Shown here piece by piece: positions 1 through 64,000 of a DNA stretch of 64,000 nucleotides. How positions within the stretch are numbered: position 1 is the first letter of the stretch; the number at the start of each line of letters is the position of its first letter. The position numbers and the translations under genes are program-made. The stretch covers positions 281,010-345,009 of the forward strand of contig CAWHWI010000003.1 in NCBI GenBank assembly GCA_963833025.1. Reading direction: 5' to 3'. The notes under the pieces are model-generated. The model was not told where the DNA came from. It worked only from the letters and a program-made list of their open reading frames with translations, and ran no database searches. Source of the DNA: an uncultured delta proteobacterium. GTDB lineage: Bacteria > Desulfobacterota > Binatia > Binatales > Binataceae.

Positions 1-701
1 GCAGCCTAAAAAGGAAAATCGCGCTCGATATCGTCAAGGGCGTCGCGCGCGGATGCGATCAGGCCGGTATGAGCCTGGTCGGCGGCGAGACCGCGCAGCT
101 CAGCGGACTATACAAGCCCGGCGAGTACGACCTGGCCGGCTTCGCGGTGGGAATTGTCGAGCGCGCGCGAATTCCCGAGCCGTCGAGCGTGCGCGCCGGC
201 GACGTGCTGGTCGGACTCGCCTCGAGCGGACTTCACTCCAACGGCTTCTCGCTCGTTCGCCGCGTTCTGCGACGCGCGAAACTCAAGCTCAGCGCGCATA
301 TCGACGAGTTGGGATGTACGCTCGGCGAGGAACTCCTGCGTCCGACGACCATCTACGCTCGCGTCGTCGCGGAACTCTTCGAGCGCTTCAAAATAAACGC
401 CCTCGCCAATATTACCGGCGGCGGCGTGCTCGAAAACCTGCCGCGCGTGATGCGCGCCGACACCCGCGCAATCGTCGAACGCGGCAGTTGGCCAACGCCA
501 CCGATTTTCGGCATGATCCAGCGCCTCGGCAAAATCGCCCGCGCCGAAATGGATCGCACCTTTAACAATGGCCTCGGGATGGTCGCGATCGTGCCCGCGC
601 GTGAGGCCGACCGCGTCGTCGCTCATTTGCGCCGCCGCGAATTTGCGGCCTATGTTGTCGGCGAAGTAACCCGCGGCAAGCGCGGAGTGTCGATTCGCTG
701 A
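1..701 (+). CDS. purM: phosphoribosylformylglycinamidine cyclo-ligase (AIR synthetase), C-terminal portion; 5' end lies outside the window
   Basis: The frame is open from base 3 (…DIVKGVARGCDQAGMSLVGGETAQLSG…) and runs into ORF 69..701. It carries the PurM C-terminal domain motifs (NITGGG, GEV). This is the translated ORF compared against family knowledge. Confidence 0.9.
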   Translation, partial: SLKRKIALDIVKGVARGCDQAGMSLVGGETAQLSGLYKPGEYDLAGFAVGIVERARIPEPSSVRAGDVLVGLASSGLHSNGFSLVRRVLRRAKLKLSAHIDELGCTLGEELLRPTTIYARVVAELFERFKINALANITGGGVLENLPRVMRADTRAIVERGSWPTPPIFGMIQRLGKIARAEMDRTFNNGLGMVAIVPAREADRVVAHLRRREFAAYVVGEVTRGKRGVSIR

Positions 702-724
702 GCCAGTGAGCAACGATTAATCCG

Positions 725-1393
725 ATGGCGGAAAATCCGACGGTCAAACTCGGCGTCCTGATTTCCGGCAGCGGCACCAATCTGCAGGCTATCATCGACG
801 CGATTCTGCGCGGCGATCTCAAGGCTGAAATCCGTCTCGTCATATCGAATCGCACCGACGCCCATGGACTCGAGCGCGCGCGCCGCCACGGAATCGAGAC
901 CGCCGTCATCGACCATCGCAAGTTTGCGTCGCGCGAGGACTTCGACCGCGCCGTGCTCGCCGCGCTGCGCGATCGCTCCGTCGAGCTGGTCGCGCTCGCG
1001 GGCTTCATGCGCCTGATATCGCCCGTGATGCTCGACGCGTTCCCGGGCCGCATCATGAATATTCACAACAGCCTGCTGCCGTCGTTTCCCGGCATCCACG
1101 GGCCGAAGGACGCGCTCGAATACGGCGTCAAGATTGCGGGTTGCACTGTTTTCTTCGTCACGCCCGGCGTCGATGTCGGCCCGGTGATCGTGCAGGCCGC
1201 TGTGCCCGTGCTGCCCGGCGACGACGAACAACGCCTCGCGGCGCGCATCCTCCAACAAGAGCATCGCATCTTCCCGCACGCGATCGCGCTCTTTCAGCAG
1301 GGCCGCCTCGAGATTGAGGGACGCCGCGTTATCGTCAAGGGCGATTCGGCCAAGCCGAATTCCTCGCCGCTCGTGAATCCTCCGCTGGATTGA
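725..1393 (+). CDS. purN: phosphoribosylglycinamide formyltransferase
   Basis: 222 aa with GVLISGSGTNLQAII and the NIHNSLLPSFPG motif typical of PurN. It sits immediately downstream of purM. Confidence 0.9.
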   Translation: MAENPTVKLGVLISGSGTNLQAIIDAILRGDLKAEIRLVISNRTDAHGLERARRHGIETAVIDHRKFASREDFDRAVLAALRDRSVELVALAGFMRLISPVMLDAFPGRIMNIHNSLLPSFPGIHGPKDALEYGVKIAGCTVFFVTPGVDVGPVIVQAAVPVLPGDDEQRLAARILQQEHRIFPHAIALFQQGRLEIEGRRVIVKGDSAKPNSSPLVNPPLD

Positions 1394-1410
1394 TTCGCAA
1401 CAGGTGAAGA

Positions 1411-2094
1411 GTGAACACACTTTCCGCCATCGTGCCGATGCTCAACGAAGCGGCCACGATCACGAGCACGCTCGATGCGCTCCGGCGCGGCGCTCCCGAC
1501 GCGGAGATCGTCGTCGTGGACGGCGGCAGTATCGACGCAAGCGTCACGATAGCGCAACCGTTGTGCGACACCGTGATCAGCGCGTCGCGCGGCCGTGCGC
1601 GTCAGATGAACGCGGGCGCGCGCGCATCGCACGGCGACGCGTTGGTCTTCGTCCACGCGGATACAATAGTGCCTGCGACATTCGCGGCTGACATCGCGTC
1701 GACCTTGTCGAATCCCGCGATAGTCGGCGGACGCTTCGACGTGAAGCTCGACTCAAGCGCCGTCGTCTACCGGATCATCGGCGCGATGATCAGCCTCCGC
1801 TCGCGAATCAGCCGCACCGGCACCGGCGATCAGGCGATCTTCGTGCGGCGCGACGTCTTCGATCGCCTCGGCGGCTTTCCCGAGCTGGAGCTGTGCGAGG
1901 ATCTGGAATTCTCGCGACGCCTGAAGCGCGCCGGACGCGTCGCATGCCTGCGCACCCACGTGACGACCTCCGCGCGGCGATGGAATCGCGACGGAGTCGC
2001 GCGCACCGTGCTCAGAATGTGGCTGATTCGCGCGATGTACTTGATCGGCGTGCCGCCCGCTCGTCTCAAACGGATATACTCCGACACCCGCTAG
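1411..2094 (+). CDS. GT2 family glycosyltransferase (TIGR04283-like)
   Basis: 227 aa with an SAIVPMLNEA start and DGGSxD and ED motifs, consistent with the GT-A fold. Confidence 0.7.
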   Translation: MNTLSAIVPMLNEAATITSTLDALRRGAPDAEIVVVDGGSIDASVTIAQPLCDTVISASRGRARQMNAGARASHGDALVFVHADTIVPATFAADIASTLSNPAIVGGRFDVKLDSSAVVYRIIGAMISLRSRISRTGTGDQAIFVRRDVFDRLGGFPELELCEDLEFSRRLKRAGRVACLRTHVTTSARRWNRDGVARTVLRMWLIRAMYLIGVPPARLKRIYSDTR

Positions 2095-2133
2095 CCGTTA
2101 ATCCGCTGGACAGGCTTTTCCGCGCGGATAACA

Positions 2134-2430
2134 ATGGCATCAGCGAGGTACAACAACAACGTGGCGAAAGTCGAAGTGTACACCACCACCTACTGCCCCT
2201 TCTGCACGCGGGCCAAGAGCCTGCTCAAGAGCAAGGGCATCGCGTTCGATGAAATCGACGTGACCGACGACGACGCATTGCGCGAGAAGATGATCGAGAT
2301 GTCCGGCGGACGCCGCACGGTGCCCGAGATTTTCATCAACGGCAAGATTGTCGGCGGCTTCGACGAATTGAAGGCCCTCAACGACTCCGGCAAGCTCGAC
2401 GGTCTATTGGCCGAGTCGGCGCCAGCCTGA
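2134..2430 (+). CDS. grxC: glutaredoxin 3
   Basis: 98 aa with the CPFC active site in a thioredoxin fold (VEVYTTTYCPFCTRAK…TVPEIFINGKIVGGFDEL). Confidence 0.85.
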   Translation: MASARYNNNVAKVEVYTTTYCPFCTRAKSLLKSKGIAFDEIDVTDDDALREKMIEMSGGRRTVPEIFINGKIVGGFDELKALNDSGKLDGLLAESAPA

Positions 2431-2465
2431 ATCTTCAGCGGTCACCACTGAGGCGCAAATAAAGA

Positions 2466-2506
2466 CGGGCGCATCGCGGACTGTATCCGCGGCGCGCCCG
2501 CTTCGA
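2466..2506. terminator. GC-rich nested stem-loop between convergent grxC and a lipoprotein gene; possible bidirectional terminator
   Basis: Inverted repeats cgggcgc…gcgcccg enclose an inner cgcgga…tccgcg pair. There is no strong U-tract, so this is weak. Confidence 0.3.
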
Positions 2507-2527
2507 TCATTGTAGTATCGCGAACCG

Positions 2528-2971
2528 CTAGTTGCCGTTCGGCGACGCCACCATATTCTCGTTCATGTGATGCAACGCGTCGCGGTCAACCGACGAGTCG
2601 TATTTAATCGCTTTGGCCGTGACCGTGATCTGCGAGCCGTCGTTCGAGGTCGTCTGATTCTCGTCGACGATCGCGTCAATCGTATCCGGCCATTTTGCAA
2701 ATGCCATCGCCTTCAGCTTGTCGCTGATCTTGGCCTCGTCGATCGCATCGGGCGTGAACGGCACCGTATAAGTCAGGTCGCCGAGCTCCGAGTATGGCTT
2801 GCCGGCCGGCGGCGATTCCGTAGTGACCCAGATATGCGCCATGTCGACGCGATGCTCGAACACCTGCTGCTTTTGCACTTCCTGCTCGCGCGCGGCGGCA
2901 CAGCCGGAAATCCACAGCGCCAGTCCAATCGCCATCCAGGTTAGAATTTTCGAACGCATGTTGTTCCCCAT
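2528..2971 (-). CDS. hypothetical lipoprotein
   Basis: 147 aa with a signal peptide and lipobox (LALWISGC). Confidence 0.5.
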   Translation of the reverse strand: MGNNMRSKILTWMAIGLALWISGCAAAREQEVQKQQVFEHRVDMAHIWVTTESPPAGKPYSELGDLTYTVPFTPDAIDEAKISDKLKAMAFAKWPDTIDAIVDENQTTSNDGSQITVTAKAIKYDSSVDRDALHHMNENMVASPNGN

Positions 2972-3121
2972 CGGTCCCTTCTATCTACTTCGATTATAGT
3001 CGCAACCCTGCATTTGTCTAATCGCGAGCGGTCCCGTCCGGGACGAATTTATTCCATCGGATGATATGACGTGGCAAGCGCTCCGGTGTTCGTTCGTCGC
3101 CGTGACCGGTAGTATTCCCGC

Positions 3122-3958
3122 GTGACCAGATTTGCTGCCTGCTTCATCCTCGTCTTCGGAGAACTCGCCTGGGGCGGGCTCTTCGCGCTGGCGATTCCGC
3201 CTTTCTTCAACGTCGAGCGCGGCTTTTACAAATCGAGCGCTTCGGTCTACCTGGCCGCATCGATCACGACCGCCGTCGGCCTCGGATTGCTGGCGTTGCG
3301 TGGCGGCGCGTCCGCCGGTCCAGGCGCGGGCGCATTGTGGACGGCAGCCGCGCTGTGGACCCTGTCGAGTGCGGCAGTCGCCGTCTACCTATATACGTTG
3401 TGGACCGAAAACGGCTTCATCCGCGCGCGATCCTACGCGCTCGGCCTGGGCCTCGGCCTCCTCGCCCTGATCGCCAACGTGATGCTGCTGATGCCGCCCG
3501 GCTTCGGCGCCGCCGCGGCCGTCGCCTACGGACTCACCGCCATAACGTCGGCGCTGGTGCTGGGATTGGTCAGTGGCGCGATGCTGTTCGGCCATTGGTA
3601 CCTCATCGATCTCGAGATGCCGGTCGACTACCTGCGCACCTTCATCCGGCTGTTGGGAGTCGTGCTGGTCGCGGACCTCGTCGCACTCGGCCTCGCGATC
3701 GGATTGCCCGCAATCCTCGGCAGCGCCAGCTCCGCCGCCGCCGTGCAAGATCTATTCGCCTCGCATCTCGGACTACTCGCAGTTCGGCTGATACTCGGTC
3801 CAATCGCGACCATCGTGCTGGTCTGGATGTGCTGGCAGACGCTGAAAATCCCGCAGACGATGGCCGCAACCGGCCTGCTCTACATAGCAGTGATGTCAGT
3901 CCTGGTCGGCGAAATGCTCGGCCGCTTCATACTGTTTCGCACCGCAATCCCGCTGTGA
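3122..3958 (+). CDS. hypothetical polytopic membrane protein
   Basis: 278 aa beginning at GTG. It has multiple hydrophobic helices rich in Gly/Ala/Leu. Confidence 0.5.
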   Translation: MTRFAACFILVFGELAWGGLFALAIPPFFNVERGFYKSSASVYLAASITTAVGLGLLALRGGASAGPGAGALWTAAALWTLSSAAVAVYLYTLWTENGFIRARSYALGLGLGLLALIANVMLLMPPGFGAAAAVAYGLTAITSALVLGLVSGAMLFGHWYLIDLEMPVDYLRTFIRLLGVVLVADLVALGLAIGLPAILGSASSAAAVQDLFASHLGLLAVRLILGPIATIVLVWMCWQTLKIPQTMAATGLLYIAVMSVLVGEMLGRFILFRTAIPL

Positions 3959-4063
3959 CTCAGCATCGAACTCCTGATCTTAAGACAGCAAGGACCTTCT
4001 GATAATGTTTGGTTCGGCCGGCGTTGGAGCGCGAGCACGCGAAGGTTTTTCCCTGCGCGAACA

Positions 4064-5101
4064 ATGCCCGGTGTCCCAAAGATGGCGACAACCATGCATT
4101 TCACTTCTTCTCAAGATGGTCGTCTTTTCCACACTACCGGCTTCGGAAAAGTCCGGGTTGGTCCTCTCCTCGCAGATATCGCGACCGGCTCGCGCTGGGC
4201 AGAAGATGAGAACGACCAGTTTCCATCGGACCAACAGTGGTCTGATGCGTTCGAGCAAATGATGAGCTGGTTCTCGGGAACATTTCCAACGCAATACCAA
4301 CAACGCGTTATCAACCGCTTGCGCGGCACCCGGCGCGCGCGTGACGAAACTTTCGCCGAAATTATTGCTGCTTATTTCATTGAGCGCGCTTGTGGTTATT
4401 CGGTCACAGATTGGGAACCTGAATTCGGTCAAAGCAACACTGCCGATTTCACGATTGTTGTCCCCCTGCGAACATGCTCGCCGGAAATCTTGGTAGAGGT
4501 AAAAGCCCCTAGTTGGACGGGTGAACGGTCACAGGAGATCCAAGAGCGAATCAAGAGCTTGAAAGCGCGGCGTCTCAGTGCCGGCGACCGCGAGAGTCAA
4601 GCTGAACTGGATGCTTGCTTGATAAACGAGAGACATTCTCTGAGGCGGATAAACTCGCAACGCAAGTATGGAGACGATCCAAAATCTAAATCATTTGACT
4701 TTCGCGACGATGTGGAGCGCGCCCTTGTCAAGACATGCTTTGCGGACGATGCCGAAACTCCTCGGTTACCGAGTGAACGTCCCACCTTGCTCGTAGTAGT
4801 CGACGACTTGGAGTTGGAAATGCACGAGTCGGGCGGCGAGTTCTCGGTGAAGCGCAGCCTTTATGATCAGCCAAGTGTGCCGGTTTACCCGCGCGGGCTC
4901 TTCTTGGATACGCGCTTCAATCGACTTAGCGGGCTGGCTACGATGGGAAGATGGTGGTTACACGAAAGACGCAATCCTGAAAAGTTCTTCTCCGTGTTCC
5001 CGCACTTTAGGGCGTTACCCGAATGCCGTTTGCCAAATGGGGCGTTCTCGGACTTCCTGGCGGATCTTAGCCTCTTCACAGCCGATCCCCGGGCTGCCTA
5101 A
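4064..5101 (+). CDS. hypothetical protein in a low-GC insertion; possible PD-(D/E)xK-like nuclease core
   Basis: 345 aa. Local GC is about 52% against about 65% in the flanks. The segment ADFTIVVPLRTCSPEILVEVKAP has a D…ExK arrangement reminiscent of PD-(D/E)xK. I do not recognise the family. Confidence 0.45.
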   Translation: MPGVPKMATTMHFTSSQDGRLFHTTGFGKVRVGPLLADIATGSRWAEDENDQFPSDQQWSDAFEQMMSWFSGTFPTQYQQRVINRLRGTRRARDETFAEIIAAYFIERACGYSVTDWEPEFGQSNTADFTIVVPLRTCSPEILVEVKAPSWTGERSQEIQERIKSLKARRLSAGDRESQAELDACLINERHSLRRINSQRKYGDDPKSKSFDFRDDVERALVKTCFADDAETPRLPSERPTLLVVVDDLELEMHESGGEFSVKRSLYDQPSVPVYPRGLFLDTRFNRLSGLATMGRWWLHERRNPEKFFSVFPHFRALPECRLPNGAFSDFLADLSLFTADPRAA

Positions 5102-5130
5102 GGCGATCCGCACTTTGAGTACGGGCAGCG

Positions 5131-5478
5131 CTAAACACTCTTCGCTAACTTCTCCGCGACCAACGCGTTCAAGCTGATTCCCGCGCGCTCTGCCTCGATG
5201 GCAAGTGCGCGATGTACTCGCTTATCAACGCGGACCTGAAAGATGCCGTGGTACTGTCGCCGCGCAGGCGCCGCCGGAACCTCGACACCGCGGGCCGCGT
5301 AGGATTCCTTCGCGGCCGCCCAGGCTACATCCAGTGCCTTGAGCGCCTTCTCGGGAGTTGGACCGAATGCCGAAATTCTCGGCAGTTCAACCAGGTGAGC
5401 CAGCCAGTCGTTATCCTCATCGAGGAACAGCTCAACCGCATACGCGCCGAAACGATCTTGCTCTTTTTTCTTGGCTAT
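5131..5478 (-). pseudogene. HicB-family antitoxin-like gene (N-terminal HicB fold plus C-terminal RHH); no canonical start codon
   Basis: The minus-strand frame is open from 5517 to 5131. It encodes …DRFGAYAVELFLDEDNDWLAHLVELPRISAFGPTPEKALKAL…YHGIFQVRVDKRVHRALAIEAERAGISLNALVAEKLAKSV*. It contains no ATG, GTG or TTG upstream of the HicB domain. An ATA codon at 5476-5478 sits where a start is expected, with GGA upstream. The gene is absent from the ORF track for this reason. Confidence 0.5.
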
Positions 5479-5497
5479 TGATCCAGATCCCGCTTCC

Positions 5498-7387
5498 CTA
5501 GTGCACGAAGTTGCCGCCTATCAGGTAAACCGGCCCCTGGTAGGTATTGATGGCGAGCCCATTGTTGCCGAAGCGGATTATCCGAAGCGGAGTAGTCGAA
5601 ACATTCGGGATCGTGATCGAACCGATCAGACTGAATTCCCTCAAGTTGAAACTCTGGATCGTGCCCGACGAGTCGACGAAGAACGCTTCGTTCAGAGTGG
5701 AGTCGGGCACCATCACGTTGTTGAACCCTGCCGAATACTGCCCAACCGGACCTCCCGTCGATGGATTGATGACATGGCCGTCATCCGAGTAGACGAAACC
5801 GGTCCCGGAATCGAAGTGAATTCTTGCGCCGAACTCGTCAAAGTCATTTGAAAAGTCATCCGCCAATACGACTCCGCCTGAGGTCACCGAAAGGATATAG
5901 AAGTCGAAGCCGGTATCTTCGTTGTTCTCCGCGTACAACGCGGTGTCATCGGATCCCCACTGAAGCGAATCGTACAGAACACCTCCACCACCGCCTGGGC
6001 CGAATCCTTTAGCGATGGTCGGACGCGGCGTGGAATTATCGTAGATTACGATTCCTCCCTGTGCCGCCGGACTTTCACCCATAACCGCGAGGGTGACTGC
6101 CGTGGTTTGAGGCGCGCTCGGCGCGACCTGGAGGTCGAGCGCAAAGTACGGGCCAGCAAAACTGCTGCGGCCCAGAGGATAGCTTATGTCTGTCGCCAGG
6201 CCCGGCAGCGTGAAGCGTTGGACCGTCGACGCTCCGTCGAGCCCGGCGTAGAGGAACGAGCTGTCATCCGAGATCGCGAGCACGTCCGGCTCGCTGCCGG
6301 CGAACTGCGAGGTCGATATTTGCCCCGTCGCCAGGTTGAGTACCGAGATATTGTTGCCATTGGTCGGCGCACTGCCAGGCACTGAGAGATAAATCACCCC
6401 GTTGACCGGATCGTTCACGATGTCATTGGACTGCTGATTGATCACCAGTTCCGCATATCCGGGGCCGCCAGTGCTTCCGACGAAAAATATTTCCGGCGCC
6501 GACACCACCGAGTTCGCCGCGACGGTCACTTGATCCACCCCGACGTTGGTGATGTCAGCCGAGGGAATCGTCGTGTTCACCTGGTTCGACGAAACGAAAC
6601 TCGTGGTCTGCCCGACTCCGTTCCATTGAATCGTGGTTGATGCCGTCAGGTTGCATCCGCATGCAGTCAGCGGGAAATCCGAGCCGCCCGCCACACCCGA
6701 ACTCGGAATCAACGACGAGACCGACGGTGGACCCGACGGCGAACATGCCCCCGGGGCCGGGTTCGGACACACTATCGGCGTCGGCGTGGCCGTCGGAGTT
6801 GCGGTCGCGGTCGCTCCCGTCACGGTTGCAGTCGCGGTAGCCGTCGCAGTCGCTGTGGCGGTAGCAGTCGCCGTGGCGGTTGCAGTCGGTGTTGCGGTCG
6901 CGGTTGGAGTGGCGACTGGTGCGCCGATGCCTTCGCCTTTCAGACTTACACTGAGCGGTTTGCCGGCGCTGTTGACGACCATCAGCTTTGTCGACTTCTT
7001 GCCATCGGAAGATGGGGTGAAGACGACCGACTCGACGCAATCACCCCCCGCTGCCAGGCTGGCCACACAGTTAGCTGAGGGAACGAACTCGGGGTCCAGC
7101 GCAACGATCGAACTGATATCGATCGCGCCTGAATTCGGGTTGTGAATCGTTACGGTAACCGGCGCGCTCCGCTCAAGCGGTGCAAGCTCGCCAAAGTTGA
7201 GCTTCTTCGGAGAAGCTGTAAGCGCTTTCGGCTTTTTGGTCTTCGTGAAAGGACCCTCGCTGGCGCTTTGCGCAGACGAGCGGGTCACTACTCCGCCTAT
7301 CACGATCAGGAGTGCAAACGAGGAAAGCAAAAGCAACAACAACACCTTCGAGGCAGCCGATGGCCGCGTCGACGACTTAAACCGCAT
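5498..7387 (-). CDS. secreted repeat-containing protein with a (Thr-Ala/Pro)n linker and a beta-propeller-like C-terminal region
   Basis: 629 aa. It has a signal peptide (LLLLLLSSFALLIVIGG) and a low-complexity ATPTATATATATATAT linker. The C-terminal half is rich in Gly/Ser/Asp. Confidence 0.6.
   Translation of the reverse strand: MRFKSSTRPSAASKVLLLLLLSSFALLIVIGGVVTRSSAQSASEGPFTKTKKPKALTASPKKLNFGELAPLERSAPVTVTIHNPNSGAIDISSIVALDPEFVPSANCVASLAAGGDCVESVVFTPSSDGKKSTKLMVVNSAGKPLSVSLKGEGIGAPVATPTATATPTATATATATATATATATATATVTGATATATPTATPTPIVCPNPAPGACSPSGPPSVSSLIPSSGVAGGSDFPLTACGCNLTASTTIQWNGVGQTTSFVSSNQVNTTIPSADITNVGVDQVTVAANSVVSAPEIFFVGSTGGPGYAELVINQQSNDIVNDPVNGVIYLSVPGSAPTNGNNISVLNLATGQISTSQFAGSEPDVLAISDDSSFLYAGLDGASTVQRFTLPGLATDISYPLGRSSFAGPYFALDLQVAPSAPQTTAVTLAVMGESPAAQGGIVIYDNSTPRPTIAKGFGPGGGGGVLYDSLQWGSDDTALYAENNEDTGFDFYILSVTSGGVVLADDFSNDFDEFGARIHFDSGTGFVYSDDGHVINPSTGGPVGQYSAGFNNVMVPDSTLNEAFFVDSSGTIQSFNLREFSLIGSITIPNVSTTPLRIIRFGNNGLAINTYQGPVYLIGGNFVH
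6786..6925. repeat. hexanucleotide tandem repeat (GCNGTN)n inside a CDS, encoding a (Thr-Ala)n linker
   Basis: About 23 tandem 6-nt units are visible in the sequence (gcggtcgcggtcgctcccgtcacggttgcagtcgcggtagcc…). Confidence 0.7.
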
Positions 7388-7574
7388 GTAAACTATCTGT
7401 CCCCCACCCCCGAATTATTCTGCACTATGTGGCTATCGCAGTTTCGAATCGCGCGCAAGGACAAACGCACGCTGGCTGGCTGACTCGCAGTTGATGCGCC
7501 TCACCCCCAGCAATCGCCGGCATGCCCGAAGAGCCGCCGACGCTAACTGATCCGACAGCCGAACCAGCCTCGAA

Positions 7575-8309
7575 TCAATTACCCGGCTTTATCGCTACCT
7601 GCGCGGCGACCCAGTTGTAAAACTGGGCAGCGACGCTGACTTGAGGATCGGTTTGGCCCATCTGACTCTGAGAGCTCGCCAGAATCCAATATTCGAGCCC
7701 AGTGGCCTCCTGATTCAGGACTACGCTCTCGTTTTCCGGCAGCGTTGGATTCAGTCCGCCACATATTCCGCAGCTGGCGCCGCGGAAGGAGCCGAAATCA
7801 GTCGCGTCGAAAGCAAGGATAAGGTCCCCGTCGCTGGTCGTCGTAACGGATTTGGCCGTGATCGTTCCGTTCAAGCCGCCGGTGTTGCCGCTGCTCGCAT
7901 CCACCGGGGCATCTGACGCAACATTGTCCAGCACCACGACCGCGCCTTGCGCATCCACCGGCTCGCTGAATGTCCATTCCGCAGTGCCGGGGTCGCCGCC
8001 CCCGGTTGTGTGCCAATAGAGCGTCTGCCGGGTCGTCGGGGTAAAGTCGTCGCGGATAAGCTCCCATCCGTCGGGCGCGGTGATCGTCGGTCTCGGACCG
8101 CCGTAGGTTAATACGTCGGCAATCGCGACCTGGCCGTTTTGCGTACTTTGGGCCAAGTCCAGCGCAAGACTCGTCGTCCCCTTCATGATTGGCGCTTGCG
8201 CGGAAGAGACTACGCTGGCGCCTCCCGTCGTGTTTTCAGCGCCTGCCGACGAAAAATTGAATGCGACCAGAAAAACCGCAGCGACCCCTATCAACGTGGC
8301 TCTCATCAT
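7575..8309 (-). CDS. secreted hypothetical protein
   Basis: 244 aa with an N-terminal signal peptide (LIGVAAVFLVAFNFSSAGA) and a Thr/Gly/Asp-rich body. Confidence 0.5.
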   Translation of the reverse strand: MMRATLIGVAAVFLVAFNFSSAGAENTTGGASVVSSAQAPIMKGTTSLALDLAQSTQNGQVAIADVLTYGGPRPTITAPDGWELIRDDFTPTTRQTLYWHTTGGGDPGTAEWTFSEPVDAQGAVVVLDNVASDAPVDASSGNTGGLNGTITAKSVTTTSDGDLILAFDATDFGSFRGASCGICGGLNPTLPENESVVLNQEATGLEYWILASSQSQMGQTDPQVSVAAQFYNWVAAQVAIKPGN

Positions 8310-8398
8310 TGTCCCTCTCTTTCAGCCAGTGGCCATCGCCATCTTAGCATTTTCAAACGATCTCGCGAACTGGAAAGATGCGACCTCGCCAAGTGCAG

Positions 8399-8418
8399 TC
8401 TGGCGCGCCCGGAGGGAT
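8399..8418. repeat. 20-bp direct repeat of the 3' end of tRNA-Arg(TCG); putative attachment-site scar of a small TA islet
   Basis: The 20 nt tctggcgcgcccggagggat at 8399-8418 are identical to 9378-9397, which cover CCA, the discriminator, the acceptor arm and part of the T arm of the tRNA at 9379-9455. Confidence 0.6.
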
Positions 8419-8455
8419 ACAATGCAGTTCAGCTTGGTTTTGCTTCTGAGGCGGT

Positions 8456-8524
8456 CTTGACCAACACAGTGCATGTACGTACGTTGTGAACCTAGGAGAT
8501 ACTGTGTGAGGAGGAGAGAACGCA
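8456..8524 (+). promoter_or_regulatory. candidate promoter, operator and RBS of the TA operon
   Basis: TTGACC, then 17 nt, then TACGTT. A palindrome gtacgtac overlaps the -10 element. GAGGAGGAGA sits 8 nt before the ATG. Confidence 0.3.
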
Positions 8525-8794
8525 ATGGCTTCCTTGAAAGCCAGGAGAATTAATCTTCGGACAACGCCGGAACAGGACGCTTTGATTCGGCGGGCTGCTG
8601 AGGTACAGCGCAAATCTGTCAGCGAATTCGTTCTGGAGTCCGCCTGCAGGTCCGCCGAAAGTGCTCTCTTCGACGCCAAAACTTTCATGTTCGATAAGCA
8701 AGGGTGGAAGCAGTTCAACGACACTTTGAACCGCAAAGCCAAGGCTATTCCTGAGTTGGTTGAGTTGTTCCGGGAAACTGCGCCTTGGGATTAG
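8525..8794 (+). CDS. DUF1778-family type II antitoxin (TacA-like)
   Basis: 89 aa with a ribbon-helix-helix-like N-terminus (RINLRTTPEQDALIRRAAE…SVSEFVLES). It lies 4 nt upstream of a GNAT toxin gene. Confidence 0.8.
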   Translation: MASLKARRINLRTTPEQDALIRRAAEVQRKSVSEFVLESACRSAESALFDAKTFMFDKQGWKQFNDTLNRKAKAIPELVELFRETAPWD

Positions 8795-8797
8795 CCG

Positions 8798-9334
8798 GTG
8801 CCGCTTGGAAGGCCCCGACCCATGGAAGCCGGCGACGTGCCTCTCGCACAATCATTCGACTGCGGCGTTCCGGCTCTCAATAAGTGGCTCCAGAACTATG
8901 CTTGGCAGAATCACAATAGTGGTGGTGCCCGCGTTTATCTCTCGATAGACCAGGACACCAAACAAATCGCTGGCTATTTCTGCCTGTCCGCAGCCAGTGT
9001 CGATTACAAATCTGCGCCCGCCCGAGTGATTCGTGGTCTCGCGCAACACGAGATTCCTGTCGCACTCGTCGGCAGACTTGGAGTTGACGAACGCTATCGG
9101 GGCCGTAAGCTTGGGCGCTTTCTCATTCTAGAGGCGTTCCGCCGAGTCCTCGAAGCTGCGGACACGATGGGTGTTCGCGCAGTCATTGTTGTCGCTAAGG
9201 ACGATGATGCAGCGGAGTTTTACAAAAAGCTTGGATTTGAGGTCTCCGTAGACAACCCAAGGCTATTCTTTATCACACTGAAAGATGCCAGAAAGTCTTG
9301 TGCGGATGCAGGTCCGCAAAACCGATCTACGTGA
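8798..9334 (+). CDS. GNAT family acetyltransferase toxin (TacT/AtaT-like)
   Basis: 178 aa with the GNAT motif RYRGRKLGRFLILEAF. It starts at GTG 8798, with an alternative ATG at 8822. It is coupled to the DUF1778 gene. Confidence 0.75.
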   Translation: MPLGRPRPMEAGDVPLAQSFDCGVPALNKWLQNYAWQNHNSGGARVYLSIDQDTKQIAGYFCLSAASVDYKSAPARVIRGLAQHEIPVALVGRLGVDERYRGRKLGRFLILEAFRRVLEAADTMGVRAVIVVAKDDDAAEFYKKLGFEVSVDNPRLFFITLKDARKSCADAGPQNRST

Positions 9335-9378
9335 TGACCAGCAGCACGGATTTCTCTTCTGTCAGTTAGCTTTGGTAT

Positions 9379-9455
9379 CTGGCGCGCCCGGAGGGATTCG
9401 AACCCCCAACCCTCAGATCCGAAGTCTGATGCTCTATCCAGTTGAGCTACGGGCG
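9379..9455 (-). tRNA. tRNA-Arg (anticodon TCG), CCA encoded
   Basis: Read 5'->3' on the minus strand: GCGCCCGTAGCTCAACTGGATAGAGCATCAGACTTCGGATCTGAGGGTTGGGGGTTCGAATCCCTCCGGGCGCGCCA. It has a 7-bp acceptor stem, a T-loop TTCGAAT, and anticodon loop cTTCGga. Confidence 0.85.
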
Positions 9456-9564
9456 CTGGCGTGATCGACATCGAACCCGACGAGTCTAGGCACGCATGCC
9501 GGGGCGTGCAACCAATGCCTCCCCACAGCGTACGGTCTGTTGACTCGCACGTCCGCTCATTCAA

Positions 9565-9581
9565 ATATGTGACTGACTGGT
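9565..9581. promoter_or_regulatory. imperfect palindrome upstream of the TetR gene; candidate operator
   Basis: tgactgactggtcagta (ctgac-tg-gtcag) lies about 10 bp before ORF 9588. Confidence 0.25.
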
Positions 9582-9587
9582 CAGTAT

Positions 9588-10250
9588 ATGAACAGAATAA
9601 ACACAAATCACACTAAAATTCACAACGGTCGCCCCTTTCACGTTCACGACGAGCAAGCCTCCAAGCGCGAGCGCATTCTCGCCGCCGCGCTCAAACTCTT
9701 CGCGCACGAGCCCTACCAGGCCGTCACGATGGACCGCGTGGCTGCCGCCGCCGGGGTCGCCAAAGGGACGCTATATCTCTACTTTCCGTCGAAGGACGCG
9801 CTCTACCTCGGCGTTCTGAGCGACGGTCTCGACACCGCCTATCGCACCTATCAGGCCAGCGCCGACCCCAGGCTGCCGGTGGTCGAGCGGATGCGCCGTT
9901 CGATCGCGGTGATGGTCGAGTTTTACGATCAGCGCCGCGATTTTCTTCAGTTCTACGCGACCGAGGAACCGCGGCTGGGCGAGGCGCGCAATCGCATCAT
10001 CGAGGGCTCGCGCGAGCGCGCCTTCAATTTTTTCGCATCGCTGATCGAAGAGGGAATCCGCGCCGGCGTGTTCGCGCGAGTCGATCCGCGCCTCGCGACC
10101 TTCGCGATTCAGGGCGCGATTCGCTCGCTGCTGCTGTACTACGGCACCGGCCGCCCGGTCTCTGAGCTGAGCCGCGATCTCGGCAACCTGATACTGCGCT
10201 CGCTCGGCGCGGAACCGTCCGATCATTTCAGGCCGGTGCATCAACAATGA
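9588..10250 (+). CDS. TetR/AcrR family transcriptional regulator
   Basis: Has an N-terminal HTH (RERILAAALKLFAHEPYQAVTMDRVAAAAGVAKGTLYLYFPSKDALY). The true start may be downstream of the listed one. Confidence 0.8.
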   Translation: MNRINTNHTKIHNGRPFHVHDEQASKRERILAAALKLFAHEPYQAVTMDRVAAAAGVAKGTLYLYFPSKDALYLGVLSDGLDTAYRTYQASADPRLPVVERMRRSIAVMVEFYDQRRDFLQFYATEEPRLGEARNRIIEGSRERAFNFFASLIEEGIRAGVFARVDPRLATFAIQGAIRSLLLYYGTGRPVSELSRDLGNLILRSLGAEPSDHFRPVHQQ

Positions 10251-11134
10251 TCCGAACCCTGGTTCGGCGCCTCATTCGGCTGGCGATTCTGGCCGGTGTC
10301 GTGCTCGGCTTTTATTTTTTCGGGCGCGCCTACCTGTGGCCGCCCGAGGATCGTTCGACGATCAAAGTCGTCGGCATGATCGAAGCCCCCGAAGTGAATA
10401 TCACCAGCCGCATCGCCGGTCGCATCAAGCAGCTCGATTTGCTCGAGGGCGACCACGTCACGAAAGGACAGGTCGTTTGCCGGATCGAGGATATCGATCT
10501 ACGAAATCAGCTCGCCAAGTCGAAGGCTGACCTCGCTCATTCGGAAGCCGACCTGGCGCAGGCGCGGCGCGACCTCGCGCGCGACAACGAGCTCGCCAAG
10601 GCCAACGCGATTGCGTCCAAGACTCGCGATGATGCCATCACCAGCGTCCAGCAGGACGAGGCCGACGTGCTGAGCGCACAAGCCAACGTGCAGCTCTACG
10701 CCGATCAAATCATCGACACCGAAATCAAGTCGCCGGTCGACGGCGTCATCGTCAGCAAGGCGCTCGAAGTCGGTGAATGGGTTACGCCGGGCGTGCCGGT
10801 TCTGACCGTCGACGACCTCTCGACGATCTGGGCGCGCGTCGACGTCGAAGAAACCGACCTCAACTCGCTCTACATCGGCAAGGCGGCGCAGGTCGAATTG
10901 CCGACCACGCCGCCGCAGATTTTCTCGGGCCGCGTGATGGCTATAGGGCAGGAAGGCCAGTTCGCGACCGAGCGCGACGTGCGGCGCGGCCGCCAGGACA
11001 TCCGCACGTTCTACGTCAAGGTCCAGGTGCTGCAAGCCGAAGGCGAACTCAAACCCGGGATGACCGCGGAAGTCACCTTTCCGAGAACCGATGGAACCCG
11101 AGTCACTAGCAATACAGACCAAAGACCTGACTAA
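10247..11134 (+). CDS. HlyD-family membrane fusion / periplasmic adaptor protein
   Basis: Has an N-terminal TM helix and a coiled-coil segment (AKSKADLAHSEADLAQARRDL). Its start overlaps the TetR stop. It is followed by ABC ATPase and permease genes. Confidence 0.75.
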   Translation: MIRTLVRRLIRLAILAGVVLGFYFFGRAYLWPPEDRSTIKVVGMIEAPEVNITSRIAGRIKQLDLLEGDHVTKGQVVCRIEDIDLRNQLAKSKADLAHSEADLAQARRDLARDNELAKANAIASKTRDDAITSVQQDEADVLSAQANVQLYADQIIDTEIKSPVDGVIVSKALEVGEWVTPGVPVLTVDDLSTIWARVDVEETDLNSLYIGKAAQVELPTTPPQIFSGRVMAIGQEGQFATERDVRRGRQDIRTFYVKVQVLQAEGELKPGMTAEVTFPRTDGTRVTSNTDQRPD

Positions 11135-12098
11135 GCGCTTCGGTACTTTCACCGCGGTCGACAAGGTCAACTTCGAGGTCCGTCGCGGCGAGGTATTCGG
11201 CTTGCTCGGGCCCAACGGCGCCGGCAAGACCACCGTCGTGCGGATGCTCACCACGCTGCTCACGCCGAGCGGCGGCCAGGCGTTCGTCGCGGGCTTCGAC
11301 GTCGCCCGCTACCCGCGCCAGGTCCGCGAAAATATCGGCGTCATCCCCCAGGCGCTCACCTCTGATCTCGATCTCACGGGATGGGAGAACGTCGATATCT
11401 ACGGCGAGTTCTTCGGCCTCTCGCGCCGCGAGCGCCGCGAACGCGGCCATCGCCTGCTCCACATGGTCGGGTTGACCGAGCGCGCCAACGATCTGGTCGC
11501 GACCTATTCGGGCGGGATGCGCCGCCGCCTCGAAATCGCGCGCGGCCTGATTCACTCGCCCGACGTGCTGTTCCTCGACGAGCCGACCATCGGACTCGAC
11601 CCGCAAAGCCGCCGCGCCGTGTGGGACCTGCTCGAGACGCTGCGCAAGGAAAGCGAGATCACCATCTCGCTCACCACCCACTACATGGACGAGGCTGAGT
11701 CGCTGTGCGATCGGATCGCAATCGTCGACGGCGGCAAGATAATCGCGCTCGACACGCCGGTGGGACTCAAATCGATGGTCCCGGGCGCCGACCGGATCGA
11801 TCTCGTCGTCGAAAAAAATCCCGACGCTATCGCCGAGATGCTGCGCCCGATGCCGTACTTGCGCGAGGTGAATCGCGACGGCGGCAACCGCCTCCAGCTC
11901 TCCTCCAACGACGGCGCGCATGCGATTCCCAAAATTCTCGAGGCCATCGACGCCGCCGGCGACCACGTGACGTCGATCACCGTCCAGAAACTCTCGCTCG
12001 AAGACGTCTTCATCCACTTCACCGGGCGCACGCTCCGCGACGAGCCGGCCAAGAAGGTCAGCCTGTTCGTGGGCGCCGGGATGCCGCAGCAGCGCTGA
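11091..12098 (+). CDS. ABC transporter ATP-binding protein
   Basis: Walker A GPNGAGKTT, signature YSGGMRRRLEIA and Walker B LFLDEPT are present. Confidence 0.85.
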   Translation: MEPESLAIQTKDLTKRFGTFTAVDKVNFEVRRGEVFGLLGPNGAGKTTVVRMLTTLLTPSGGQAFVAGFDVARYPRQVRENIGVIPQALTSDLDLTGWENVDIYGEFFGLSRRERRERGHRLLHMVGLTERANDLVATYSGGMRRRLEIARGLIHSPDVLFLDEPTIGLDPQSRRAVWDLLETLRKESEITISLTTHYMDEAESLCDRIAIVDGGKIIALDTPVGLKSMVPGADRIDLVVEKNPDAIAEMLRPMPYLREVNRDGGNRLQLSSNDGAHAIPKILEAIDAAGDHVTSITVQKLSLEDVFIHFTGRTLRDEPAKKVSLFVGAGMPQQR

Positions 12099-12109
12099 GG
12101 AGAGACACG

Positions 12110-13234
12110 ATGTTCGGGCTCAAATTCCTCGCCATCATGCGCCGCGACCTCAAAAAGCTGACGCGCAATCCCATCACGCTGATCTCGGTCATCCTGATGC
12201 CGATCGTTTATCTGGTGATTATCGGCAACTCCTTCCAGGGCCAGCTCAAGCATCTGCCCATCGTCGTCGTCGAGCAGGATCACGGCCTCTTCGCCCGCCG
12301 AATCGTCGAACAGTTGCTGGCGCTGCAGGCGGGGCCGAAAACCGTCGATGTCACCTTCGAGAACGATCCCGGAAATGCCGTCGACGAAGTCCGCAACGGC
12401 CTCTACAAGGGCGTCGTCGTCATTCCGCCCGACTTCAGCCACGACGTCGCCGAAGGCCGCATCGCGCAGATAGGGCTGTTCACCGACAACGTCGACAGCA
12501 TCAGCTCCGAGACGCTCGAAAGCGTGCTCGACTCGGCCGCCGCCACCGTCAGGGTTGCCTTCGTCACCGCGCGCGAGCCCAAGCTCAACGACATCTCGCT
12601 GCGCCCGAGCTGGCTGTTCCCCTACGTGGACTACGATCGCTCGCTCATCCCCGGCGTCATCGTGATGGCCATCTTCATGGGCTCGCTGATGTCCGGCGTG
12701 TTCAACTGGGTGATGGACAAATTCATGGGCGTCACGGAATGCTACCTGGTGACTCCGCTCTCGCGATGGGACATCGCCGGCGGCATCCTCGCCAGCGGCG
12801 TAACGGTAACCAGCGTCGGCGGCATACTGGTCTTGTTCCTGGGCCTGATGATCACGCGCGGCCGAATCCTCGGCGGACCCGTGGCGCTATTGATGCTGAT
12901 TGGAATAATCGTCATCAGCGCGACCGGTCTGCTAGCGATGACCTTCTCGATGCTAGGCCGCGCGGGCCATCCGCGCCTGGTCGGGACGTTCTCGGGATTT
13001 CTGAACGTGATCCTGTTCTTCCCCAGCGGCGCGATTTACCCGGTCGAAAGTTTCCCACCATGGCTAAGAGCCTTCGCGCACTTCAATCCCGAAACTCATT
13101 CGGTAAGCGCGATAAAACAGATCCTCTTCAAAGGCGCAGACTTCACAGCAGTAAGCGGCGACATAGCATTCCTGCTGGTCTTCATGGTCCTGATGCTGAT
13201 ACTAGCCAGCGTATCCTTCAAACGCACCCTGTAA
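12110..13234 (+). CDS. ABC-2 family transporter permease
   Basis: The ATG at 12110 is preceded by GAGGAGAG. The listed ORF 11705..13234 has an Arg-rich N-terminal extension that overlaps the ATPase gene and is read-through. About six TM segments are present. Confidence 0.75.
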   Translation: MFGLKFLAIMRRDLKKLTRNPITLISVILMPIVYLVIIGNSFQGQLKHLPIVVVEQDHGLFARRIVEQLLALQAGPKTVDVTFENDPGNAVDEVRNGLYKGVVVIPPDFSHDVAEGRIAQIGLFTDNVDSISSETLESVLDSAAATVRVAFVTAREPKLNDISLRPSWLFPYVDYDRSLIPGVIVMAIFMGSLMSGVFNWVMDKFMGVTECYLVTPLSRWDIAGGILASGVTVTSVGGILVLFLGLMITRGRILGGPVALLMLIGIIVISATGLLAMTFSMLGRAGHPRLVGTFSGFLNVILFFPSGAIYPVESFPPWLRAFAHFNPETHSVSAIKQILFKGADFTAVSGDIAFLLVFMVLMLILASVSFKRTL

Positions 13235-13273
13235 GTCTTTGACGTTGCCGCGGATGCGTAGACATTCGCCTTC

Positions 13274-13434
13274 CCCCTTTCCAAAATGGAAAAGGGGCCA
13301 GGAGGATAGGACGCAACGATCCTCATAACTCTTCCCGTTCTCCTACCCGCAACGAGAAGGGGTTAGGGTTAGGGATTAAGGGTTAAGGGTTAGGGTTTAG
13401 GGTTACGGTTTAGGGTTAGGATTCAGGGTTTAGG
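13274..13434. repeat. intergenic element: perfect hairpin followed by a degenerate (GGGTTA)n telomere-like tract
   Basis: The hairpin is cccctttcca-aaa-tggaaaagggg (13274-13297). It is followed by gggttagggttagggattaagggttaagggttagggtttagggttacggtttagggttagg (13358-13434). It lies between convergent genes. Confidence 0.7.
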
Positions 13435-13625
13435 TCATCCCGCATCATTGGCGATTCCCGCCGCGCCGCAGTTCTTCCCCTCTCCCGAAGGGAGAGGATC
13501 GAAGGTGAGGGACCTTATTCAGCGCGAGTTCCGCGCGCGATTCAAGATTCTGCATTCCTTCCCTGCCATTCGAGAAACTCACGACGAAAACGAACCAAGC
13601 GACTTAAGTTGGCAGTGGCTTCGGC

Positions 13626-14364
13626 TTACGGTTTCGTTGTTCCGTCCGTAATAGCGGGGAGATTAGCGTCTTGGCCGTCAGCGGGTGTGTCTGCTGTGCT
13701 AGCTTCTGTTGTTGACTCTTGAGTCTTGTCAGTTTGGGCCGCGGCGACCGCGAGTTCTTGAACATATTGCTTTACATCCTCGAGGGCCGCGTTATCGGCC
13801 ATTTGATGTTTGAGTTGGGCACCGATGTAGATGTCTCCTAGTCGACCAATGACATTCGCATTGATAGAAACATAGGAGCCGAGCTGTGGGCCGACAATAA
13901 ACATGTCGGTTCCTTCTCCAACTCCAGGTGCGACTTCGGCGCGTTTCTTTGCTGAGAAAGTGTGATACAGCGCAACTTCGCCTACTTTTGCTCTTGTGTG
14001 TTTAGCGAACATGAGTTGCGAGGCTGCGTGCCAATATCCCACACCAATGGCGGCGAAACCCACGTCTAACATCGTAAAGGATTTCTGTCTGTATCGCGGT
14101 TTCACCCGCCATCATGACCGCAATGGAATTGGTCAAAGTAAGAATCTTCGTTTGAGGTGGCTCGAATTCAATATCACCACTAGTGATCATTCGATCCGAT
14201 GCACCAATCACCGTGTCCTCAGTGCAAATGGTTGCAACGCATACCGTTATGGGAGTACCGCCCCTTAGGACGCCCTTGGTTTCGGTCCCACCATGCGTCC
14301 AGGACGCGGACGATACTCTCTGCCGCGCCTGTGTCAAGTGAAAAATCCTCTCCCTGTTAGGCAA
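13626..14364 (-). pseudogene. proteasome-type / Ntn-hydrolase (Anbu- or HslV-like) gene disrupted by a frameshift
   Basis: ORFs 14002..14364 and 13626..14105 overlap by 104 nt in different frames. The upstream ORF has GG|TPITVCVATICTEDTVIGASDRMITSGD, which resembles a pro-peptide followed by an N-terminal Thr. This region is low-GC. The start codon is TTG at 14364. Confidence 0.5.
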
Positions 14365-14438
14365 GGATCGAACAGCCTGCCCCCGAGAGTGCCGAAGCCT
14401 GAGGGTTCACACCCCCCTGAACTTTTACGCCTTATACT
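14351..14438 (-). repeat. ~88-bp leader element, copy 1: 5' region plus TTG start and first codons of the proteasome-like gene
   Basis: About 80% identical to 15862-15947: tccctg(t/c)taggcaaggatcgaa(c/g)agcctgccc…cacccccctgaacttttacgcctta. Both copies lie immediately 5' of minus-strand genes. Confidence 0.6.
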
Positions 14439-15811
14439 CTGTCAATAACGGCGAGCCCACCTTGCGCGAGTACCTCCCTGCACTTCCTAAGTCCGAGCCA
14501 ACCGATGCCGGCCAACATTGCAAGGAAAGGTACCGCAGGCACGCGGAAACGTGAATGAGCGTCAGGTCCTGCAGCACACCCGAGCATAATCAACGCTATC
14601 GCCAGCGGTATCAGCAAGAGTGCGGTCTCTCTCTTCGACGTCCAATCAAGGCGCAAAAGTGCGCGCGCGACCCCAACCCAGATGAACCCGATCAAGAGCA
14701 ACTGAACGAAAACCAGGGCGGTAAGAGTTGGCGAACGTAGAACTTGCCTGACCCGGACCAGGACCTCCGACGATGGCGGTACCTTCAACGGTCCGCCGTT
14801 CTTCGTCCCAATCAGTTCATTCAATTCGTTCCGCGCGGGTACTATCGCGACGTAAATTAAGCCTTGGCCGATCACGACCGCCGTCGCGATGGGATGCTGA
14901 ACGAATACTTCAAGGCTCTCGCGCAGGATGCCACCCGTTGATAAAGCATGCCTGTCTTTACTTTGGCGGCGCAGGTCGTCTTGTACCTCAAAAAAATCGC
15001 GATGGGTGGCGTAGGAAAGAACTCCAGCGGCATCATAGAAGTACAAAATATGCGCGGAATCAGTGTCGATCGCATTCACGCCTGCAACAGCCCGATTTCT
15101 CGCAGTCCAGGCGAGAATAGCGCTCATTGCGATGGCGAACGCGAGCACCATGGAGACCGATGCGCGGAACGAATTCGTTCGTCTGAACGAAAACAGAAAC
15201 GGAATCGGTGCAAAAAGCGGCAAGAATATGCCCGTCGGCCGAATCATGGCCGCGGCCGCGAGCATGACGGCAGCCGCGATTCCCCGCGCAGTAGCTGTCC
15301 AGGTCCACTCAGCGGCTGTAATCGCCGATAGCTGCAACAGGATAGCGCCGGTTAGCAGGAATTGAAACGTCGCTTCCGACATGATCATCGCGCCGTACAC
15401 GATTGTGGGTATGTCGATGGTTAGTAACGTTTCCGCTAATAGACCAGCCCTAATCCCCCAGCGCCCGCTGACGAACCAACCGAGCCACACGCAGAGAGTT
15501 GCACCGAGAATTGCCTGGACCACAAGAACAGCACGCAGGTTGGGCATCAGCGCAACAAAATACGGATAGCCAGGCGGTCGTGATGCGTTCGGACTTCCGC
15601 AATGGCCATTGACCAATCTCGCAAACCCACATCCGTGCTCAATTCCCTCGGCAAGCGGAATATAGTCCGCCGCATCCCAACCGCTCTGAAACATCAGGTC
15701 ATGCCGGGCGAGCGGCGCCAGCCGTATGAGGAGAGCGGCAATCCCTATCAGAACGAGCCACGCCGCCTGTCCTCTGGTCTTCATTCTCGACTCCCGCATA
15801 TCACGTGGCAC
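14432..15811 (-). CDS. GT39/ArnT/PMT-like membrane glycosyltransferase (GT-C fold)
   Basis: 459 aa polytopic membrane protein. It has an N-terminal periplasmic-loop region (DAADYIPLAEGIEHG) followed by many TM helices. Confidence 0.7.
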   Translation of the reverse strand: MPRDMRESRMKTRGQAAWLVLIGIAALLIRLAPLARHDLMFQSGWDAADYIPLAEGIEHGCGFARLVNGHCGSPNASRPPGYPYFVALMPNLRAVLVVQAILGATLCVWLGWFVSGRWGIRAGLLAETLLTIDIPTIVYGAMIMSEATFQFLLTGAILLQLSAITAAEWTWTATARGIAAAVMLAAAAMIRPTGIFLPLFAPIPFLFSFRRTNSFRASVSMVLAFAIAMSAILAWTARNRAVAGVNAIDTDSAHILYFYDAAGVLSYATHRDFFEVQDDLRRQSKDRHALSTGGILRESLEVFVQHPIATAVVIGQGLIYVAIVPARNELNELIGTKNGGPLKVPPSSEVLVRVRQVLRSPTLTALVFVQLLLIGFIWVGVARALLRLDWTSKRETALLLIPLAIALIMLGCAAGPDAHSRFRVPAVPFLAMLAGIGWLGLRKCREVLAQGGLAVIDRV

Positions 15812-15861
15812 CCCAACGCAATATAGGTTCGCCTTCCCGCTGGCTCGCTTTTCTGTCCCCT

Positions 15862-15947
15862 ATCCCTGCTAGGCAAGGATCGAAGAGCCTGCCCTGAACG
15901 TGTCGAAGGATGAGGTCGCACCCCCCTGAACTTTTACGCCTTACGCT
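15862..15947 (-). repeat. ~88-bp leader element, copy 2, upstream of the GT39 gene
   Basis: See copy 1. Here the conserved TTG-Pro-Ser-Arg-Asp-Arg frame runs 31 codons and ends in a TGA that overlaps the GT39 start region (ATGCGGGAGTCGAGAATGA). Confidence 0.6.
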
Positions 15948-16116
15948 CCGCCGACAATGATGACATAATGTGGACGATGTTCGAGTCTTATCAATCTCCG
16001 CCCCCATCATCGACGGTCACTGCACTCGCCCCGATGTTGCCGATACATCATCGGTCCGCCCTTCGTGCAGGAGATGCTGATTCTGTCCGAAAACGCCCAG
16101 ACCCGAAAATTTCCGC

Positions 16117-16500
16117 TCACCGCGCGAGCGCTTCGACTATGACCCGCCGCAGCATCGCGATCGAAACTGGCTTCAGCAGCGAGATGTTTGCGCCCGCCGC
16201 GTGCGCCGCTTCGTTGAGTTCGGGCGTGTTGTGCCCCGACATCACGATGATCGGCGTGCTCGAGGATTTCGCACGCACATGGCGAATGATCTCGATGCCG
16301 CTGGTATCGGGCAGGCTCAAATCCGTAATCACCAAATCGGGTGATTCGTCGTCGATTATCTGAATTGCTTCTTTCGCGTCGAACGCCGCGACGCATCGAT
16401 GCCCCGAGCGCTCGAGCAGCCGCACGTACGCGTCAACCAGGTCGCGTTCGTCGTCCACGATCAGAATCTTCGCTTGCGCGAGCCTCGGAGCTGAATCCAT
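16117..16500 (-). CDS. single-domain response regulator (CheY-like receiver)
   Basis: 127 aa with the ILIVDDE…DLSLPDTSG…K receiver signature. Confidence 0.8.
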   Translation of the reverse strand: MDSAPRLAQAKILIVDDERDLVDAYVRLLERSGHRCVAAFDAKEAIQIIDDESPDLVITDLSLPDTSGIEIIRHVRAKSSSTPIIVMSGHNTPELNEAAHAAGANISLLKPVSIAMLRRVIVEALAR

Positions 16501-17915
16501 CAGTGCCCCGATTGATTACTGCGCGCCGCGGGGACTTGCGGATTCGCCGCCCTGTCCACTCGCGCAGCAAGCGTCGCGCGCCCCGCGGACGACTCGGCCA
16601 TCGTCGGCAGCGTTATTTTGAAAGTGGCGCCCTGTCCCTTCACCGATTCGACCGCGACACTGCCGCCGTGATCCTGGATGATCCGCTGGCTCAGCCACAG
16701 GCCCAGGCCGGTCCCCTTCGCTTTGGTCGTGAAGAATGGCTGAAACAGTTTCCCGAGCACGTCGCTCTCGATTCCCGATCCGTCGTCCGACACCGATAGC
16801 TGCAGGTGACCGGCACGCCCCGGCGCCGACGCAGTCTCGATTCGGATCAGGTGCGCGCCCGCATCGCGTGCATTGAGTATGAAGTTGATGAGCACCTGCT
16901 CCAGGCCCGTCGGCTCAGCCATCACCGGCGGCAGCGACCTGTCCAGGCTCGTTTCGTATCGGAGCGCGCCGGCCTTGGCCTCCGCACCGACTATCAGCAT
17001 CGCCTCTTCGACCGCCACGTTCATATCCACCGCGATACGCGCGCCCGGGCGCTGACGCGCCAGTGAAAGCATGTTGTGCGAGATGCGGCTGGCGCGTTCG
17101 ATGTTCTTTTGCAGCACCAGCAGGTCGTCGCGCGTCTGGACGCTGAGATCCTGGTCCGACGCCAGCATCAGCTCGATTCGCGAGGCCATCACGGCCAGCG
17201 GATTGTTCAATTCGTGCGCGATTCCGGCCGCCACCGCGGCCAGCGCATCCACCGTTTCGTTGCGGCGCGCCTCGCGTTCCATCGCACGCCGCTCACTGAT
17301 GTCCGTCACGAACGCGATCACCAGTTTGCCGCGATGCGTATGCACTACGTTGAGGCTGATCTCGGCGGGAAACTCACTGCCATCTTTGCGACGGCCCGCA
17401 ATCTCCATCCCACGGCCCATCATGCGGGATTTTGGCGCCGTAAAAAACGCGCTGCGATGCGCCTCGTGACGATAGTGGAAGCGTTGCGGTATCAGGATCT
17501 CGATCGGCTGACCCACCAGTTCCATTTCGTGGTAGCCAAACAGATCCTGCCCGCGCGGATTGAGCTGTCGAATCATCCCGTTGCTGTCCGCCGAGACAAT
17601 TCCCTCGACCGACGACTCGAAGTAGCCGCGCGCACGCACCAGCGCTTCCTCGCGCGCCGCAACCGACAGGCGAATCGTTTTCATGTAGCGCGCCGCCACC
17701 AGGTACAGCAGCAGCGAGTTTACCGCGACGAACATCAGCCGGTTGAGCGAGTACGAATGCGCCGGCATGAGCGATAGCACGCGATCGGATACCGCCACCC
17801 AGAGAAGTCCACCGAGCGCGTAATAAACCGCAATCCGCACGGGCCGGCTGCGCACCAGCGGCACATGATTCAATGCGCCGTGCTCCGTCAGCCTGGGAGA
17901 GTCATTGCGAGCCAT
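16500..17915 (-). CDS. sensor histidine kinase with PAS domain
   Basis: Has N-terminal TM helices, a PAS domain, H-box HELNNPLAV, and an HATPase region (N-box, G-boxes GTGLGL). Confidence 0.8.
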   Translation of the reverse strand: MARNDSPRLTEHGALNHVPLVRSRPVRIAVYYALGGLLWVAVSDRVLSLMPAHSYSLNRLMFVAVNSLLLYLVAARYMKTIRLSVAAREEALVRARGYFESSVEGIVSADSNGMIRQLNPRGQDLFGYHEMELVGQPIEILIPQRFHYRHEAHRSAFFTAPKSRMMGRGMEIAGRRKDGSEFPAEISLNVVHTHRGKLVIAFVTDISERRAMEREARRNETVDALAAVAAGIAHELNNPLAVMASRIELMLASDQDLSVQTRDDLLVLQKNIERASRISHNMLSLARQRPGARIAVDMNVAVEEAMLIVGAEAKAGALRYETSLDRSLPPVMAEPTGLEQVLINFILNARDAGAHLIRIETASAPGRAGHLQLSVSDDGSGIESDVLGKLFQPFFTTKAKGTGLGLWLSQRIIQDHGGSVAVESVKGQGATFKITLPTMAESSAGRATLAARVDRAANPQVPAARSNQSGH

Positions 17916-18039
17916 CAGACCGGTTACTTTAGTCTTCCAGCGAGCGCCAAGGTAGCGGCTATAAGGGCCCGAATGCCCTATAGAACGGCAACCAGCGATC
18001 CAAAGCGATCAGGCGAGCGCCGGCGCGCGCCCGGGCGCG

Positions 18040-18843
18040 CTAATGAATGCTCAAATCCAATGAAAGCCGCGGCGCCTGCGGTTCATGCTGTCTGCTCGGC
18101 CCGACGACCGGGCGAACCGCCTTGCCGATTGAAGTGGTAATACACGCCACACTGGAGACCGCGCCGTCGCTGTCACGCATTGGGACAATTGTCATCGCCA
18201 CCGCGATTTCGACGCCGTCGCTGCGGACCTGGATTATCGGAAACCGGGGCGTGACTTCGCCGCTGAACGCCCGCACCAGCAGCCGCCGGATTTCGTCGCG
18301 CCGGCCCGCCGGCAGCAGGGTCTCGACGCTGCGGCCGACAATCTCGCGGTCGGCGTATCCGTACATCTGACGCGCCGCCGCGTTGATCGCCGCGATCGTT
18401 CCGGCGGCGTCCACGCAATGAACTCCTTCCGGAATCGAGTTGAAGATCATCGCCATCAGCGCGTGGGAATCTTCGCGCCGTTTGCTCTCCATCGCCGCGC
18501 CCGTCACCGACACCAGCTCGTCGAAACCTTCAGGCTTGAACAGGTAGTGAAACAATCCGTACTTGAACGCGCCCGCCACGACCTCTTCGCCGCCGTTGCC
18601 GGTCAGCATGATTACCCGCGTCCGCGGCCATCGCTCGCGCACCCGCTGAAGGACCGACAATCCGTCGCTCCAGCCCAGCCAGTAGTCGGTGATTACGACA
18701 TCGCAGGCTTCGCGCCTGAGATGCTCATTCAACCCAATCGGTTCGTCAGCCGCTAGAATCCGCGCGCTGGGGAATCCGTGCCGCAACCGGGCCTGGATAA
18801 CCATCCGATCCGTCGGGTTGTCTTCCACCAGCAACAAATCCAT
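18040..18843 (-). CDS. response regulator with C-terminal PAS domain (REC-PAS)
   Basis: Receiver domain (LLVEDNPTD…ITDYWL) followed by a PAS-like region (MAMIFNSIPEGVHCVDAAGTIAAINAAARQMYGY). Confidence 0.75.
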   Translation of the reverse strand: MDLLLVEDNPTDRMVIQARLRHGFPSARILAADEPIGLNEHLRREACDVVITDYWLGWSDGLSVLQRVRERWPRTRVIMLTGNGGEEVVAGAFKYGLFHYLFKPEGFDELVSVTGAAMESKRREDSHALMAMIFNSIPEGVHCVDAAGTIAAINAAARQMYGYADREIVGRSVETLLPAGRRDEIRRLLVRAFSGEVTPRFPIIQVRSDGVEIAVAMTIVPMRDSDGAVSSVACITTSIGKAVRPVVGPSRQHEPQAPRLSLDLSIH

Positions 18844-19068
18844 TCCAAAGAAATCCTCGCGCGGGCCATCGAGCCGCTGCGTTCAGAGGGGAGCAATCGC
18901 CATGCCGAAGAGCAAGCCCTCGATCGCCCAGACGAAACCGCAATGAGATGCTTGACAATCAGGATTCAAGAGCGACGACAATCGCGAATCGATCAATCGA
19001 AAGCTCAGCAACAAACCAATCCGCGTCCCGCAATGACACACTCCGAGCACAAGGCCTCGGCAGCTTTT

Positions 19069-19144
19069 CCTAGTACTGGGTGCAGGGGTCACCCCTGCCC
19101 AAGGAAGCGTGAAACCCAGGGACGGGTTTCACATTAAATTAAGT
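19069..19144. repeat. REP-like palindromic element, copy A (an inverted partner lies at 46746-46820)
   Basis: agtactgggtgcaggggtcacccctgcccaaggaagcgtgaaacccagggacgggtttcac plus the flank attaaattaagttc. It contains two internal hairpins. Confidence 0.6.
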
Positions 19145-19170
19145 TCTTCCCTCGAGGCCGACACCCCTGC

Positions 19171-19938
19171 CTAGCGCATCTTCTTCTGCATGGCCGGCTT
19201 CTTCGCTTTCGGCGGACGCCCGCGACGACGCTTCTCGACGCCCGTCGCTTCGAGCTCGTCCTCATCCGGCCCGAACGCACTGTCGACTTGCACATCGTCA
19301 TCGGCATTGCGGACCGGCTCGACATGTTCTTCGGCGTCATCCGGATTGCTGAGCTCTTCGGGTCCGGACCAGCGGCCGCCAAACGGCTTGGCCAATCCAC
19401 TTTGTCCGCTGCGAGCTTCGGTGTTCGCTTCGTTCTGGCAATCGACGCAAAACTGCGCGAACGGAATCACCTGGAGCCGCGCCAGCGGGATTTCATCGCC
19501 GCATCGCGCGCAGATTCCATAGACTCCCGCTCCCAGCCGCGCGATTGCGGCGTCGATCGCGCCGAGTCGTTCCTGCGCGCGGTCGAATAGCGCCGCATGC
19601 GTCTCCACTTCGGATAGCGATCGCGCCACGTCCATCTCATCAGCGGGCGGCTGCCCGCCGTTGCGAGCCTGCTCGCGCATCAATTCCTTCACCCGGGCGA
19701 GCGTCTCGGCGCGCTCTTTGGCCAGCATGCGCTTGAGCGCATCGATCCGTCGTCCGCCGGTGCTAACTGCGGCTTCCATCTTGCTCTTCTGCCTCTTGAC
19801 GGTTTTCGTCACGGTTTTCGTCGGTCGAGTTTTGGTTCGAGTTTTCATTTGTCGGGACCGTTCAGGTGCGTCGATCCGGTTTTTAATATCAGCATTGATC
19901 GTGCCTCGCGCCACACTAAGAAGATCGAACGAACACAA
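19171..19938 (-). CDS. DksA/TraR-family C4 zinc-finger protein with long basic N-terminal and acidic/AT-hook C-terminal extensions
   Basis: The core is CARCGDEIPLARLQVIPFAQFCVDCQ, which is the DksA/TraR zinc finger. The N-terminus is KTRTKTRPTKTVTKTVKRQK. The C-terminus is acidic and ends in RRGRPPKAKK (AT-hook-like). The true start may be an internal Met. Confidence 0.7.
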   Translation of the reverse strand: MCSFDLLSVARGTINADIKNRIDAPERSRQMKTRTKTRPTKTVTKTVKRQKSKMEAAVSTGGRRIDALKRMLAKERAETLARVKELMREQARNGGQPPADEMDVARSLSEVETHAALFDRAQERLGAIDAAIARLGAGVYGICARCGDEIPLARLQVIPFAQFCVDCQNEANTEARSGQSGLAKPFGGRWSGPEELSNPDDAEEHVEPVRNADDDVQVDSAFGPDEDELEATGVEKRRRGRPPKAKKPAMQKKMR

Positions 19939-20280
19939 TACTCTTGCTCAGGACAAGTCGAGTCCAGTAGTTCCATATACGGAAATTGTTTCAAATCGGT
20001 TGCTTGATCGGGCTTGCGCTCCCCGGACCGCGGCAGTGTAGCCGGATCGCGCGGTACACGCGAGAGCCTTTTTTAAGTTTAATCCCGGCCCCCGACGAAG
20101 TCAGATTGCACAGACGACAATCGCGATGATGCCGCATAATTGAGCAGCATCCAGCGTCGTCGGCTCGGGAAAGCCTCTGAATTCCTCGATTTATTAGCTT
20201 AACATGCCGGTAGCCGAGTTGGCACAGACCATGCTGACCAAGCAGGTTCCTAAATTCGGCTCAAGGAGGGTCCCGGGAGC

Positions 20281-20814
20281 ATGTCTACAGCTGTGTCAGA
20301 ACAGGTTCTTCAATACGGACCTTCGAATCAGAACCGGGTGATCGACGCATGCGCCGGGCCAGATCCGTGGCTGAGCGCGCGTTTCGAGCCGGATTTTCTG
20401 GTGCCCGTTCAGTTTTTCGATTTGACCCGGCGGCGCTCGATGCTCGACGGCGAGACGCGGCTGGTCTTCGCAGTCCTCGAAGACGCCGTGCGATGCTACG
20501 TGAAGACGATCAACTCGGCGCGCCGATCCGACCGCGACCAATTCGACGAAGTTCAGCGATGGTTCCGCGCCGAATCGGGCATCCACAGTCCATTCTCATT
20601 TGAATACGTATGCGACGTGCTGGGAATCGAGCCGGAGGCGTTGCGCTCGCGGCTCGGATTGTTGAGCGTCCACGATCTGCCGACCAAGCAGATGCGCTCG
20701 GTGGGCCGCAGGCAAGTCGTGCGCGCCGGCCGCTCGTCGCGCAAACGATCGAACGGCGGCGATCCCGGCTCGTCCGCTCGAGGGGCAGGAATGAGAGAAG
20801 GGGCTGGCGCTTAA
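20281..20814 (+). CDS. hypothetical protein
   Basis: 177 aa ORF preceded by a 340-bp AT-richer intergenic region. I recognise no domain. Confidence 0.4.
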   Translation: MSTAVSEQVLQYGPSNQNRVIDACAGPDPWLSARFEPDFLVPVQFFDLTRRRSMLDGETRLVFAVLEDAVRCYVKTINSARRSDRDQFDEVQRWFRAESGIHSPFSFEYVCDVLGIEPEALRSRLGLLSVHDLPTKQMRSVGRRQVVRAGRSSRKRSNGGDPGSSARGAGMREGAGA

Positions 20815-20926
20815 AAGACTCACAAACCCTGGAAAACTGAAAATGGGTCGCCGCCTGATCTTCCCGCTCGCCCGGCACTAATACTATCGTGGTGCGCGGC
20901 CGCGATGACGTGCCGTTGCGACGACG

Positions 20927-21544
20927 ATGACCAATCCGCTGGGAAGATTCGAATTCCGCGTCTGGGGAAATCAGCTTGGCCCGTTTCGAGATCGGCTGGC
21001 GGCGATCGCGGCGCCGTCCGAGCCGCGCGAAGGTGCGGACACCTACATTCTCTCGCGCACCACTGACGCCGCCAACGTGAAGATTCGCGCCGGTCTGCTC
21101 GAGATCAAGCTGATGTTCGAGCAGGTCGGCCGCCTCGAGCGATGGCGTCCCGCGCTCAAGAGCGAGTTTCCGCTCGACTCGCGCACGATCGCCGTGCAGG
21201 TGTTCCCGCATCTGACTGTCGCGACTCCGCATATCGCTCAGCCGACCTACGCGCTCGGCGAGTTTATCCACGACCTGGTGCGGCCGCATCCCGACCTCGC
21301 GGTCGTGGACGTCGTGAAGACGCGTTGGCGGTTCACGTCGGAAAAGTACACCGCCGAATTCGCCGAAGTTGGAATCGCCGGCGGCGCTACCTCCGAAACC
21401 GTTGCCATCGAATCCGAAGACCCGGCCGCAGTCCTTCGCACGATTGCAAGGCTTGGCCTGAACTCGCATGCGAACATAAACTATGTTCGTCATCTGAAGC
21501 TGATGACTGGAATGACGCCGCGCGCCGGCGCCTCGGCAAACTAG
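20927..21544 (+). CDS. hypothetical protein, possibly a divergent CYTH-like domain
   Basis: 205 aa with an alternating beta-strand pattern (EFRVW…VKIRAGLLEIK…TRWRFTSEKYTAEFAEV…ETVAIESED). It is adjacent to a clear CYTH gene. The CYTH assignment is speculative. Confidence 0.45.
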   Translation: MTNPLGRFEFRVWGNQLGPFRDRLAAIAAPSEPREGADTYILSRTTDAANVKIRAGLLEIKLMFEQVGRLERWRPALKSEFPLDSRTIAVQVFPHLTVATPHIAQPTYALGEFIHDLVRPHPDLAVVDVVKTRWRFTSEKYTAEFAEVGIAGGATSETVAIESEDPAAVLRTIARLGLNSHANINYVRHLKLMTGMTPRAGASAN

Positions 21545-21595
21545 TGCGCGAACCGTCGGCGACGCTCGGAGATCGCCAACCGTCCGCCGTGGACA

Positions 21596-22072
21596 GTGAA
21601 AGACATGGCGAAGGAAATCGAACGCAGATTCCTGGTTCGTTCGCGCAAATGGAGCGATCTCGGCGACGGCCTCGCCATTCGCCAGGGCTACCTGTCAGCT
21701 TCGAAGCATAACTCAGTCCGCGTGCGCACATACGGAGACCGCGCGTTCGTGACGATGAAGGGCGCCACGTCGGGAATCACGCGCGACGAATTCGAGTACG
21801 AGATCCCGCTTGCCGATGCGAACGAGATTATGGGCAAATTGTGCGAGCACCCGCCCGTCGAAAAAACCCGCTATCGAATCGTGTTCAAGGGCCATACCTG
21901 GGAGGTCGACGAATTCGGCGGCGCGAATCGCGGCCTGACTCTCGCCGAAGTCGAGCTCAAGGAACCCAAGGAACAGGTCGAACTTCCCGACTGGATCGAC
22001 CGCGAAGTGAGCGATGACCCGCGCTACTACAGTTCGAACCTGTCGATCAAACCATTCTCAACCTGGAAATGA
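21596..22072 (+). CDS. CYTH-domain protein (CyaB/ThTPase family)
   Basis: Has the EIERRFLV N-terminal motif and …VRVRTYGDRAFVTMKG…WEVDEFGGANRGLTLAEVEL. Confidence 0.75.
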   Translation: MKDMAKEIERRFLVRSRKWSDLGDGLAIRQGYLSASKHNSVRVRTYGDRAFVTMKGATSGITRDEFEYEIPLADANEIMGKLCEHPPVEKTRYRIVFKGHTWEVDEFGGANRGLTLAEVELKEPKEQVELPDWIDREVSDDPRYYSSNLSIKPFSTWK

Positions 22073-22108
22073 CTGGCCGCCCAATGCTGCGGCGAGGAGT
22101 GCCATTCA

Positions 22109-22669
22109 GTGAAAGTCGCTGACTTGATGACGCGCGAAGTGCGAGCGTGCACGATTCATGATTCGTTGAACGCGGCCGCCCGCATAATGTGGGATCACGA
22201 TTGCGGATCCGCGCCGGTCGTCGACGCACACGGCAGGCTCGCCGGAATCCTCACCGATCGCGACATCGCCATGGCCGCGTACACGCAAGGCCTGCCGCTC
22301 GCGGCGATACCCGTCGAGCGCGTGATGGCGCGGCAGGTGATTACTTGTGCGCGCGGCGACGACGTGGAAAAGGCGCATCGCCTGATGCGTACGCACGAGA
22401 TCCACCGTCTCCCGGTGGTGGACTCGCGCGGCCGGCTGCTCGGAATTTTATCTTTGAGCGATTTTGTCGTCCGCGGAGATCGCGCCGAGCCGCCACAAGC
22501 GGTCGAACTCGCGGAGACTCTTTCGGCGATTCGCCGGCGGCGCGTGCCCGCGGTCGCCGTTGCGTCGGCTTCATCTAACAATGGAGATGAGCCGCAATCG
22601 CCCGAATCGACGAAGGCGCCGAAGAAGATGGCCACGCGAAGAAGGAAACCATCCGCCGACCGCCCCTGA
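22109..22669 (+). CDS. CBS-domain pair protein
   Basis: Two CBS repeats are present (VADLMTREVRACTIHDSLNAAARIM…PVVD; VERVMARQVITCARGDDVEKAHRLM…LPVVD). Confidence 0.75.
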   Translation: MKVADLMTREVRACTIHDSLNAAARIMWDHDCGSAPVVDAHGRLAGILTDRDIAMAAYTQGLPLAAIPVERVMARQVITCARGDDVEKAHRLMRTHEIHRLPVVDSRGRLLGILSLSDFVVRGDRAEPPQAVELAETLSAIRRRRVPAVAVASASSNNGDEPQSPESTKAPKKMATRRRKPSADRP

Positions 22670-22755
22670 AGTTTTTTTAGAGTCACCGGACCCGATGTTG
22701 TTATTCGGCACGGGATCCGCCCGTTGCCGCAAACGAATACGAAAGGAGTTCGTCT

Positions 22756-23484
22756 ATGCCGAACGAACCCAGGACAGTCATCGTAACCGGTGCTTCGCAG
22801 GGCATCGGAGCGGGCCTGGTGAAGACGTTTCTGGAGCGAGGCTACTCCGTCGTCGCGACGTCCCGCGACATGATCAAATCCGGCGCATTCGTACCGTCGG
22901 ATAAGCTGGCGCTGGTCGACGGAGATATTGGCGCGAGTGCAACAGCGGCAAGGATCGTCGAAGTTGCGACGAGCAAATTCAGGTCGATCGATGCACTTGT
23001 CAACAACGCGGGTATCTTCTTCGCCAAACGTTTCACGGACTACACGGCCGACGACTTCAGATCGCTCGCTTCCACCAACCTGGAAGGCTTCATCTACATC
23101 ACTCAGCTCGCGATTAAACAAATGGTGGCGCAGAAAACTGGTGGAAGCATCGTCAGCATAACGACCACACTGGCCGACCATCCGATCGCCGGCGTGAATG
23201 CTTCGGTCCCGATGATCACCAAGGGCGGGATCCAGGCCATCACGCGAAGCCTCGCGATGGAATATGCAAAGGATGGCATCCGCGTGAACGCGGTCGCGCC
23301 AGGCGTCGTCAACACTCCGATGCATGAGAACGATCCCAAGGATGTTCTAAAGGCTTTGTCGCCGCTCGCACGCATCGTCGACGTCCAGGATATCGTCGAT
23401 GCGGTGCTCTATCTCACCGAGGCTCGCCTTGTAACTGGGGAAGTGCTCCACGTCGATGGTGGCGCACATGTGGGAAAATGGTAG
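22756..23484 (+). CDS. SDR family NAD(P)-dependent oxidoreductase
   Basis: Has TGASQGIGAG, NNAG and YxxxK motifs. Confidence 0.85.
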   Translation: MPNEPRTVIVTGASQGIGAGLVKTFLERGYSVVATSRDMIKSGAFVPSDKLALVDGDIGASATAARIVEVATSKFRSIDALVNNAGIFFAKRFTDYTADDFRSLASTNLEGFIYITQLAIKQMVAQKTGGSIVSITTTLADHPIAGVNASVPMITKGGIQAITRSLAMEYAKDGIRVNAVAPGVVNTPMHENDPKDVLKALSPLARIVDVQDIVDAVLYLTEARLVTGEVLHVDGGAHVGKW

Positions 23485-23511
23485 TTCAGAAAATCCAACA
23501 GTGAGGTTCCG

Positions 23512-23838
23512 ATGCTATACGAACTGCGAATTTATCATTGTATGCCGGGTAAGTTGCCCGCTCTCGTGACGCGTTTCGAGACCGCGACCGTCAAATTGTT
23601 CGAGAAGCATGGCATCCAGCCAGTTGGCTTCTGGACGGTAGTAATCGGCGAATCGAACGCGGACCTCTACTACATTCTGAAGTGGGACTCGCTGGATGAG
23701 CGCCAGAAGAAATTCGCGGCATTTCAGGCGGATCCGGACTGGATCGCGGCCCGCAATAAGAGCGAGGAAGGCGGCCCACTAATCGCATCGTTCAGCAATT
23801 CGATCCTGACGCCGACCAAGTTTTCCGCGCTGAAATAG
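23512..23838 (+). CDS. NIPSNAP family protein
   Basis: 108 aa of the type MLYELRIYHCMPGKLPALVTRFE…. Confidence 0.7.
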   Translation: MLYELRIYHCMPGKLPALVTRFETATVKLFEKHGIQPVGFWTVVIGESNADLYYILKWDSLDERQKKFAAFQADPDWIAARNKSEEGGPLIASFSNSILTPTKFSALK

Positions 23839-24017
23839 GCTCAACGAACCCACCTCTGAGCGGCTATGCCGTCCCCAAAAAAGGGGGCGGCATCGCCGTG
23901 TCATATCTCTGAGCATGGGGCAGCGGACGGCTTGCCACACCATCGCTTGCGATAAAACCAGTATTGTGACTAAAACAGGTCTCCGCTCGGTAAATTTCTA
24001 ACAAAACTGGTGTAGCA

Positions 24018-24341
24018 ATGAAGAACTTTCTTACAATTGTCTCGATGGCGTTGCTCCTGGTTACGGCCGCCGCCGTATCCGCGTATTGCGGCAACGCGCC
24101 TTCGACCGCCAGCAACCAGACCGGCGACATTCAAACACCTCCCGGCGGCCTGCTTGCGGCTGAACTCGCTGCTCAAGATTCCCAAGGTGGCGCCAGCAAT
24201 AGCAATAGTCTGGAGGGAAGCGCCGAAAATACAATTGGCACTCCTCCTCTTGGCACCCCTGGTACCGGCGACCCCGTTCCCGGCTGTAAAAACGGCATGG
24301 CCGTCGGGAACAAGCACTGTGTCTCCACCCCCTCGGAATGA
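24018..24341 (+). CDS. small secreted protein / possible lipoprotein
   Basis: Has a signal peptide with Cys (AAVSAYCGN) and a low-complexity Gly/Pro/Thr body. Confidence 0.45.
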   Translation: MKNFLTIVSMALLLVTAAAVSAYCGNAPSTASNQTGDIQTPPGGLLAAELAAQDSQGGASNSNSLEGSAENTIGTPPLGTPGTGDPVPGCKNGMAVGNKHCVSTPSE

Positions 24342-24457
24342 GTTTCTCACATTAGGAGTCAGCGCGACCGATTGTCAGCTTGAAGCACGGCTTCAACCAC
24401 AATCGGTGGACTAGCGTTCCGTCGTGGTGACCCGTAACATTCCTGTTCCGCTATGTC

Positions 24458-24490
24458 TTTGGTGGGCCGTTGGAGACTCGAACTCCAGAT
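24458..24490. repeat. 33-bp direct repeat of the 3' end of tRNA-Lys(CTT); putative att scar
   Basis: ctttggtgggccgttggagactcgaactccaga at 24458-24490 is identical to 25991-26023. The latter covers the T arm, acceptor 3' strand and 3 nt of 3' flank of the tRNA at 25994-26070. Confidence 0.7.
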
Positions 24491-24513
24491 CCGCGTGATC
24501 CGCCCACACACGT

Positions 24514-25974
24514 CTACGGCGTGGCTGAGCTTGCCCTCTTCACCAGCGGCGGCGACCACGTACCGTCAAGGATCGAAGGTGGCGTCTCCTTCGGCCAGTA
24601 CATCCGCATCATCAGGATGAACTGGCCGGCGGGCGCCGGCAGCCAATTTGCCCGTGGAGCATTCGCTGGCTTTTTGTGCGCGAAGTAGAGATCAAGCGAC
24701 CCATCGGAATTGAATTTCGGATGGTCGCGCAGACTTACCGTGAGCTTATTGAGCGGGTTCGGATAGAAGTAGTACTCGCTATCGTACATCGTGACAGACC
24801 AGAAGCCGTCGACCGGTGGCGATTCATCCTTGGCGAAATGGACGACGTAGGTATTCGTCCCAACCAGCGTTGCGCCATCGGAGTCTGCTTTTGTACTTGG
24901 ATAGACAGCGTCCTTTGACAGGTTTGCGCCCCAGCCATAAGCGGAAACCCCGGCGCGCCAAAGGTAATTCGTGCCATATGCGCCGGTACCGGTGGTGACC
25001 AACCAGCCGTTGACAGTCTTGCCGCCTTTCTTTTGCTGTTCAGCGATCTGATCGTAAGCGGTTTTCCCGACATCGGCCAAGGCCTTTTGCACCTCCGTGG
25101 AGAGCTTGCTCAGATCGAAAGTCTGCCCCGGAACGAGGCCAATCTTCGCCATCTCCGCGACGATAGGCGCGTCTTCAGGTAAAACCGGCGGATTGAGAGC
25201 CATGGATTTGGCCATCCTGCTGAAATACGTCTGCGTGTCCATCGCGCTGATGAGGTTCCGAACGATGTCTTTCACGCTCGGCGCTTTCGGATCAATCGTT
25301 CCGGCGGGCGGGCTGTAAGGCTTGCCATGAGAACTCAGCGGGACGAGCTTAAAATCTTTCTGTAATGCGTTCACCGCGGCATAGTCCTTCGCGGTAGCTT
25401 CTGCGTAGACGCGTGCAATAATGAAAACTGAACCGGTCGGAGATTTGACTTGCTGGGTGATCCCCTGCGGCAAGGTTCCCTCCCATGTAGGTCCGGTAAT
25501 GGCGATGGTCTGAGGACCTGTACCAAGTGTTCGTTTGCCCGGCGCGCCGATCACATTGGTCCACTCGGAGTATATGGGAAAAAGAAAGTACCGGCCGTGC
25601 ATGTCGGGGTAGGAAAGTATGATCGGTTCTTTCGACACGTCGATGAATGCGCCGGAGTAGAGCGTGTCAGCGTTCGGAGCCGTAACACCATGATAATCCG
25701 CCGGCGGGTACTTCGGCAGACTAACGAACTGGTTCAACGGTGCCTGGAAGGTTCGTGGGGAGGGAGCCTTGACGTTGATGAACGCTGCACCTGTGACGTC
25801 GCTAGTGATCAACGAGTAGCCATATATGTATGCGTCCACCCCGATCTTCTGTGCCTCTTGCGGCGTCAGGCCATCCGCCACGGCCCGCATGGCGGTGAAC
25901 CCGATCAATGCAGCCACCGCGACAGATATCAGTAGGTGAGTCCGAATGTCCCTCAAGCGCTCTGGACTCCTCAT
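24514..25974 (-). CDS. DUF1254/DUF1214 domain protein (secreted)
   Basis: The listed ORF begins at 26052, but its first 26 codons are the translation of tRNA-Lys on the same strand. The start is therefore trimmed to MRSPERL… It has a signal peptide and the motifs YLWRAGVSAYGWGAN… and VDGFWSVTMYD that I associate with the DUF1254/DUF1214 pair. Confidence 0.7.
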   Translation of the reverse strand: MRSPERLRDIRTHLLISVAVAALIGFTAMRAVADGLTPQEAQKIGVDAYIYGYSLITSDVTGAAFINVKAPSPRTFQAPLNQFVSLPKYPPADYHGVTAPNADTLYSGAFIDVSKEPIILSYPDMHGRYFLFPIYSEWTNVIGAPGKRTLGTGPQTIAITGPTWEGTLPQGITQQVKSPTGSVFIIARVYAEATAKDYAAVNALQKDFKLVPLSSHGKPYSPPAGTIDPKAPSVKDIVRNLISAMDTQTYFSRMAKSMALNPPVLPEDAPIVAEMAKIGLVPGQTFDLSKLSTEVQKALADVGKTAYDQIAEQQKKGGKTVNGWLVTTGTGAYGTNYLWRAGVSAYGWGANLSKDAVYPSTKADSDGATLVGTNTYVVHFAKDESPPVDGFWSVTMYDSEYYFYPNPLNKLTVSLRDHPKFNSDGSLDLYFAHKKPANAPRANWLPAPAGQFILMMRMYWPKETPPSILDGTWSPPLVKRASSATP

Positions 25975-25993
25975 GCGAACCCTCCGAACTTTG

Positions 25994-26070
<77 letters not shown>

Positions 26071-26100
26071 GTCGAAACTTGCTTACGTAGCAGGATGTTT

Positions 26101-26176
26101 GGGGTGAGTGAAGGGATTTGAACCCTCGACCGCCGGAGCCACAATCCGATGCTCTGCCAACTGAGCTACACTCACC
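26101..26176 (-). tRNA. tRNA-His (anticodon GTG) with G-1
   Basis: G-GTGAGTG…TTGTGGC anticodon loop…GGTTCAAATCC…CACTCAC-C-CC. The extra 5' G is pathognomonic for tRNA-His. Confidence 0.85.
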
Positions 26177-26237
26177 ACCTTCGATCTATTCTATCAACCC
26201 GGCGCCTCGCGAGCCGCCGATCTCACAATTCGCCTCC

Positions 26238-26315
<78 letters not shown>

Positions 26316-26318
26316 GAA

Positions 26319-26392
26319 TCGGGGCGAGCCGATTTGAACGGCCGACCCCCTGCTCCCAAGGCAGGTGCGCTACCAAGCTGCGCTACGCCCCG
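26319..26392 (-). tRNA. tRNA-Pro (anticodon TGG)
   Basis: CGGGGCGTAGCGCAGCTTGGTAGCGCACCTGCCTTGGGAGCAGGGGGTCGGCCGTTCAAATCGGCTCGCCCCGA. It lies 3 nt upstream of tRNA-Arg(TCT). The operon order is Pro-Arg-His-Lys. Confidence 0.85.
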
Positions 26393-26878
26393 AGCCCTTA
26401 GGAAGTAACACACCGACGATCGGCTCTCAACCAAGGTTCCTCTGCGCATCGATTTTTACTCAACAAATGTTTTCATGCGACCGAGCGCGATCCACGCCAT
26501 CGTTGTGTATGACGGCGTCGTCGAGTGGAAGCGCGAACTGTCGAAACAAATTCGGCGGGGCATGAGCATCATCGTATTCAACCCATGATCAGGGCTGCGC
26601 AGTGCAGTCAGGTCGGAGCACCCCGCAGAACGCATCGTTGAGATGCGAACATTATAAGGTCGCATCTGGCGGAGCGGTCGCAACTTGCAAAACTCTCGAA
26701 TTTCGCGGGAAAGTGGCCGAATTCGAGACTTTCACGTGTCCCGCGTCGCAGAAAGAGAAAAAAATTTGATGGCGATTCCTTGAATTCGCTTCGGTTTTCC
26801 GAAGGCACGATGCTTGCTTCTCTTCCTCTTGCGCTGACAATCTCCTCCCCCGAGACAACAGCGTCTGTCCCCAAGCAA

Positions 26879-26947
26879 AGGCCGGGCTACTTGAACCGTC
26901 GGCTCCCCACCACGGTCCCCACTCGTAGCCCGGCCGTTCTTTTTTCA
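26879..26947 (+). terminator. orphan plus-strand rho-independent-type terminator in a 700-bp non-coding region
   Basis: Stem ggccgggctac…gtagcccggcc with a structured 33-nt loop, followed by GTTCTTTTTT. There is no plus-strand CDS within 2.5 kb upstream. Confidence 0.4.
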
Positions 26948-27091
26948 CCAAATCAACCTGCGTCGAATTTTCCCGCGAGGGCATTTTGTATCGCGCGATT
27001 TCTGCTAGGCTAATCGGAACCGAATCGCGGCGTCGATGCTTGAGGCGTTCATCGGCGCGCTGACGATTCGGCCGGGGGTCATATCGATCGC

Positions 27092-27808
27092 TTGAGGCGA
27101 CATTTTTGCGCATCGGTGGTCGCGATATTCGCGTCCGCGGTTACGTTTGCGATCAGCGGATGCTGGATGGCGGCGGCTCAACTCGCGCCGATCGCCGAGA
27201 GCGCGGCGGAGTATGTCGGCGAGGGAGCCGTCGAGCTGACGGCAGGTGTTGGCGCGTCCAGGAACCAGGACGCCAATATCGTGAAAAGAGTAGAAGAGGG
27301 TCGCGAAAGTTCAATGAACAGCGGCGATACCTGTGAACAGCTCGACGTCGAAATTCCAGGTGTGATCGAGTTGCGCAGAAGTGCCGCCGGCGCGCCCGAA
27401 TATCGCGAGCTGCAGGTGACCGATGCGCTCGACGAGCGGCAATGGGCACCGATAGCGGAAAATGGAACGACCGCCGACGGTTGGCGTCCTGCGGTCAATT
27501 TTCTTCAGATGAACTTCTCGCCGCCGCTGGGCGCGGTGGTGCCCGAGACGGCAAGCAGGTTTCTGGCGTACACGCCCTCGAAATTCGTCACGGCGGCCGA
27601 CGGCGATCGGCTCACCGCGATGACTTCGAATTTCGGCAAGCCGCTCGGGACGTTCACCTGGAACGGCAACTATTATCACTACGTGGTGACCAGTACCCTG
27701 CCATGCTTTCCGCCTCCCTCCGAGCGGATCGCAGCGGATATCGCTCCCCGACCGGGTCTCTCAGATCACTTTGCTTTTTCGGTCGCGGGTAGCGAAACGC
27801 GTCCATAG
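27092..27808 (+). CDS. hypothetical lipoprotein
   Basis: Signal peptide with lipobox (AISGC). I recognise no domain. Confidence 0.5.
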   Translation: MRRHFCASVVAIFASAVTFAISGCWMAAAQLAPIAESAAEYVGEGAVELTAGVGASRNQDANIVKRVEEGRESSMNSGDTCEQLDVEIPGVIELRRSAAGAPEYRELQVTDALDERQWAPIAENGTTADGWRPAVNFLQMNFSPPLGAVVPETASRFLAYTPSKFVTAADGDRLTAMTSNFGKPLGTFTWNGNYYHYVVTSTLPCFPPPSERIAADIAPRPGLSDHFAFSVAGSETRP

Positions 27809-29610
27809 CGCCGCGGCAACATCGCTCCGAAGGGGAGCCGCGATTTCGCGCGTTGGAGCATGAAATTGCGGACTGCGCGGCGGGCTTCGTTGGTGCTCGA
27901 GCAGATCTGGGAACATCCCGCATTGATTAGTTCATCAGACTGCTCTTCCGCTGCGGGCCCGCCAGCAATGACCGTCACGCGAGCCGCGATCGCTCGCACC
28001 GCCGGCACCAGTTCCAGCGTGGCCGGCATACATTCGGCGGTCATGCACGAGATGAAGACGAAGTCCGGCGTGAACCGCTTGACCAGCTCGCAAATCTCGA
28101 CCTGCGATTTGTCTTCGCCGGCAAAGGTTGCCACTACGCCCTCTTTGCGCAGCAGCTCGAGCAGCATCAGCAAGCCGAGATAGTGCACTTCGCCGGGCGC
28201 CATCACGCCGAGCACTCTCACGCTCGGCGAGACCAGCGATTTTGCAAACCGGTTGCCGAGCTCGGCGATCAGCTGATGCGTTGTATCGATAATCAACCGC
28301 TGATTCTCATCGCTGATATGGTCCTCCGCACGCTCTTCGCCCATCAGCACCAGCGCCGGCGTAATCACCTCGTCGAAGGTCCGCTCCAGGCCGTTCTCAT
28401 CGCAATAAGCGATCGCGACATCGCGGGCGCCGTCCGGGTTGAGCTCAAGCAACATACGGTAGAAGTCGTGGTAGTCGTCAAGCACGCGGTCCGCCCCAAG
28501 CAGAATCGAGAGGAACGCCAGCGGTGGAATGAAGTCTCCGGCAACCTTCAGGCAAGCGGTCAAAGGGGTCGAAAGCAGCAGTCCCGGAATTCCCCACAGC
28601 CATGACCAGTACATCGCCGAAATCAGCAGCGCGACCGGCGAAACGTCGATTCCGTGGCCGATGATGAATGGCTCGGCAAATTGCGCCGCGATCTGATCGA
28701 TAATCACAAAGCCGCCAAGTATCTCGAGCGCCTTGCTCCACCCGGGAAACAGCGCAAAAGCGACCAGCGCCGGCAGAAGCGCCGAGCTCATCGCGCCTAC
28801 GTATGGAATGAACCGCAGCAGGAACGCGACCACGCCCCACAGCGGCGCGCTCGGCAATCCGAGAAACCAGGCTAGGGTTCCACAGGCGATGCCGTACACG
28901 AGATTGATCGTCGAAAAAAGCAACAGGTAACGGCCCACGGTGTAACCCGCGGTTTCTATCGCTTGCGCCGCGATCGGAACTCGCCCCAGCGCCGCGAGCC
29001 GGACGAATCGATCGCGCAAATCCTTGCGGCTGTACAGAAGGAAGAACAACAGCATCACGATCAGCAGCGTATTGATTATGCCATCGACAATTGGCTCAAT
29101 CGGTCTCAGGCTCTCGGTGAGCGAACTCGGAACCGGCACCGCCATCACTTCGCGCGTCTTGCGGGGCGCGGGTTCGGCGCTCGCCACGCGGCGCTGAACT
29201 TCGGTGACGGCATCCTTGATATGCTGGAGCCACGGCGGCGTGGTCTTTTCAAGCGCCGCCAGTTTGTTCCCGATATTATCCGAGTATCCAGCGACCTGGT
29301 CGGCGACACTAGTCAGTTCAACAGTCAGAAAGTAGCCAATCGCCGAGATAACGCCGACCGCAAGTATTACTACCAGCGCGACGCTGAGGAGACGCCCGAA
29401 GTAGCGCTCGAGGCGGGTTGCAACCGGACTGAACACGACGCTCAGGATGAGTGCAATCGCGAGCGGGAGCAGCACCGGTCGGGCGAAGTATAACGCGGCG
29501 GTCGCGATGATCAGTGCGCAAATCGGTACGGCAACCCACAGCAGCGCGAAGCTATCGTAACTTTCGCCGTATGCTTGCTCTATTTCCTTTTCGATTTCCG
29601 CCACTGTCAC
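27766..29610 (-). CDS. AI-2E family (PerM/UPF0118) transporter fused to a C-terminal cobalamin-binding module (B12-binding_2 cap plus Rossmann-like B12-binding domain)
   Basis: The N-terminal ~400 aa form a polytopic membrane domain with AI-2E-like features. The C-terminal ~190 aa are …LERTFDEVITPALVLMGEE…RVLGVMAPGEVHYLGLLMLLELLRKEGVVATFAG…FISCMTAECMP…VIAGGPA. This is an ExHxxG…SxL…GG pattern, as in MetH/CarH/MerR-type B12-binding domains. Confidence 0.75.
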   Translation of the reverse strand: MTVAEIEKEIEQAYGESYDSFALLWVAVPICALIIATAALYFARPVLLPLAIALILSVVFSPVATRLERYFGRLLSVALVVILAVGVISAIGYFLTVELTSVADQVAGYSDNIGNKLAALEKTTPPWLQHIKDAVTEVQRRVASAEPAPRKTREVMAVPVPSSLTESLRPIEPIVDGIINTLLIVMLLFFLLYSRKDLRDRFVRLAALGRVPIAAQAIETAGYTVGRYLLLFSTINLVYGIACGTLAWFLGLPSAPLWGVVAFLLRFIPYVGAMSSALLPALVAFALFPGWSKALEILGGFVIIDQIAAQFAEPFIIGHGIDVSPVALLISAMYWSWLWGIPGLLLSTPLTACLKVAGDFIPPLAFLSILLGADRVLDDYHDFYRMLLELNPDGARDVAIAYCDENGLERTFDEVITPALVLMGEERAEDHISDENQRLIIDTTHQLIAELGNRFAKSLVSPSVRVLGVMAPGEVHYLGLLMLLELLRKEGVVATFAGEDKSQVEICELVKRFTPDFVFISCMTAECMPATLELVPAVRAIAARVTVIAGGPAAEEQSDELINAGCSQICSSTNEARRAVRNFMLQRAKSRLPFGAMLPRRYGRVSLPATEKAK

Positions 29611-29804
29611 TCACGCGGCATAGCCGAGTTTTAGCCGATGCAATGCGGCTTACAGCTATTTTATGCCACAACCGGCCGATGGGACCATGTTGAACTATAG
29701 TTGTGCCGCTCTCGAAACTCGCCTATTCCGCCCGCCATTCCGCACCTCGGCGTGCTCGCGGTAACCATTGCGGTGACCTCGGCGCAAGCCGACTGGTCTA
29801 GCTG

Positions 29805-30758
29805 TCAGCGCCGGAGCATCGGGATTACTTCCCGCGCGAACTGCTCGTGCTGCGCGTCACGCTCGGCCGGAGCGGAAATGATATCGACGTTGACGTCGCG
29901 AATTCCCGCCTTGACGAACTCATCGATTCGCGCCGCCACGTCCGCCGGCTTTCCCATCGCCGCGTAGCGCTTCGCCGGTTCGCGGAAATCCATCGCGTAG
30001 CGTTTGCTCAGATGCGTCGCCGCTACCTCGAGTGCAGCTTCGTAGCTCGTCCCAAGCGTCACGAACAGATGTAGCGCGGTGCCGAAATGCTCGAACTTGC
30101 GCCCCGCCTTTTCCGCCTCGCGCGCGATGAACTCGAGCCCCTCGCCGACCCGTTTCGGCGTGACGACATACGGCATCCATCCGTCGCCCAGTCGCGCGGC
30201 ACGCTTGAGCGCGGCTTCGGCGCGTCCGCCGACCCACACCGGCGGTCCGCCGGGAGTGCGAGGCTTCGGCAACATCGTGATTTTCCCGAAGCTGAAATAT
30301 TTGCCGCGGTACTCGACCGGTTCGCCGCTCCACAGCCGCTTGATTATTTCGATTGCCTCGTTCGCGCGCCCGCCGCGTTGCTTGAGCGGGATGCCGCACG
30401 CCTCGTACTCGGGCGGAAATTCGCCGCCGACTCCGACGCCGAAAATGAAACGCCCCGCGCCCATCAGACGGTCCACCGTCGCGACCATCTTCGCGACTGG
30501 AACGGGATGACGCAGCGGCAGCAGGTAGATGCTGGTGCCAAAAATCAGGCTCGGCTTGAGCGCGCACAGGTAGGTTAGCTGAGTCAGAGGATCGTCGATC
30601 GGTCCGGTGAACGCAACGTGATCTCCCGTCCAGATACTGTCGTAACCCCACTCCGACAGCGTGTTGACGGTCTTCAGCGCATGCTCGCGATCGGCGGCCG
30701 TCGCCATCGCGCCAAACCTGACTTTCGAATTCAGCGGCAGCACGTCGCTCATGTTCAC
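29805..30758 (-). CDS. LLM-class (luciferase-like) flavin/F420-dependent oxidoreductase
   Basis: 317 aa TIM-barrel LLM family (GTSIYLLPLRHPVPVAKMVATVDRLMGAGRFIFGVGVGG). Confidence 0.8.
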   Translation of the reverse strand: MNMSDVLPLNSKVRFGAMATAADREHALKTVNTLSEWGYDSIWTGDHVAFTGPIDDPLTQLTYLCALKPSLIFGTSIYLLPLRHPVPVAKMVATVDRLMGAGRFIFGVGVGGEFPPEYEACGIPLKQRGGRANEAIEIIKRLWSGEPVEYRGKYFSFGKITMLPKPRTPGGPPVWVGGRAEAALKRAARLGDGWMPYVVTPKRVGEGLEFIAREAEKAGRKFEHFGTALHLFVTLGTSYEAALEVAATHLSKRYAMDFREPAKRYAAMGKPADVAARIDEFVKAGIRDVNVDIISAPAERDAQHEQFAREVIPMLRR

Positions 30759-30773
30759 ACCTCTATCGCGTCC

Positions 30774-31559
30774 TCACACCGATCGCAGCACGCCGCCGTC
30801 GACGCGAATCAGCGAGCCCGTCACGTAAGCGGCCAGCGGACTCGCCAAAAATGCCGCGACCGCGCCGAATTCCGCAGTCGTGCCGATCCGGCCGACCGGT
30901 ATCGCCTGCGCACTCCGCTGGATTGCTTCCTCGACGGAAATTTTCTGGCGTTCCGCGGCGGCGCGGCTCAGCTGAATAGTGCGATCGGTCGCAATCGCGC
31001 CCGGCAAAAGTGTGTTGACCGTTATTCCGTCGCGCGCCGTCTCTGTCGCCAGCGTCTTGGCCCAGCCGACAATTGCGCTGCGCAACGTATTCGACACTCC
31101 GATCGCGGCGATCGGCTCGACCACGCTAGTCGAGGCCACATTCAGGATGCGGCCCCACTTTCGCGCGCGCATGTCGCCGATCAACAAATCCGTGATCCGA
31201 AAGAGCGGCAGGACCATCGCGTTGAACTGCTCCTCCCAGACTTTGGCCGACACACCGGCCACCCCCGACGGCGGCGGGCCGCCGGAATTGTTGAGCAGGA
31301 TGTCGATCGCTCCGAGCTGCTCGCGCGCCGCGTTGGCTGCCGCCTCGAGGCTCGGCCAATTCGCGAGGTCCGCCGCAAATCCCGCAGCCTTGGCGCCGCG
31401 CGACGTGATTTCCGAGACCGCGCGATCGAGCGCCTCCTGTCCGCGCGCAACCAGCGCCACCGCGACGCCCTCAGCCGCGAGCGCGTCGGCGACGCCGCGC
31501 CCGAGTCCCTTGCTGCCGCCAAGAATCAGCGCCGTTTTTTCCTTGAGTTGAAGATCCAT
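30774..31559 (-). CDS. SDR family oxidoreductase (FabG-like)
   Basis: Has GGSKGLG, NNSG and YxxxK motifs. Confidence 0.85.
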   Translation of the reverse strand: MDLQLKEKTALILGGSKGLGRGVADALAAEGVAVALVARGQEALDRAVSEITSRGAKAAGFAADLANWPSLEAAANAAREQLGAIDILLNNSGGPPPSGVAGVSAKVWEEQFNAMVLPLFRITDLLIGDMRARKWGRILNVASTSVVEPIAAIGVSNTLRSAIVGWAKTLATETARDGITVNTLLPGAIATDRTIQLSRAAAERQKISVEEAIQRSAQAIPVGRIGTTAEFGAVAAFLASPLAAYVTGSLIRVDGGVLRSV

Positions 31560-31585
31560 TTTTCACTTCACCAGGTCTTTGCTCG

Positions 31586-32146
31586 TTACGCATCCTGCTT
31601 GTGCGCGCCCGGCAGATAGTCGTCGAGCGGCACGCCGAAACTGTTGAGCGCCCACGACACCAGGTTGTACTGCCCGACGGTGAAAACCGCGTCCATCATC
31701 TGCTCGACGCTGTAGCGCTCGGACAACTGCTTCCAGGTCTCGTCCGAGACGACAGAGTTTTCGCGCAAGTCGTCGGCCGCCTGGATCAGCGCGGCGTCAT
31801 GTTTATTCCAGCCCGCCTTCGGTCCCTTGCTGATGCGATCGATCTCGTCGTCGGTGAGCCCGGCGCTCTTGCCGATTCGCACATGCTGCTCCCATTCGTA
31901 CGGAGCCTGGTTGAGCCATCCGATTCGCAGAATCAAAATCTCGCGGTCACGAGCCGGCAGCGATTGACCGCCCAAAATGTAGCCGGCAAAGCGCGACCAG
32001 CTTCGCGCCAGCTTTGGATTCTGCATCAACACTCTGAAGATGTTGACGACCTCGCCGTTGACCTTGTTGCGCTCGCCCATCTCGCGGTCCTCCGCGCTCA
32101 GGGTCGAAAAATCGCGGAATGGGATTCGTTGTTTTCTCGCAGTCAC
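31586..32146 (-). CDS. carboxymuconolactone decarboxylase (AhpD-like) family protein
   Basis: 186 aa helical CMD family (…PYEWEQHVRIGKSAGLTDDEI…). Confidence 0.75.
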   Translation of the reverse strand: MTARKQRIPFRDFSTLSAEDREMGERNKVNGEVVNIFRVLMQNPKLARSWSRFAGYILGGQSLPARDREILILRIGWLNQAPYEWEQHVRIGKSAGLTDDEIDRISKGPKAGWNKHDAALIQAADDLRENSVVSDETWKQLSERYSVEQMMDAVFTVGQYNLVSWALNSFGVPLDDYLPGAHKQDA

Positions 32147-32240
32147 AGGAGTTCCTCCGTCGTCGTTGTTGCGCGCGGGACAAACTGCTTCATGCGATCA
32201 GCTTTAATCCACAATCGAGATTTTCTCCAGCCGGGCAGCC

Positions 32241-33455
32241 TTGCACGACCGCACCGCGACGCGCCTAATGACTCCGGCGATGGAATCGTTTGATGTTGTG
32301 ATCGTCGGCGCCGGAGCGGCCGGCCTGATGTGCGCGATGACGGCCGGGAATCGCGGCCGGCGCGTGCTGCTGCTCGAGCATAACGATCAGGCGGGCGCCA
32401 AGATTCTCATTTCGGGCGGCGGCCGCTGCAATTTCACCAATCTTGAAATAGCGCCGGAGCGCTTTCTTTCCGCCAACCCGCATTTCTGCAAGTCTGCGCT
32501 GAGCCGCTACACGCAGCACGATTTTATCGCGCTCGTCGAACGCCATCGCATTCGCTATCACGAGAAAACGCTCGGCCAGTTGTTCTGTGACGGATCGGCG
32601 CGCGAGATCCTCGCGATGCTGCTGGCGGAGTGCGCCGCCGCCCGCGTCGATTTGCGCACGCAGCACAGAGTCAGCGAAATCACTCGCGCCGACCGCTTTC
32701 GCGTCGAGACCAACAGAGGCAGCTTCGACGCGACGGCGTTGGTGCTCGCGACCGGCGGCCTCTCGATTCCAAAGATGGGCGCGACCGGCTTCGCCTACGA
32801 AATGGCGCGACGCTTCGGCCTTGCGGTAATCGAACCGCGGCCGGGCCTGGTGCCGTTGAAAGTCACCGGCGAGACGCTCGAACTTTGCCAGGCTCTTGCC
32901 GGCGTTTCGGTGGACGCGATCGCCTCGTGCGGCCGCGAAAGTTTTCGCGAAAATATTCTGTTCACGCATCGCGGTCTGTCAGGCCCGGCCATCTTGCAGA
33001 TTTCTTCGTACTGGCATGAAGGCGACGAGATGTCGATCAACCTCGCACCTTCACTAGATATCGAAAGCTATCTCGCTGACCGAAAGCGCGCGCGGCCCAA
33101 GGCCGAATTGAAAACCGTGCTGGCCGAGATACTGCCGACGCGCCTCGCGCACGCTCTCGCCAGCGATGCGGCATCCAAACTTTCGATCGCGAATGTTCCG
33201 GACCGCGATCTTTCAGAACTGGCGACTCGGCTGAAACGCTGGCAGCTCAAACCGACCGGCTCCGAGGGATGGCCCAAAGCCGAGGTGACCGTCTGCGGAA
33301 TCGAGACCACGGCGCTGTCTTCGAAGACGATGGAGGCCCGCGCCGTGCCCGGTCTGTTCGTCATCGGCGAAGCGGTGGACGTGACGGGATGGCTAGGCGG
33401 CTACAATTTCCAATGGGCGTGGTCAAGCGGATGGTGCGCGGGCAATGCAGTGTGA
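32241..33455 (+). CDS. NAD(P)/FAD-dependent oxidoreductase, HI0933/aminoacetone-oxidase-like family
   Basis: Has DVVIVGAGAAGLMCA, ISGGGRCNFTN and C-terminal GEAVDVTGWLGGYNFQWA motifs. Confidence 0.8.
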   Translation: MHDRTATRLMTPAMESFDVVIVGAGAAGLMCAMTAGNRGRRVLLLEHNDQAGAKILISGGGRCNFTNLEIAPERFLSANPHFCKSALSRYTQHDFIALVERHRIRYHEKTLGQLFCDGSAREILAMLLAECAAARVDLRTQHRVSEITRADRFRVETNRGSFDATALVLATGGLSIPKMGATGFAYEMARRFGLAVIEPRPGLVPLKVTGETLELCQALAGVSVDAIASCGRESFRENILFTHRGLSGPAILQISSYWHEGDEMSINLAPSLDIESYLADRKRARPKAELKTVLAEILPTRLAHALASDAASKLSIANVPDRDLSELATRLKRWQLKPTGSEGWPKAEVTVCGIETTALSSKTMEARAVPGLFVIGEAVDVTGWLGGYNFQWAWSSGWCAGNAV

Positions 33456-33628
33456 ATTCGTCAACCTCCTCGGCGCTCGTTCAATTCGGATTTCAGCCCG
33501 GGCTTGAGATGAACTTTTCAGCCTGAACCCGCCGGACCTTTTGTGTTACTGTAGGATGTGAGTCAAGCTGCCTCATACTCGCCCAGCTCCACCAGTCTCT
33601 CTTCCCACGCCTCTCTCAAAAAAATCCA

Positions 33629-33706
33629 GTCCCCCTTCCCGCGCGTGAAGGGCTCTCTCTCATCCGGTCCCCCTTCCCGCAGCGGGAAGGGGTTAGGGGT
33701 TAGGTT
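33629..33706. repeat. intergenic hairpin plus GGGGTTAGGGGTTAGG telomere-like tract; second locus of the same family
   Basis: Two GC hairpins (cccttcccgcgcgtgaaggg; cccttcccgc-a-gcgggaaggg) are followed by ggttaggggttagg. It lies between convergent genes, as at 13274-13434. Confidence 0.65.
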
Positions 33707-33883
33707 CCTTGGAAGCAAAAACTAATTTTGACGGAACGAAACTACCCTTGGTGGTAGGCCATCCAGAGACCACAACCTATGGTATGAAATTGCCGTTTCG
33801 GCTGGATTCGATGAGTCAGAAGTGCGCCCGTACCCGTCCAAATTCCTGGGCATTGGCGCATTCCATTGACTGATTTTGACGTT

Positions 33884-36262
33884 TCAATCGCGCGCGCCCT
33901 GGGACTCTTCGAGCACGCCTTCAGCGACCAGTCTCGACACTTCCGCATCCTCCATCTTGAGAAACGCCCGGCAGATTTCGCGCGTGTGCTCGCCGAGCGC
34001 GGGCGCCGGCGCGACGCGCGGCTCGGGAATCGAGGTCGCGTGAAAAGCCGGCCCCTCGAACATCATCACGCCCACTCCGGGCTGCTCCACTGGTTGAGGA
34101 TAGCCGCGCGCCAGCAGATGCGGGTCGTCAGGCATATCGCTCGCATACATCATGAACCCGGCCGGCACGCCGGCCCGCTGCAGTATCTCCGTTACTTCGC
34201 GATCGCTGCGCGCGGAGGTCCACTCAGTCACGCGTCGATCGAGTTCCGCGCGCGCTTCGATTCGCCCGCGCGCAGTTTCGTATTCGCGCGCACGCGCCCA
34301 GTCCGGATCGCCGAGCGCGGCACGAAATTTACGCCAATCGTCATCGCTGCGAACTGTGATTGCGCACCATCGCTCGATGCCGGCGCATGGGTAAACGCCC
34401 CACGGCGCGCCTCGATCACTTTGATTGCCTTGCGGCTGGACGGCGCTCGGCTCGAGCGACGCCTTGAGCATCAGATCTGCCAGCAGGCCGATAATCACTT
34501 CGACCTGCGCCACTTCCAGGTGGCTGCCGACGCCTCGACTCTCGCGCGCGAGCACCGTGGCGATCGCTCCCAGAGCCAGCACGCGGCCGGCGAGGTGATC
34601 CGGATGAATCGCGCCCGACCCGGGCGGCATCCCGCCTTCCGGAAAGTTCCACAGCCAGCTCATCGCGCCGGCGGTGCGGCTATTCGGCCCGAAACCGATC
34701 CAATCTTTCCACGGACCGCTCGCGCCCATGAGTTGGCTCGAAGCGAACACGATGCGCGGGTTAATTTCGCGCATCTGCTGATACCCCAGGCCCATTTTTT
34801 CCATCGTGCCGGTGGCGCTGTTCTCGATGACCACGTCCGAGACGGCGACGAGTCGTTTGATGATCTCGAGGCCCCGCGCGGTGCGCAGGTTGATGCCGAA
34901 GCTTCGCTTGCATCGGCTCGACGAGGCGAACGACGGATTCATTTCCGTGCCATATATCGCGCGGATGAAGTCGGGGTGCGCGCGCGTCTCGATTTTGATT
35001 ACGTCCGCGCCGTACTCGGCGAACAGCCGTCCCGCTTCGACGCCGACGCCACCGATTCCGAAGTCCAGCACGCGCAGTCCGCTGAATGGATATCGGCGCT
35101 GCGCGGAGTTTCCAGGCGGCGCCACCTTTGCGATCGGTGCGATCGTGTCGCGATCGTGCTCGCCGATGGCGGGAGCACGGCCCGTGAAGCCGAGCCGCCG
35201 TCCGTCGAGGATGAAGAAGCCGTCGGCGACAGGGCCGCGCACGCCGTCCGCCGCTTCGGAATCGCGAAAAGTCTTGCGCGCCGCGAAATGATCCGCCGCG
35301 AGCACTTCGTCAGGACTCAGCACCGGCGTCATCGCGAGGCCGCGCCGCTGCGCCTCGCGCGACAGCTCGAGCCGGGTCTTGTCCTTGAAGAAATCCGCAA
35401 ACATAGGATCGAGGATGTCCGCCTGGATCGAAATCCGCGCCAGCAGATAGTCGAAGTGGTCGGCCTGCAGGACCTGCGGTTCGCCGAGCCACGCGCGCAT
35501 CGCGCGCCACTGCCGCGGACTCACGATGATCAAGCGGACGTAGCCGTCGGCGCATCGGTACATCGTGTAGAGCGGCGCGTTGCCGCTACGAAGTTCGAAG
35601 TATGTGCCGCCGTGGGCTTTCGTCGCGCTGAAGTTCGGCAGCGCCCAATCGGAAGTCTGCGCCGCCGCTTCCATCACGGAGACATCGAGATGCTGCCCGC
35701 GTCCCGTCTTCGCGCGATCCCACAGCGCCGCGACCGTGGCGAACGCCGCCGTAGTGCCCGCGATGTCGGATGCGAGCGCGCCCGGCGGCAGCAGCGGCGG
35801 CTTGCCCGGCACGCCCGATCGAAAGAGCAATCCGGACATCGCAACGAGGACAGCATCGGTCGCCTCGAAGTTGCGATACGGCCCCGACAGTCCGAATGGA
35901 GTGATCGACGTGATGATAAGTGAAGGATGACGTTCGACCACCTCGCGACGCTCAAGATCATCGGCGCGATGCGACTCGATCCACACGTCAGCGGCGTCAA
36001 GCAGACCGTCGAGTCGTCGACGCCCCTCGTCAGTTCCAATGTCGAGCGTGACGCTTTTCTTGCCGAGATTGCGCGCCGCGAAGTACAGGCTGGTCGCTCC
36101 ATGAAATGGCGGGATTGCGCGTGACGCAGCTCCGCCCGGCGGCTCGACGCGGATCACTTCGGCGCCGAGGTCGGCGAGCAGCCGGCCGCATAGCTCGCCG
36201 TATTCATCCGCGTGATCGATCACGCGGATGCCGGCCAGCGGACGCTCAGGTTGCGACGCCAT
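33884..36262 (-). CDS. tandem-duplicated CoA-transferase family III (CaiB/BaiF) fusion protein
   Basis: 792 aa with two complete CaiB/BaiF domains (GIRVIDHADEYGELCGRLLADLGAEVIRVEPPGG…; GLRVLDFGIGGVGVEAGRLFAEYGADVIKIE…). Confidence 0.8.
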   Translation of the reverse strand: MASQPERPLAGIRVIDHADEYGELCGRLLADLGAEVIRVEPPGGAASRAIPPFHGATSLYFAARNLGKKSVTLDIGTDEGRRRLDGLLDAADVWIESHRADDLERREVVERHPSLIITSITPFGLSGPYRNFEATDAVLVAMSGLLFRSGVPGKPPLLPPGALASDIAGTTAAFATVAALWDRAKTGRGQHLDVSVMEAAAQTSDWALPNFSATKAHGGTYFELRSGNAPLYTMYRCADGYVRLIIVSPRQWRAMRAWLGEPQVLQADHFDYLLARISIQADILDPMFADFFKDKTRLELSREAQRRGLAMTPVLSPDEVLAADHFAARKTFRDSEAADGVRGPVADGFFILDGRRLGFTGRAPAIGEHDRDTIAPIAKVAPPGNSAQRRYPFSGLRVLDFGIGGVGVEAGRLFAEYGADVIKIETRAHPDFIRAIYGTEMNPSFASSSRCKRSFGINLRTARGLEIIKRLVAVSDVVIENSATGTMEKMGLGYQQMREINPRIVFASSQLMGASGPWKDWIGFGPNSRTAGAMSWLWNFPEGGMPPGSGAIHPDHLAGRVLALGAIATVLARESRGVGSHLEVAQVEVIIGLLADLMLKASLEPSAVQPQGNQSDRGAPWGVYPCAGIERWCAITVRSDDDWRKFRAALGDPDWARAREYETARGRIEARAELDRRVTEWTSARSDREVTEILQRAGVPAGFMMYASDMPDDPHLLARGYPQPVEQPGVGVMMFEGPAFHATSIPEPRVAPAPALGEHTREICRAFLKMEDAEVSRLVAEGVLEESQGARD

Positions 36263-36284
36263 TTGGACGCCTGCGCGGACTCGG

Positions 36285-37550
36285 TCAGGCGGCTTTACGC
36301 GCGCTCGGCGTCAGCCGGACCGGCAGATGCTTCAGCCCGTTGATAAAGTTCGAGCGCAATCGTTTCACCGCGCCAGTCCGCTCGACCGACGCAACCCGCT
36401 TCACGAGCTCTTCGAACAGGATGCTCATTTCCATCCGCGCCAGGCTTGCGCCCAGGCAGAAGTGCGGCCCGCCGCCGCCGAACGCGACGTGCTGGTTGGG
36501 CGTGCGCCTGATGTTGAAGACGAACGGGTCGGGAAAAATGTCCTCGTCGCGATTCGCCGAGATGTACCAGATGCTGACCTTGTCGCCCGCCTTGAATTTT
36601 TGCCCGCGCAGCACCGTGTCGCGCGTAACGTTGCGGCGGAAGAACATCACCGGCGACGCCCAGCGCAGGATTTCCTCCGTGGCGGACGTCACCAGCGCCG
36701 GATTTTCCACGAGCATCGCGAACTGCTCCGGATGCTCGATCAACGCATGCATCCCGTGCGACATCGCGTTGCGCGTCGTCTCGTTTCCGGCCACCGCGAG
36801 CAGCAGGAAGAACACATTGAAGTCCATCTCGGAGAGCGTGTCGCCGTTGGCATCCGGTTTGAGTAAGGTTGTGACGATATCGTCGCGGGGATGCTCGCGC
36901 CGCTGCTTCGCCAGCTCGTTCGAGTACATGTACATCTCGATCGCGGCCTGCTGGACCTTCTCCTGGCTGACCGCGTATTCGGGATCCTTGCTGCCGATCA
37001 TCCGGTTGCTCCATTCGAAGAGCTTGTGCCGATCTTCGTACGGCACGCCCAGCATCTCGGCGATCACCTGCAGCGGAAGCTCGGCTGCGACGTCGGTTAC
37101 GAAATCGCAATCGCGTTTTTCGATCGCCGGATCGAGAATTTTCGTCACCATCGCCCGGATGTGAGTGCTGAGCGCGTTGATCATGCGCGGCGTGAATCCG
37201 CGATTCACCAGCGAGCGGTACCGCGTGTGATCGGGCGCGTCCATCGTGAGCATCATGCGGCCCTGCGCCGACAGATCGGCCGCCGCGTCGACGTCCTCGA
37301 GCGCGACCACGCCGCCGCGCGACTGCTCGGACGAGTAAGTGACACCGTCGCGGCCCACTTCGACGACGTCGTCGTAACGCGTGATGACCCAAAAGCCGGG
37401 ACCGCCCGGCTCGTGATGCCTGAAGATGGGCGCGTTGTGCCGCAGGTAGGTGAACCACTCGTGCGGAACCTTGTTTTCGAAGACGAGTGGGTCAAGCAGA
37501 TTGATCTCGCGGACGTCCACAGCGGATTCCTCCCGGAAGCAAATCACCAA
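36285..37550 (-). CDS. cytochrome P450
   Basis: 421 aa with FGGGPHFCLGASLAR heme-binding loop, EELLRW and AGNETT motifs. Confidence 0.85.
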   Translation of the reverse strand: MVICFREESAVDVREINLLDPLVFENKVPHEWFTYLRHNAPIFRHHEPGGPGFWVITRYDDVVEVGRDGVTYSSEQSRGGVVALEDVDAAADLSAQGRMMLTMDAPDHTRYRSLVNRGFTPRMINALSTHIRAMVTKILDPAIEKRDCDFVTDVAAELPLQVIAEMLGVPYEDRHKLFEWSNRMIGSKDPEYAVSQEKVQQAAIEMYMYSNELAKQRREHPRDDIVTTLLKPDANGDTLSEMDFNVFFLLLAVAGNETTRNAMSHGMHALIEHPEQFAMLVENPALVTSATEEILRWASPVMFFRRNVTRDTVLRGQKFKAGDKVSIWYISANRDEDIFPDPFVFNIRRTPNQHVAFGGGGPHFCLGASLARMEMSILFEELVKRVASVERTGAVKRLRSNFINGLKHLPVRLTPSARKAA

Positions 37551-37742
37551 AATAGAATGGGTTCTAATTTACCAAGAGTCGGGCCGCGTGCGTCAATCGT
37601 AAGGGAACGAACGGCCGCTGGCGCGTCGTTCTCGCAGGCACCGCATGCAACGTATCCACTGCATTTGGTCGTTCCCTTCCAGCCGCTAAGTAATCTAACA
37701 TCACACTGGAATTGTGGTTCGATTAGGTCCGGGGAGGTCTCG

Positions 37743-39590
37743 ATGGATTCAGCGGACGCGAAAATTGCCGACGGAGGCGCCACCACTGCTGCCCATGCTT
37801 ACGAGCCATTGAGTCTCAGGACCAAGCTTCTCTACGGCGCCCCGAGTTTCGCCGGCGCCGCGATGATCATCCCGATCCTAATCCTCATGCCGAAGTTCTA
37901 TGCCGACGTGGTGCTGGTGCCGCTCGGTTTCCTCGCCATGGCGATCGCGATCGCACGCTCGCTCGACGCGCTGAGCGATCCTCTGATGGGCTGGATCTCC
38001 GATCACACGCGCACGCGTCTTGGCCGTCGCCGGCCTTACATGCTGGTCGGCGCTCCGCTGTGCGGCCTGGCTTTTTTCTGCCTGCTGAATCCGCCGGCGT
38101 CGCTGAGCGGTGGCCGCGCGGCGATTTGGTTCGGCATAACCTTCATCCTTTACTTTATATTTCACACCGTTTACGTTCTGCCGCACTACGCGCTCGGCCC
38201 GGAACTGACGCAGAACTATCATGATCGCTCCACGCTGTTCGCCTGGCGCGAGTCCTTCACAATCCTCGGCACGATCGTGGCCGCAGCCGCACCCGGCGTC
38301 ATGATGAAGGCGTGGCATCTGACCGACCGCCAGGTGTACTTCCGGCTCGGTATTTTCTTCGGCTTGCTGGTCGCGGTGCTCTACACCTTGCTGGTGGTGA
38401 CGATAAAGGAGCGGCCCGACTTCGTCGCGCGCGAATCGAATCCCCTGGTTCCCGGCGTCAGACGAGCGCTGCGCAACCGTCCATTCGGAATTCTGTTGGG
38501 TAGCTACGTCGTTGGCAGCATCGCCGGCGCGATTCCGGCGACGATGATGCCATTCTTCAACGCCTACGTGATTCGGCCGCCCGATCCCGCCGTATGGCTG
38601 TCGAAGTTGTTGGTGGGCTATTTTGCATTTGGATTTCTGTCGCTGCCGATGTGGGTCTGGATTGCTCGCAGAATCGGAAAGCTCAATGCGTGGCTAACCA
38701 GCTTTTTTCTCGGCATCAGCGGCGGCGGCGCGATGTTCCTGTTGCGGCCGGGCGACATCCATTGGCTGATGGTGCTGATTTGCTGGGCGGGCATCGGATT
38801 CGGCGCCGGCCTGTTCCTCACGCCCTCGATGCAGGCCGACGTGATCGACTACGACGAGCTCTACACCGGCAAGCGGCGCGAGGCGCAGTACACCGCGTTC
38901 TGGTCGATGCTCCCGAAGTTCGTCGCGATTCCGAGCGCGGCAGTTCCGATCGCGATTCTCGCCTCGCTCGGCTACATCCCCAACGCGATACAGGTTCCGC
39001 GCGTCGTCTTCGCGATTCGTGCGATCTTTGCGCTCGGGCCTGCGACTTGCTCCGCTCTTTCATTTCTGATCGCGCGCAGGTTCCCGATCACGGAAACGAT
39101 CCACAGAAAGATCCTTGACGGAATCGCGCTTCACCAGGGCGGCGAGGCTGCCATCGATCCATTAACTGCTGCGATCGTGCCGCCGCCGACACCCGGTCAC
39201 GACGAGGACGTTGGCTGGTTCCTCGACTACTTTTCCAGCGGCGAGTTGAAGCGCTATCTCGCGCGCGGCGCGTCGCAGCCGGTGCGCGACGTTCTCACCG
39301 TCGCGGCAGTGTCGATCGGGGTCACGATGCTCTCGGTTTTCTATGTTCTCCATCGCGTGAGCTCGCTGCGGGCCGATCCCGGCGCGATGACTTCTCTGAT
39401 CGTCGTCGCGGGAGGGCTCGCATTCGCGATCTTCGTCTTCCACATGATGCGCCTTGGACCCGCGCGCCGGCTCGCCGCGGGTGAAGTGCCGACCGATGTC
39501 GTCCGCGCCCATCTCGGCCAGGTCGTCGACGCTCTCCAAACCGGAACGCCCGCGCCCGCCGTCGCACCCAGTGTCGCCAGCGGCAGCTAG
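37743..39590 (+). CDS. MFS transporter, GPH (glycoside-pentoside-hexuronide:cation symporter) family
   Basis: The ATG at 37743 is preceded by GGGGAGG. The upstream part of listed ORF 36891..39590 is antisense to the P450 gene. Twelve TMs are present. The first loop has the GPH-like motif DPLMGWISDHTRTRLGRRRP. Confidence 0.75.
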   Translation: MDSADAKIADGGATTAAHAYEPLSLRTKLLYGAPSFAGAAMIIPILILMPKFYADVVLVPLGFLAMAIAIARSLDALSDPLMGWISDHTRTRLGRRRPYMLVGAPLCGLAFFCLLNPPASLSGGRAAIWFGITFILYFIFHTVYVLPHYALGPELTQNYHDRSTLFAWRESFTILGTIVAAAAPGVMMKAWHLTDRQVYFRLGIFFGLLVAVLYTLLVVTIKERPDFVARESNPLVPGVRRALRNRPFGILLGSYVVGSIAGAIPATMMPFFNAYVIRPPDPAVWLSKLLVGYFAFGFLSLPMWVWIARRIGKLNAWLTSFFLGISGGGAMFLLRPGDIHWLMVLICWAGIGFGAGLFLTPSMQADVIDYDELYTGKRREAQYTAFWSMLPKFVAIPSAAVPIAILASLGYIPNAIQVPRVVFAIRAIFALGPATCSALSFLIARRFPITETIHRKILDGIALHQGGEAAIDPLTAAIVPPPTPGHDEDVGWFLDYFSSGELKRYLARGASQPVRDVLTVAAVSIGVTMLSVFYVLHRVSSLRADPGAMTSLIVVAGGLAFAIFVFHMMRLGPARRLAAGEVPTDVVRAHLGQVVDALQTGTPAPAVAPSVASGS

Positions 39591-39604
39591 TTGATAAGAA
39601 ATAA

Positions 39605-40492
39605 GTGGGGCGCGCGTCGATGCCCGCTGCCGCTCGCGCACTGAGACCGGAGGATTTGCCGATGCCGTCAATCCCTGTTGTGTCCGCCAACGACTCCTCG
39701 TCTCAGGTCGTCGCATGCCTCGAGCGCGACGGCGCGGTGGTCGTCTCTGGTGTGAGCGATAGGCCTACGCGCGACGCGATTCTGCGCGAGCTCGCGCCGC
39801 ATCTGGAGATCGTCGATCCCGACGCGAGCATCAACAAGGCCTATGAGGCGGATGGCGGAACTTCGGATTTTTATCCGGGCAAGACCAAGCGCATCACCGC
39901 GCTGGTCGCCCGGTCGGAAACTTTTCGCACCTTCGTGACACATCCGCTGATGCTGTCGGCATGCGACGCGATCCTGAAACCCAACTGCGTCCATTACCAG
40001 GTGCATGCGACCGCCGCGCTCAAGATCGGTCCGGGCGCGCGCGAGCAAGTGCTCCATCGCGAGGAGGATCCGTATCAATTCTTCAAAGTGCCGCGCCCGC
40101 ACATGATCCTCGCCAGCATGTGGGCGATTACCGATTTCACCGAGGCCAACGGCGGCACTCTGATAGTTCCCGGCAGCCATCTCTGGCCTGCCGATCGACG
40201 CGCACACCGCGACGAAGTCGTCGCGGCCGCGATGCCCGCCGGTTCCGTCCTGCTCTGGATGGGCGGTACGCTGCATGGCGCCGGCGCGAATCGCACCGAC
40301 GACTGGCGCTACGGCGTCTTCCTCTCGTATTCGCTCGGCTGGATGCGCCAGGAAGAAAATCAATACGTCGACGTGCCATACGAGATCGCGCGCACGCTCA
40401 CCAAAGAGGTGCGCGATCTCGTCGGCTACAGAATGCACATGGGAATTGGCTACTTCGACGTTTCCGTGAGAGGCAGTCGCGCGAGAGAATAG
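39605..40492 (+). CDS. phytanoyl-CoA dioxygenase (PhyH) family Fe(II)/2OG oxygenase
   Basis: Has HxD…H motif context (LHREEDPY…GGTLIVPGSHLW…LHGAGANRT). Confidence 0.75.
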   Translation: MGRASMPAAARALRPEDLPMPSIPVVSANDSSSQVVACLERDGAVVVSGVSDRPTRDAILRELAPHLEIVDPDASINKAYEADGGTSDFYPGKTKRITALVARSETFRTFVTHPLMLSACDAILKPNCVHYQVHATAALKIGPGAREQVLHREEDPYQFFKVPRPHMILASMWAITDFTEANGGTLIVPGSHLWPADRRAHRDEVVAAAMPAGSVLLWMGGTLHGAGANRTDDWRYGVFLSYSLGWMRQEENQYVDVPYEIARTLTKEVRDLVGYRMHMGIGYFDVSVRGSRARE

Positions 40493-40495
40493 CTG

Positions 40496-41728
40496 ATGCC
40501 GAAGATTTCCTATCGCGTGCGGCCGGAGACCGCCGTGCTGACCCGGGGCTTCGACCCGAAGTTGTCGGTTGGCTCCGCCCGTCCGCCGGTTTATCGCAGC
40601 TCGACGTTTGTCTTTCCAAGTCCGGAGGCGGCCGAGCGCGCATTCGGAATCGTGCTTGGCAAAATCCGTCCGCTCGGCGACGATCGCCCCGACCTGATCT
40701 ACGCGCGCCTGAATCATCCGAACGCCGAAATCCTCGAGGAACAGCTCGTCCCGCTCGAACGTGGCGCCAACTCCGCCGCCATCTTCAATTCCGGCATGGC
40801 CGCGATCTTCACCGTGATGCTCGCGTTCCTCGAGCGCGGCGGCTCGCTCATCTACACGCAGCCTCTGTACGGCGGCAGCCAACATCTCATCCACCAGGTG
40901 ATAGAGCCGCTCGGCTTCGACGCGCGCCCGGTCCCCGCCGGTAACACGAAGGCGCTGACCGAGGCGATCGCGGATGCGAACAATCTGAGCCTTGTGCTGA
41001 TCGAGACTCCCGCCAATCCCACGCTCATGATGACCGATATCGCGCAAGCGTCCGCCGCAATCCAGCAAAAGAAGAAGCGCGCCCTCCTCGCAATCGACAA
41101 CACTCTGCTCGGCCCGACGTTTCAGCATCCGCTGATTCACGGCGCGGACCTCGCGATTTACTCGGCCACCAAGTTCCTCGGCGGATTCAGCGACCTGCTC
41201 GCCGGCGCGGTGGTCGCGGCCGATCCCGAATTGATCCAGACACTGACCGGGATGCGCGCGCTTTTGGGAAATATCCTGCAGGCTGACGAATGTTGGATGC
41301 TCGATTCGCGCCTTTCGACCGTCGCGCTGCGGATGAACCGGCAGAGCAAGAACGCACAGCGCATAGCCGAACAATTGGCCAAGCATCCGCGGGTCAAACG
41401 CGTCATCTACCCTTCCCTGTTCACCGACGCCGCGCAGATTGAGATTCGCGACGCGCAAACCGACTACCCGGGCTCGCTCGTGTCGCTGGAAGTTGAAGGC
41501 GGCAAGACCGGCGCCTTCGAATTCCTGCGTCGTTTGAAGATCGCCAAGAACGCCGTCAGCCTCGGCGGCGTCGAAACTCTCGTATGCCATCCGATGACGA
41601 CCACCCACAGCGAACTGTCGCCCGAGGAATTGTCCGCCGCCGGAATCAGCGAGTCGCTCGTGCGCATCTCGATCGGCACGGAGCATTGGCGCGACCTGCT
41701 CGAGGAATTCACCCGCGCCCTGGGCTGA
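40496..41728 (+). CDS. Cys/Met-metabolism PLP-dependent enzyme (cystathionine gamma-synthase/lyase, methionine gamma-lyase family)
   Basis: Has the AIYSATKFLGG PLP-lysine motif. The N-terminus VRPETAVLTRGFDP… is typical of the family. Confidence 0.85.
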   Translation: MPKISYRVRPETAVLTRGFDPKLSVGSARPPVYRSSTFVFPSPEAAERAFGIVLGKIRPLGDDRPDLIYARLNHPNAEILEEQLVPLERGANSAAIFNSGMAAIFTVMLAFLERGGSLIYTQPLYGGSQHLIHQVIEPLGFDARPVPAGNTKALTEAIADANNLSLVLIETPANPTLMMTDIAQASAAIQQKKKRALLAIDNTLLGPTFQHPLIHGADLAIYSATKFLGGFSDLLAGAVVAADPELIQTLTGMRALLGNILQADECWMLDSRLSTVALRMNRQSKNAQRIAEQLAKHPRVKRVIYPSLFTDAAQIEIRDAQTDYPGSLVSLEVEGGKTGAFEFLRRLKIAKNAVSLGGVETLVCHPMTTTHSELSPEELSAAGISESLVRISIGTEHWRDLLEEFTRALG

Positions 41729-41867
41729 ACTACCGGCGGCGGTGTGCCGCTCGTGACGTTAAACCGCGATCGTTCGAAACGAATGCCGGTTTCCTCTTGC
41801 CGACCGCATCATTTGTTCCCGCGCGGAGCCTAGAATCAGTTGCGGCACTGCTGAATGAGGCTCACCA

Positions 41868-42311
41868 ATGAAACCGATAGAAGTTCTGGACCACCTGATC
41901 GAAATTTGCATTGACAGCGAAGATCGCTACCGGAGCGCCGCCAGCGATGTCGGCAAGGCGAATCTCGAACAATTTTTCAACCACCAGGCGGCGGCGCGCA
42001 AGCACAACGCGGATGATCTGGACCTGGAGCGCAAGCGGTTGGGTGGAGTCGGAGAAGAATCGGGCACGTTTTCCGGATTTCTCGATCGAGCCGCGATGGA
42101 CTTCAATGTGATCATGAGCATGGGTGACACTGGCGTCGTCGAATGGTGTCGCAAGGACGCTCAATCCGCGATCGACGAATACGAGAAAGCCCTGGCAGAG
42201 GAGTTGCCGCTGTCAGCGCGCGCGGCGGTCACCTTGCAACAGGTTCAAAATCGCGCCACGCTTGCCTCGCTCGAGAAAGTATTGCGGACGTACGGCGGTC
42301 CCAGGTCGTAG
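41868..42311 (+). CDS. PA2169/DUF2383 family four-helix-bundle (ferritin-like) protein
   Basis: 147 aa of the type LDHLIEICIDSEDRYRSAASDV…EQFFNHQAAARKHNADDL. Confidence 0.6.
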   Translation: MKPIEVLDHLIEICIDSEDRYRSAASDVGKANLEQFFNHQAAARKHNADDLDLERKRLGGVGEESGTFSGFLDRAAMDFNVIMSMGDTGVVEWCRKDAQSAIDEYEKALAEELPLSARAAVTLQQVQNRATLASLEKVLRTYGGPRS

Positions 42312-42321
42312 TCGTTTCGGG

Positions 42322-42993
42322 TCAGATCAATTTCATTCCGAGCGCGGCTTCAAGTTCGGCAATCGCCTGCGGCCCGCTTTCGACTTTGATCGTCGTCATG
42401 CCCATCGCGCGTGCGGGCTTCAGGTTGCCGCCGAGGTCGTCGAGATAGACGCACGCGTCCGGCGCCACGCCGAGCTTCTCGCACATCATCAGGTAGATGC
42501 GTGGGTCGGGTTTGCGGATGCCGGCCTTTGACGATTCGATCAGCTCGTCGAACAGTTCCATGATCTCGCGCGAGTAGATCGAGCGGCTCGTTTGTACCGC
42601 AGCAGAAGCGTCCGCCGGCATGTTGTTGGTGATGCAGCCGGTCTTGAAGCGCGACTTGATGCGCCGCAGCGCCTCGATCATCTCGGGGCGGAAGTCGCCC
42701 GCCAGCAGCGCAACGACGTCGCGGCCCGGAATCTCGTAGCCGAGCGTCCTCGCTTCCGCCGCAAACGCCGCGTCGAAGCCGGCAAAGTCGATAGCCGAGC
42801 GCTCGAACCTCGCCCACGCGTTGTTCTCATGATTGGTCGAGTTGATCTTGCGGATCACGCCAACCGGGATGCCGCGTTCGCGCTCATAGCGTGCGAAGGC
42901 CTCGAACGGCGAGCTGGTAAACACGCCGCCGAAATCCCAAATCACTGCCTCGATCACTTCGCTCTCCAATATGCTGATCATAATCGGGAACAC
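42322..42993 (-). CDS. HAD-superfamily hydrolase
   Basis: The N-terminus has DxG motif I (VIWDFGGV). Motif IV is VYLDDLGGNL. Confidence 0.75.
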   Translation of the reverse strand: MFPIMISILESEVIEAVIWDFGGVFTSSPFEAFARYERERGIPVGVIRKINSTNHENNAWARFERSAIDFAGFDAAFAAEARTLGYEIPGRDVVALLAGDFRPEMIEALRRIKSRFKTGCITNNMPADASAAVQTSRSIYSREIMELFDELIESSKAGIRKPDPRIYLMMCEKLGVAPDACVYLDDLGGNLKPARAMGMTTIKVESGPQAIAELEAALGMKLI

Positions 42994-43203
42994 ATCGAAC
43001 GATTACAAGCGATCGCCCGTCTGCTGCGCATCCTGTTGGAAATTGAGGCATCCCGCGCCGCGCTGCGTTTGGAATCTCCGCTTGTTGCTTCAACATTCCT
43101 TCCCGACGCGCGGGGCGCGGTCCTTGCAGTGTTTGACAGTTTGATCTCGTGAAGGTCGTCACGGCCTTCGAGATAAGTAACTCAAACTTCGGAGGACACG
43201 ATA

Positions 43204-45390
43204 TTGAGCGGAAGCTCGGCACGTCTGCAGGCTATCGAGGCCGTCACGACCTACCATCCCACCTCAGCGCCCCTGTCATTCGCGAACGTTTCGGCAAGTG
43301 AGCTTTTCGGTTCGAACGTCTTCGGCAAGGCGGCGATGAAGGAGCGGCTCCCCAAGCCGGTGTTCAAGTCGCTGATGAAGACGATCGAGACGCGGATCGC
43401 GCCTCGACCCGGCGATCGCGGACACGGTCGCGTCGGCGATGAGGGACTGGGCGATGTCCAAAGGCGCGACGCATTATTCGCACGTGTTCTACCCGCTGAC
43501 CGGGTTCACCGCCGAGAAACACGACAGCTTCCTCTCGCCCGACGGCGAGGGTGGCGCGATCGCCGAGTTTTCCGGCAAGACGCTCTCCCAGGGTGAGCCC
43601 GACGCGTCGAGCTTCCCCAACGGCGGTATCCGCAACACCTTCGAGGCGCGCGGCTACACGATGTGGGACGTCACGAGTCCCGCTTATATCCTCGAGAACC
43701 CGAACGGCACCACGCTGTGCATTCCGACCGCGTTCGTCTCGTGGACCGGCGAGGCGCTCGACAAGAAGACTCCCCTGCTGCGCTCGATGCAGGCGCTGAA
43801 CAAGCCAGGCGCAGCGAATTCTGAAACTGTTCGGACATCGTGAATCCGGCCCACGTCGTCTCCTTCGCCGGCTGCGAGCAGGAATATTTCCTGATCGACC
43901 GGCATTTCTACTTCTCGCGGCCGGATCTGCTCGCCACCGGACGAACGTTGTTCGGAGCGCTGCCGCCCAAGGGCCAGGAGTTCGAGGATCATTACCTGGG
44001 CGCCATTCCCGAGCGCGTGCTCGCCTTCATGCTCGAGACCGAGCGCGAGCTGTTCAAGCTCGGCATCCCGGCCAAGACGCGCCACAACGAGGTGGCGCCG
44101 GGGCAGTTCGAGCTGGCGCCGATGTTCGAGAACGGAAACGTCGCGGCCGACCATCAGCAGTTGACAATGGTCACGCTGAAGCGAGTGGCCGAGCGGTACG
44201 GGATGACTTGCCTGCTGCACGAAAAGCCGTTTGCGGGCGTTAACGGATCGGGCAAGCACGTGAACTTCTCGCTCGGCAATGCGACCCAGGGCAACCTGCT
44301 CGATCCGGGCGACAACCCGCACGACAACGCGCAGTTCCTGGTATTCTGCGCGGCGGTAATTCGCTCGGTCCATCGATGGTCCGGGCTGCTGCGAGCGGTC
44401 GTCGCGTCCGCCTCGAACGACCATCGGCTGGGCGCGAACGAAGCGCCGCCGGCGATCATTTCGGTCTTCCTCGGCGATCAGCTTAACGACATTTTCGAGC
44501 AGGTGACCAAGGGCGGAGCGAAAAGTTCAAAGGGCGGAGAAACATTGAAGGTTGGCGTCGACTCGCTGCCCGTCATTCCGAAAGACGCGGGCGACCGGAA
44601 TCGTACGAGTCCTTTTGCCTTCACCGGCAACCGTTTCGAATTCCGCGCGGTCGGATCCAGCCAGTCGATCGCGGGCGCGATGATAGCCATGAACACGATC
44701 GTGGCGGAGTCACTCGATTACATCGCAACCAAACTCGAGAAAGCGGGCGGCGACGATCCAGCGAAGCTCAACGGCGCCATCCAGAAGGTACTCGAAGAGA
44801 TCATGGCCGAGAACGGCAGCATCGTCTTCAACGGCAACGGCTACTCCGAGGCCTGGCACAAGGAAGCGGAGAGCCGTGGCCTGCCCAACCTGCGCTCGTG
44901 CGTGGAAGCACTGCCGCTGCTCGGAAGCAAAGAGGCGATTGACCTGTTCGCCAAGTACGGCGTGCTGACCGAGCGCGAGACGCACGGCCGGATGGACGTG
45001 GACCTCGAGCAATACTGCCTCGTGGTGGGGCTCGAGGCGCGGACCGTGATCGAAATGGCCAGGACCATCATCTTTCCGGCGGCGATCCGCTACCAGGGCG
45101 AGCTGGCGCAAACCTGCGCGCATCTCAAGGCGGTCGGCTACGTGTTCGATACCGACACGCTCGACAAAGTCACGGTGCTGGTGAAGGACCTGCAGGATGG
45201 AATCGTGAAGCTCGAAGGGATGCTGGCCGAGGGCGGAGGTCATAGCAAGCTCGATCACGCCAAGCATCTGTGCAACGCGGTGCTGCCCGCGATGGCGGCG
45301 GTGCGCAAGACCGCGGACCAGCTCGAGGGCATCGTCGCCGACGACCTGTGGCCGCTGGCGACCTATCAGGAGATGCTGTTCATCATGTAG
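43204..45390 (+). pseudogene. glnN: glutamine synthetase type III (glnN) interrupted by about three frameshifts
   Basis: The GSIII sequence continues across three listed ORFs: 43204..43596, 43439..43843 and 43840..45390 (…[15 protein letters not shown] | [32 protein letters not shown]… | ILKLFGH | [19 protein letters not shown]…). Frame changes lie near 43380 (a 1-nt insertion, gagacgCgga), near 43815 and near 43838. Confidence 0.7.
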
Positions 45391-45440
45391 GGTCGCGATT
45401 CGCGACTAGCGGGGAATTGCAGAGTAGCTGTAGTGGTCCG

Positions 45441-45472
45441 GATCCTAACTTCTCCTTGTCCGAGGAGAGGTT
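45441..45472. repeat. solo copy of the MITE terminal-inverted-repeat motif
   Basis: gatcctaacttctccttgtccgaggagaggtt is the same motif as at 46906 and, inverted, at 47116-47150. Confidence 0.55.
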
Positions 45473-45509
45473 AGATGGAGCTAACTCGGGCGAGGGACCG
45501 GCGCCAAGA

Positions 45510-46706
45510 CTAACGGCCTGACAGGTGGAGTTCGCTTAGGCCTCGCAGCGCCATTGAGCCTCGGTATTCCAGCTTGGCATCCGGATTGGCCAATTGCAGG
45601 CGCGGGAATTTTTCGAGCATCGATTCGATCGCGATTGCGCCTTCCAGTCGCGCCAGCGGCGCGCCCAAACAGAAGTGGATTCCTTCGCCGAACGACACGT
45701 GCTCGTTGGGATCGCGCGCGACGTCGAATTTTTCCGGACTTGGAAAATGCGCGGGGTCGCGGTTGGCTGCCGCCAGCAGGATGAAGGTGAGGCTGTTTTC
45801 GGGAATGTCGGTGCCGCCGACGTTGGTCGCCGCCGTCGGCATCCGCACCGTCATCTGAACGGGAGGATCGTAGCGGAGCATCTCCTCGATTGCTTTGGGG
45901 ATCAACTCGCGATTCGCGCGCAGACGATCCTGCTGCTCGGGATGACGGCATAGCGCGAGCAGACCGTTGCCGATCAGATTGGTGGTCGTTTCGTTTCCTG
46001 CCAGCAGCAGCAATACTACGAACGCGAGCAGCTCGTTTTCGCTGAGCGCGTCGGATTCGTCGCGAGCGGTAATCAGCGCGCTGATTAAGTCGTCGGCGGG
46101 ATTCGCGCTTCGCTGCTTGATCGCCTCCGCCAGATAACGGCGGAGCGCATCCTTGGCGGCAAGGCCGGCGGGAGAGGGGCCGGCCGCCATGTCCTGGCCG
46201 AATGAACTGATCATATCGTTCGACCATTGCTTGAATTGGGCGTGATCGGACGCCGAGACTCCCAGCAGCTCCGCGATCACGATCACCGGCAGAGGATTGG
46301 CCAGCGCGGCCATCGCTTCGAGTTCGGAGGAGCCGGCCGTGTGGCTCAGCAGCTCGTTGGTTATTTCCCGGACTCGCGGCTCGAGCTCGCGCACGCGCCT
46401 GGGCGTGAAGGCCTTGCTGACCAGCTTTCGCAGGCGGGAATGCACGGGAGGATCGGCGGTGAGGATAGTCGGTGCGCCGCCGAAGGGATCGATGCGCTCG
46501 CGATATGGAATTTCCGGGCGGCGAACGGTGAAGCGTTCGTGGTCGTGCAGGACGGCTATCACGTCAGCATAGCGGGCGATGATCGTCGTCGGCATGAAGA
46601 GCTTGAGCTGGCGCGGAGGACCGTCGAGCAGCGCCGGAAAGTGCGGATAGGGATTCGCGCGGAAGTCGGGATCGAACGGGTTGAAATAGAAATCTGTCTG
46701 GGACAT
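45510..46706 (-). CDS. cytochrome P450
   Basis: 398 aa with FGEGIHFCLGAPLAR, EEMLRY and AGNETT motifs. Confidence 0.85.
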   Translation of the reverse strand: MSQTDFYFNPFDPDFRANPYPHFPALLDGPPRQLKLFMPTTIIARYADVIAVLHDHERFTVRRPEIPYRERIDPFGGAPTILTADPPVHSRLRKLVSKAFTPRRVRELEPRVREITNELLSHTAGSSELEAMAALANPLPVIVIAELLGVSASDHAQFKQWSNDMISSFGQDMAAGPSPAGLAAKDALRRYLAEAIKQRSANPADDLISALITARDESDALSENELLAFVVLLLLAGNETTTNLIGNGLLALCRHPEQQDRLRANRELIPKAIEEMLRYDPPVQMTVRMPTAATNVGGTDIPENSLTFILLAAANRDPAHFPSPEKFDVARDPNEHVSFGEGIHFCLGAPLARLEGAIAIESMLEKFPRLQLANPDAKLEYRGSMALRGLSELHLSGR

Positions 46707-46745
46707 CGGCTGCTCCTAGGGAACGGGAACTTAATTGTAGTGAAA

Positions 46746-46820
46746 CCCACCGTGGGTTTCACGCTTCCTTGGGCAGGGGTGACCCCCTGCACCCAGTACT
46801 AAAGAAAAGATGCGGGCGGA
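46746..46820. repeat. REP-like palindromic element, copy B (inverted relative to 19069-19144)
   Basis: The reverse complement matches copy A apart from the hairpin loop: agtactgggtgcagggggtcacccctgcccaaggaagcgtgaaaccca…ggtttcac plus the aattaagttc flank. Confidence 0.6.
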
Positions 46821-46905
46821 GTTTACCCTGAGTACTCGTAGGGTCCCTGTTAGAAATTTTTTTGTGTCATTCTTGAGCGAAGCGAAGAATCCCGGCTCTT
46901 TTCGG

Positions 46906-47150
46906 GATCCTAACCTCTCCTTGTCCGAGGAGAGGTCGGCGCGAGCCGAAGGTGAGCGACGGGTGAGGTGCAACGTTGGCCGGCGTAGTTGTGCGTAGCT
47001 GTGCTGCTGTCGGGCAGCGGACTCAGTGTCTGTGAATTGCGATTAGACGAGTTAACGTTGGTGCGCTGTCAGGCGTTGCACCTCACCCGGCGACACCGCG
47101 CTTTGCGCGGCTTACGCCGACCTCTCCTCGGACAAGGAGAGGTTAAGATC
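46906..47150. mobile_element. ~245-bp miniature inverted-repeat element (MITE-like) with 35-bp TIRs and an internal long palindrome
   Basis: Left TIR gatcctaacctctccttgtccgaggagaggtcggc (46906-46940). Right TIR gccgacctctcctcggacaaggagaggttaagatc (47116-47150), whose reverse complement differs from the left at one position. The internal inverted pair is gtgaggtgcaacg / cgttgcacctcac. It has no coding capacity. Confidence 0.55.
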
Positions 47151-47224
47151 TCGCTCCTTGAGCGCGCGATGACGTTGGTGATTTAATCGGGCCTCGTATC
47201 GCACAAATTGTTCGAGGGCCGCTT

Positions 47225-48403
47225 ATGGCTTATGCACCTGACGACCGGGCTATTTACGACGCCGACAGCCATATCATGGAGCTTCCGGATTTTCTGCAGA
47301 AGTACGCCGAGCCTGGCCTGCGCGCGGACATCCCGGCGGTCAGTTACAGCGCGTCGCTCGTCACCGATGAGGAAGTCGCGGAAATCATGGCGCGTGGCGG
47401 GCGGCATTCGGAGCAGCACGTCGCGGAGATGATCGCGCTCGGCGATCGACTCATCGAGAGCTCGAAAGAGATCCAGGCGCTGGGCGCGTTTGACGGGCGT
47501 GAACGCTCGAAGGCCATCGACATGCTCGGTTTCAAGAAACAGCTCGTGTTCGCGACGCATAGTGTGGCGATGCCGTTTTCGCCGAGCTCGAAGATTGCGC
47601 CGAAGCTGCGGTACGGCGCCGCGCGCGCTCATAATCGGCACATGGCGGACTTCTGCGCGCATGACCCGCGACTGATGGGGGTCGCGATCGTGCCGCTGGA
47701 AGAACCGGAACTCGCGCTCGAGGAACTCGAATTCGCGCTCAAGAGCGGCGCGAAGGCAATCTGGGTGCCGCACCACGCGTGCGGCGGCCGGTCGCCCGGC
47801 CACGTCGAGCTCGATCGTTTCTGGGCGAGGCTGGTCGAGTCGAATACACCGTTCGTGATGCACGTCGGCGGCTCGCCGCTGCAACTCGACAAGGCGTGGA
47901 TCAACAACGGCCGTCCGCCGGTCAAAGATTGGATGGGCGGCGGCGAGAATCTTCGCACCAAGGATATGGCAGTGCTCCACGAGGGCCCGGAAACGTTCCT
48001 TTCGATGATGTTGATAGACGGCGTGTTCGAGCGTTTCCCCAAACTGCGCGGCGGATGTATCGAGCTCGGCGCCGGATGGGTGCCGTCGCTGCTGGTGCGG
48101 CTGGACTGGGTGGTGAAGATTTGGAGCAAAACTGACACGAACCTTGCCCGCTTCACGCGCAAGCCGTCCGAGCAGCTCACGCAGCAGATGGCGTTCACAC
48201 CGTTTGTGTTCGAGGACGTCGGCGCGCTTATCGATCAGTCAAACCCGGAGCTGTACCTGTTCTCGACCGACTATCCGCATACCGAGGGCGGCCGCAATCC
48301 GATCGCCCGCTTCGAGGCGGCGCTCGGAAATCGGCCGGAGCCGATCCGCGAACGGTTCTACTCGGAGAATTTTCTCCGGATTTTTTCAGAAGCCCGTGCC
48401 TAG
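47225..48403 (+). CDS. amidohydrolase-2 family metal-dependent hydrolase (TIM barrel)
   Basis: 392 aa with N-terminal DADSH metal motif, HVGG and D…YPH motifs. Confidence 0.75.
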   Translation: MAYAPDDRAIYDADSHIMELPDFLQKYAEPGLRADIPAVSYSASLVTDEEVAEIMARGGRHSEQHVAEMIALGDRLIESSKEIQALGAFDGRERSKAIDMLGFKKQLVFATHSVAMPFSPSSKIAPKLRYGAARAHNRHMADFCAHDPRLMGVAIVPLEEPELALEELEFALKSGAKAIWVPHHACGGRSPGHVELDRFWARLVESNTPFVMHVGGSPLQLDKAWINNGRPPVKDWMGGGENLRTKDMAVLHEGPETFLSMMLIDGVFERFPKLRGGCIELGAGWVPSLLVRLDWVVKIWSKTDTNLARFTRKPSEQLTQQMAFTPFVFEDVGALIDQSNPELYLFSTDYPHTEGGRNPIARFEAALGNRPEPIRERFYSENFLRIFSEARA

Positions 48404-48499
48404 CAGCTCGAATGAAATTAGCGTGATATCCGCTCAGCGGCGGCGGACTTGAGAGTCCGCCGCCGCTCTTGCATGCGCACGCATCTGCTTAAGGCTCGA

Positions 48500-49531
48500 T
48501 CAAACTCCGGCGCGGCTCGGGCGCATCCTGAGAATCTGGCGGATCCCCCACGCTGTGGAATGTGAGTCGCGAACGCATTCGCGGAGTACTCCGAGATAGC
48601 CGCGCGTCACGTGCACGGACTCCTTGAAGTCGGACTTCGACATCAGGACACGATGAAGCTCCGGCAGCCGATAGAACGGAACGCTCGGATAGAAGTGATG
48701 CTCAATGTGATAGTTGACGTTCTTCGGCGCGACGAAAATGTGGTCGAGTACGGACGCGCGCGTGGACCTGGTCTGCGCGTAGGCGTTGGCGCGGCCCTCG
48801 ATGGCGGAATGCTCGGCGATACTGCGGACGCGGAAGATCACGATCAGCCAGGTGAACAACGGAACAAACCAGTACATCGCGAGTAGATGAAGCGCGCCGA
48901 ACCATGCGAACATCGCGACGACCGCGGCGTAAAATCCGTATCGAGCCGCCAGAAAGCCGCGGCTGACGCCAGTGTCCCGCGACAAAAGCATGACCGCTAG
49001 CTTCAGATAGTAGATAGCGCCGAGCCCGGAGACGTCGCGCAGCATCAACATCGTGAGCCGCCGCCGCTGCTGAGGAAACACCCAGGTCGCGTCGCCCTGC
49101 CGGCGCGCCCAGTCGGGATCCTGGCCGGTATTCAAATAGCGATGATGCGCGAAATGGTTCTTGCGGTAAGCGCGCGCCGAAATGAGGTTCGGCCATGCCA
49201 GGATAATCTCGGCGGTCCAGTCGTTGAGGCGCCGGCCTCTGAACAGGCGATAGTGAACGCCGTCGTGCATCAGAATGAGCAGCGCGTGTTGCCGCGCTCC
49301 AATGAACGCAACTGTCAGCAGGTACACGACGGGGTTGAAGAAGCGTCGGCATAGACAGACTGCGGCCAGTATCAGCGTCCACTCGGCGACGATGTGAAAG
49401 GTACTTCTGAGCGGGCTCAGAGCTGACAATTGGTGGAGTTCGTCGCGCGTGAGCTTGATTGGAATATTGCCCGCGAAGTCGTCCGACGGACGACTATCTG
49501 CGAGTCGTTCGCTTGCCAAATCGATGTTCAT
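48500..49531 (-). CDS. membrane fatty acid desaturase family protein
   Basis: Has histidine boxes HDGVH, HFAHHRY and HIEHHF, plus TM helices. Confidence 0.8.
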   Translation of the reverse strand: MNIDLASERLADSRPSDDFAGNIPIKLTRDELHQLSALSPLRSTFHIVAEWTLILAAVCLCRRFFNPVVYLLTVAFIGARQHALLILMHDGVHYRLFRGRRLNDWTAEIILAWPNLISARAYRKNHFAHHRYLNTGQDPDWARRQGDATWVFPQQRRRLTMLMLRDVSGLGAIYYLKLAVMLLSRDTGVSRGFLAARYGFYAAVVAMFAWFGALHLLAMYWFVPLFTWLIVIFRVRSIAEHSAIEGRANAYAQTRSTRASVLDHIFVAPKNVNYHIEHHFYPSVPFYRLPELHRVLMSKSDFKESVHVTRGYLGVLRECVRDSHSTAWGIRQILRMRPSRAGV

Positions 49532-49593
49532 ATTTTTCCTCGTTTCGTTTTTAGGATTGAGAAGTCAATTCTTCGGAAGCCTGAGGGCCGGAT

Positions 49594-50271
49594 TCAGAGC
49601 TGGGCGTGCGCGGCAGGAATTTCCTCGACTCTGGCCGCAAAGCGATTCGCCGCCGGCCTCAACCGATCGGAATTGTCGAACCGGATAGTCAGATAGTTGT
49701 CCGGGCTTTCGATCCTCAACCGATGAACGTTCGAGGTTAGCTTCGCCAGCGCTTCCCCTTCGAGAATCATCGGCTGAACCCATGGCAGACCCTGACCGGG
49801 GCATTCGAGATACGGATACTCGACGGGCGCGCCGGCGTTGACGAAGCCCATAGCGGTGTAAAATCCGCCATGACTTCCGACCGCCAGATAGACCAGCACC
49901 GCGCGCGGGTTTCGTCGAACAACCTGAACCGCGATACCGCGCCAGGCATGCATACCGGCGCCGCGCGTCAGCGACCAATGGTCGCTGCACTCCAAAACGG
50001 ACCGAGGCGCGAGATGCGAGAGATCAGGCTCGCGACAGCTTTGCGGAAAGGCCTCGAGGTTATGCAGCGCGACACCGGCCGTCATGCGTTCCGCTGGGTC
50101 ATGTTCTGTCTCGAACAACCCGCAAATATCCGCGGCGTTCAGACGAACCATATTTGCGGCACGGGTGGCGCCCGCATCCTGGTAGCTGGCGCCATGCCGG
50201 GCGCGCGCGTCGGCTAGTCGTTGGGCGAAAACGCTTCGTTCGCCTTCTGTGGTTAAGAGGCGCAATTCCAT
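49594..50271 (-). CDS. putative FeeM/OlsB-like N-acyltransferase (Acetyltransf_5, GNAT superfamily)
   Basis: 225 aa. The N-terminus LRLLTTEGERSVFAQRLADARARHG resembles the L.VRLA.TE.E…AQRLRY motif of N-acyl amino acid synthases. It is co-oriented and adjacent to the desaturase. The assignment is tentative. Confidence 0.45.
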   Translation of the reverse strand: MELRLLTTEGERSVFAQRLADARARHGASYQDAGATRAANMVRLNAADICGLFETEHDPAERMTAGVALHNLEAFPQSCREPDLSHLAPRSVLECSDHWSLTRGAGMHAWRGIAVQVVRRNPRAVLVYLAVGSHGGFYTAMGFVNAGAPVEYPYLECPGQGLPWVQPMILEGEALAKLTSNVHRLRIESPDNYLTIRFDNSDRLRPAANRFAARVEEIPAAHAQL

Positions 50272-50631
50272 TGGTAATCTCCTTTTTTCTGATGAGCGAT
50301 TGCAAAAATGGACGGCAAAAATGGAAGGGGAGGTGCGGCTGGATCAACGCGCAGGCGGCCCGCGGGGTGTCGGAATTATCGGGCGGCGATACTGAACCGT
50401 AAAAACTTGACTCTTTAGCGGTCCGAATTTCGCACATCCGATCATTGGAACAGTAGACCTGGGGTCACTTTTAGCTCCATTCGCTAACACAGAGTCAACA
50501 GGTGGCACGAAAAAATCTCGGCTTCTTTTCCCGGCCTGTTTTATGTTAAGTAAACAATACGTTGGCAGCGTCTAGACAGGTTGTGTTGATTTTACAGAAC
50601 CAATGTCAAGTCTGCTGAAGGAGTCGCGACA

Positions 50632-50943
50632 ATGATTGTGACAAGAAAGCGTTCTTCGACTTTCGACGGATTAGCAGCCGATATAGTGAAGACCAGCGAG
50701 GCTTCGCGCTCTTTGTCGTCCGCTTCCCACCGCGTCCATTCGGAAATTCGGTTTCTCGAGCAACACGACTACGCGCGCCCGCTGCGTAGATCGCTGGGAC
50801 GCGTCGAGATTCGAGCGATAGTTGCGGAAGCCAGACGTTCGGTATGGCCGCATTTGAACGAGGAACCCGTGAGACTGGTTTCGCCGGGGGAATTCACGCG
50901 ATTCTGGTCGGGGTTGGGAGTTCAGTTCCGGCTGACAAGCTGA
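50632..50943 (+). CDS. hypothetical ORF overlapping the 5' end of the ImmA-like gene (doubtful)
   Basis: 103 aa in a different frame from 50844..51440, overlapping it by 100 nt. It may be spurious. Confidence 0.25.
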   Translation: MIVTRKRSSTFDGLAADIVKTSEASRSLSSASHRVHSEIRFLEQHDYARPLRRSLGRVEIRAIVAEARRSVWPHLNEEPVRLVSPGEFTRFWSGLGVQFRLTS

Positions 50944-51440
50944 GCGGACCTGCGGGTCTTGCCCTATTGGGGTTTTACGTGCGAAAAATGGGCGGGTCGC
51001 GGCTGCCTCTGATTTGCGTGAACACGGCGCATCATCCGGCTGCGGTCGGTGCGGCATTTTCTCACGAAATGGGCCATCACCTGACCGGCCAGCTCTTTGA
51101 TTCGCACAGAGACCACGCTCAGCTCCTGGCCTATACCTCTTACGGGGAGCATCTGGAGGAGCCGGAGGAGCTGGCGGCGGACGTCCTAGTGAGCTTGGGG
51201 GTGTATCCGAAATCAGTTGCGCGGAAAATTTTTATGAACACCGAGGAAAAGAAGATACCGAGATCCGCCGCCGAAGAACTTCCGGGCGCGGTATCTGCGA
51301 CGGTGCTCAAATACTTTGAGGTCCGATATGGTCTCAGTTTCGGCGAAAGGCTGCCCTCTACCAGGAAACTTCAGTACCTGGCTGGACTGATTCATTTTGC
51401 AAAATTGAGACGCGCCCTGCTTACCGAGTACGATCTATGA
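50844..51440 (+). CDS. ImmA/IrrE-family (COG2856, DUF955) zinc metallopeptidase
   Basis: Has the HEMGHHL HEXXH motif in the context LPLICVNTAHHPAAVGAAFSHEMGHHLTGQLF. There is no in-frame start upstream of ATG 50844, because an in-frame stop lies at 50787. Confidence 0.7.
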   Translation: MAAFERGTRETGFAGGIHAILVGVGSSVPADKLSGPAGLALLGFYVRKMGGSRLPLICVNTAHHPAAVGAAFSHEMGHHLTGQLFDSHRDHAQLLAYTSYGEHLEEPEELAADVLVSLGVYPKSVARKIFMNTEEKKIPRSAAEELPGAVSATVLKYFEVRYGLSFGERLPSTRKLQYLAGLIHFAKLRRALLTEYDL

Positions 51441-51871
51441 GCCAGAAGAACAGTCTCGGGCGGCTGATAAAGCAAAAACGCAAAGAACTCGATTTGACGC
51501 AGCGCGCGCTGGCAAAGCAGCTCGGCGTCGAAGCAAGTCACGTCGCATACCTCGAGAGCGGAAAGCGCAAACCGTCGTTGACGCTGATGGCCCGGCTCGA
51601 AGACGCGCTTGGCGTCAGCCGACAGCAGATTTTTCTTCTCACGCATCCCGAGTCTGCCGCGGTGGTGAATCCCAGCGACAGTATTCCACCGCGCGAACGA
51701 CCCGCTGACGAGTGGCGTCAGTTCATCACCGATCGTGCCTTCGTCAAGCGGCATCAGATCACGCGGCGCGAACTTCGAGCGTTCAAGGAATTGAGCCTGC
51801 TTGGCTACGTCCTTTCGCGACATCAATTGTTGGCGATCCTGACGATGATTCGCGAGCCCCGGGATGGCTAG
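51437..51871 (+). CDS. XRE-family HTH transcriptional regulator
   Basis: LDLTQRALAKQLGVEASHVAYLESGKRKPS is an XRE HTH. Its start overlaps the ImmA stop (ATGA). Confidence 0.75.
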   Translation: MSQKNSLGRLIKQKRKELDLTQRALAKQLGVEASHVAYLESGKRKPSLTLMARLEDALGVSRQQIFLLTHPESAAVVNPSDSIPPRERPADEWRQFITDRAFVKRHQITRRELRAFKELSLLGYVLSRHQLLAILTMIREPRDG

Positions 51872-51984
51872 CGACGACGCCTGAGCTTTGACGTTCTCCC
51901 GCCAGCGCGCCTCGAGGGGCGCGCGAGTTTTTCCACAATTCCGAATCGAAATGCGGTCGCGGCACTCATGCCGATGCGCGACAA

Positions 51985-53355
51985 TTGCGCGAATTCGTAC
52001 TGAGATCATCAGCGAGGCTTGCAGTGCAGAAATTTTACGAAATTCCCGACAGTCCCGCGGGACGCCAGCTTGCGTGGTATCTCGAGCGCGTCAGCTCCGC
52101 GGGCGAAGGCGCGTCCGAGACCGAACTCGACGCTCGATGCGCTCTGAAGATGAATGTGCGCGCGCCGTTTCCGTATCCGCACGAAGTGATGACCGGCGGA
52201 TGGGAGCGATGCTGCGAGAGCTACGGCGATTTCACAGTGGCGTCGGTCGAGCAGATTTCGGACTTCCACCTGACAGCCAGGTTGGAGAGCGCCAGCAAGA
52301 AATTTCGGCTGTCGATCGAGGTCGAAGACCGCGAGCCGCATCGAATCACCGTGCTCAATCGCGAGCGTATCCTGGATTTCGAGGTAGTGTCGTGCGAGGC
52401 GACGATTGCGGACGCGGCCGTGCTCGCGGACATCGAGCGGCGATGCCCAATCGTGCTTGGCGACGGCGTCACGATGACGATCGAGCGGGGCGACGACTAC
52501 TTTGCGTTTACGCGGCTGATGGACGACTTCGTGGTCGCGCTGGGTTGCGTGGATGGAAAGCCGGCGGGCGTCAACGTGGCCGCGCTGCATACCGTGCGGG
52601 TGGGAGAGCGCAATTATCGCGCCCACGCGTTCGCACACCTGCGCATTCTTCCGGAGCATCAGAAGAAAGGCCTGTGGGGCGCGATCAACCGCGTTTTCGA
52701 CCAGAAGTATCCGAAAGGATCGTCAGACGGAGAAACCGCGTACGTGTCGGTTGATAACGCCGCGATGCTGCGAGGCTTTGCCGGCGCGCCGCGATGGAGC
52801 ATTCATGCGATTCGCGCGCAACTTGTGTGCGCGTCGCTCGCCGGTCCGCAGGTCGGACGACCGGCCCTCCCGCGCGATGCGTCGCGAATCGTCGAGATTC
52901 TGAACGCAACGCACGAATCCGACGAGATGTACTTGCCGTACACGGTGGAGTCATTCACCGCGCGCGTCGAACGGTCGCCGCGCGACTACTGCTGGGAGCG
53001 AGTGCGGATGACGGATCGCGCGGTGGTGGGCGTGTGGCCGGCGGGCGACACGGTGCGGTTCATAATCGAGTCGAAGGGCAACCGCGTCGAGTCGCGGCGC
53101 GGTCTCGCGCTGGATTGGGGGTTTTTATCGGGCGCGGAAGACGAGTTCGAGGCGCTTCTCCGCGCGCAATGCGGATGGCTTTCCGATCGCGGTCTGGACC
53201 GACTGTCGCTGTTCACGTCGGAGGCGTCCGCCGGATACGAGCGCGTGCGCGCCCTGGCGAGCGAGTTGGAACGGTACGTAGTGATTTCATTCGGCATCCC
53301 GGAGCCACCGGGCGCAGCCGCCCGCGCCTTGTACGTCGATCCGATTTACTTTTAG
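51985..53355 (+). CDS. GNAT-fold acyltransferase with N-terminal extra domain (tandem GNAT-like)
   Basis: The start is TTG 51985 or GTG 52024. It contains a Q/R-x-x-G-x-G/A-like motif (HQKKGLWGAI) and a second GNAT-like half. The alternative frame 51888..52754 is Arg-rich and rejected. Confidence 0.6.
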   Translation: MREFVLRSSARLAVQKFYEIPDSPAGRQLAWYLERVSSAGEGASETELDARCALKMNVRAPFPYPHEVMTGGWERCCESYGDFTVASVEQISDFHLTARLESASKKFRLSIEVEDREPHRITVLNRERILDFEVVSCEATIADAAVLADIERRCPIVLGDGVTMTIERGDDYFAFTRLMDDFVVALGCVDGKPAGVNVAALHTVRVGERNYRAHAFAHLRILPEHQKKGLWGAINRVFDQKYPKGSSDGETAYVSVDNAAMLRGFAGAPRWSIHAIRAQLVCASLAGPQVGRPALPRDASRIVEILNATHESDEMYLPYTVESFTARVERSPRDYCWERVRMTDRAVVGVWPAGDTVRFIIESKGNRVESRRGLALDWGFLSGAEDEFEALLRAQCGWLSDRGLDRLSLFTSEASAGYERVRALASELERYVVISFGIPEPPGAAARALYVDPIYF

Positions 53356-53429
53356 GATCACGCTGGCCGCGGAGCAGTTAGCACAGTAGCATCACGGTAA
53401 AGCTGATCGACGCAAAGAGGAGAGGCCAT

Positions 53430-54647
53430 ATGGAGCTGGCACCCAAGCGGGCCGGATTCGCGCCCGAACGAATCAATCGAATCACCGAACACCTGGACAA
53501 GAACTATATCGCGCCCAGCAAAAGCAAAATCGCCGGCTGCCAGACTCTGGTGGCGAGACACGGCCACGTAGCCTATTTCAAATCGCAAGGCTTGATGGAT
53601 CGCGAGCGCCGCAAGCCGATGGCGGACGATACAATCTTCCGGCTCTATTCGATGACCAAACCGATCGCGTCGGTGGCTCTGATGACTCTCTACGAGCAGG
53701 GTCACTTTCAGCTCAACGATCCGGTGTCGCGTTTCATTCCGGCGTGGCGCGATCAGAAGGTGTGGGTGTCGGGCGAAGGCGCGAGCATGGAGACTGCGGC
53801 GCCGGCGCGGCCGATGACGATGCGTCACGTGCTGAGCCACAGTGGCGGACTTACCTACGGCGCCACCAATCATCCTGTTGACCGTGCCTATCGCGAAGTC
53901 GGCGTGGGACGCGGCGCGGGCGAGACGCTTAGCGGGTTTGCGGACAAGCTCGCGAAGGTGCCGCTGCGTTACCAGCCGGGAGAGCATTGGATGTACTCGC
54001 TGTCGACGGACGTATGCGGCTACCTGGTCGAGGCGATTTCGGGAAAGCGCTTCGACCAATATCTGCAAGAGACTATTTTCGATCCGCTCGACATGAAGGA
54101 CACGTCGTTCATGGTGGCGCCGCGCAAGACGGATCGTTTCGCGGCTAACTACGAGCGACAGGCCGACAAAACGCTGAAGCTGATCGACGATCCGGAGCGC
54201 AGCAACTATCTGAAGCAGCCCACCTTCTTTTCGGGCGGCGGAGGACTTACCGGCACGGCGGCGGACTACTTGCGCTTCTGCGAGATGCTGCGGCGCGGCG
54301 GCGAGCTGGGCGGCGCGCGCATCCTGGGACCTCGCACGATCGAGTTGATGCATCGCAACCACCTCGCCGGCGGCAAAGACCTAAGCCAGATGGCGATTGG
54401 CGCGTTCTCGGAAACTGCGTACGAAGGGGTCGGGTTCGGGCTCGGCTTCGCTATGACGCTCGGACAGGTCGAGGCGGGCGGTCTCGGCGGCGGCGAGTAT
54501 TACTGGGGCGGCGCGGCCTCGACTATCTTCTGGGTGGACCCGAAGGAAGACATGGTGGTGATTTTCATGACCCAGCTGATGCCGTCGGCCACCTTCAACT
54601 TCCGCGGACAACTCAGGAACATCATCTATTCGGCAATCGTCGAGTAA
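53430..54647 (+). CDS. beta-lactamase / transpeptidase-family serine hydrolase
   Basis: Has SxxK (SMTK), a YSLS region and HxG/KTG-like (LTGTAADY), 405 aa. Confidence 0.8.
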   Translation: MELAPKRAGFAPERINRITEHLDKNYIAPSKSKIAGCQTLVARHGHVAYFKSQGLMDRERRKPMADDTIFRLYSMTKPIASVALMTLYEQGHFQLNDPVSRFIPAWRDQKVWVSGEGASMETAAPARPMTMRHVLSHSGGLTYGATNHPVDRAYREVGVGRGAGETLSGFADKLAKVPLRYQPGEHWMYSLSTDVCGYLVEAISGKRFDQYLQETIFDPLDMKDTSFMVAPRKTDRFAANYERQADKTLKLIDDPERSNYLKQPTFFSGGGGLTGTAADYLRFCEMLRRGGELGGARILGPRTIELMHRNHLAGGKDLSQMAIGAFSETAYEGVGFGLGFAMTLGQVEAGGLGGGEYYWGGAASTIFWVDPKEDMVVIFMTQLMPSATFNFRGQLRNIIYSAIVE

Positions 54648-54666
54648 GTGGGCGAGGAGACCTTGA

Positions 54667-55629
54667 ATGAAAGCTGCGGTCTACTATCAAAACGGCGGTC
54701 CGGAAGTCCTCAAGTACGAGGACGTTCCCGATCCCGAGTGCCATCCCAAAGGCGTGGTGATTCGCGTCGAGGCTGTAAGTATCGAGGGCGGCGACACGCT
54801 CAATCGTTGGCATGGCGCGCTGTTCAGTAAGCCTCATGTTGTTGGCTACCAGGCCGGCGGCGAGATCGTCGAGGTAGGTTCGGAGGTGACAGACCTGAAG
54901 GTAGGCCAGAAGGTCACCACCGTTAATGCTATGGGCTCACATGCGGCGCTGCGATCGGTGCCGGCGCGCAACGCGTGGCTGGTGCCACGCGGATTCGACA
55001 TCAAGCTGGCCGCGGCCATCCCCGTTCCGTTCGGCACCGCGGACGATTGCCTGTTCGAATTCGGCAAGCTGAAGGCGGGAGAGACAGTGCTGGTGCAGGC
55101 GGGCGCGAGCGGTGTCGGCGTCGCGGCAATTCAGCTTGCCAAGCGAGCCGGTGCTACAGTGCTGGCGACAGCGTCGAGCAACGAGCGGCTGGAGCGGCTG
55201 AAGCCGCTAGGTCTCGATCATGGGATCAACTATAAGACTGATGACGTCGTAAAGTCGGTCATGAAGATTACCCATAACCGGGGCGTCGACCTGGTTGTTG
55301 ACCCTGTAGGTGGCGCGACGTTGCAGGGCAGCCTGCTATCACTCGCCTATCGCGGGCGGGTCTCGATGGTCGGCGCCGCGGGACGCGAAGCCATGACGGT
55401 TGACGTATCGTCGTTGATGGCGGGCAATCGCTCCCTGACCGGAGTTTTCCTGGGCGCCGAAATAGGCACCGATCGTGCCCATAACATGATCCAGCGGCTG
55501 ATCGACGAGGCTGCCCGCGGCGAATTGAAGGTCGTGATCGATCGAACCTTTCCGTTATCGGAGGCCGCCGCGGCGCACGCTTACATCGAGAGTCGGCAGG
55601 CAGTCGGAAGGGTTCTTCTAATCCCATAG
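54667..55629 (+). CDS. zinc-binding MDR superfamily alcohol dehydrogenase / quinone oxidoreductase
   Basis: Has the GAxGxVG Rossmann motif (QAGASGVGVAAIQLAKRAGA). Confidence 0.8.
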   Translation: MKAAVYYQNGGPEVLKYEDVPDPECHPKGVVIRVEAVSIEGGDTLNRWHGALFSKPHVVGYQAGGEIVEVGSEVTDLKVGQKVTTVNAMGSHAALRSVPARNAWLVPRGFDIKLAAAIPVPFGTADDCLFEFGKLKAGETVLVQAGASGVGVAAIQLAKRAGATVLATASSNERLERLKPLGLDHGINYKTDDVVKSVMKITHNRGVDLVVDPVGGATLQGSLLSLAYRGRVSMVGAAGREAMTVDVSSLMAGNRSLTGVFLGAEIGTDRAHNMIQRLIDEAARGELKVVIDRTFPLSEAAAAHAYIESRQAVGRVLLIP

Positions 55630-55662
55630 GGTTACAATTTCCGCGGACTCAGTTAGCGAAGA

Positions 55663-58600
55663 ATGCCGGCGGCAGCGAAAGCAAGGCCTCGTATCGAAGC
55701 AACAATCCCTGCACCACGTCCGGTCAGAGAGTGGTTTGGGATTCCCATTTCGCCGAGGCTCAGCGCGGAAGTCCCTGGGCTGATGCTGCTAGGGCTTGCG
55801 CTAATCGTCAATGCAATATTGCTTTGGCCGGAAGTTCGCATTGAGCGGGTGCCGGTCAACGACCTGAGCTTCCATATCGCAGCATCGAAACGCCTGGCTG
55901 ACAGTCTTACCACGGGTGACTCGTTCCTTGACCCATGGATGTCGCAATGGGCGCTGGGATATCCACTGTGGCACTTCTATCAGCCGCTCCCGCACATGGT
56001 AGCGGGGTTGTGGCTTTCAATAACGAGTCATTTCGCTTCGGCACCTGCGTCATTCGCCGTGCTCTACTATCTGTTGATGGTAGTGTTACCAGCTTCGACC
56101 TATCTGGGTGCGCGCCTATTAGGTCTTGAGCCGCTCGCGGCGGGTTTCGCGACAATTCTTATCCTGGGAGTTAGCGAGGTCGGCGACCTCAGCCGCTATG
56201 GGCTGTCTTACGGTGCGTATGTTCGACGCGGTTCCGGCCTTTACACCCAACTGATGTCCTACAACCTGCTGATGCCGGCGCTAGGACTCGCCAACTACTC
56301 GCTCAACACAGGCCGGCGGCGAATCCTGGCGGCTTTCCTGATTGCGGCTACCGCACTGTCACATGTCGTGTTCGGCTACGCGCTAATTGTCTCGATAGCA
56401 GTCATCGCGCTGGTCGGACCGCGTGGCGACCGCTCGCGGCGAGTCGTCCGCGCCGCATCGATCCTGATTCCCGCCGTCATCCTACTCGCGTGGTTCGTCG
56501 TTCCGATGCTGCTGGCCAGCGGCGAGGCGAACCGCTGCCGCTGGGATGACGTTTGGAAGTTCGACTCGTGGGGAGCGCGCAACATAATCAACACGCTGTT
56601 CTCGGGGCGCTTTTTCGACGACGGCCGCCTACCTGTTATGACGCTGTCGATTGCGGCCGCGTCGCTGCTCGCGCTGTATCGGTGGAGAAGGCCGATGCCG
56701 CGACGTCTGCTGGTTCTTACCGCGGTGTGGCTGGCGATTTTTTTCGGCCGCACGACCTGGGGATACTTCATGCTCGCGCTGGGACTGCCCGGGACGTTTC
56801 ACGTCAGCCGTTTCGAATCTGTTTTCGAACTGTTCGCCGTGTTGTTGACGGCCTGGGCGTTTGCCCAAGTCGTCAAGGTCGCCCGGCGGGCCGGATCCGC
56901 GGCTAAACTCGCGACCGTGATCGTATTGGGCGCCATGGCGATCGTGATTTTCGCCGAGCGCGCGAGTTACCTGCGCCTGAACAACCTATGGGGCGACGAA
57001 AGTCTTGCCGAGATCGCGCGCGAGGGCCCCGATCTCGACGCGTCGCTGGCTGACATCCGCACGATAATGCGCGAGCGCCCGGGCCGCGTATGGAACGGTC
57101 CGACGGGAATGTGGGCCAGGAGTTTCTTAATCGCCGCGTCGCAGCCGTATTCGTTTCTGACGCTGGCCGGCTTCGATGAGCTCAGCTTTCTCTATCACAG
57201 CTTGTCGTGGGGCGCTGACGTGACGGCCGAACTCGACGAGAAGGATCCTTACCAGGCCCAGCTATTCGCGATGCGCGCGGTGCTTGCGCCCGTGACTCAC
57301 ACAGCGCCCCCCAATTGGAAGCGTCGCGCAATTCACGGCCAGCTCGCCGTCTACGAAGCTTCCAGTGAGGGTTACTTCGGCCTGGTGGATATTGGCGCGC
57401 GCTACGATGGTTCCTTATCGAGCGTGCTCAACCGCGACTGGGGATGGATGCAAAATCCCGGGGTGCGCGCCGGCGCGGTGGTCGCGCTCGGAGGCGATCT
57501 CAAGGGAGTGCCGGAATGGAAAATGTTTCAAGCACTGCCGCCGCCCGATCCGCGATTTTTGACTCCGCGCGGAGAAGTGGTTTCCGAAAGCAAACAGGGT
57601 GAGACCTATAGCGCGCGACTGGCATTGCTTCGACCTTGTTACGCGTTGCTCAAGATCACGTACTTTCCAGGGCAGGAAGCCACCGTTGACGGTAAGCCCG
57701 CGCCAATCTATCGCGTGTATCCCGATTTCTGTGCGATCCCGGTCGGCACGGGGGAACATCAAATCGAAGTGCGATACCGTCCCGGACCTATCAAGCCGAT
57801 ATTGCTGATCGCCGGCTTCATCCTGGTGGGCTTGATCGCGCAAGCGATGCGCAGGCCGAGCTACGCTGCGATGGAACGCAGGATTACCGCGCGGCTGGCG
57901 GAAATCGCGACCCCTTGGGACACTCCCAGGACGCGAACGGCGCTGGCGCTCGCAGTTCTGATCCTGCTCTTCACGCACACCCTGTTCGGCGGCAAACTGA
58001 TCGACGGCCATGACTCGCTCGAGTACCCGCCTCGGCTGACTGAATTCGCCAAAATACTTGGCGACCATCAATTCCCGCCGGTATGGGCGCCGGATCTCGG
58101 CGCTGGGCATGGACAGCCGCTTTTCGAGTTCGCGCCGCCCTTGATCTACGCGATAGCACTGCCTTTCTTCAAAGTCGGCTTCTCGCTGGCGAACTCGCTT
58201 CAATTTGGATCGGCAATTCTGTTCGCTCTCGGCGCGATCGCGATATTCCTCATAGGCCGAGAACTCTCGTTTTCCCGTGTCGCGTCGATCTGCGCGGCAG
58301 GCGCGTGGCTGTTCGCGCCGTATCAGTCTCTGGACATGTACGTGTCTGCGCGATTCGCCGAGTCGTCCGCTATTGCAGTGGCTCCCGTGGCGCTGCTCGG
58401 GCTGATCATAGCTCTTCAACGCCCGACTGCAATCAGTGTGCTGCTAGGCGCGCTTGCCATGGCGATGTTGCCGCTCGCACACAATGCGATCGCGCTCCTG
58501 ATGTTCCCGGCATTCGCGGCGATAGTCGCGGTTCGTTCCATCGTCTCCGAACATCGGCTGAAAACCGCCGCGGCCGGCGCTGGCGTGATGGTCGGTGGAC

Positions 58601-59634
58601 TGGGACTCAGTGCGTTTTTCTGGCTTCCGGCATTGCTTGAACGCGACTTAGTAAAGACCGACCTTCTGCGCACCGGCTTCCTCAATTGGACCAACTACAT
58701 TATCTGGCCGTCACAGTTGTTTTGGTCGCCGTGGGGATTCGGCTACGCGTCACGCGGTCCGACCAACGGTATCTCGTACTCGCTCGGACTCGCTCACATA
58801 GCCTTGGCGGTCGCGGGACTCGTTATCGCGACACGCGCGGCGAATCGCACTCGCCGCCTTGACGCCATCGTCTTTGCCGGCGCAGCGACTGTAGCCGCAC
58901 TGCTAGCCACCGATTTGTCGTGGACGATTTGGGAGCACGTCGAAACGCTCCAGTACCTCGCTTATCCGTGGCGCACCTTATGCGTTCCGGCGCTGTTCAT
59001 GCCGCTGCTGGCTCTGTACGCGTTCGAACGACTAGGCCCCCGGCTGGCGTGCGCCGCGCTTGCAGTCGTTGTGCTGCTCAACGTCACGCACACCGCACCC
59101 AAAGGAATTCAGACTTATGATGAAGCCTACTACGCGGCAGACTCAATCGCTCACCTGGGTCTGAACACGTCGACTCGCGAAGAGTACGAGCCGCGAACCG
59201 TGCAATACCGTCCTTACTTCGACAGCGTCCTGCTCAAGGGCGTCCGCTCCGCGCCGGTCGTACATCAACTTGCCGTCAACTCGCATAATCAGTCGTTCAC
59301 GGTCGATGCAAGCGAACCCACGCTCATGCAGGATTCGATTTTCGACTATCCGGGATGGACGGTGCTGGTCGACGCTCGGGAAGTTGCGACTTCGCCTGCA
59401 TCAGTCAGCGGCGAGATAACCTTCACCGTTCCGGCCGGGACACACAATGTGTCAGTCGAATTGCGCCCTACTCCCATCCGTCGGTGGTCGCTCTATGCGT
59501 CCTTAGCTACCGTCGCTTTGATGACTGCGTTCCTGATGCTCTCGCTCTTCACGGCCTCAAGTCGCGCTGAGCCTGTCGAAGAGCCCACACCTAAAAGAGT
59601 TGCTAAGGCTCGCGTCAGGAAATCACGCGACTAA
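55663..59634 (+). CDS. very large (1323 aa) polytopic membrane protein with two tandem GT-C/YfhO-like modules
   Basis: Two homologous halves are present. Each has about 10 TMs followed by a soluble beta-rich domain. The true start may be an internal Met near 55780. Confidence 0.6.
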   Translation: MPAAAKARPRIEATIPAPRPVREWFGIPISPRLSAEVPGLMLLGLALIVNAILLWPEVRIERVPVNDLSFHIAASKRLADSLTTGDSFLDPWMSQWALGYPLWHFYQPLPHMVAGLWLSITSHFASAPASFAVLYYLLMVVLPASTYLGARLLGLEPLAAGFATILILGVSEVGDLSRYGLSYGAYVRRGSGLYTQLMSYNLLMPALGLANYSLNTGRRRILAAFLIAATALSHVVFGYALIVSIAVIALVGPRGDRSRRVVRAASILIPAVILLAWFVVPMLLASGEANRCRWDDVWKFDSWGARNIINTLFSGRFFDDGRLPVMTLSIAAASLLALYRWRRPMPRRLLVLTAVWLAIFFGRTTWGYFMLALGLPGTFHVSRFESVFELFAVLLTAWAFAQVVKVARRAGSAAKLATVIVLGAMAIVIFAERASYLRLNNLWGDESLAEIAREGPDLDASLADIRTIMRERPGRVWNGPTGMWARSFLIAASQPYSFLTLAGFDELSFLYHSLSWGADVTAELDEKDPYQAQLFAMRAVLAPVTHTAPPNWKRRAIHGQLAVYEASSEGYFGLVDIGARYDGSLSSVLNRDWGWMQNPGVRAGAVVALGGDLKGVPEWKMFQALPPPDPRFLTPRGEVVSESKQGETYSARLALLRPCYALLKITYFPGQEATVDGKPAPIYRVYPDFCAIPVGTGEHQIEVRYRPGPIKPILLIAGFILVGLIAQAMRRPSYAAMERRITARLAEIATPWDTPRTRTALALAVLILLFTHTLFGGKLIDGHDSLEYPPRLTEFAKILGDHQFPPVWAPDLGAGHGQPLFEFAPPLIYAIALPFFKVGFSLANSLQFGSAILFALGAIAIFLIGRELSFSRVASICAAGAWLFAPYQSLDMYVSARFAESSAIAVAPVALLGLIIALQRPTAISVLLGALAMAMLPLAHNAIALLMFPAFAAIVAVRSIVSEHRLKTAAAGAGVMVGGLGLSAFFWLPALLERDLVKTDLLRTGFLNWTNYIIWPSQLFWSPWGFGYASRGPTNGISYSLGLAHIALAVAGLVIATRAANRTRRLDAIVFAGAATVAALLATDLSWTIWEHVETLQYLAYPWRTLCVPALFMPLLALYAFERLGPRLACAALAVVVLLNVTHTAPKGIQTYDEAYYAADSIAHLGLNTSTREEYEPRTVQYRPYFDSVLLKGVRSAPVVHQLAVNSHNQSFTVDASEPTLMQDSIFDYPGWTVLVDAREVATSPASVSGEITFTVPAGTHNVSVELRPTPIRRWSLYASLATVALMTAFLMLSLFTASSRAEPVEEPTPKRVAKARVRKSRD

Positions 59635-60389
59635 CCTGCGAATATCTCCTCGAAGAAATCATCCATAGCCTTCCACGATCGCGCGTCCACGAGTTTGTTG
59701 TATCCGATGCCGGGCATCCCGAGGCTGTCCGAATTCGGGTTCGTGAAGCTGTGCTTGGCGCCTCCATAGGTGATCACCTGCCAGTCGGCGCCCGCTTTGA
59801 TCATCTCTGCCTCGAAGGCGTTCACCTGCTCGACCGGGATCAACGCGTCATCGGCGCCAGTGCAGACCAGGATTTTCGCTTTGACCTTTCCAGCCTCTGC
59901 CGGTCGCTGCGTCTGGAGGCCGCCGTGAAAGCTGACGATGCCCTTGAGTGGCGCGCCGTCGCGAGCGAGTTCCAGCGAGAACGTGCCGCCCATGCAAAAG
60001 CCGATCGCGGCGAGTCGGCTGGCGTCGGTCTGCGGTAATGACGCGAGATGATCGAGCGCGACTCGCCCGCGTTTGCGAAGTTTCGCCGGGTCCGCAAATA
60101 GCGGTCCAGCATGCTTCATCGCTTCCTGCAAATTTGCGAGTTCGATGCCGTTGCCGTACGGATCGCCGGCGAACGCGACGAATCCAAGCTCTGCAAGCCG
60201 CTCGGCGCGTTTCTTCGCGTGTTCGCCCAAGCCGAAAGCTTCCGGCATCACGAGAACGCCGGGGCGCTTGCCCGACTTCTTGTCGTCGAAAGCAAGATAG
60301 CCGCGCAGAGTAACGTCGCCGTCCTTGTATTCGATTGTCTCTGTCTTCATGCGAATCTCCGATGGTTGCGAATCAACGCAATCTTGCAC
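59631..60389 (-). CDS. dienelactone hydrolase family alpha/beta hydrolase
   Basis: Has the GFCMGG nucleophile elbow and D…H (AKHSF). The likely start is an internal MKTETIEY near 60350. Confidence 0.8.
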   Translation of the reverse strand: MQDCVDSQPSEIRMKTETIEYKDGDVTLRGYLAFDDKKSGKRPGVLVMPEAFGLGEHAKKRAERLAELGFVAFAGDPYGNGIELANLQEAMKHAGPLFADPAKLRKRGRVALDHLASLPQTDASRLAAIGFCMGGTFSLELARDGAPLKGIVSFHGGLQTQRPAEAGKVKAKILVCTGADDALIPVEQVNAFEAEMIKAGADWQVITYGGAKHSFTNPNSDSLGMPGIGYNKLVDARSWKAMDDFFEEIFAG

Positions 60390-60498
60390 GATTCGACCAT
60401 TTTCTGGAAGCCGCGAAATAGTTGTAAGTTATCGCAGATCCAGGATCGAGGAGACGAAAGATTCGCGCCATGCCGCGAGTTTTGCCAGGAGTTGGTCT

Positions 60499-60993
60499 AT
60501 GGCAGATCCCGATTTCAGTCAGTTCAAGCTCGTGCACAAAGGGCATTCGTTCGAAGAATTCTGCGAAGGCCAGGTCTTCGAGCATCATTGGGGCCGCACG
60601 ATTAACGCCGGCGACAATTCGCTATTCACCACGGCGACGCTCGCGCATTGCCCGCTCTACTTCAACGCCGAGTATGCGCGCGCGCACGGTCATCCCGACG
60701 TGGTGGTAAATCCGATGCTGGTCGCGTGCACGGTGGTCGGCCTTTCGGTCGAGGACTTGAGTGAAGCGGGCGGACCGTTCCTCGGCATCAACGGTTTGGA
60801 ATTTCATCGCCCGGTCTATCCCGGCGATACGTTGAGCGCGCGCAGCACCGTCGTCTCGACGCGCGAATCCGCCAGTCGCGGCAACTTCGGAATCGTCACG
60901 TGGCGCACCGAAGCCCGCAATCAACGCGACGAACTCGTCATCAGCTACGAGCGGACCAACCTGGTCGCCAAACGCAGAGGAGCGCCATTGTGA
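60499..60993 (+). CDS. MaoC-like (R)-specific enoyl-CoA hydratase (hotdog fold)
   Basis: Starts at ATG 60499 (MADPDFSQF…). Has the hotdog motif FHRPVYPGDTL. Confidence 0.75.
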   Translation: MADPDFSQFKLVHKGHSFEEFCEGQVFEHHWGRTINAGDNSLFTTATLAHCPLYFNAEYARAHGHPDVVVNPMLVACTVVGLSVEDLSEAGGPFLGINGLEFHRPVYPGDTLSARSTVVSTRESASRGNFGIVTWRTEARNQRDELVISYERTNLVAKRRGAPL

Positions 60994-60998
60994 GCTAT

Positions 60999-62165
60999 AT
61001 GACCGACGAGCGGCGGATGATTCAGAGTGCGGCGCGCGACTTCGCGATGAACGAAGTTCTGCCAATCGCGAACAAGCTCGACCCCGAGCAAGGCGACATC
61101 CCGATGTCGTTGCGGGACAAACTCGCCGAGATGGGCTACTTCGGCGTCGTCATCCCTGAGGAATACGGCGGCCTTGGCCTCGGTGCGTTCGAGTACGCGC
61201 TCATCACCGAGGAACTCGCGCGCGCCTGGATGAGCGTCGCGAGCATAATCGCGCGCGGCAACGGACTCGGCGGCGGATTCACAGCGGCGCAGCGGCGCGA
61301 ATATCTGCCGCGGATGGCGCGCGGCGAATTCCTCGGCGCGGCTGCCCTGTCGGAGCCGGACGCGGGCTCGGATCTCGCCAACGTCTCTTGCAAAGCGACG
61401 CGCGATGGAGACGGCTGGATGCTCAACGGCACCAAGACCTGGTGCACGTTCGCCGACGGCGCCGATTTCATCTCGGTGCTGGCGCGCACCAAGCAGCCGT
61501 CCGATCCCCGCCGCCGCCACGAGGGCATCAGCCAGTTCCTGGTGCTGAAGGAGCGCGGCAAGTTTCCGCCGGGGCTGACCGGCTCGCCGATTCGAAAAAT
61601 CGGCTACTTCGGCTGGAAGACGTGGGAGCTGCACTTCGACAACTTCAAGCTGCCGGCTGACGCGTTGCTTGGTCGCGAGCGCGAAGACCGCGGTGAAGGC
61701 AAGGGATTCTACGGCGCGGTCAGCGGGCTCGAGGTGGCGCGCGTGCATACCGCGGCACGAGCGATTGGGCTCGCGCGCGGCGGGCTCGAGGACTCGTTGG
61801 CATACGCGCAGAAGCGAATCGCGTTCGGGCAGCCGATCGGAGAATTCCAGGCGATTCGATTCAAGCTGGCCGAAATGGCGACCGAGATCGAAGCGGCGCG
61901 ACAGCTGATGTACTTCGTCGCTACAGAAGTCGACAGCAAGCGGCGATGCGACAAAGAAGCTTCGATGGCGAAGCTGTTCGCCTCCGAGATGGCCGAGCGC
62001 GTCACCAGCCAGGCGCTGCAAATTCACGGCGGCTATGGATACACCAAGGACTTTCCGCTCGAGCGCTACTGGCGCGACGCGCGACTGACGAAAATTTTCG
62101 AGGGTACTTCCGAAATCCAGTTGCGGATCATCTCCGATCGCCTGCTGCCGAGGGTAAGAAAGTGA
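60999..62165 (+). CDS. acyl-CoA dehydrogenase
   Basis: Starts at ATG 60999 (MTDERRMIQSAARDFA…). Has the C-terminal catalytic Glu region (YWRDARLTKIFEGTSEIQ). Confidence 0.85.
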   Translation: MTDERRMIQSAARDFAMNEVLPIANKLDPEQGDIPMSLRDKLAEMGYFGVVIPEEYGGLGLGAFEYALITEELARAWMSVASIIARGNGLGGGFTAAQRREYLPRMARGEFLGAAALSEPDAGSDLANVSCKATRDGDGWMLNGTKTWCTFADGADFISVLARTKQPSDPRRRHEGISQFLVLKERGKFPPGLTGSPIRKIGYFGWKTWELHFDNFKLPADALLGREREDRGEGKGFYGAVSGLEVARVHTAARAIGLARGGLEDSLAYAQKRIAFGQPIGEFQAIRFKLAEMATEIEAARQLMYFVATEVDSKRRCDKEASMAKLFASEMAERVTSQALQIHGGYGYTKDFPLERYWRDARLTKIFEGTSEIQLRIISDRLLPRVRK

Positions 62166-62647
62166 GCGCATCAATCTCGAAGCTGACCGGCACCGGCAAT
62201 TACTTCGAAGATTTCGAGGTTGGCGCGAAAATGCGTCACGCGCGCGGCACCACTATCGGCGAGATCGAAAATCAGATGCTCACGAAGCTGGTGCTGAACA
62301 CCGCCGACGGCCACTACAACGAGCATCGCATGCGCTCGACGCAATTCGGCCACCGGCTCGTCTTCGGGCTGGTGACCGGCTCGGTGTGCATCGGGCTGGC
62401 GACGCAGGATACCGGCGAAAATGCGCTCGCCGAACTCGGCTTGACGGGCATCAGGTTCACCTCGCCGGTTTTTCATGGCGATACGCTGTATGCCTACAGC
62501 GAAGTGCTCGAAAAGCGCGACGCCGATCGCGACGACGCCGGTATCGTGCGCTTCAAGCATTGGGGAACCAAGCATGACGGGACGATCGTCTTCGAAGGCG
62601 AGCGCACGGTGCTGATCAAGCGGCGCTCGCATTGGGGCAATCGATGA
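62162..62647 (+). CDS. MaoC-like dehydratase (hotdog fold)
   Basis: The GTG start overlaps the ACAD stop (GTGA). It has hotdog motifs (RFTSPVFHGDTLYAYSEV). Confidence 0.7.
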   Translation: MSASISKLTGTGNYFEDFEVGAKMRHARGTTIGEIENQMLTKLVLNTADGHYNEHRMRSTQFGHRLVFGLVTGSVCIGLATQDTGENALAELGLTGIRFTSPVFHGDTLYAYSEVLEKRDADRDDAGIVRFKHWGTKHDGTIVFEGERTVLIKRRSHWGNR

Positions 62648-63843
62648 TCGCGCGCACGGGACCGCTGTCGGATGTTCGCGTGCTCGATCTGACGCAGGCG
62701 CTGGCCGGTCCGTACTGCACGATGCTGCTGGCTGACCTCGGCGCCGACGTTATCAAGGTCGAGCCGCCCGCCGGCGACATGAGCAGAAGCCTCGGACCGC
62801 ATCCGGCGGATCGAAAAGGGTGCGACTACGGCGGATACTTCGCCAGCGTCAATCGCAACAAGCGCAGCATCGTGCTCGACATCAAGACCGACGCAGGCCG
62901 CGAGACGTTTTTCCAGCTTGTGAAGACGGCGGACGCGGTCGTCGAGAATGCGAAGACGGGCGTGATGGATCGCGCGGGAATCAGTTACGAGCGGCTGCGC
63001 GAATTAAATCCTGCGCTGGTCTATGCGGCGATTCGCGGCTTCGGCGATCCGCGCACAGGCCTCAGCCCGTATGCGGATTGGCCCGCGTTCGACATCGTCG
63101 CGCAGAGCATGGGCGGGTTGGTCGCGGTCACGGGACCGGAAAGCGGCGGTGGCTACAAAGCCGGCCCCGCGGTCGGCGACATTTATCCCGGCACGCTCGC
63201 CGCGCTGGGAGTTGTGTCGGCGATTCACGCGGCGCGTCGGACCGGGCAAGGACAATTCCTCGACGTGGCGATGTATGACGCGATTCTCGCGCTGTGCGAA
63301 ATGATCGTTTACGCCTATTCGAGCGCCGGCATCGTGCGGGAACCGGGCGGCAACGGGACGCCGGTGCTGTGCCCATTCGATATTTTTCCAACACGCGACG
63401 GAGCCGTCGCGATAGCAGCGCCCGGCGAGAATCATTGGAAGATTCTCTGCGATGCGATCGGACGGCCCGAGCTGGCGACGGACAATCGTACCCGCAACGT
63501 TAACCGGCGAGTTGCCAATGCCGATTTAGTCCGCGATCACATCGCGGACTGGACAAAAGCGCGCACTACCCGCGATGTCGTGAACGCGATTGGCGGCAAG
63601 GTGCCGGTTGGCCCGGTCAACACCGCCAAAGATATTTTCGAGGACCCGCATCCCAAAGCGCGCGGGATGCTGGTCGAGGTCGAGCAGCCCGGGGACAATC
63701 CGCCGATTGTGCTGGCGGGATGCCCGATCAAGCTGACGGGAACCCCGTCGGGGATTTACGCGCGCGCGCCGCGACTGGGCGAGCATACCAAGCAGGTGCT
63801 GGCTGACGCGGGCATATCAATCGCGCACAAGGAGCAATCATGA
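62632..63843 (+). CDS. CoA-transferase family III (CaiB/BaiF)
   Basis: SDVRVLDLTQALAGPYCTMLLADLGADVIKVEPP is the CaiB/BaiF N-terminus. The active-site Asp lies in the context GAIVAQSMGGL. Confidence 0.85.
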   Translation: MGQSMIARTGPLSDVRVLDLTQALAGPYCTMLLADLGADVIKVEPPAGDMSRSLGPHPADRKGCDYGGYFASVNRNKRSIVLDIKTDAGRETFFQLVKTADAVVENAKTGVMDRAGISYERLRELNPALVYAAIRGFGDPRTGLSPYADWPAFDIVAQSMGGLVAVTGPESGGGYKAGPAVGDIYPGTLAALGVVSAIHAARRTGQGQFLDVAMYDAILALCEMIVYAYSSAGIVREPGGNGTPVLCPFDIFPTRDGAVAIAAPGENHWKILCDAIGRPELATDNRTRNVNRRVANADLVRDHIADWTKARTTRDVVNAIGGKVPVGPVNTAKDIFEDPHPKARGMLVEVEQPGDNPPIVLAGCPIKLTGTPSGIYARAPRLGEHTKQVLADAGISIAHKEQS

Positions 63844-64000
63844 CGCTTCGACTACGACGTTCAGAGCTTTCGACCCCGGCTTCGAGTCCGAAAATGATCG
63901 AGAAGGCGATGGCGACCACGGCCGACATGGTCTTTCTCGATCTCGAGGATGCCGTCGCGCCGGCGCAGAAAGAATCGGCGCGCAAGAATGCCGTCGATGC
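63840..64000 (+). CDS. HpcH/HpaI aldolase / citrate-lyase beta (CitE-like) family protein, 5' part; 3' end outside the window
   Basis: MTLRLRRSELSTPASSPKMIEKAMATTADMVFLDLEDAV is the CitE-like N-terminus. It is translationally coupled to the CoA-transferase gene (ATGA). Confidence 0.6.
   Translation, partial: MTLRLRRSELSTPASSPKMIEKAMATTADMVFLDLEDAVAPAQKESARKNAVD

Follow-up and report, generated by a model that had tools for sequence, protein, structure and literature searches.

HicAB modules are type II toxin–antitoxin systems, and HicB proteins 80–90% identical to the one described here are encoded in hicA–hicB operons whose two genes overlap by 8 nt. In intact relatives the hicAB promoter lies directly after the 3' end of a tRNA-Arg gene (alignment A9), and the order is tRNA-Arg, a promoter with the overlapping palindrome TGTAACTATATA[A/C]AGTTACA, hicA and hicB; a search beside hicB found a classical hicA in L010–L012 and L044–L046. 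The PD-(D/E)xK nucleases range from the small YraN (UPF0102), SfsA and Hjc-like proteins to restriction endonucleases and one-gene defence nucleases such as Shedu. In the 64-kb stretch of DNA that we analysed (the window), a hicB gene lies beside a gene for a predicted nuclease of this type. This arrangement probably goes back to two events that are independent of each other, the insertion of a solitary nuclease gene and the orphaning of hicB, in a variable region linked to tRNA-Arg, and the adjacency of the two genes would then be coincidental. The features of the locus are:

3122–3958, + strand: gene for a conserved 278-aa multi-pass membrane protein, the left flank of the insertion, syntenic in all relatives.
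3944–3958, + strand: left copy of the putative target duplicate, the final codons and stop of the 278-aa gene, GCAATCCCGCTGTGA.
3959–5102, + strand: insert of about 1.14 kb made up of a single coding sequence behind a 135-nt leader, missing from the same site in relatives.
4094–5101, + strand: coding sequence of the 335-aa predicted PD-(D/E)xK-type nuclease, with a homology-supported start.
4358–4504, + strand: predicted catalytic core, with E99 (4358–4360) in a helix, D128 (4445–4447) in strand 2 and E145-V-K147 (4496–4504) in strand 3.
5103–5123, + strand: putative relic of the 3' end of the 278-aa gene with its stop and original spacer, GCGATCCGCACTTTGAGTACG, the right target copy.
5131–5478, − strand: hicB, 115 codons and a TAG stop, with ATA (5478–5476) in the start position; an orphaned, probably decaying antitoxin gene.
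5464–5469, − strand: A6 homopolymer in hicB codons 4–5, one base shorter (frameshift) in L008 and A6 as in the window in L047 (alignment A3).
5479–5497, − strand: junction of 19 nt separating the 629-aa gene stop from the start position of hicB, the place of hicA in relatives.
5498–7387, − strand: gene for a 629-aa secreted protein with a signal peptide, choice-of-anchor D/Z domains and a Thr-Ala repeat (NCBIfam NF058597, NF012200).
8399–9397, strand unspecified: tacA/tacT cassette (8525–8794 and 8798–9334; Pfam TacA1 and GNAT).
9380–9456, − strand: tRNA-Arg(TCG), identified with ARAGORN, the anchor of the variable region 3959–9379.

The HicB identity proposed in the initial annotation is confirmed by a match to the Pfam HicB model PF05534 (44.3 bits, cut-off 21, E 1.7e-11), and the gene is 80–90% identical to 115-aa HicB proteins starting with MAK or MAR. 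The annotation had also reported the lack of an ordinary start codon and of a hicA partner, and both observations hold. The frame is open from the stops at 5523–5518, the first ATG, GTG or TTG is a TTG at 5172, and the ATA at 5478–5476 aligns precisely with the ATG of the 115-aa homologues. No hicA was detectable by tblastn across the 64-kb window (best E 2.5), although a copy elsewhere in the genome may exist. The conserved promoter and palindrome of hicAB are absent from the window. Homology to relatives ends about 2–10 nt upstream of the hicB start, and the blastn matches to L009, L010 and L012 begin at 5480. A rearrangement that broke no more than about 10 nt from the hicB start would have introduced tacAT together with the genes of 244 and 629 aa and eliminated the promoter, the palindrome and hicA. 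The hicB gene, whose start codon is now ATA, would be an orphan left over from an ordinary hicAB module. The gene is convergent with the nuclease gene, as first described, but co-directional with the 629-aa gene and 19 nt downstream of it. There is no terminator-like site between these two genes, and transcription of hicB would need read-through from the 629-aa gene.

It is most likely that hicB is silent or barely translated and was recently released from selection. Its unique changes include M1I, D11G, G12A, G34R and E48A; D11, G12 and E48 are 94–97% conserved in 120 homologues, none of which has R34. Of the unique changes, 8 are non-synonymous and 9 synonymous, against 16 and 61 in relatives (Fisher p 0.034). 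The decay suggested initially fits hicB, which has lost hicA, promoter and palindrome, and not to a nuclease/HicB module. The frame is intact over 115 codons and the gene may retain some function. If it still functions, through low translation from the ATA or by coupling to the 629-aa ORF, it would be an orphan antitoxin (anti-addiction against an incoming hicA) or a transcription factor, and we regard this as rather unlikely. The unbroken frame and a pairwise dN/dS of 0.08–0.10, not above that among relatives, speak for it, and L009 retains hicB with an ATG and without hicA, so an orphan hicB can persist. A GGA lies 3 nt 5' of the ATA, the stop of the upstream ORF is just 19 nt off, and AUA initiation in E. 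coli amounts to 0.02–3% (about 1–2% of AUG) (bioRxiv 10.1101/063800). However, the start codon is gone, as are the SD-containing 3' end of hicA, the promoter and the operator palindrome; highly conserved residues are substituted, and the A-run is frameshifted in one assembly.

The other event, the arrival of the nuclease gene, is documented by synteny. The order purM-purN-GT2-grx-147aa-278aa is kept in L009–L012 at 81–83% nucleotide identity, and in L044 and L045 the 278-aa gene likewise adjoins hicB. Five close Binataceae relatives have empty sites, in which the hicB stop lies 14 nt (L010, L011 and L012), 12 nt (L044) or 55 nt (L045) from the stop of the 278-aa gene, and these bear out the insertion claimed initially. 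The relic starts directly after the nuclease stop codon and agrees with the L044 empty site GCAATCC-CACTTTGAGTACG, with a score equalled in only 1 of 500 shuffles. Comparison of the left copy GCAATCCCGCTGTGA with the relic at 5103–5118 and with the L044 allele GCAATCCCACTTTGA suggests a target duplication at the insert edges. A single-gene cassette of about 1.14 kb would have entered at the extreme 3' end of the 278-aa membrane-protein gene and left a relic of about 15–21 nt of that gene end behind its own stop codon.

Base composition agrees with this to different degrees. GC content is 55.5% in the interval 3960–5520 and 54.0% in the ORF against a window mean of 60.7%; the interval is AT-richer than the window, but the value of about 52% given initially is reached only in 300-nt sub-windows (0.513). 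The insert 3959–5130, at 54.4%, falls at the 2.6th percentile among equal-sized windows and is therefore not far outside the variance of the window, where lower dips occur elsewhere, for example at 12.6–14.1 kb. The GC dip is thus a weak discriminator. Much more telling is GC3, which is 0.574 in the nuclease insert compared with 0.77–0.86 in flanking core genes and 0.81 in the 278-aa gene, and which is equally low in homologues at other loci. Synteny and GC3 prove independently of the dip that 3959–5102 is a real single-gene insertion.

The longest ORF in the insert, 4064–5101 on the + strand, encodes the 345 aa first annotated, but the start is most likely the ATG at 4094, giving 335 aa. Homologues begin with MHF or MRF, an independent gene call (P0310) is identical, AAAGATGG is located 9–16 nt 5' of this ATG, and nucleotide homology among contexts starts about 25 nt 5' of it. 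Consistent with the earlier remark that no domain was recognised, the protein matches no model in Pfam, NCBIfam, PADLOC or PHROG, defence models of PADLOC and Pfam included, and no relatives were found in phage and plasmid collections. With 184 clusters among 1.8 billion representatives, its family is a rare, unannotated and previously undescribed group of predicted restriction-endonuclease-like (PD-(D/E)xK) enzymes. The dN/dS of 0.14–0.24 shows purifying selection on a functional gene, and its dS of 0.4–0.7 resembles that of core genes.

The PD-(D/E)xK motif pointed out initially (ADF...EVK) is present, and its D128, E145 and K147 are conserved in relatives. E145 (4496–4498) and K147 (4502–4504) are invariant in close homologues and at least 90% conserved family-wide, most of the 116 aligned relatives listed have D or E at position 128, and E99, D128 and E145-V-K147 are invariant or nearly so in alignments A1, A2 and A6. 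A confident AlphaFold (AF2) model of the 335-aa protein (pLDDT 93.8, pTM 0.91) predicts an alpha-beta-beta-beta-alpha-beta core, with helix 80–98, strands 103–107, 119–122 and 131–137, a helix, and strand 231–238. E99 in the helix, D128 in strand 2 and E145-x-K147 in strand 3 would bind Mg2+ and cleave the phosphodiester bond. The two best PDB profile matches, both PD-(D/E)xK proteins aligned on the motif, are the YraN-like 3fov (E 0.013) and SfsA 4da2 (E 0.032); with sub-alignment A6 the PDB profile search gave E 0.79. The top Foldseek matches to the model are FokI, SwaI, MspJI, BamHI, PaqCI and the arenavirus L endonuclease, but the best E against known nucleases is 0.018 and none reaches 1e-3, so neither sequence nor structure comparison gave a statistically significant match to a known nuclease. 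The data support a PD-(D/E)xK-type motif on a predicted matching core, with weak similarity to known members.

Homologues in L001, L002 and L007 (about 80% nucleotide identity) have the ORF alone in common with the window, and 31 loci from several phyla show no conserved neighbour. Among the genes beside it or fused to it are PIN, DUF2283, MNT, DUF2442 and type I R-M genes, and two paralogues share one contig. Because the gene is solitary, patchy, compositionally foreign and repeatedly found among toxin–antitoxin genes, we infer a stand-alone accessory endonuclease, most likely with defence or selfish functions. No methyltransferase, immunity gene or other partner is conserved with it, and the enzyme would recognise its target unaided, for example DNA that is modified, DNA ends or certain structures. 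Only a minority of the loci stand in an obvious defence or mobile setting and several come after housekeeping genes (sufB/D, fabH, aldehyde dehydrogenase), so the defence role is deduced rather than read from the neighbourhoods.

The protein could instead be a housekeeping or accessory nuclease of DNA repair or recombination, with branched or damaged DNA as its substrate, as for Hjc, YraN, SfsA or NucS. YraN and SfsA give the best sequence-profile similarity, the EVK motif and the short distance from D to ExK are like those of the Hjc/NucS-like group, the gene is under purifying selection, and at several loci it lies close behind housekeeping genes and co-directional with them. However, close relatives lack it at the same locus, it has a foreign codon composition and belongs to a rare, patchy family, and its contexts are variable and rich in toxin–antitoxin genes, which makes such a role unlikely. 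A selfish self-propagating cassette, homing-endonuclease-like or self-inserting, whose product cuts empty sites or mediates insertion, would account for the mobility of the ORF alone and for the short direct repeats at its flanks. An otherwise conserved site carries the gene in some genomes and not in others, homology across contexts covers the ORF and about 25 nt only, the target 3' end appears duplicated at the insert edge, and one contig bears two copies. Imperfect direct repeats flank the gene in L034 (29 nt), L020 (18 nt) and other loci. They reach p ≤ 0.05 against same-locus controls in 7 of 31 loci (binomial 7e-4), although this analysis is exploratory and includes L015 and L016, which are not independent of each other. 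Yet the insertion site varies by genome, in contrast to homing into a single allele; no intron or intein context, terminal inverted repeat or recombinase is present, and the gene is stable behind sufB/D in three Terriglobia genomes. Its dS is near core-gene level, so recent spread is not evident, and self-propagation of this kind is quite improbable.

That the ATA of hicB is a sequencing or assembly artefact hiding a true ATG is very unlikely. Methylation can produce systematic base-calling errors, a GATC motif lies 4 nt 5' of the ATA, the contigs look from their naming like long-read assemblies, and the neighbouring homopolymer differs in one assembly. Nevertheless, when the position was checked, three assemblies, which derive from at least two sequencing runs, showed ATA: the window and the independent Logan assemblies L008 (ERR11523669) and L047 (SRR28023468), of which L047 matches the window over 2,972 nt at 100% identity. 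The joint toxin or defence module of the initial annotation, with the 345-aa nuclease as effector and the HicB-like protein as its antitoxin or regulator in a novel or decaying pair, has been largely refuted and is barely credible: the genes are adjacent (32 nt between stops) in a low-GC variable region where hicA is absent, but they are convergent and not operonic, relatives pair hicB with classical hicA and lack the nuclease gene, hicB never adjoins nuclease homologues in three other Binataceae contexts and 31 wider loci, and insertion into the spacer created the adjacency.

We compare the solitary nuclease and the variable region with known systems separately. With the YraN/SfsA/Hjc-like proteins the 335-aa protein shares a helix Glu, a strand-2 acidic residue, strand-3 E-V-K, the short spacing and the predicted core, and the catalytic motifs align with YraN and SfsA; it differs in its size (335 aa compared with about 120–230 aa, at profile E of just 0.013–0.03), an extra N-terminal beta-hairpin/helical region, a C-terminal extension, a long helical hairpin separating strand 3 from strand 4, and the motif EVK-x-P-[GS]-W, which is specific to its family. 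Its Foldseek matches to the FokI, SwaI, MspJI, BamHI and PaqCI domains are not significant (E 0.018 to 2, TM 0.15–0.2). Unlike restriction endonucleases it has no recognisable DNA-modification reader domain and no conserved R-M neighbourhood, with only 2 of 31 loci adjoining type I R-M genes; like type IV enzymes such as MspJI, it is encoded with no methyltransferase gene next to it. Shedu (SduA, DUF4263) and other one-gene PD-(D/E)xK defence nucleases appear similar in being of comparable size, solitary, accessory, patchy and placed in variable regions, a likeness of working and not of membership, as no PADLOC or Pfam DUF4263 match was found even at E ≤ 1. Compared with tRNA-linked islets carrying toxin–antitoxin cassettes, the window has no integrase among the island ORFs scanned and no tRNA-derived repeats at the flanks of the nuclease cassette. 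Its variable region nevertheless starts exactly at the tRNA-Arg 3' end, as in those islets, and shares with them a GC3 below that of core genes, a perfect 20-nt direct repeat (D2) of the tRNA 3' end bracketing tacAT (8399–8418 and 9378–9397) and, in L009, tandem tRNA repeats.

The nuclease gene lies between a membrane-protein gene and a secreted-protein gene, with the following features in and around the interval:

3122–3958, plus strand: conserved 278-aa membrane-protein gene, the left neighbour of the interval
4064–5101, plus strand: 345-aa open reading frame of the nuclease
5103–5123 (21 nt): relic of the 278-aa gene end, GCGATCCGCACTTTGAGTACG, directly after the nuclease TAA (5099–5101), found by its match to the nuclease-free site of relative L044
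5478–5131, minus strand: hicB reading frame of 115 codons (Pfam HicB, 44.3 bits)
5498–7387, minus strand: 629-aa secreted-protein gene, the right neighbour of the interval
8399–9397: tacA/tacT (DUF1778/GNAT) pair in a 979-bp cassette, bracketed by a perfect 20-nt repeat
9380–9456, minus strand: tRNA-Arg(TCG), anchor of a variable region

The initial annotation regarded this interval as an insertion between the two flanking genes, and the insertion is demonstrated by sequence comparison with Binataceae relatives. The order purM-purN-GT2-glutaredoxin-147aa-278aa is common to the window and L010, L011 and L012 at 81–86% nucleotide identity, and the L044 and L045 gene tables are consistent with it. 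In all of these relatives the 345-aa gene is missing, and only 14, 12 or 55 nt separate the end of hicB from the stop codon of the 278-aa gene. The nuclease gene therefore shows a presence/absence polymorphism at a conserved site, filled in the window and empty in the relatives. This spot is an insertion hot spot, because the related loci L009 and L046 hold different insertions there. Judging by the names on the closest homologues, the host is a 'Candidatus Binatus'-like Binataceae genome.

L044 is the closest relative, and its empty site served as the reference allele for the relic. The relic repeats the end of the 278-aa gene as it stands in L044 (GCAATCC-CACTTTGAGTACG), with the last codons, the stop and the beginning of the spacer; its score was equalled in only 1 of 500 shuffles. 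Its position after the nuclease stop defines the insert as 3959–5102, about 1.14 kb, consisting of a 135-nt leader and one CDS, with about 15 nt of target putatively duplicated. Compared with the L044 allele, the left target copy has two synonymous changes and nothing else, and the right copy has one substitution and one indel; these changes would fit an old target duplication. The insert ends have neither terminal inverted repeats nor repeats derived from a tRNA; no sigma-70-like promoter or intrinsic terminator was found within 3800–5700, no Rfam elements other than tRNA, and no second copy of the nuclease family within the 64-kb window.

The low GC content reported at first was right in direction but not in size: the interval has 55.5% GC and the 345-aa ORF 54.0%, thus 54–55% rather than about 52%, compared with a window mean of 60.7%. 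The insert (54.4%) is at the 2.6th percentile among equal-sized windows, so the dip is real, though not extreme. Equal or deeper dips occur at 12600–14100, which overlaps a small ORF of low GC3 and the region of an ABC-2-type permease, and at about 50000–50500, with values down to 51.7–53% in 1.2–1.5-kb windows. Given that percentile and the deeper dips elsewhere in the window, the dip by itself was rejected as proof of foreign origin. What sets the nuclease gene apart is its GC3 of 0.574 versus 0.77–0.86 in the flanking core genes, and GC3 discriminates the foreign gene far better than overall GC. The GC3 of tacA, tacT and hicB is 0.54–0.66, and that of the 629-aa and 244-aa genes about 0.69.

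The 345-aa protein was initially described as an orphan without a recognisable domain. The reading frame exists and has no domain matches, but the gene most likely starts at 4094 and encodes 335 aa. Its homologues start with MHF or MRF, nucleotide homology between the genomic contexts begins about 25 nt 5′ of ATG 4094 at a AAGGATGG-like Shine-Dalgarno box, and a gene call in the Logan assemblies is identical to 4094–5101 (335 aa). On these grounds 4064 was rejected as the true start. The public annotation of this genome shortens the protein to 279 aa (4262–5101, start M66) and calls a spurious out-of-frame 85-aa ORF (4005–4262) upstream of it. All 29 close homologues (53–77% identity) are labelled 'hypothetical'.

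Scanned exhaustively with HMMER, 1.84 billion cluster representatives yielded 184 relatives (E≤1e-3), mostly of 250–300 aa, and a profile search of a 5.8-billion-protein index with the family alignment A2 added almost no further members. Pfam gave a credible match for 0 of 116 members, three of which touch SfsA weakly (E ~2e-3, best 0.0024), and NCBIfam, PADLOC and PHROGs had no match for the nuclease. The PD-(D/E)xK-like motif noticed initially is present: D128, E145 and K147, together with E99, are invariant among close homologues (numbering of the 345-aa ORF). In the 116-sequence alignment E99, W117, E145, V146, K147, P149, W151 and K201 are at least 90% conserved, and most of the sequences shown have D or E at position 128. 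The family carries the signature RDE.[LF]AE...WEP...G[ED]F...[FV]EVK.P[GS]W, and the PD-(D/E)xK catalytic signature is present, with an acidic residue on strand 2, (D/E)-x-K on strand 3 and a glutamate on the first core helix.

AlphaFold2 run on the 116-sequence alignment gave a pLDDT of 93.8 and a pTM of 0.91, superseding a poor model from 25 close homologues (pLDDT 54.9). The predicted core runs from helix 80–98 (E99 glutamate) through strand 103–107, strand 119–122 (D), strand 131–137 (E-V-K) and a long helical hairpin at 141–188 to strand 231–238, which ends in DD; beyond this core, the protein has a C-terminal extension and, at the N-terminus, a beta-hairpin/helical part. PD-(D/E)xK enzymes have the element order alpha-beta-beta-beta-alpha-beta, and the predicted order fits this core. 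The top two matches in a PDB profile search were the YraN-like UPF0102 protein 3fov (E 0.013) and SfsA 4da2 (E 0.032), both PD-(D/E)xK proteins that align exactly over the nuclease motifs; with the sub-alignment A6, SfsA reached E 0.79 only. Foldseek against PDB and BFVD returned nothing at E≤1e-3. Its best PDB matches, PD-(D/E)xK enzymes below significance, were FokI (0.018), SwaI, MspJI, BamHI, PaqCI, AddB and the arenavirus L endonuclease, and its top matches in the viral library BFVD, likewise below significance, include PD-(D/E)XK, HamA and Cas4 proteins. The modelled core order fits the nuclease-like fold anticipated earlier, but no structural match to a known member is significant. Our data indicate that the protein is a predicted nuclease and that, on the model and its motifs, its family is probably a new, unannotated branch of the well-known PD-(D/E)xK superfamily.

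The nuclease gene is under purifying selection, as dN/dS is 0.14–0.24 against the copies in three other Binataceae (L001, L002 and L007). These copies have about 80% DNA identity, and the ORF is all that they share with the window; their flanks are unrelated. The L001 copy adjoins rplM-rpsI-argC, the L002 copy is part of an element that also carries a PIN gene and serine recombinases, and the L007 copy adjoins metabolic genes. We surveyed 31 further loci, found by profile search with A6 among GTDB species representatives, from Terriglobia and other Acidobacteriota, Methylomirabilota/Rokubacteria, Omnitrophota, Atribacterota, Wallbacteria and delta-proteobacterial MAGs. Neither BLAST clustering nor Pfam scans of 114 neighbours identified a conserved neighbour or partner in these loci. 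Upstream genes include sufB/D (three loci), fabH, aldehyde dehydrogenase, HtrA-like proteases, hsdS and PIN, and downstream genes include PIN and DUF2283. In the Terriglobia loci L019, L022 and L027 the family gene is directly 3′ of sufB/sufD and co-directional, with gaps of 7–59 nt; its place after this housekeeping gene for Fe-S assembly is a stable one. One Terriglobia contig (CAWGKL010000003.1) carries two paralogues (L017 and L042) with about 110 kb between them. Two members are annotated as fusions, one of P0266 and P0268 with a C-terminal MNT-type nucleotidyltransferase (PF01909) and the other with an N-terminal DUF2442. MNT and DUF2442 are typical small toxin-antitoxin-like genes, and these fusions may not be real but products of read-through gene calling.

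Searches of IMG/VR, PLSDB plasmids and GenBank phages turned up no relative of the nuclease. There is no methyltransferase beside the gene in the window and no conserved methyltransferase neighbour in the 31 loci, where type I R-M genes occur in L026 and L033 only. PADLOC-DB v2, including Shedu and Hachiman HamA, has no family matching the nuclease, HicB, 629-aa or 244-aa proteins at E≤1, and Pfam DUF4263 and DUF1837 do not match the nuclease. The gene is solitary, patchy and compositionally foreign, is often found among toxin-antitoxin-type genes, and is without a methyltransferase or immunity partner. From this we infer a stand-alone endonuclease, which would have to discriminate its substrate by itself, as Type IV restriction enzymes or Shedu do.

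Direct repeats that flank family genes bear on a second reading. In L034 a 29-nt imperfect repeat (5828–5856 and 6807–6834) has its upstream copy within a PIN gene, at the 3′ end, and the other 60 nt past the nuclease stop. In L020 an 18-nt repeat, TAGCATCYGCACATGKAC (5914–5931 and 6772–6789), has one copy over the start codon and the other over the stop codon and the next start. Weaker flanking repeats occur in L029, L037, L016/L015 and L033. Compared with control windows of the same loci, flanking repeats reach p≤0.05 in 7 of 31 loci (binomial 7e-4), and matched flanks score above mismatched flanks (Mann-Whitney 8e-5); these statistics are exploratory, and some of the 31 loci are not independent. 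Together with the relic at 5103–5123, the repeats suggest an insertion that duplicates 15–30 nt of target, possibly by a staggered cut or by Campbell-type integration via short homology. That the family is a new kind of minimal ORF-only mobile element, whose nuclease promotes its own insertion into gene 3′ ends or short intergenic spacers with 15–30 nt of target duplicated, as a bacterial chromosomal counterpart of free-standing homing endonuclease genes with no recombinase, intron or intein involved, seems to us highly improbable.

The reading that nuclease and HicB form a two-gene module with HicB as antitoxin of the nuclease was rejected, as the genes are convergent, hicB is never beside the nuclease gene in the three other Binataceae contexts or the 31 wider loci, and relatives keep hicB without the nuclease gene. 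Of the decaying or novel toxin/defence module proposed initially, only a probable decay of hicB holds.

hicB faces the nuclease gene, as described at first, and is also co-directional with the 629-aa gene, 19 nt 3′ of its stop codon. Its product scores well over the Pfam HicB (PF05534) cut-off of 21 bits (E 1.7e-11), a domain carried by more than 140 hicB homologues. HicB found nothing in the PDB by sequence, and only non-significant HicB and ribbon-helix-helix matches by profile. Read codon by codon, the frame is open from stops at 5523–5518, and the first ATG, GTG or TTG in it is the TTG at 5172; ATA is at 5478–5476 with GGA 3 nt upstream, in line with the initial annotation. The closest HicB homologues (80–90% identity, exactly 115 aa) begin MAK or MAR where the window has ATA. 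The public annotation of this genome does not call hicB.

The ATA also occurs in the Logan assemblies L008 (ERR11523669; 99.98% identical over 5.5 kb) and L047 (SRR28023468; 100% identical over 2,972 nt). Since the codon recurs in assemblies of two runs, the assembly process is an improbable source of it; a platform-specific systematic sequencing error has a low probability. Over 5.5 kb L008 departs from the window at a single place, 5464–5469 (hicB codons 4–5), with A5 instead of A6. A5 would shift the frame, and it may reflect either a sequencing error in the homopolymer or a further inactivating polymorphism. On the terminal branch of the window, the unique hicB changes are 8 non-synonymous and 9 synonymous, compared with 16 and 61 in five relatives together (Fisher p 0.034). 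D11G, G12A and E48A fall on positions that are 94–97% conserved in 120 homologues, and R34 (G34R) is seen in 0 of the 120. Pairwise dN/dS of hicB is 0.08–0.10 and not raised, so any relaxation is recent. AUA initiation in E. coli is about 1–2% (0.02–3%) of AUG (bioRxiv 10.1101/063800). The best reading of these sequences is that hicB is an orphaned antitoxin gene that would be just starting to decay, and we think it rather unlikely that it keeps residual function. In L009 a hicB with an ATG start persists without hicA.

As noted initially, no hicA is present in the 64-kb window. In the relatives L010–12, L045 and L046 hicB has an 8-nt overlap with a 79-aa hicA, as it does on the partial L044 contig. 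This hicA has a TTG start and is uncalled in L010–L012, where a 46-aa antisense ORF is called instead (L010 4769–5008). In L010, L045 and L046 the tRNA-Arg 3′ end is followed by TTGACA, a spacer, TATA(A/T)A and then hicA. Sequence comparison places this promoter-like pair and a palindrome at L010 4732–4765, with equivalents in L045 and L046. The invariant 20-bp palindrome, TGTAACTATATA[A/C]AGTTACA, overlaps the promoter-like pair, and the hicA start codon of intact relatives is only about 10 nt past the -10 box. The palindrome is therefore probably the HicB operator, by likeness to other HicB ribbon-helix-helix repressors, and the hicA mRNA is possibly near-leaderless. The putative operator sequence of the relatives is TGTAACTATATAAAGTTACA. 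In the window neither the palindrome nor the TTGACA...TATAAA promoter was found, and homology to the relatives begins just 2–10 nt upstream of the hicB start codon. The locus is a dated example of toxin-antitoxin decay, in which the toxin and promoter were lost first and the antitoxin start codon afterwards.

The stretch from the 278-aa gene to tRNA-Arg(TCG) is variable among relatives and has a lower GC3. Homology to L009 stops at 9380, the tRNA 3′ end, and a perfect 20-nt direct repeat of this end is present at 8399–8418 and 9378–9397. The variable stretch thus has features of a tRNA-anchored island, starting at the tRNA 3′ end and carrying a direct repeat of it; no integrase domain was found among the island ORFs scanned. 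The tacA/tacT unit between these repeats is an integrated cassette or an islet remnant without integrase. L009 has tRNA-Arg(TCG) and its flank in tandem, in two complete copies and one partial copy (4789–4937, 5720–5868 and 8166–8243), which suggests repeated integrations at tRNA-Arg; the first tRNA pair brackets the hicB of that locus and a 95-aa gene. The ancestral order was tRNA-Arg, hicAB and the 278-aa gene, with the window invaded on both sides of hicB. A simple inversion relating the window to L010 was rejected, as the tRNA orientation does not fit. Besides choice-of-anchor D/Z domains, the 629-aa protein contains a Thr-Ala repeat, for which the coding sequence is a degenerate 6/12/18-nt tandem array (6766–6926). 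Its L010 homologue (1273–3076; 69% nucleotide identity) has the reverse orientation, lies on the far side of tRNA-Arg and seems to be broken into two ORFs, of 399 and 158 aa.

Neither the hicB remnant nor the proposal of a combined module is remarkable; the novelty resides in the nuclease family. This family is invisible to Pfam, NCBIfam, PADLOC and PHROGs, though confidently folded, selectively maintained and equipped with a textbook nuclease motif, and its hosts belong to soil phyla that are difficult to culture (Binatota, Acidobacteriota, Methylomirabilota, Atribacterota and Omnitrophota). The locus also exposes annotation faults, namely a shortened nuclease, a missed hicB and, in relatives, a missed TTG-start hicA. 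If the nuclease is a stand-alone defence or selfish enzyme, it adds one more family to the single-gene immune repertoire, and the family could supply new DNA-cutting specificities. Its likeness to Type IV restriction enzymes and Shedu is in manner only; it belongs to neither family, because no model of either matches. Like homing endonuclease genes, the nuclease gene is present or absent at one conserved site. Unlike them, it is free-standing, without intron or intein, and its sites in L001, L002 and L007 differ.

What the first reader, a model, noticed from the sequence alone, without database searches (positions are those of the whole stretch)
27766..29610. AI-2E family transporter fused to a CarH/MetH-type cobalamin-binding module
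- The C-terminal ~190 residues carry a four-helix B12-binding_2 cap (LERTFDEVITPALVLMGEE…) followed by a Rossmann-like B12-binding domain with ExHxxG (PGEVHYLG), SxL-like (ISCMT) and GG (VIAGGPA) elements. This is the same architecture as the AdoCbl-binding photoreceptor module of CarH and the B12 domain of MetH.
- It is fused in one open frame to a polytopic AI-2E/PerM-type permease.
- A membrane transporter with a cytoplasmic B12-sensor domain is not an architecture I recognise. It could be a cobalamin-gated or light-gated exporter.
Basis: partly seen in the sequence, partly recalled or inferred. Interest (0 to 1): 0.7.

Follow-up and report, generated by a model that had tools for sequence, protein, structure and literature searches.

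The report
Membrane transporter with fused B12-binding domain
A soil bacterium of the uncultured Binataceae encodes a membrane transporter whose cytoplasmic tail is an intact-looking vitamin-B12-binding domain, so B12 may switch the transporter on or off directly; it is very unlikely to be a CarH-style light sensor, and nobody has tested such fusions experimentally.

Summary
Window 27766-29610 (-) is one uninterrupted 614-aa ORF. It has a full-length AI-2E transporter domain (PF01594, 161 bits) and a C-terminal B12-binding domain (PF02310, 52 bits).

The C-terminal ~210 aa are homologous to the CarH-type module, four-helix cap plus Rossmann domain:
- hhalign gives 99.95% probability.
- Foldseek gives target-normalised TM-score (TMt) 0.85-0.87 to CarH.

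PF02607 itself is not hit. The cobalamin motif ExHxxG-x41-SxL-x26-GG is present with exact MetH spacing. It is conserved in Binataceae paralogues down to 49% identity, except in one shallow subclade.

The CarH light signature (W131, E141, H142) is absent and replaced by Arg/Gln/Arg. The "light-gated" reading is therefore not supported.

The fusion is not new to databases. Hundreds of homologues carry both Pfam domains, and a 2024 paper mentions one AI-2E+CBD+DGC protein with a degenerate CBD. Distant fusions in other phyla have lost the His (D-E-D). No member has been characterised.

There is no conserved operon partner, no riboswitch and no B12 gene nearby.

Best reading: a corrinoid-binding cytoplasmic regulatory domain gating a pentameric AI-2E-type transporter of unknown substrate. 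This is inferred, with confidence about 0.5. I file it as a new variant of a known kind, of moderate interest.

The parts
27766..29610 (-). Whole gene: 614-aa AI-2E transporter fused to a cobalamin-binding domain (GTG start; databases annotate 612 aa)
   Evidence: The ORF is listed. A 100%-identical database protein, P0001, sits on a 1.08-Mb contig.
28537..29529 (-). AI-2E transporter domain, aa 28-358
   Evidence: PF01594 hits at 161 bits over model positions 4-323 of 327. Foldseek hits TqsA, PDB 7nb6. dN/dS is 0.12-0.19.
28246..28497 (-). Conserved linker (D379-YHDFYRMLLE) plus four-helix cap, aa 372-455. It includes R427 (28330-28332, at the position of CarH W131) and H431 (28318-28320).
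   Evidence: AF2 predicts helices 379-388, 392-406, 408-428 and 434-453. hhalign to CarH-like profiles covers this region. It is the most constrained part of the protein, with dN/dS 0.03-0.08.
27841..28218 (-). Rossmann-like B12-binding domain, aa 465-590
   Evidence: PF02310 hits at 52 bits. pLDDT is 77-89. Foldseek gives TMt 0.85-0.87 to the CarH CBD.
28174..28191 (-). E474-V-H476-Y-L-G479, the putative lower-axial His ligand motif (His codon 28183-28185)
   Evidence: Coordinates verified. Among 116 family members, position 474 is E in 80 and D in 35; position 476 is H in 88 and N in 26; position 479 is G in 88 and S in 20. H is kept in all Binataceae clades except one subclade.
28042..28050 (-). 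S521-C-M523, the SxL motif
   Evidence: S521 is present in 113 of 116 members. It lies 41 residues after G479.
27958..27963 (-). G550-G551, the GG motif
   Evidence: G550 is present in 85 of 116 and G551 in 113 of 116. The motif lies 26 residues after M523.

Best explanation
The gene encodes a secondary transporter of the AI-2E (TqsA/PerM) family. By homology it is a pentameric, elevator-type membrane protein with a cytoplasmic C terminus.

Its C-terminal ~220 residues form a CarH/MetH-type cobalamin-binding module, a four-helix cap over a Rossmann domain. The module most likely holds a corrinoid base-off/His-on through H476.

The module has no DNA-binding or enzymatic output domain. The only thing it can act on is the transporter it is tethered to, through a very conserved linker. 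I therefore propose that occupancy of the module, or the state of the upper cobalt ligand, changes the cap-Rossmann conformation or the packing of the five modules under the pentamer. That change would gate transport of a still unknown small substrate. In other words, this would be protein-level B12 sensing that controls a transporter.

Shown: the fusion, the fold homology, the motif and its conservation.
Inferred: corrinoid binding, cytoplasmic location, the pentamer and the gating.
For: - Both domains score above the Pfam thresholds.
- The module is homologous to the CarH-type CBD over cap plus Rossmann (99.95% probability). The model superposes on CarH CBD structures.
- The motif ExHxxG-x41-SxL-x26-GG is complete with exact spacing.
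- H476 and the rest of the motif are retained across Binataceae paralogues down to 49% identity.
- Purifying selection acts on the cap (dN/dS 0.03-0.08) and on the Rossmann domain (0.11-0.31).
- Nothing follows the module except a ~24-aa unconserved tail, 26% mean identity.
- TqsA has cytoplasmic termini, and the AI-2E family is known to carry C-terminal sensor domains (PMC9475539).
- Genomes whose orthologue has lost the His keep a second paralogue with an intact motif: L014/L055, L018/L063 and L020/L064.
Against: - No ligand binding was tested, and none can be tested here.
- One Binataceae subclade replaced the motif in concert (D474/N476/S479/[TS]550) yet keeps the module.
- Distant AI-2E fusions in other phyla have D-E-D in place of G-E-H and have lost SxL/GG.
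- The one published relative, HaAI-2E, was predicted not to accommodate AdoCbl. The module can therefore persist without canonical cobalt ligation.
- There is no B12-related neighbour, no cobalamin riboswitch and no conserved operon partner to tie the gene to B12 physiology.
- The substrate is unknown.
- The full-length AF2 model has low overall confidence (pTM 0.40).
Confidence: 0.5

Rival explanations
1. The C-terminal module is a CBD-like domain that no longer needs cobalamin. It would serve as a structural, oligomerisation or transducer domain under the pentamer, or bind a different ligand such as another tetrapyrrole. The canonical motif in this clade would be an ancestral leftover.
For: - Most distant AI-2E-CBD fusions lack the His (D-E-D), SxL and GG, yet keep the module and the shared linker.
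- Some of them add PP2C/SpoIIE (P0263) or DGC output domains (PMC11796333). That suggests a generic signal-transducing role.
- One Binataceae subclade lost H476 but kept the domain.
- The most conserved part is the linker plus cap, not the Rossmann domain.
- From my own knowledge, PpaA/AerR-type CBD-like 'SCHIC' domains were reported to bind haem.
Against: - A leftover motif would not stay intact, with exact spacing, in lineages only 49% identical.
- In the one subclade that lost the His, three motif elements degenerate together. That pattern is expected if they work as one functional unit elsewhere.
Confidence: 0.28
2. The protein is a CarH-like AdoCbl photoreceptor. Light would cleave the Co-C bond and open or close the transporter, giving a light-gated exporter.
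For: - The closest solved structures by fold are the photoreceptor-type CBDs: CarH, photocobilins, CtMerR and AerR.
- The lower His and the overall cap-plus-Rossmann geometry are conserved.
- H431 lies one helical turn from R427 on the cap helix. It could in principle serve as an upper ligand, as in bis-His light states. This is inference.
Against: - The published light-response signature is GxxW/EH (W131, E141, H142) (PMC11796333). It is absent: R427 (R113/H3 of 116), Q437 and R438 stand in its place.
- Every CarH-like protein in the same alignment has W/EH, and no transporter fusion does.
- An Arg over the upper face leaves little room for the 5'-deoxyadenosyl group. The same argument was made for HaAI-2E.
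Confidence: 0.06
3. The module handles cargo or feedback rather than a general signal. The transporter would move a corrinoid-related compound (cobalt, a lower ligand, a corrinoid precursor). Cytoplasmic B12 bound to the module would shut it off by trans-inhibition, as the C-terminal substrate-binding domains of MetNI and ModBC do (my own knowledge). Alternatively, the module would receive the imported corrinoid.
For: - It shares the motif evidence of the main explanation.
- Cytoplasmic substrate-sensing C-terminal domains on transporters are an established mechanism.
- The family has expanded to 2-3 paralogues per genome, which is compatible with several related substrates.
Against: - No B12 uptake, salvage or biosynthesis gene, and no riboswitch, sits next to the gene in any of 78 loci.
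- AI-2E transport domains resemble small-solute elevator carriers, which makes cobalamin itself an unlikely substrate.
Confidence: 0.12

Closest known systems
TqsA / YdiK (E. coli AI-2E family exporters; PDB 7nb6; PMC9475539)
   Same: The N-terminal 360 aa match PF01594 end to end and hit TqsA by fold. By homology the protein is a pentamer with an elevator-like transport domain and cytoplasmic termini.
   Different: TqsA ends in a short helix, whereas this protein carries a ~250-aa cobalamin-binding module. The substrate here is unknown, and AI-2 export is not implied.
Larger AI-2E homologues with C-terminal GAF, TPR-like or ATP/GTP-binding domains (Rettner & Saier 2010, as cited in PMC9475539)
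   Same: The design principle is the same: a cytoplasmic ligand-binding domain fused to the C terminus of an AI-2E transporter.
   Different: The sensor here is a B12-binding module, which is not on that list.
HaAI-2E, WP_052573826 (AI-2E + CBD + diguanylate cyclase; PMC11796333)
   Same: It has an AI-2E domain followed by a CBD and lacks the CarH light signature. The window's protein probably belongs to the same ancient fusion lineage as the distant fusions found here, because they share the linker motif LLG...YY[QR]RLL..D..A.
   Different: HaAI-2E has Arg at the H177 position and an added DGC output domain. The window's protein keeps the full His-on motif and has no output domain.
CarH / LitR cobalamin-binding domain (PDB 5c8a, 8c31, 3whp)
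   Same: It shares the four-helix cap plus Rossmann fold (TMt 0.85-0.87), the profile homology and the G-E-x-H-x-x-G lower-ligand motif.
   Different: This protein has no MerR DNA-binding domain. W131, E141 and H142 are replaced by R, Q and R. It is membrane-tethered and presumably in a pentameric context, rather than forming a soluble tetramer.
MetH B12 module and corrinoid methyl-transfer proteins (MtaC/MtbC; PDB 1y80 is the best PDB hit by sequence)
   Same: It shares the cap plus Rossmann architecture and the DxHxxG-SxL-GG motif with identical spacing. JGI names the region 'MtbC1'.
   Different: No methyltransferase partner domains or neighbouring genes are present. A catalytic methyl-carrier role has no support.

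Membership tests
AI-2E transporter family (PF01594 / TC 2.A.86) | Full-length match to the family profile above the curated threshold | tested here: met
   The match scores 161.1 bits against a cutoff of 34.3, over model positions 4-323 of 327. All 53 of 53 family members match.
AI-2E transporter family (PF01594 / TC 2.A.86) | TqsA-like fold and pentameric assembly | tested here: inconclusive
   Foldseek hits 7nb6 at E 7e-8, but with TMt 0.44 and a poor rmsd, because the transmembrane part of the model has low confidence. The oligomeric state cannot be tested here.
AI-2E transporter family (PF01594 / TC 2.A.86) | Transport of AI-2 or another defined substrate | not testable with these tools
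   This needs transport assays.
B12-binding domain (PF02310), His-on class | Profile match above threshold | tested here: met
   The match scores 52.1 bits against a cutoff of 32.1. All 53 of 53 members match.
B12-binding domain (PF02310), His-on class | [D/E]xHxxG-x41-SxL-x26-28-GG motif with correct spacing | tested here: met
   The motif elements are E474/H476/G479, S521/M523 and G550/G551, with spacings of 41 and 26 residues. The motif is conserved in the family except in one subclade.
B12-binding domain (PF02310), His-on class | Actual binding of a corrinoid with His ligation to cobalt | not testable with these tools
   This needs UV-vis, EPR or a structure of the purified domain. Model coordinates and ligand docking were not available.
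B12-binding_2 cap (PF02607) | Profile match to the four-helix cap | tested here: not met
   There is no hit at E<=1 in this protein. Only 9 of 53 members hit at E<=0.1, with a best E of 0.0023. The fold and profile-profile evidence nevertheless place a homologous four-helix bundle there.
CarH-type AdoCbl photoreceptor | Light-response signature GxxW ... EH (W131, E141, H142 of TtCarH) | tested here: not met
   R427, Q437 and R438 stand at those columns in three independent alignments. Position 427 is R in 113 and H in 3 of 116 members.
CarH-type AdoCbl photoreceptor | Lower axial His (H177) in GxxH | tested here: met
   G473-E-V-H476 is present.
CarH-type AdoCbl photoreceptor | N-terminal MerR-type DNA-binding domain | tested here: not met
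   The N terminus is an AI-2E permease and there is no MerR hit. The NCBIfam CarH equivalog scores 35 bits against a cutoff of 400.
Corrinoid methyl-transfer proteins (MtaC/MtbC/MtgC) | Equivalog-level profile match and partner methyltransferase genes | tested here: not met
   NCBIfam scores are 11-19 bits against cutoffs of 215-450. No methyltransferase neighbours are present.

The most novel reading that the evidence does not exclude
Vitamin B12 would act as a direct allosteric ligand of a membrane transporter. The cytoplasmic CBDs under a pentameric AI-2E carrier would bind a corrinoid His-on through H476, with R427 and H431 of the cap over the upper face, and would open or close transport according to cellular corrinoid status. 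This would be a protein-level counterpart of the cobalamin riboswitch.

A sub-variant is that the module prefers photolysed OH-cobalamin, with bis-His ligation as in AerR or light-state CarH. That would make the transporter indirectly light-responsive.
Probability: 0.4. Interest if true: 0.75.

Novelty: new variant of a known kind. Interest (0 to 1): 0.5.

Why it matters
To my knowledge, B12 sensing is known at the RNA level (riboswitches) and in soluble transcription regulators (CarH, AerR/PpaA and related proteins). My literature searches found no characterised transporter controlled by a fused cobalamin-binding domain.

If the Binataceae module binds a corrinoid, it would add a new output class to B12-based signalling. 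It would also give a handle on the poorly understood AI-2E family, whose substrates and regulation are largely unknown.

The family contains a natural series that is ready-made for structure-function work: an intact motif, a degenerate subclade, and D-E-D fusions carrying PP2C or DGC outputs. It could also be of interest for ligand- or light-controlled transport tools.

Tempering this, the architecture is already visible in databases, and all of the biology remains inference.

Tried and rejected
- Cobalamin riboswitch or other RNA element. An Rfam gathering scan of the whole window found only five tRNAs. A permissive scan of the 5' region 29550-29900 found nothing at E<=1.
- Promoter and terminator scan of 27000-30000. 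Results were no better than shuffled controls.
- Conserved operon partner. I clustered the neighbours of 78 loci, and the best neighbour occurs in only 20 loci, all close relatives. The small membrane proteins of clusters 4 and 11 are not positionally conserved.
- B12 genes elsewhere in the 64-kb window. Pfam on 40 ORFs, counting the target gene, found none.
- PF02607 as a test of the cap. It fails at the sequence level, so I replaced it with profile-profile and fold evidence.
- A word-indexed homologue search with the C-terminal module alone. It returned only fragments of the same family, from short contigs or frameshifted long-read MAGs such as P0122 = L033. It revealed no stand-alone relatives.
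- Frameshift or two-gene artefact. Rejected, because homologues are co-linear over the full length.
- MetH or corrinoid methyltransferase membership. Rejected, because there are no partner domains or genes.
- Conserved cysteines (C403, C522, C566, C570) as a possible metal or redox site. I could not test this because model coordinates are not returned. By alignment, C566/S567 replace the A/D of the usual 'GAD' strand. The question is left open.
- A crude hydropathy and positive-inside analysis was uninformative. The topology therefore rests on homology with TqsA.
Full report

Yes. The ORF listing gives one 614-aa ORF at exactly 27766-29610 on the minus strand.

Pfam finds two domains:
- PF01594 (AI-2E_transport) at aa 28-358, E 5e-47, 161 bits, covering positions 4-323 of the 327-position model.
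- PF02310 (B12-binding) at aa 465-566, E 7.5e-14, 52.1 bits against a gathering score of 32.1.

PF02607 itself is not hit at E<=1 in this protein. Only 9 of 53 relatives hit it, and weakly.

NCBIfam adds only a sub-threshold CarH-equivalog match, aa 406-559 against CarH 110-256, at 35 bits against a cutoff of 400.

The quoted motifs are present:
- E474-V-H476-Y-L-G479.
- S521-C-M523, 41 residues later.
- G550-G551, 26 residues after that.

This is the classical DxHxxG-x41-SxL-x26-28-GG pattern of His-on B12 proteins. That consensus comes from my own knowledge of MetH and the mutases.

**2. Is the cap really there?**

Three lines of evidence say yes, despite the PF02607 miss.
- The AF2 model was built on a 53-sequence family alignment. 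It has mean pLDDT 66, but 75-89 over aa 380-590. It predicts four helices (379-388, 392-406, 408-428, 434-453) followed by a five-stranded beta/alpha domain.
- Foldseek against the PDB puts photoreceptor-type cobalamin-binding domains on top. The CarH CBD entries 8c31 and 8c73 match at target-normalised TM-score (TMt) 0.85-0.87, rmsd 2.3-2.9 A, over about 204 aligned columns. That length is cap plus Rossmann together. Photocobilins 8j2y/8j2w, CtMerR 8jbs, LitR 3whp and AerR 7te2 follow. TqsA 7nb6 matches the N-terminal half.
- A profile of 14 diverse family C-termini aligns to a profile of 20 CarH-like proteins with 99.95% probability, E 1.4e-37, over 208 columns.

**3. Is the fusion genuine and conserved?**

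The protein search returned 832 hits. The best 120 are listed, and all but three of them (P0089, P0102, P0104) carry both names (PF02310 and PF01594) or are otherwise full-length. Most are 600-640 aa long, at 58-100% identity. JGI already labels many of them 'PerM / methanogenic corrinoid protein MtbC1'.

The scan of one genome per species found 197 relatives. The best 79 loci are all from Candidatus Binatus / Binataceae MAGs, many deposited as 'uncultured delta proteobacterium'. The window therefore comes from a member of the Binatota. Several genomes hold two or three paralogues.

dN/dS against seven orthologues:

| Region | dN/dS |
|---|---|
| Transporter | 0.12-0.19 |
| Linker plus cap | 0.03-0.08 |
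| Rossmann domain | 0.11-0.31 |

The module is thus under purifying selection, and the linker plus cap is the most constrained part of the protein.

Short 'stand-alone' hits such as P0122 and P0130 are fragments or frameshifted long-read assemblies. For example, L033 matches residues 2-604 by tblastn, yet its ORF is only 375 aa.

**4. Cobalamin motif across the family**

Counts among 116 full-length relatives:

| Position | Residues |
|---|---|
| 474 | E 80, D 35 |
| 476 | H 88, N 26 |
| 479 | G 88, S 20 |
| 521 | S 113 |
| 550 | G 85 |
| 551 | G 113 |

On a neighbour-joining tree of the 78 Binataceae loci, H476 is kept in every clade down to 49% identity. The one exception is a shallow subclade (L014, L070, L026, L019, L020, L017, L018, L021, L032).

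In and around that subclade the elements change in concert:
- E474 becomes D, H476 becomes N, G479 becomes S, and G550 becomes T or S.
- In the inner part of the subclade, the cap residue H431 becomes S.
- Two neighbouring loci, L015 and L016, keep H476 but already carry D474, S479 and T550.

Genomes with that degenerate orthologue retain a second paralogue with the intact motif: L014/L055, L018/L063 and L020/L064.

I read this as follows. The motif elements behave as one functional unit that is maintained by selection in most lineages and lost as a unit in one.

**5. Is it a CarH-type light sensor?**

The published signature of light-responsive CBDs is GxxW, EH, GxxH and GxxxP. W131, E141, H142 and H177 of T. 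thermophilus CarH are experimentally important (PMC11796333).

Three alignments put the same residues at those positions:
- phmmer against 5c8a.
- MAFFT of 97 CBD modules.
- hhalign.

The mapping is R427 at W131, Q437 at E141, R438 at H142 and H476 at H177.

In the 97-module alignment, essentially all ~220-aa and ~300-aa CarH-like proteins show G..W / EH / GExH..G. No transporter fusion does. Position 427 is Arg in 113 of 116 family members.

CarH-type AdoCbl photochemistry is therefore not supported. The lower-ligand half of the signature is met.

**6. The wider fusion family**

I ran phmmer with aa 372-614 against 1.84 billion representative proteins. It gave 627 hits at E<=1e-3 and 24 at E<=1e-30.

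I picked ten more distant hits of 572-910 aa because their match sat at residues ~370-600. All ten contain PF01594. Eight also contain PF02310, three of them with a PF02607 hit, of which only P0246 (25.3 bits) passes the cutoff of 23. P0183 and P0236 showed PF01594 alone. One, P0263, adds a PP2C/SpoIIE phosphatase domain. One, P0254, is from the verrucomicrobium Synoicihabitans lomoniglobus.

These distant fusions share the linker with the window's protein (LLG...L...YY[QR]RLL..D..A), which suggests one old fusion. However, they have D-E-D instead of G-E-H, 'SALPP' instead of SxL, and 'VGxW' instead of GG.

This matches the only literature mention I found. HaAI-2E (WP_052573826) is an AI-2E + CBD + diguanylate cyclase protein with Arg at the H177 position, and it was predicted not to be a photoreceptor (PMC11796333).

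The Binataceae clade, plus a few metagenomic relatives such as P0177, is thus the part of the fusion family that keeps a canonical His-on site.

**7. Surroundings**

The gene looks monocistronic.
- Upstream on the same strand are a luciferase-like monooxygenase (29805-30758), an SDR (30774-31559) and a CMD-family protein (31586-32146).
- Downstream is a convergent lipoprotein-like ORF with no Pfam hit (27092-27808). It overlaps the 3' end of the gene by 43 bp.
- Beyond that lies a tRNA Lys-His-Arg-Pro cluster.

Nothing among the 40 ORFs I scanned across the 64 kb is B12-related. No neighbour is conserved beyond close relatives, at most 20 of 78 loci.

No cobalamin riboswitch is found, either at Rfam gathering thresholds or at E<=1 in the 5' region. 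Promoter and terminator scans are at background level.

**8. How it most likely works**

The TqsA/YdiK cryo-EM work describes AI-2E proteins as pentamers. They have an elevator-like C-terminal transport domain and both termini in the cytoplasm. It notes that larger homologues carry C-terminal GAF, TPR-like or nucleotide-binding domains (PMC9475539).

By homology, the CBD here is cytoplasmic and five copies hang beneath the pentamer. It has no DNA-binding or enzymatic output, and it is joined by the most conserved stretch of the protein. The transporter itself is therefore the only plausible target.

I propose a corrinoid-occupancy switch. The corrinoid is bound His-on through H476. R427 and H431 of the cap face the upper side of the corrin. 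Binding or a change of upper ligand rearranges the cap and Rossmann domain, or the packing between modules, and so gates transport.

Shown: the fusion, the fold, the motif, the conservation pattern and the absence of the CarH signature.
Inferred: ligand binding, topology, the pentamer, the gating and the substrate. Confidence is about 0.5.

Rivals, with my confidence in each:
- A cobalamin-independent CBD-like transducer or scaffold (0.28). It is supported by the D-E-D fusions and the N476 subclade.
- Trans-inhibition or cargo hand-off for a corrinoid-related substrate (0.12).
- A CarH-like light gate (0.06).

**9. Novelty and verdict**

The architecture is already in public databases and is machine-annotated. 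C-terminal sensor fusions are a known theme in the AI-2E family. One related fusion has been mentioned in print. Searches for AI-2E plus B12-binding or cobalamin found no characterisation.

What is new here has three parts:
- A sizeable, paralogue-rich Binataceae clade keeps a complete His-on cobalamin site on a transporter.
- That site lacks the CarH light signature.
- The family contains a natural gradient from intact to degenerate sites.

I rate it a new variant of a known kind. Interest is moderate, about 0.5. It would rise to about 0.75 if B12-gated transport were demonstrated.

Noticed in passing
window 25992-26393 (-): A tight cluster of four tRNA genes, Lys(CTT), His(GTG), Arg(TCT) and Pro(TGG), lies about 1.4 kb downstream of the fusion gene. 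The 512-aa DUF1254/DUF1214 ORF 24514-26052 as listed overlaps tRNA-Lys, so its true start must lie further in.
   Followed up: partly
window 27092-27808 (+): This 238-aa ORF has a lipoprotein-like N terminus (…AISGC…) and no Pfam hit. It is convergent with the fusion gene and overlaps its 3' end by 43 bp. It is the most frequently conserved neighbour, but in only 20 of 78 loci, all close relatives.
   Followed up: partly
L014, L017-L021, L026, L032, L070 (match at ~8001-9810 in each): This is a shallow Binataceae subclade in which the B12 motif has degenerated in concert (D474/N476/S479/[TS]550). In five of these loci the cap His431 has become Ser. The same genomes keep a second paralogue with an intact motif.
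   Followed up: yes
window 28402-28404, 28045-28047, 27901-27915 (C403, C522, C566, C570): Four cysteines in the cytoplasmic module are nearly invariant in the family: 116, 107, 112 and 110 of 116. Whether they cluster in space as a metal or redox site could not be checked, because model coordinates are not returned.
   Followed up: no
P0263/P0315 (910-911 aa), P0254 (774 aa), P0281 (799 aa): Distant AI-2E + CBD-like fusions carry extra C-terminal regions. P0263 has a PP2C/SpoIIE phosphatase domain. P0254 is from Synoicihabitans lomoniglobus, and its ~155-aa extension has no Pfam hit. In place of CarH G128/W131/H132 they have 'E-R-H', and in place of G-E-H they have D-E-D or D-D-D.
   Followed up: partly
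window 33884-36262 (-): This 792-aa ORF has two matched stretches of CoA-transferase family III (PF02515, 533 bits), so it is an apparent tandem or fused double CoA-transferase. A second single-domain copy lies at 62632-63843 (+), next to an acyl-CoA dehydrogenase.
   Followed up: no
window 36891-39590 (+): In this 899-aa ORF the MFS_2 transporter domain occupies only aa 315-735. Either it has a long N-terminal extension or the listed start is too far upstream.
   Followed up: no
window 16500-18843 (-): An adjacent PAS-histidine kinase (16500-17915) and a receiver-PAS protein (18040-18843) lie here, followed by a DksA/TraR zinc-finger protein (19171-19938).
   Followed up: no
window 55663-59634 (+): This 1323-aa ORF has only a sub-threshold YfhO-like match (27.9 bits against a cutoff of 28.5) and is otherwise unannotated.
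   Followed up: no

Follow-up and report, generated by a model that had tools for sequence, protein, structure and literature searches.

Several described systems pair an M78-type peptidase with an XRE-family regulator. CapP and CapH regulate CBASS and other defence operons; this regulator pair lies on the strand opposite its cargo operon, and the two share a promoter region with a conserved binding site (bioRxiv 10.1101/2022.04.27.489752). ImmA and ImmR (COG2856 and XRE) belong to ICEBs1 and phage-like elements. In the accounts drawn on here, IrrE (PprI) of Deinococcus is an M78 peptidase that is encoded on the chromosome and is not mobile; it inactivates the XRE repressor DdrO through a cut in the repressor's C-terminal dimerisation domain. 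An IrrE-type peptidase can be encoded away from its substrate gene.

The locus studied here lies in a 64-kb window (the whole stretch of DNA analysed) and is predicted to consist of a gene for an ImmA/IrrE-like but very divergent zinc peptidase (50632..51440, + strand) and an overlapping XRE repressor gene (51437..51871, + strand). All four open reading frames named in a preliminary description, namely this pair and two genes downstream, are present. The first, however, is not the 198-aa frame at 50844-51440. That frame was rejected in favor of a gene of 269 codons on the evidence of intact orthologues, also of 269 aa, and of L047, an independent assembly of the same strain with an identical neighboring protein. 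In the window one C is missing after 50936 (CTGACAAG vs CTGACCAAG), which creates an apparent frameshift; the gene is unbroken in L047 and L006.

The HEXXH motif of the preliminary description is present as HEMGH (nucleotides 51063-51077) and proved invariant or nearly so among homologues, while the affinity to M78 peptidases is remote. Peptidase_M78 was not matched by the 198-aa window frame at E ≤ 0.1, nor by the closest 269-aa relative (P0001) at E ≤ 1, and neither protein had an NCBIfam match or a PDB sequence match. The ImmA/IrrE assignment is made only through distant relatives, 23 of 32 of which match PF06114 (best 5.1e-6), with scores of 15–20 bits against the M78 cut-off of 22. The family motifs (LRGFY...I-x-LNTAH...HE(L/M)GHH...E-L-x-A-D) follow an order that fits the M78 layout and thus supports this affinity; H145, E146, E180 and D184 are invariant and H149 nearly so. 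When a profile of the family was compared with solved structures, the top match was CapP (7t5t, E 0.026), spanning HExxH...E..AD. We therefore regard the family as a predicted remote branch of M78 (ImmA/IrrE/CapP). The AlphaFold2 model of the peptidase reached a pLDDT of 39.8, and a fold search with it returned noise; this poor model and the failure of the window protein to reach any M78 threshold were counted against a CapP-style reading.

Like ImmA, the protein carries HEXXH and downstream E..A(D/N) motifs, but at 269 aa, with extensions of ~100 aa at the N-terminus and ~70 aa at the C-terminus, it differs from the typical COG2856 protein of roughly 160 aa (PMC2701414). Unlike IrrE, it has no detected GAF-like C-terminal domain, and no sequence-level match to IrrE structures was found.

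The XRE gene encodes a 144-aa protein with an HTH_3 domain (2e-14) and a C-terminal helical domain, and it was correctly described before as overlapping the peptidase gene: its start and the peptidase stop codon overlap as ATGA. In many loci, close and distant alike, the start overlaps the stop or falls within a few nucleotides of it, and the two genes are predicted to be translationally coupled. The XRE protein matches the PADLOC capH model at 2.8e-8. The combination of a stand-alone HEXXH M78-type protein with a small two-domain XRE protein recalls CapP-CapH, and a neighboring XRE repressor with a C-terminal domain, beside a divergent promoter region, recalls ImmA-ImmR. In contrast to ImmR-ImmA, the peptidase gene here precedes the XRE gene and overlaps it. 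A second peptidase subfamily (P0228-type) is mostly without a nearby XRE gene; where one is present, the same two-domain XRE subfamily stands beside the peptidase in the opposite gene order, and its C-terminal helical domain is kept in both. The peptidase-first order and the scarcity of XRE genes beside the P0228-type subfamily were counted against a switch reading. Downstream of the XRE gene, a terminator-like GC hairpin followed by a T-run (51905..51924, + strand) is conserved in L006 and L001 and absent from L008; the number of such hairpins in the region is not above chance.

The genomic neighborhood was compared in 40 species-level Binatia loci, 38 of which were assessable for a 225-aa gene (49594..50271, − strand) that diverges from the peptidase gene. 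This gene is the most constant neighbor of the peptidase: the divergent arrangement is present in 36 of the 38, at peptidase identities of 33–94%, it stays while other flanking genes vary, and searches begun from 225-aa homologues recover it. A second gene of the same strand, 62 nt 3′ of the 225-aa gene, encodes a 343-aa protein of the membrane di-iron desaturase/hydroxylase family (48500..49531, − strand; PF00487 at 7e-40), whose best NCBIfam match is the GntB Arg gamma-hydroxylase at 114 bits, under the cut-off of 380. In most loci the di-iron gene stands beside the 225-aa gene, and it usually belongs to the conserved module.

The 225-aa protein is an orphan with no Pfam or NCBIfam match of its own, and three weak, concordant GNAT signals suggest that it is probably a GNAT/FeeM-like acyltransferase. 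The FeeM family PF21926 is the sole relevant Pfam hint (0.015, in 1 of 17 orthologues), a profile search of the PDB gave the N-acetyltransferase-like 7oju (E 0.32), and the AlphaFold2 model (pTM 0.59; pLDDT below 50 past residue 100) had FeeM, 2g0b, as its top Foldseek match (E 0.38), followed mostly by GNATs. Its N-terminal beta-alpha-alpha-beta-beta-beta topology and RGAG loop resemble the GNAT core of FeeM-type N-acyl amino acid synthases, which are GNAT/LuxI-like. It differs from these enzymes in its conserved C-terminal extension of ~50 residues, and all of the scores are non-significant (E 0.015–0.4).

The region common to both operons (50272..50631) is bounded by the two divergent starts, at 50271 for the 225-aa gene and 50632 for the peptidase gene. 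An AT-rich tract had been reported at 50290-50630, and this is borne out by a GC content of 0.489 compared with 0.607 for the whole window. The region is ~360 bp long here and 250–520 bp across loci, contains conserved blocks in alignment, and had no Rfam match. Within it lies a conserved 17-bp near-palindrome, GCTAACACAGAGTCAAC (50483..50499), with the consensus GnTGAC-N5-GTCAnC. At 25.4 bits it is unique in the 64-kb window, where the next best site scores 10.1. The motif was followed in loci down to ~48% identity; there is one dominant copy per locus (two in L039), ~140–190 bp 5′ of the peptidase start. L030 and L039 carry it as a perfect palindrome, in which positions 2 and 16 have changed to match each other. 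One dominant palindromic 17-mer per locus, with half-sites that change in step, was counted for a switch reading. We consider the palindrome a candidate operator; alternatively, it could represent two opposed, overlapping −35-like boxes (TTGACA / TTGACT).

Drawing on the analogy with IrrE-DdrO, ImmA-ImmR and especially CapP-CapH, our preferred reading, which we hold tentatively, is a CapH/CapP-style peptidase and XRE switch controlling the divergent 225-aa/di-iron operon. An XRE dimer would bind the common AT-rich promoter region, perhaps at the 17-bp palindrome, and would repress both its own operon and the divergent one, the putative regulated target. A signal would activate the peptidase, which would then relieve repression by cleaving the XRE protein, either in the linker or in the C-terminal domain. 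The placement of the pair opposite in strand to another operon, with a common promoter region and a conserved site, is as in CapP-CapH. Unlike CapP-CapH, the cargo here is not defence by PADLOC, the peptidase family falls under the Pfam threshold, and the pair occupies a fixed position on the chromosome within a single phylum, with an XRE gene that is dispensable in many species. A further difference, from IrrE-DdrO, is that there is no sign of a dispersed regulon: the 64 kb contain only one strong copy of the motif.

The main caveat to the CapH/CapP-style switch is a clade of at least 15 species in which the XRE gene was lost, seemingly in a single event on a neighbor-joining tree. The peptidase is intact throughout this clade, as it is in L039 and L131, which also lack the XRE gene, and its dN/dS there is 0.21, vs 0.25 in XRE-bearing relatives; the 17-mer is kept as well. 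Because the peptidase remains under purifying selection in this clade, it cannot depend only on an adjacent XRE protein. A substrate gene located elsewhere, as IrrE can have, would accommodate the XRE-less loci. The persistence of selection after XRE loss also suggests another reading, which we think rather unlikely. Here the HEXXH protein would work mainly with the divergent acyltransferase-like and di-iron proteins; in a small pathway of the lipoamino-acid type, for instance, it could serve as amidase, maturation peptidase or ligand sensor. The XRE protein would then be no more than an optional regulator of the locus, rather than the substrate of the HEXXH protein. The constancy of the peptidase/225-aa adjacency, the presence of an XRE gene in only 19 of the 40 loci and the mostly XRE-less second subfamily fit this proposal. 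Against it, where the XRE gene is present its start overlaps the peptidase stop, and the same XRE subfamily recurs beside both peptidase subfamilies. Moreover, the peptidase and 225-aa genes lie on opposite strands and so are not co-transcribed, and the characterised stand-alone M78 peptidases (ImmA, IrrE, CapP) are, in the sources drawn on, regulatory proteases of XRE repressors.

The preliminary description had instead proposed an ImmA-like/XRE switch that derepresses a co-oriented resistance, defence or mobile-remnant cassette of GNAT-like and hydrolase genes. Its switch component stands in part, as a HEXXH gene coupled to an XRE gene with remote M78 affinity. Its mobile or defence origin does not, and we consider the cassette very improbable and already largely refuted by synteny. 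The first downstream gene, described as encoding a 456-aa tandem-GNAT protein with an unrecognised N-terminal domain, most likely begins not at 51985 but at the GTG at 52024 (52024..53355, + strand), as in the database protein P0391 (443 aa, 100% identical). Its N-terminal domain is the NTF2-like ORF_12_N (PF18042), found in 29 of 30 family members (best E-value 1.9e-7). A possible GNAT-like core remains, seen only in sub-threshold matches and with no tandem arrangement apparent (12–15 bits, residues ~160–248; Acetyltransf_9 in 8/30 members and Acetyltransf_1 in 3/30, all sub-threshold). The second gene (53430..54647, + strand; 405 aa) was recognised correctly as a serine hydrolase and is a predicted PF00144 esterase-like enzyme (4e-67), with SMTK at residue 74 and WGG in place of KTG.

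In the window, as in five or six close species, the four genes run in the same direction, ORF_12_N is elsewhere fused to a beta-lactamase fold, the 443-aa gene is always directly 5′ of the hydrolase where present (17/40 loci), and a beta-lactamase-family gene adjoins about half of the second-subfamily loci. All of this would suit a cassette. Yet all four occur together in only 6 of the 40 loci, one of them with merely partial XRE and 443-aa matches, and the presence of XRE is independent of that of the 443-aa gene (both in 6 loci, XRE alone in 13, the 443-aa gene alone in 11, neither in 10). The peptidase and XRE genes persist in more distant loci from which the hydrolase and the 443-aa gene are both missing (within 10 kb, E ≤ 0.01), and at second-subfamily loci the hydrolase gene is convergently oriented and therefore not co-transcribed. 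The hydrolase was found in 24 of 24 close species where assessable, at 87–98% identity and a dN/dS of 0.045–0.062, and is thus a conserved syntenic, strongly constrained chromosomal gene. Conservation of this kind is among the outcomes that the preliminary description had itself named as refuting its proposal.

The control elements also argue against a cassette. No strong copy of the 17-mer was found 5′ of the 443-aa or hydrolase genes in the 64-kb scan, the terminator-like hairpin intervenes, and a near-palindrome 5′ of the 443-aa gene, GCGCGACAATTGCGCG (51976..51991), is invariant in 7 loci, XRE-less ones included, which suggests that this gene has its own control region. Searches for mobility or defence agree: tblastn of the peptidase against phages and plasmids gave no matches; PADLOC gave only generic HTH and capH matches, both to the XRE protein, and none for the 225-aa, di-iron, 443-aa or hydrolase genes; and no integrase, excisionase, element borders or tRNA were found at or near the locus. 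The absence of such features and the conservation of synteny across species also set the locus apart from ImmA-ImmR. The 443-aa gene is outside the conserved peptidase module; together with the hydrolase, an oxidoreductase gene 3′ of it (54667-55629) and the gene for a 1323-aa membrane protein that follows (55663-59634), it forms a separate conserved chromosomal unit whose adjacency in one clade is fortuitous. Least credible is a type II toxin-antitoxin-like COG2856-Xre module with the zinc peptidase as toxin, for although overlapping two-gene operons of this class have been termed TA-like (Makarova et al. 2009, PMC2701414) and the XRE protein has sub-threshold matches to the HipB/Y4mF, HigA and MqsA antitoxin models, the 'antitoxin' is lost across a whole clade in which the 'toxin' stays intact under purifying selection, and the position is fixed and syntenic, neither patchy nor mobile, with no plasmid or phage copies.

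The peptidase/XRE site is thus a conserved chromosomal position in Binatia soil bacteria. The constant partner of the peptidase is the divergent pair of acyltransferase-like and di-iron oxygenase genes, rather than the "GNAT" and serine hydrolase genes that lie downstream, and the locus is therefore no mobile cassette for resistance or defence. On the CapH/CapP-style reading, 50632-51871 would be a two-gene regulator restricted to the Binatia lineage, composed of a divergent M78-like zinc peptidase and a two-domain XRE repressor.

The open reading frame that carries the HEXXH motif (HEMGH, nt 51063-51077) runs from 50844 to 51440 on the forward strand and, as it stands, encodes 198 residues that include HEMGHHL, whereas its homologues are nearly always 250-280 residues long. 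The first ~100 residues of these homologues match a separate window frame at 50632-50943, which is read in a different phase. Alignment locates the break: after position 50936 the window lacks one C, reading CTGACAAG as opposed to CTGACCAAG in both L047, an independent assembly of the same strain, and L006, the closest other species. In L047, a short contig that encodes a 443-residue protein identical to that of the window, the peptidase gene is called as a single intact ORF of 269 residues. Because of the homologue lengths, the second-frame ORF and this intact ORF, we place the peptidase gene at 50632-51440. The frameshift is most simply read as a consensus error or a strain-level indel; a real pseudogene is less likely, since L047 carries the gene unbroken. 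Further single-base indels relative to near-identical assemblies lie at ~52003 and ~52021, both in non-coding sequence upstream of the 443-residue gene. The indels at 50936-50937, ~52003 and ~52021 are probably all consensus errors in the source assembly. For annotation, the 198-residue ORF of the window should be read as a 269-residue gene.

The preliminary description took this gene for an ImmA/IrrE-type HEXXH protease. The HEXXH motif is present and conserved: among 32 diverse relatives H145 and E146 never vary, and at least 90% keep H149. In the same 32-member alignment E180 and D184 are invariant inside a (P)EELAAD motif that aligns with the E-AQ-AD-LF segment of CapP in a profile match to the PDB, and E180 is the predicted third zinc ligand. 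Taken as a series, the motifs of the 32 members read LRGFY...I-x-LNTAH-x-P-x-AVAATF-x-HE(L/M)GHH...HL-x-D-x-x-EL(F/A)AD-x-LV-x-L-x-x-YP.

No Pfam model matched the 198-residue window ORF at E<=0.1 or its full-length closest relative (P0001) at E<=1, no NCBIfam model matched the window ORF, and a PDB sequence search with the window ORF or with a profile of close homologues returned nothing or noise. An AlphaFold2 model of the peptidase built with 27 close homologues had a pLDDT of 39.8, and a Foldseek search with it gave noise. Peptidase_M78 (PF06114) was matched by 23 of 32 remote relatives scanned singly (best 5.1e-6), and in nine of ten inspected relatives it scored 15-20 bits around the HEXXH (cut-off 22), with none in the tenth. 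For a profile of the diverse alignment the best solved structure was CapP (7t5t, E 0.026), in an alignment that spans the strand preceding the HEXXH through the E..AD motif. Judged by motif architecture and transitive profile matches, below threshold, we place the peptidase on a remote M78 branch. The motifs and the PF06114 matches of its relatives favor the ImmA/IrrE reading, while the window ORF and P0001 themselves stay below any model threshold. An exhaustive profile search returned only 202 clusters at 50% identity, and the family is therefore small.

The adjoining XRE gene (51437-51871, forward strand, 144 residues) matches HTH_3 at 2e-14. Its product has a helix-turn-helix domain at about residues 7-66, an HPE motif with a variable linker, and a conserved C-terminal helical domain with the motif W..F...R...T..E...L..(L/V)S(L/M)LG; a terminator-like hairpin lies 3' of the gene at 51905-51924 (forward strand). 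While the peptidase/XRE pair described for the window is present, adjacency is not obligate, with the XRE gene adjoining the peptidase gene in 19 of 40 species loci. On a neighbor-joining tree of the peptidase the XRE gene is ancestral; a single loss accounts for its absence from a clade of at least 15 species, and two other loci (L039 and L040) lost it separately. At one locus (L033:9980-11628) two tandem M78-like genes, whose products share 47% and 40% identity with that of the window, are followed by one XRE gene.

The pair had been described as heading a cassette with a GNAT-like protein and a serine hydrolase. Ten window proteins were mapped by tblastn onto 41 loci from species-representative genomes, all Binatia-type MAGs, plus contigs with individual homologues. 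In close relatives the syntenic order is P450, amidohydrolase, desaturase-family gene (in the window at 48500-49531, reverse strand), a gene for a 225-residue protein (49594-50271, reverse), peptidase, hydrolase (53430-54647, forward, 405 residues), oxidoreductase (54667-55629, forward) and a polytopic membrane protein of 1323 residues (55663-59634, forward). In these relatives gene content takes three states: peptidase, XRE, 443-residue protein and hydrolase occur together in the window and in six further species (one of which, L025, has partial XRE and 443-residue matches only); peptidase, 443-residue gene and hydrolase without XRE in 11 species; and peptidase and hydrolase only in nine. Thus the four proposed members co-occur in six species beyond the window. 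Within the XRE-less clade the peptidase tree places several losses of the 443-residue gene. This gene is present in 17 of 40 loci and assorts independently of XRE (both in 6, XRE only in 13, the 443-residue gene only in 11, neither in 10).

At distant loci, where peptidase identity falls to 33-57%, the 225-residue gene is still divergent from the peptidase gene, usually along with the desaturase-family gene and XRE, and neither the hydrolase nor the 443-residue gene was found within 10 kb, even at E<=0.01. Altogether, 36 of 38 assessable loci have the 225-residue gene in divergent orientation to the pair, and reciprocal look-ups from its homologues recovered the same module in other flanking contexts. 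The median dN/dS of the peptidase is 0.21 in the XRE-less clade and 0.25 in close relatives that bear XRE; the corresponding values are 0.045 and 0.062 for the hydrolase and 0.03 and 0.038 for the oxidoreductase. The last two genes are core-like in behavior. Co-occurrence, gene boundaries and the core-like hydrolase all contradict a cassette headed by the pair. The membrane protein gene, whose product has faint YfhO and PgfM-type glycosyltransferase matches, is kept 3' of the hydrolase and oxidoreductase genes in most close relatives and went undetected in a few (e.g. L008, L010 and L012).

The ORF of 456 residues as first read (51985-53355, forward strand) is 100% identical to a database protein (P0391) of 443 residues that starts at a GTG at 52024. 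It had been called a tandem GNAT with an unrecognized N-terminal domain. That domain is in fact recognizable, since ORF_12_N (PF18042, NTF2-like) covers the N-terminal ~100 residues in 29 of 30 family members. GNAT models reach 12-15 bits over residues ~160-248 (cut-offs 20-25), with Acetyltransf_9 matched by 8 and Acetyltransf_1 by 3 of 30 members, and one source names a homologue GNAT. A single GNAT assignment is plausible on these sub-threshold signals; no second GNAT domain was detected in the protein. Profile-profile comparison found no relationship between the 443-residue and 225-residue families. The hydrolase has a PF00144 match of 4e-67 and carries its SMTK at residue 74, confirming a serine hydrolase of the beta-lactamase family; WGG occurs in the translation, and KTG was not found. 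Its best NCBIfam match is the AcmB esterase (170 bits, cut-off 550), and a class C beta-lactamase was rejected at 54 bits against a cut-off of 415.

The AT-rich tract noted upstream of the peptidase proved to be real (GC 0.489 versus 0.607 for the whole window) and corresponds to the divergent intergenic region at 50272-50631, between two divergent start codons; the spacing between the 225-residue gene and the pair is 250-520 bp across loci. The best-conserved element of this region is a near-palindromic 17-mer, GCTAACACAGAGTCAAC, at 50483-50499 (consensus GnTGAC-N5-GTCAnC). In two of the compared loci (L030 and L039) the palindrome is perfect, positions 2 and 16 having changed to match each other. 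A weight matrix finds a single site in the 64-kb window, scoring 25.4 bits with a runner-up of 10.1. Across the loci it yields one dominant site each, except for two in L039, located ~140-190 bp 5' of the peptidase start. In the scan of loci with the same matrix, the site was never found upstream of the 443-residue or hydrolase gene. We propose the 17-mer as a candidate operator, a role kept hypothetical because the element is also retained in XRE-less loci and each of its halves looks like a -35 hexamer, one on either strand.

Other repeats lie in the same region. The 8-nt arms of a perfect inverted repeat, TTGACTCT and AGAGTCAA (50407-50414 and 50491-50498), are 76 nt apart; the right arm belongs to the 17-mer, and the two may be either -35-like boxes in opposed orientation or paired half-sites. 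A tandem 13-mer, GCAAAAATGGACG and GCAAAAATGGAAG (50302-50327), is located 30-55 nt before the 225-residue gene's start codon; both copies are present in the window and in L006, and other loci keep a single shorter remnant. A sigma-70 promoter scan gave two weak matches, about chance level, and Rfam returned nothing in 50150-52100. Further downstream, a second near-palindrome, GCGCGACAATTGCGCG (51976-51991), is found 33 nt before the GTG at which the 443-residue gene starts. It is invariant in all seven aligned loci, among them XRE-less ones with a clean deletion of XRE, and may serve that gene as operator or promoter.

We also considered the identity of the two divergent genes. The 225-residue protein matched no Pfam or NCBIfam family. 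The FeeM Pfam model reached 0.015 in one orthologue, and the family profile matched the N-acetyltransferase-like structure 7oju in the PDB at E 0.32. An AlphaFold2 model (pLDDT 52.9, pTM 0.59) was good for residues 1-100, with the topology beta-alpha-alpha-beta-beta-beta, and Foldseek placed FeeM (2g0b, E 0.38) at the top with almost all of the rest GNATs, none significant. These three weak but concordant signals hint at a GNAT/FeeM-like fold. The desaturase-family (di-iron) protein best matches GntB, an amino-acid hydroxylase of the same superfamily and the L-arginine gamma-hydroxylase of guanitoxin (114 bits, cut-off 380), a hint that it may not act on a fatty acyl chain. That the 225-residue and di-iron genes form a pathway for an acylated, oxygenated small molecule is a reasonable guess, though an unproven one.

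By analogy, the peptidase and XRE are best read as a peptidase/repressor switch comparable to IrrE-DdrO, ImmA-ImmR or CapP-CapH. In CapH/CapP the regulator pair lies on the opposite strand and has its promoter region in common with the operon it controls, where there is a conserved binding site (bioRxiv 10.1101/2022.04.27.489752). Here too, the pair lies opposite the 225-residue operon, which usually includes the di-iron gene, with a promoter region in common; unlike in CapH/CapP, the associated operon has no anti-phage defence match in PADLOC. Given this CapH/CapP-like geometry, the likely cargo of the predicted switch is the operon of the 225-residue and di-iron genes, not the downstream genes. 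The main difficulty is that loci that lost XRE still keep the peptidase and the 17-mer under selection, so that a trans-encoded XRE or an XRE-independent role is needed.

Among the alternatives, a type II toxin-antitoxin system of the COG2856-Xre kind would account for a peptidase/XRE pair. The fit is poor, since it is the 'antitoxin' that is lost: XRE disappears, the peptidase is kept at the dN/dS of 0.21, and the locus is fixed and syntenic. A mobile-element remnant, or a switch borne on an ICE or prophage, would make the pair a form of the ImmR/ImmA of mobile elements, from which it differs in its non-obligate pairing and fixed syntenic site. The flanking genes are common to the species, a tblastn search of 50,697 phage and 72,556 plasmid records with the peptidase gave no match, and the nearest tRNA genes are ~24 kb from the locus. 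GC is 0.57 at the locus against 0.61 for the window, and the cross-species synteny argues against an island. The window's tRNA cluster (Lys-CTT, His-GTG, Arg-TCT and Pro-TGG) and a separate tRNA-Arg(TCG), at 25992-26393 and 9380-9456 (reverse strand), are unrelated to the locus. Against a defence island, PADLOC matched the XRE protein alone, through generic HTH models and capH, and found nothing for the 225-residue, di-iron, 443-residue or hydrolase proteins. The locus should not be counted as a cassette of the resistance, defence or mobile-element kind.

Metagenomes scanned with a distant family branch (P0228-type, ~35% identical) yielded one subfamily, at 80 soil and peat loci (L050-L129). 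These proteins are 290-301 residues long (e.g. L121:5152-8059 and L096:6001-6867), and their gene is usually alone between glgX and a small secreted-protein gene. The same two-domain XRE homologue lies ~350 bp upstream on the same strand in a minority (~6). A convergent beta-lactamase-family gene adjoins about half of the loci, and a P450 gene is nearby in some. Genes of both kinds are common in soil bacteria, and this proximity is possibly chance for that reason.

Returning to the peptidase/repressor switch, the preliminary description is confirmed in part, and the earlier interpretation holds for the pair and fails for the cassette with the GNAT-like protein and hydrolase. The locus is a new, very divergent regulator pair of a known type from a poorly studied phylum. 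All of the family's ~200 clusters carry the label 'hypothetical' and can be annotated as remote M78/ImmA-IrrE-CapP-like peptidases that have a cognate two-domain XRE. More speculatively, and in our estimate rather improbably, the locus would be a Binatia-specific module in which the M78-like protein, with or without XRE, governs or takes part in the production of a modified lipid or signal of the N-acyl amino acid type, with a FeeM-like acyltransferase and a membrane di-iron oxygenase resembling GntB as the enzymes that make it. If true, a role for the peptidase without a neighboring XRE substrate would depart from the stand-alone M78 peptidases studied so far. The arrangement also suggests that, for peptidase/XRE switches, the opposite strand may be a better place than the downstream genes to look for the cargo, and a peptidase under selection long after the loss of XRE raises the possibility of substrates that are encoded in trans or are not repressors.
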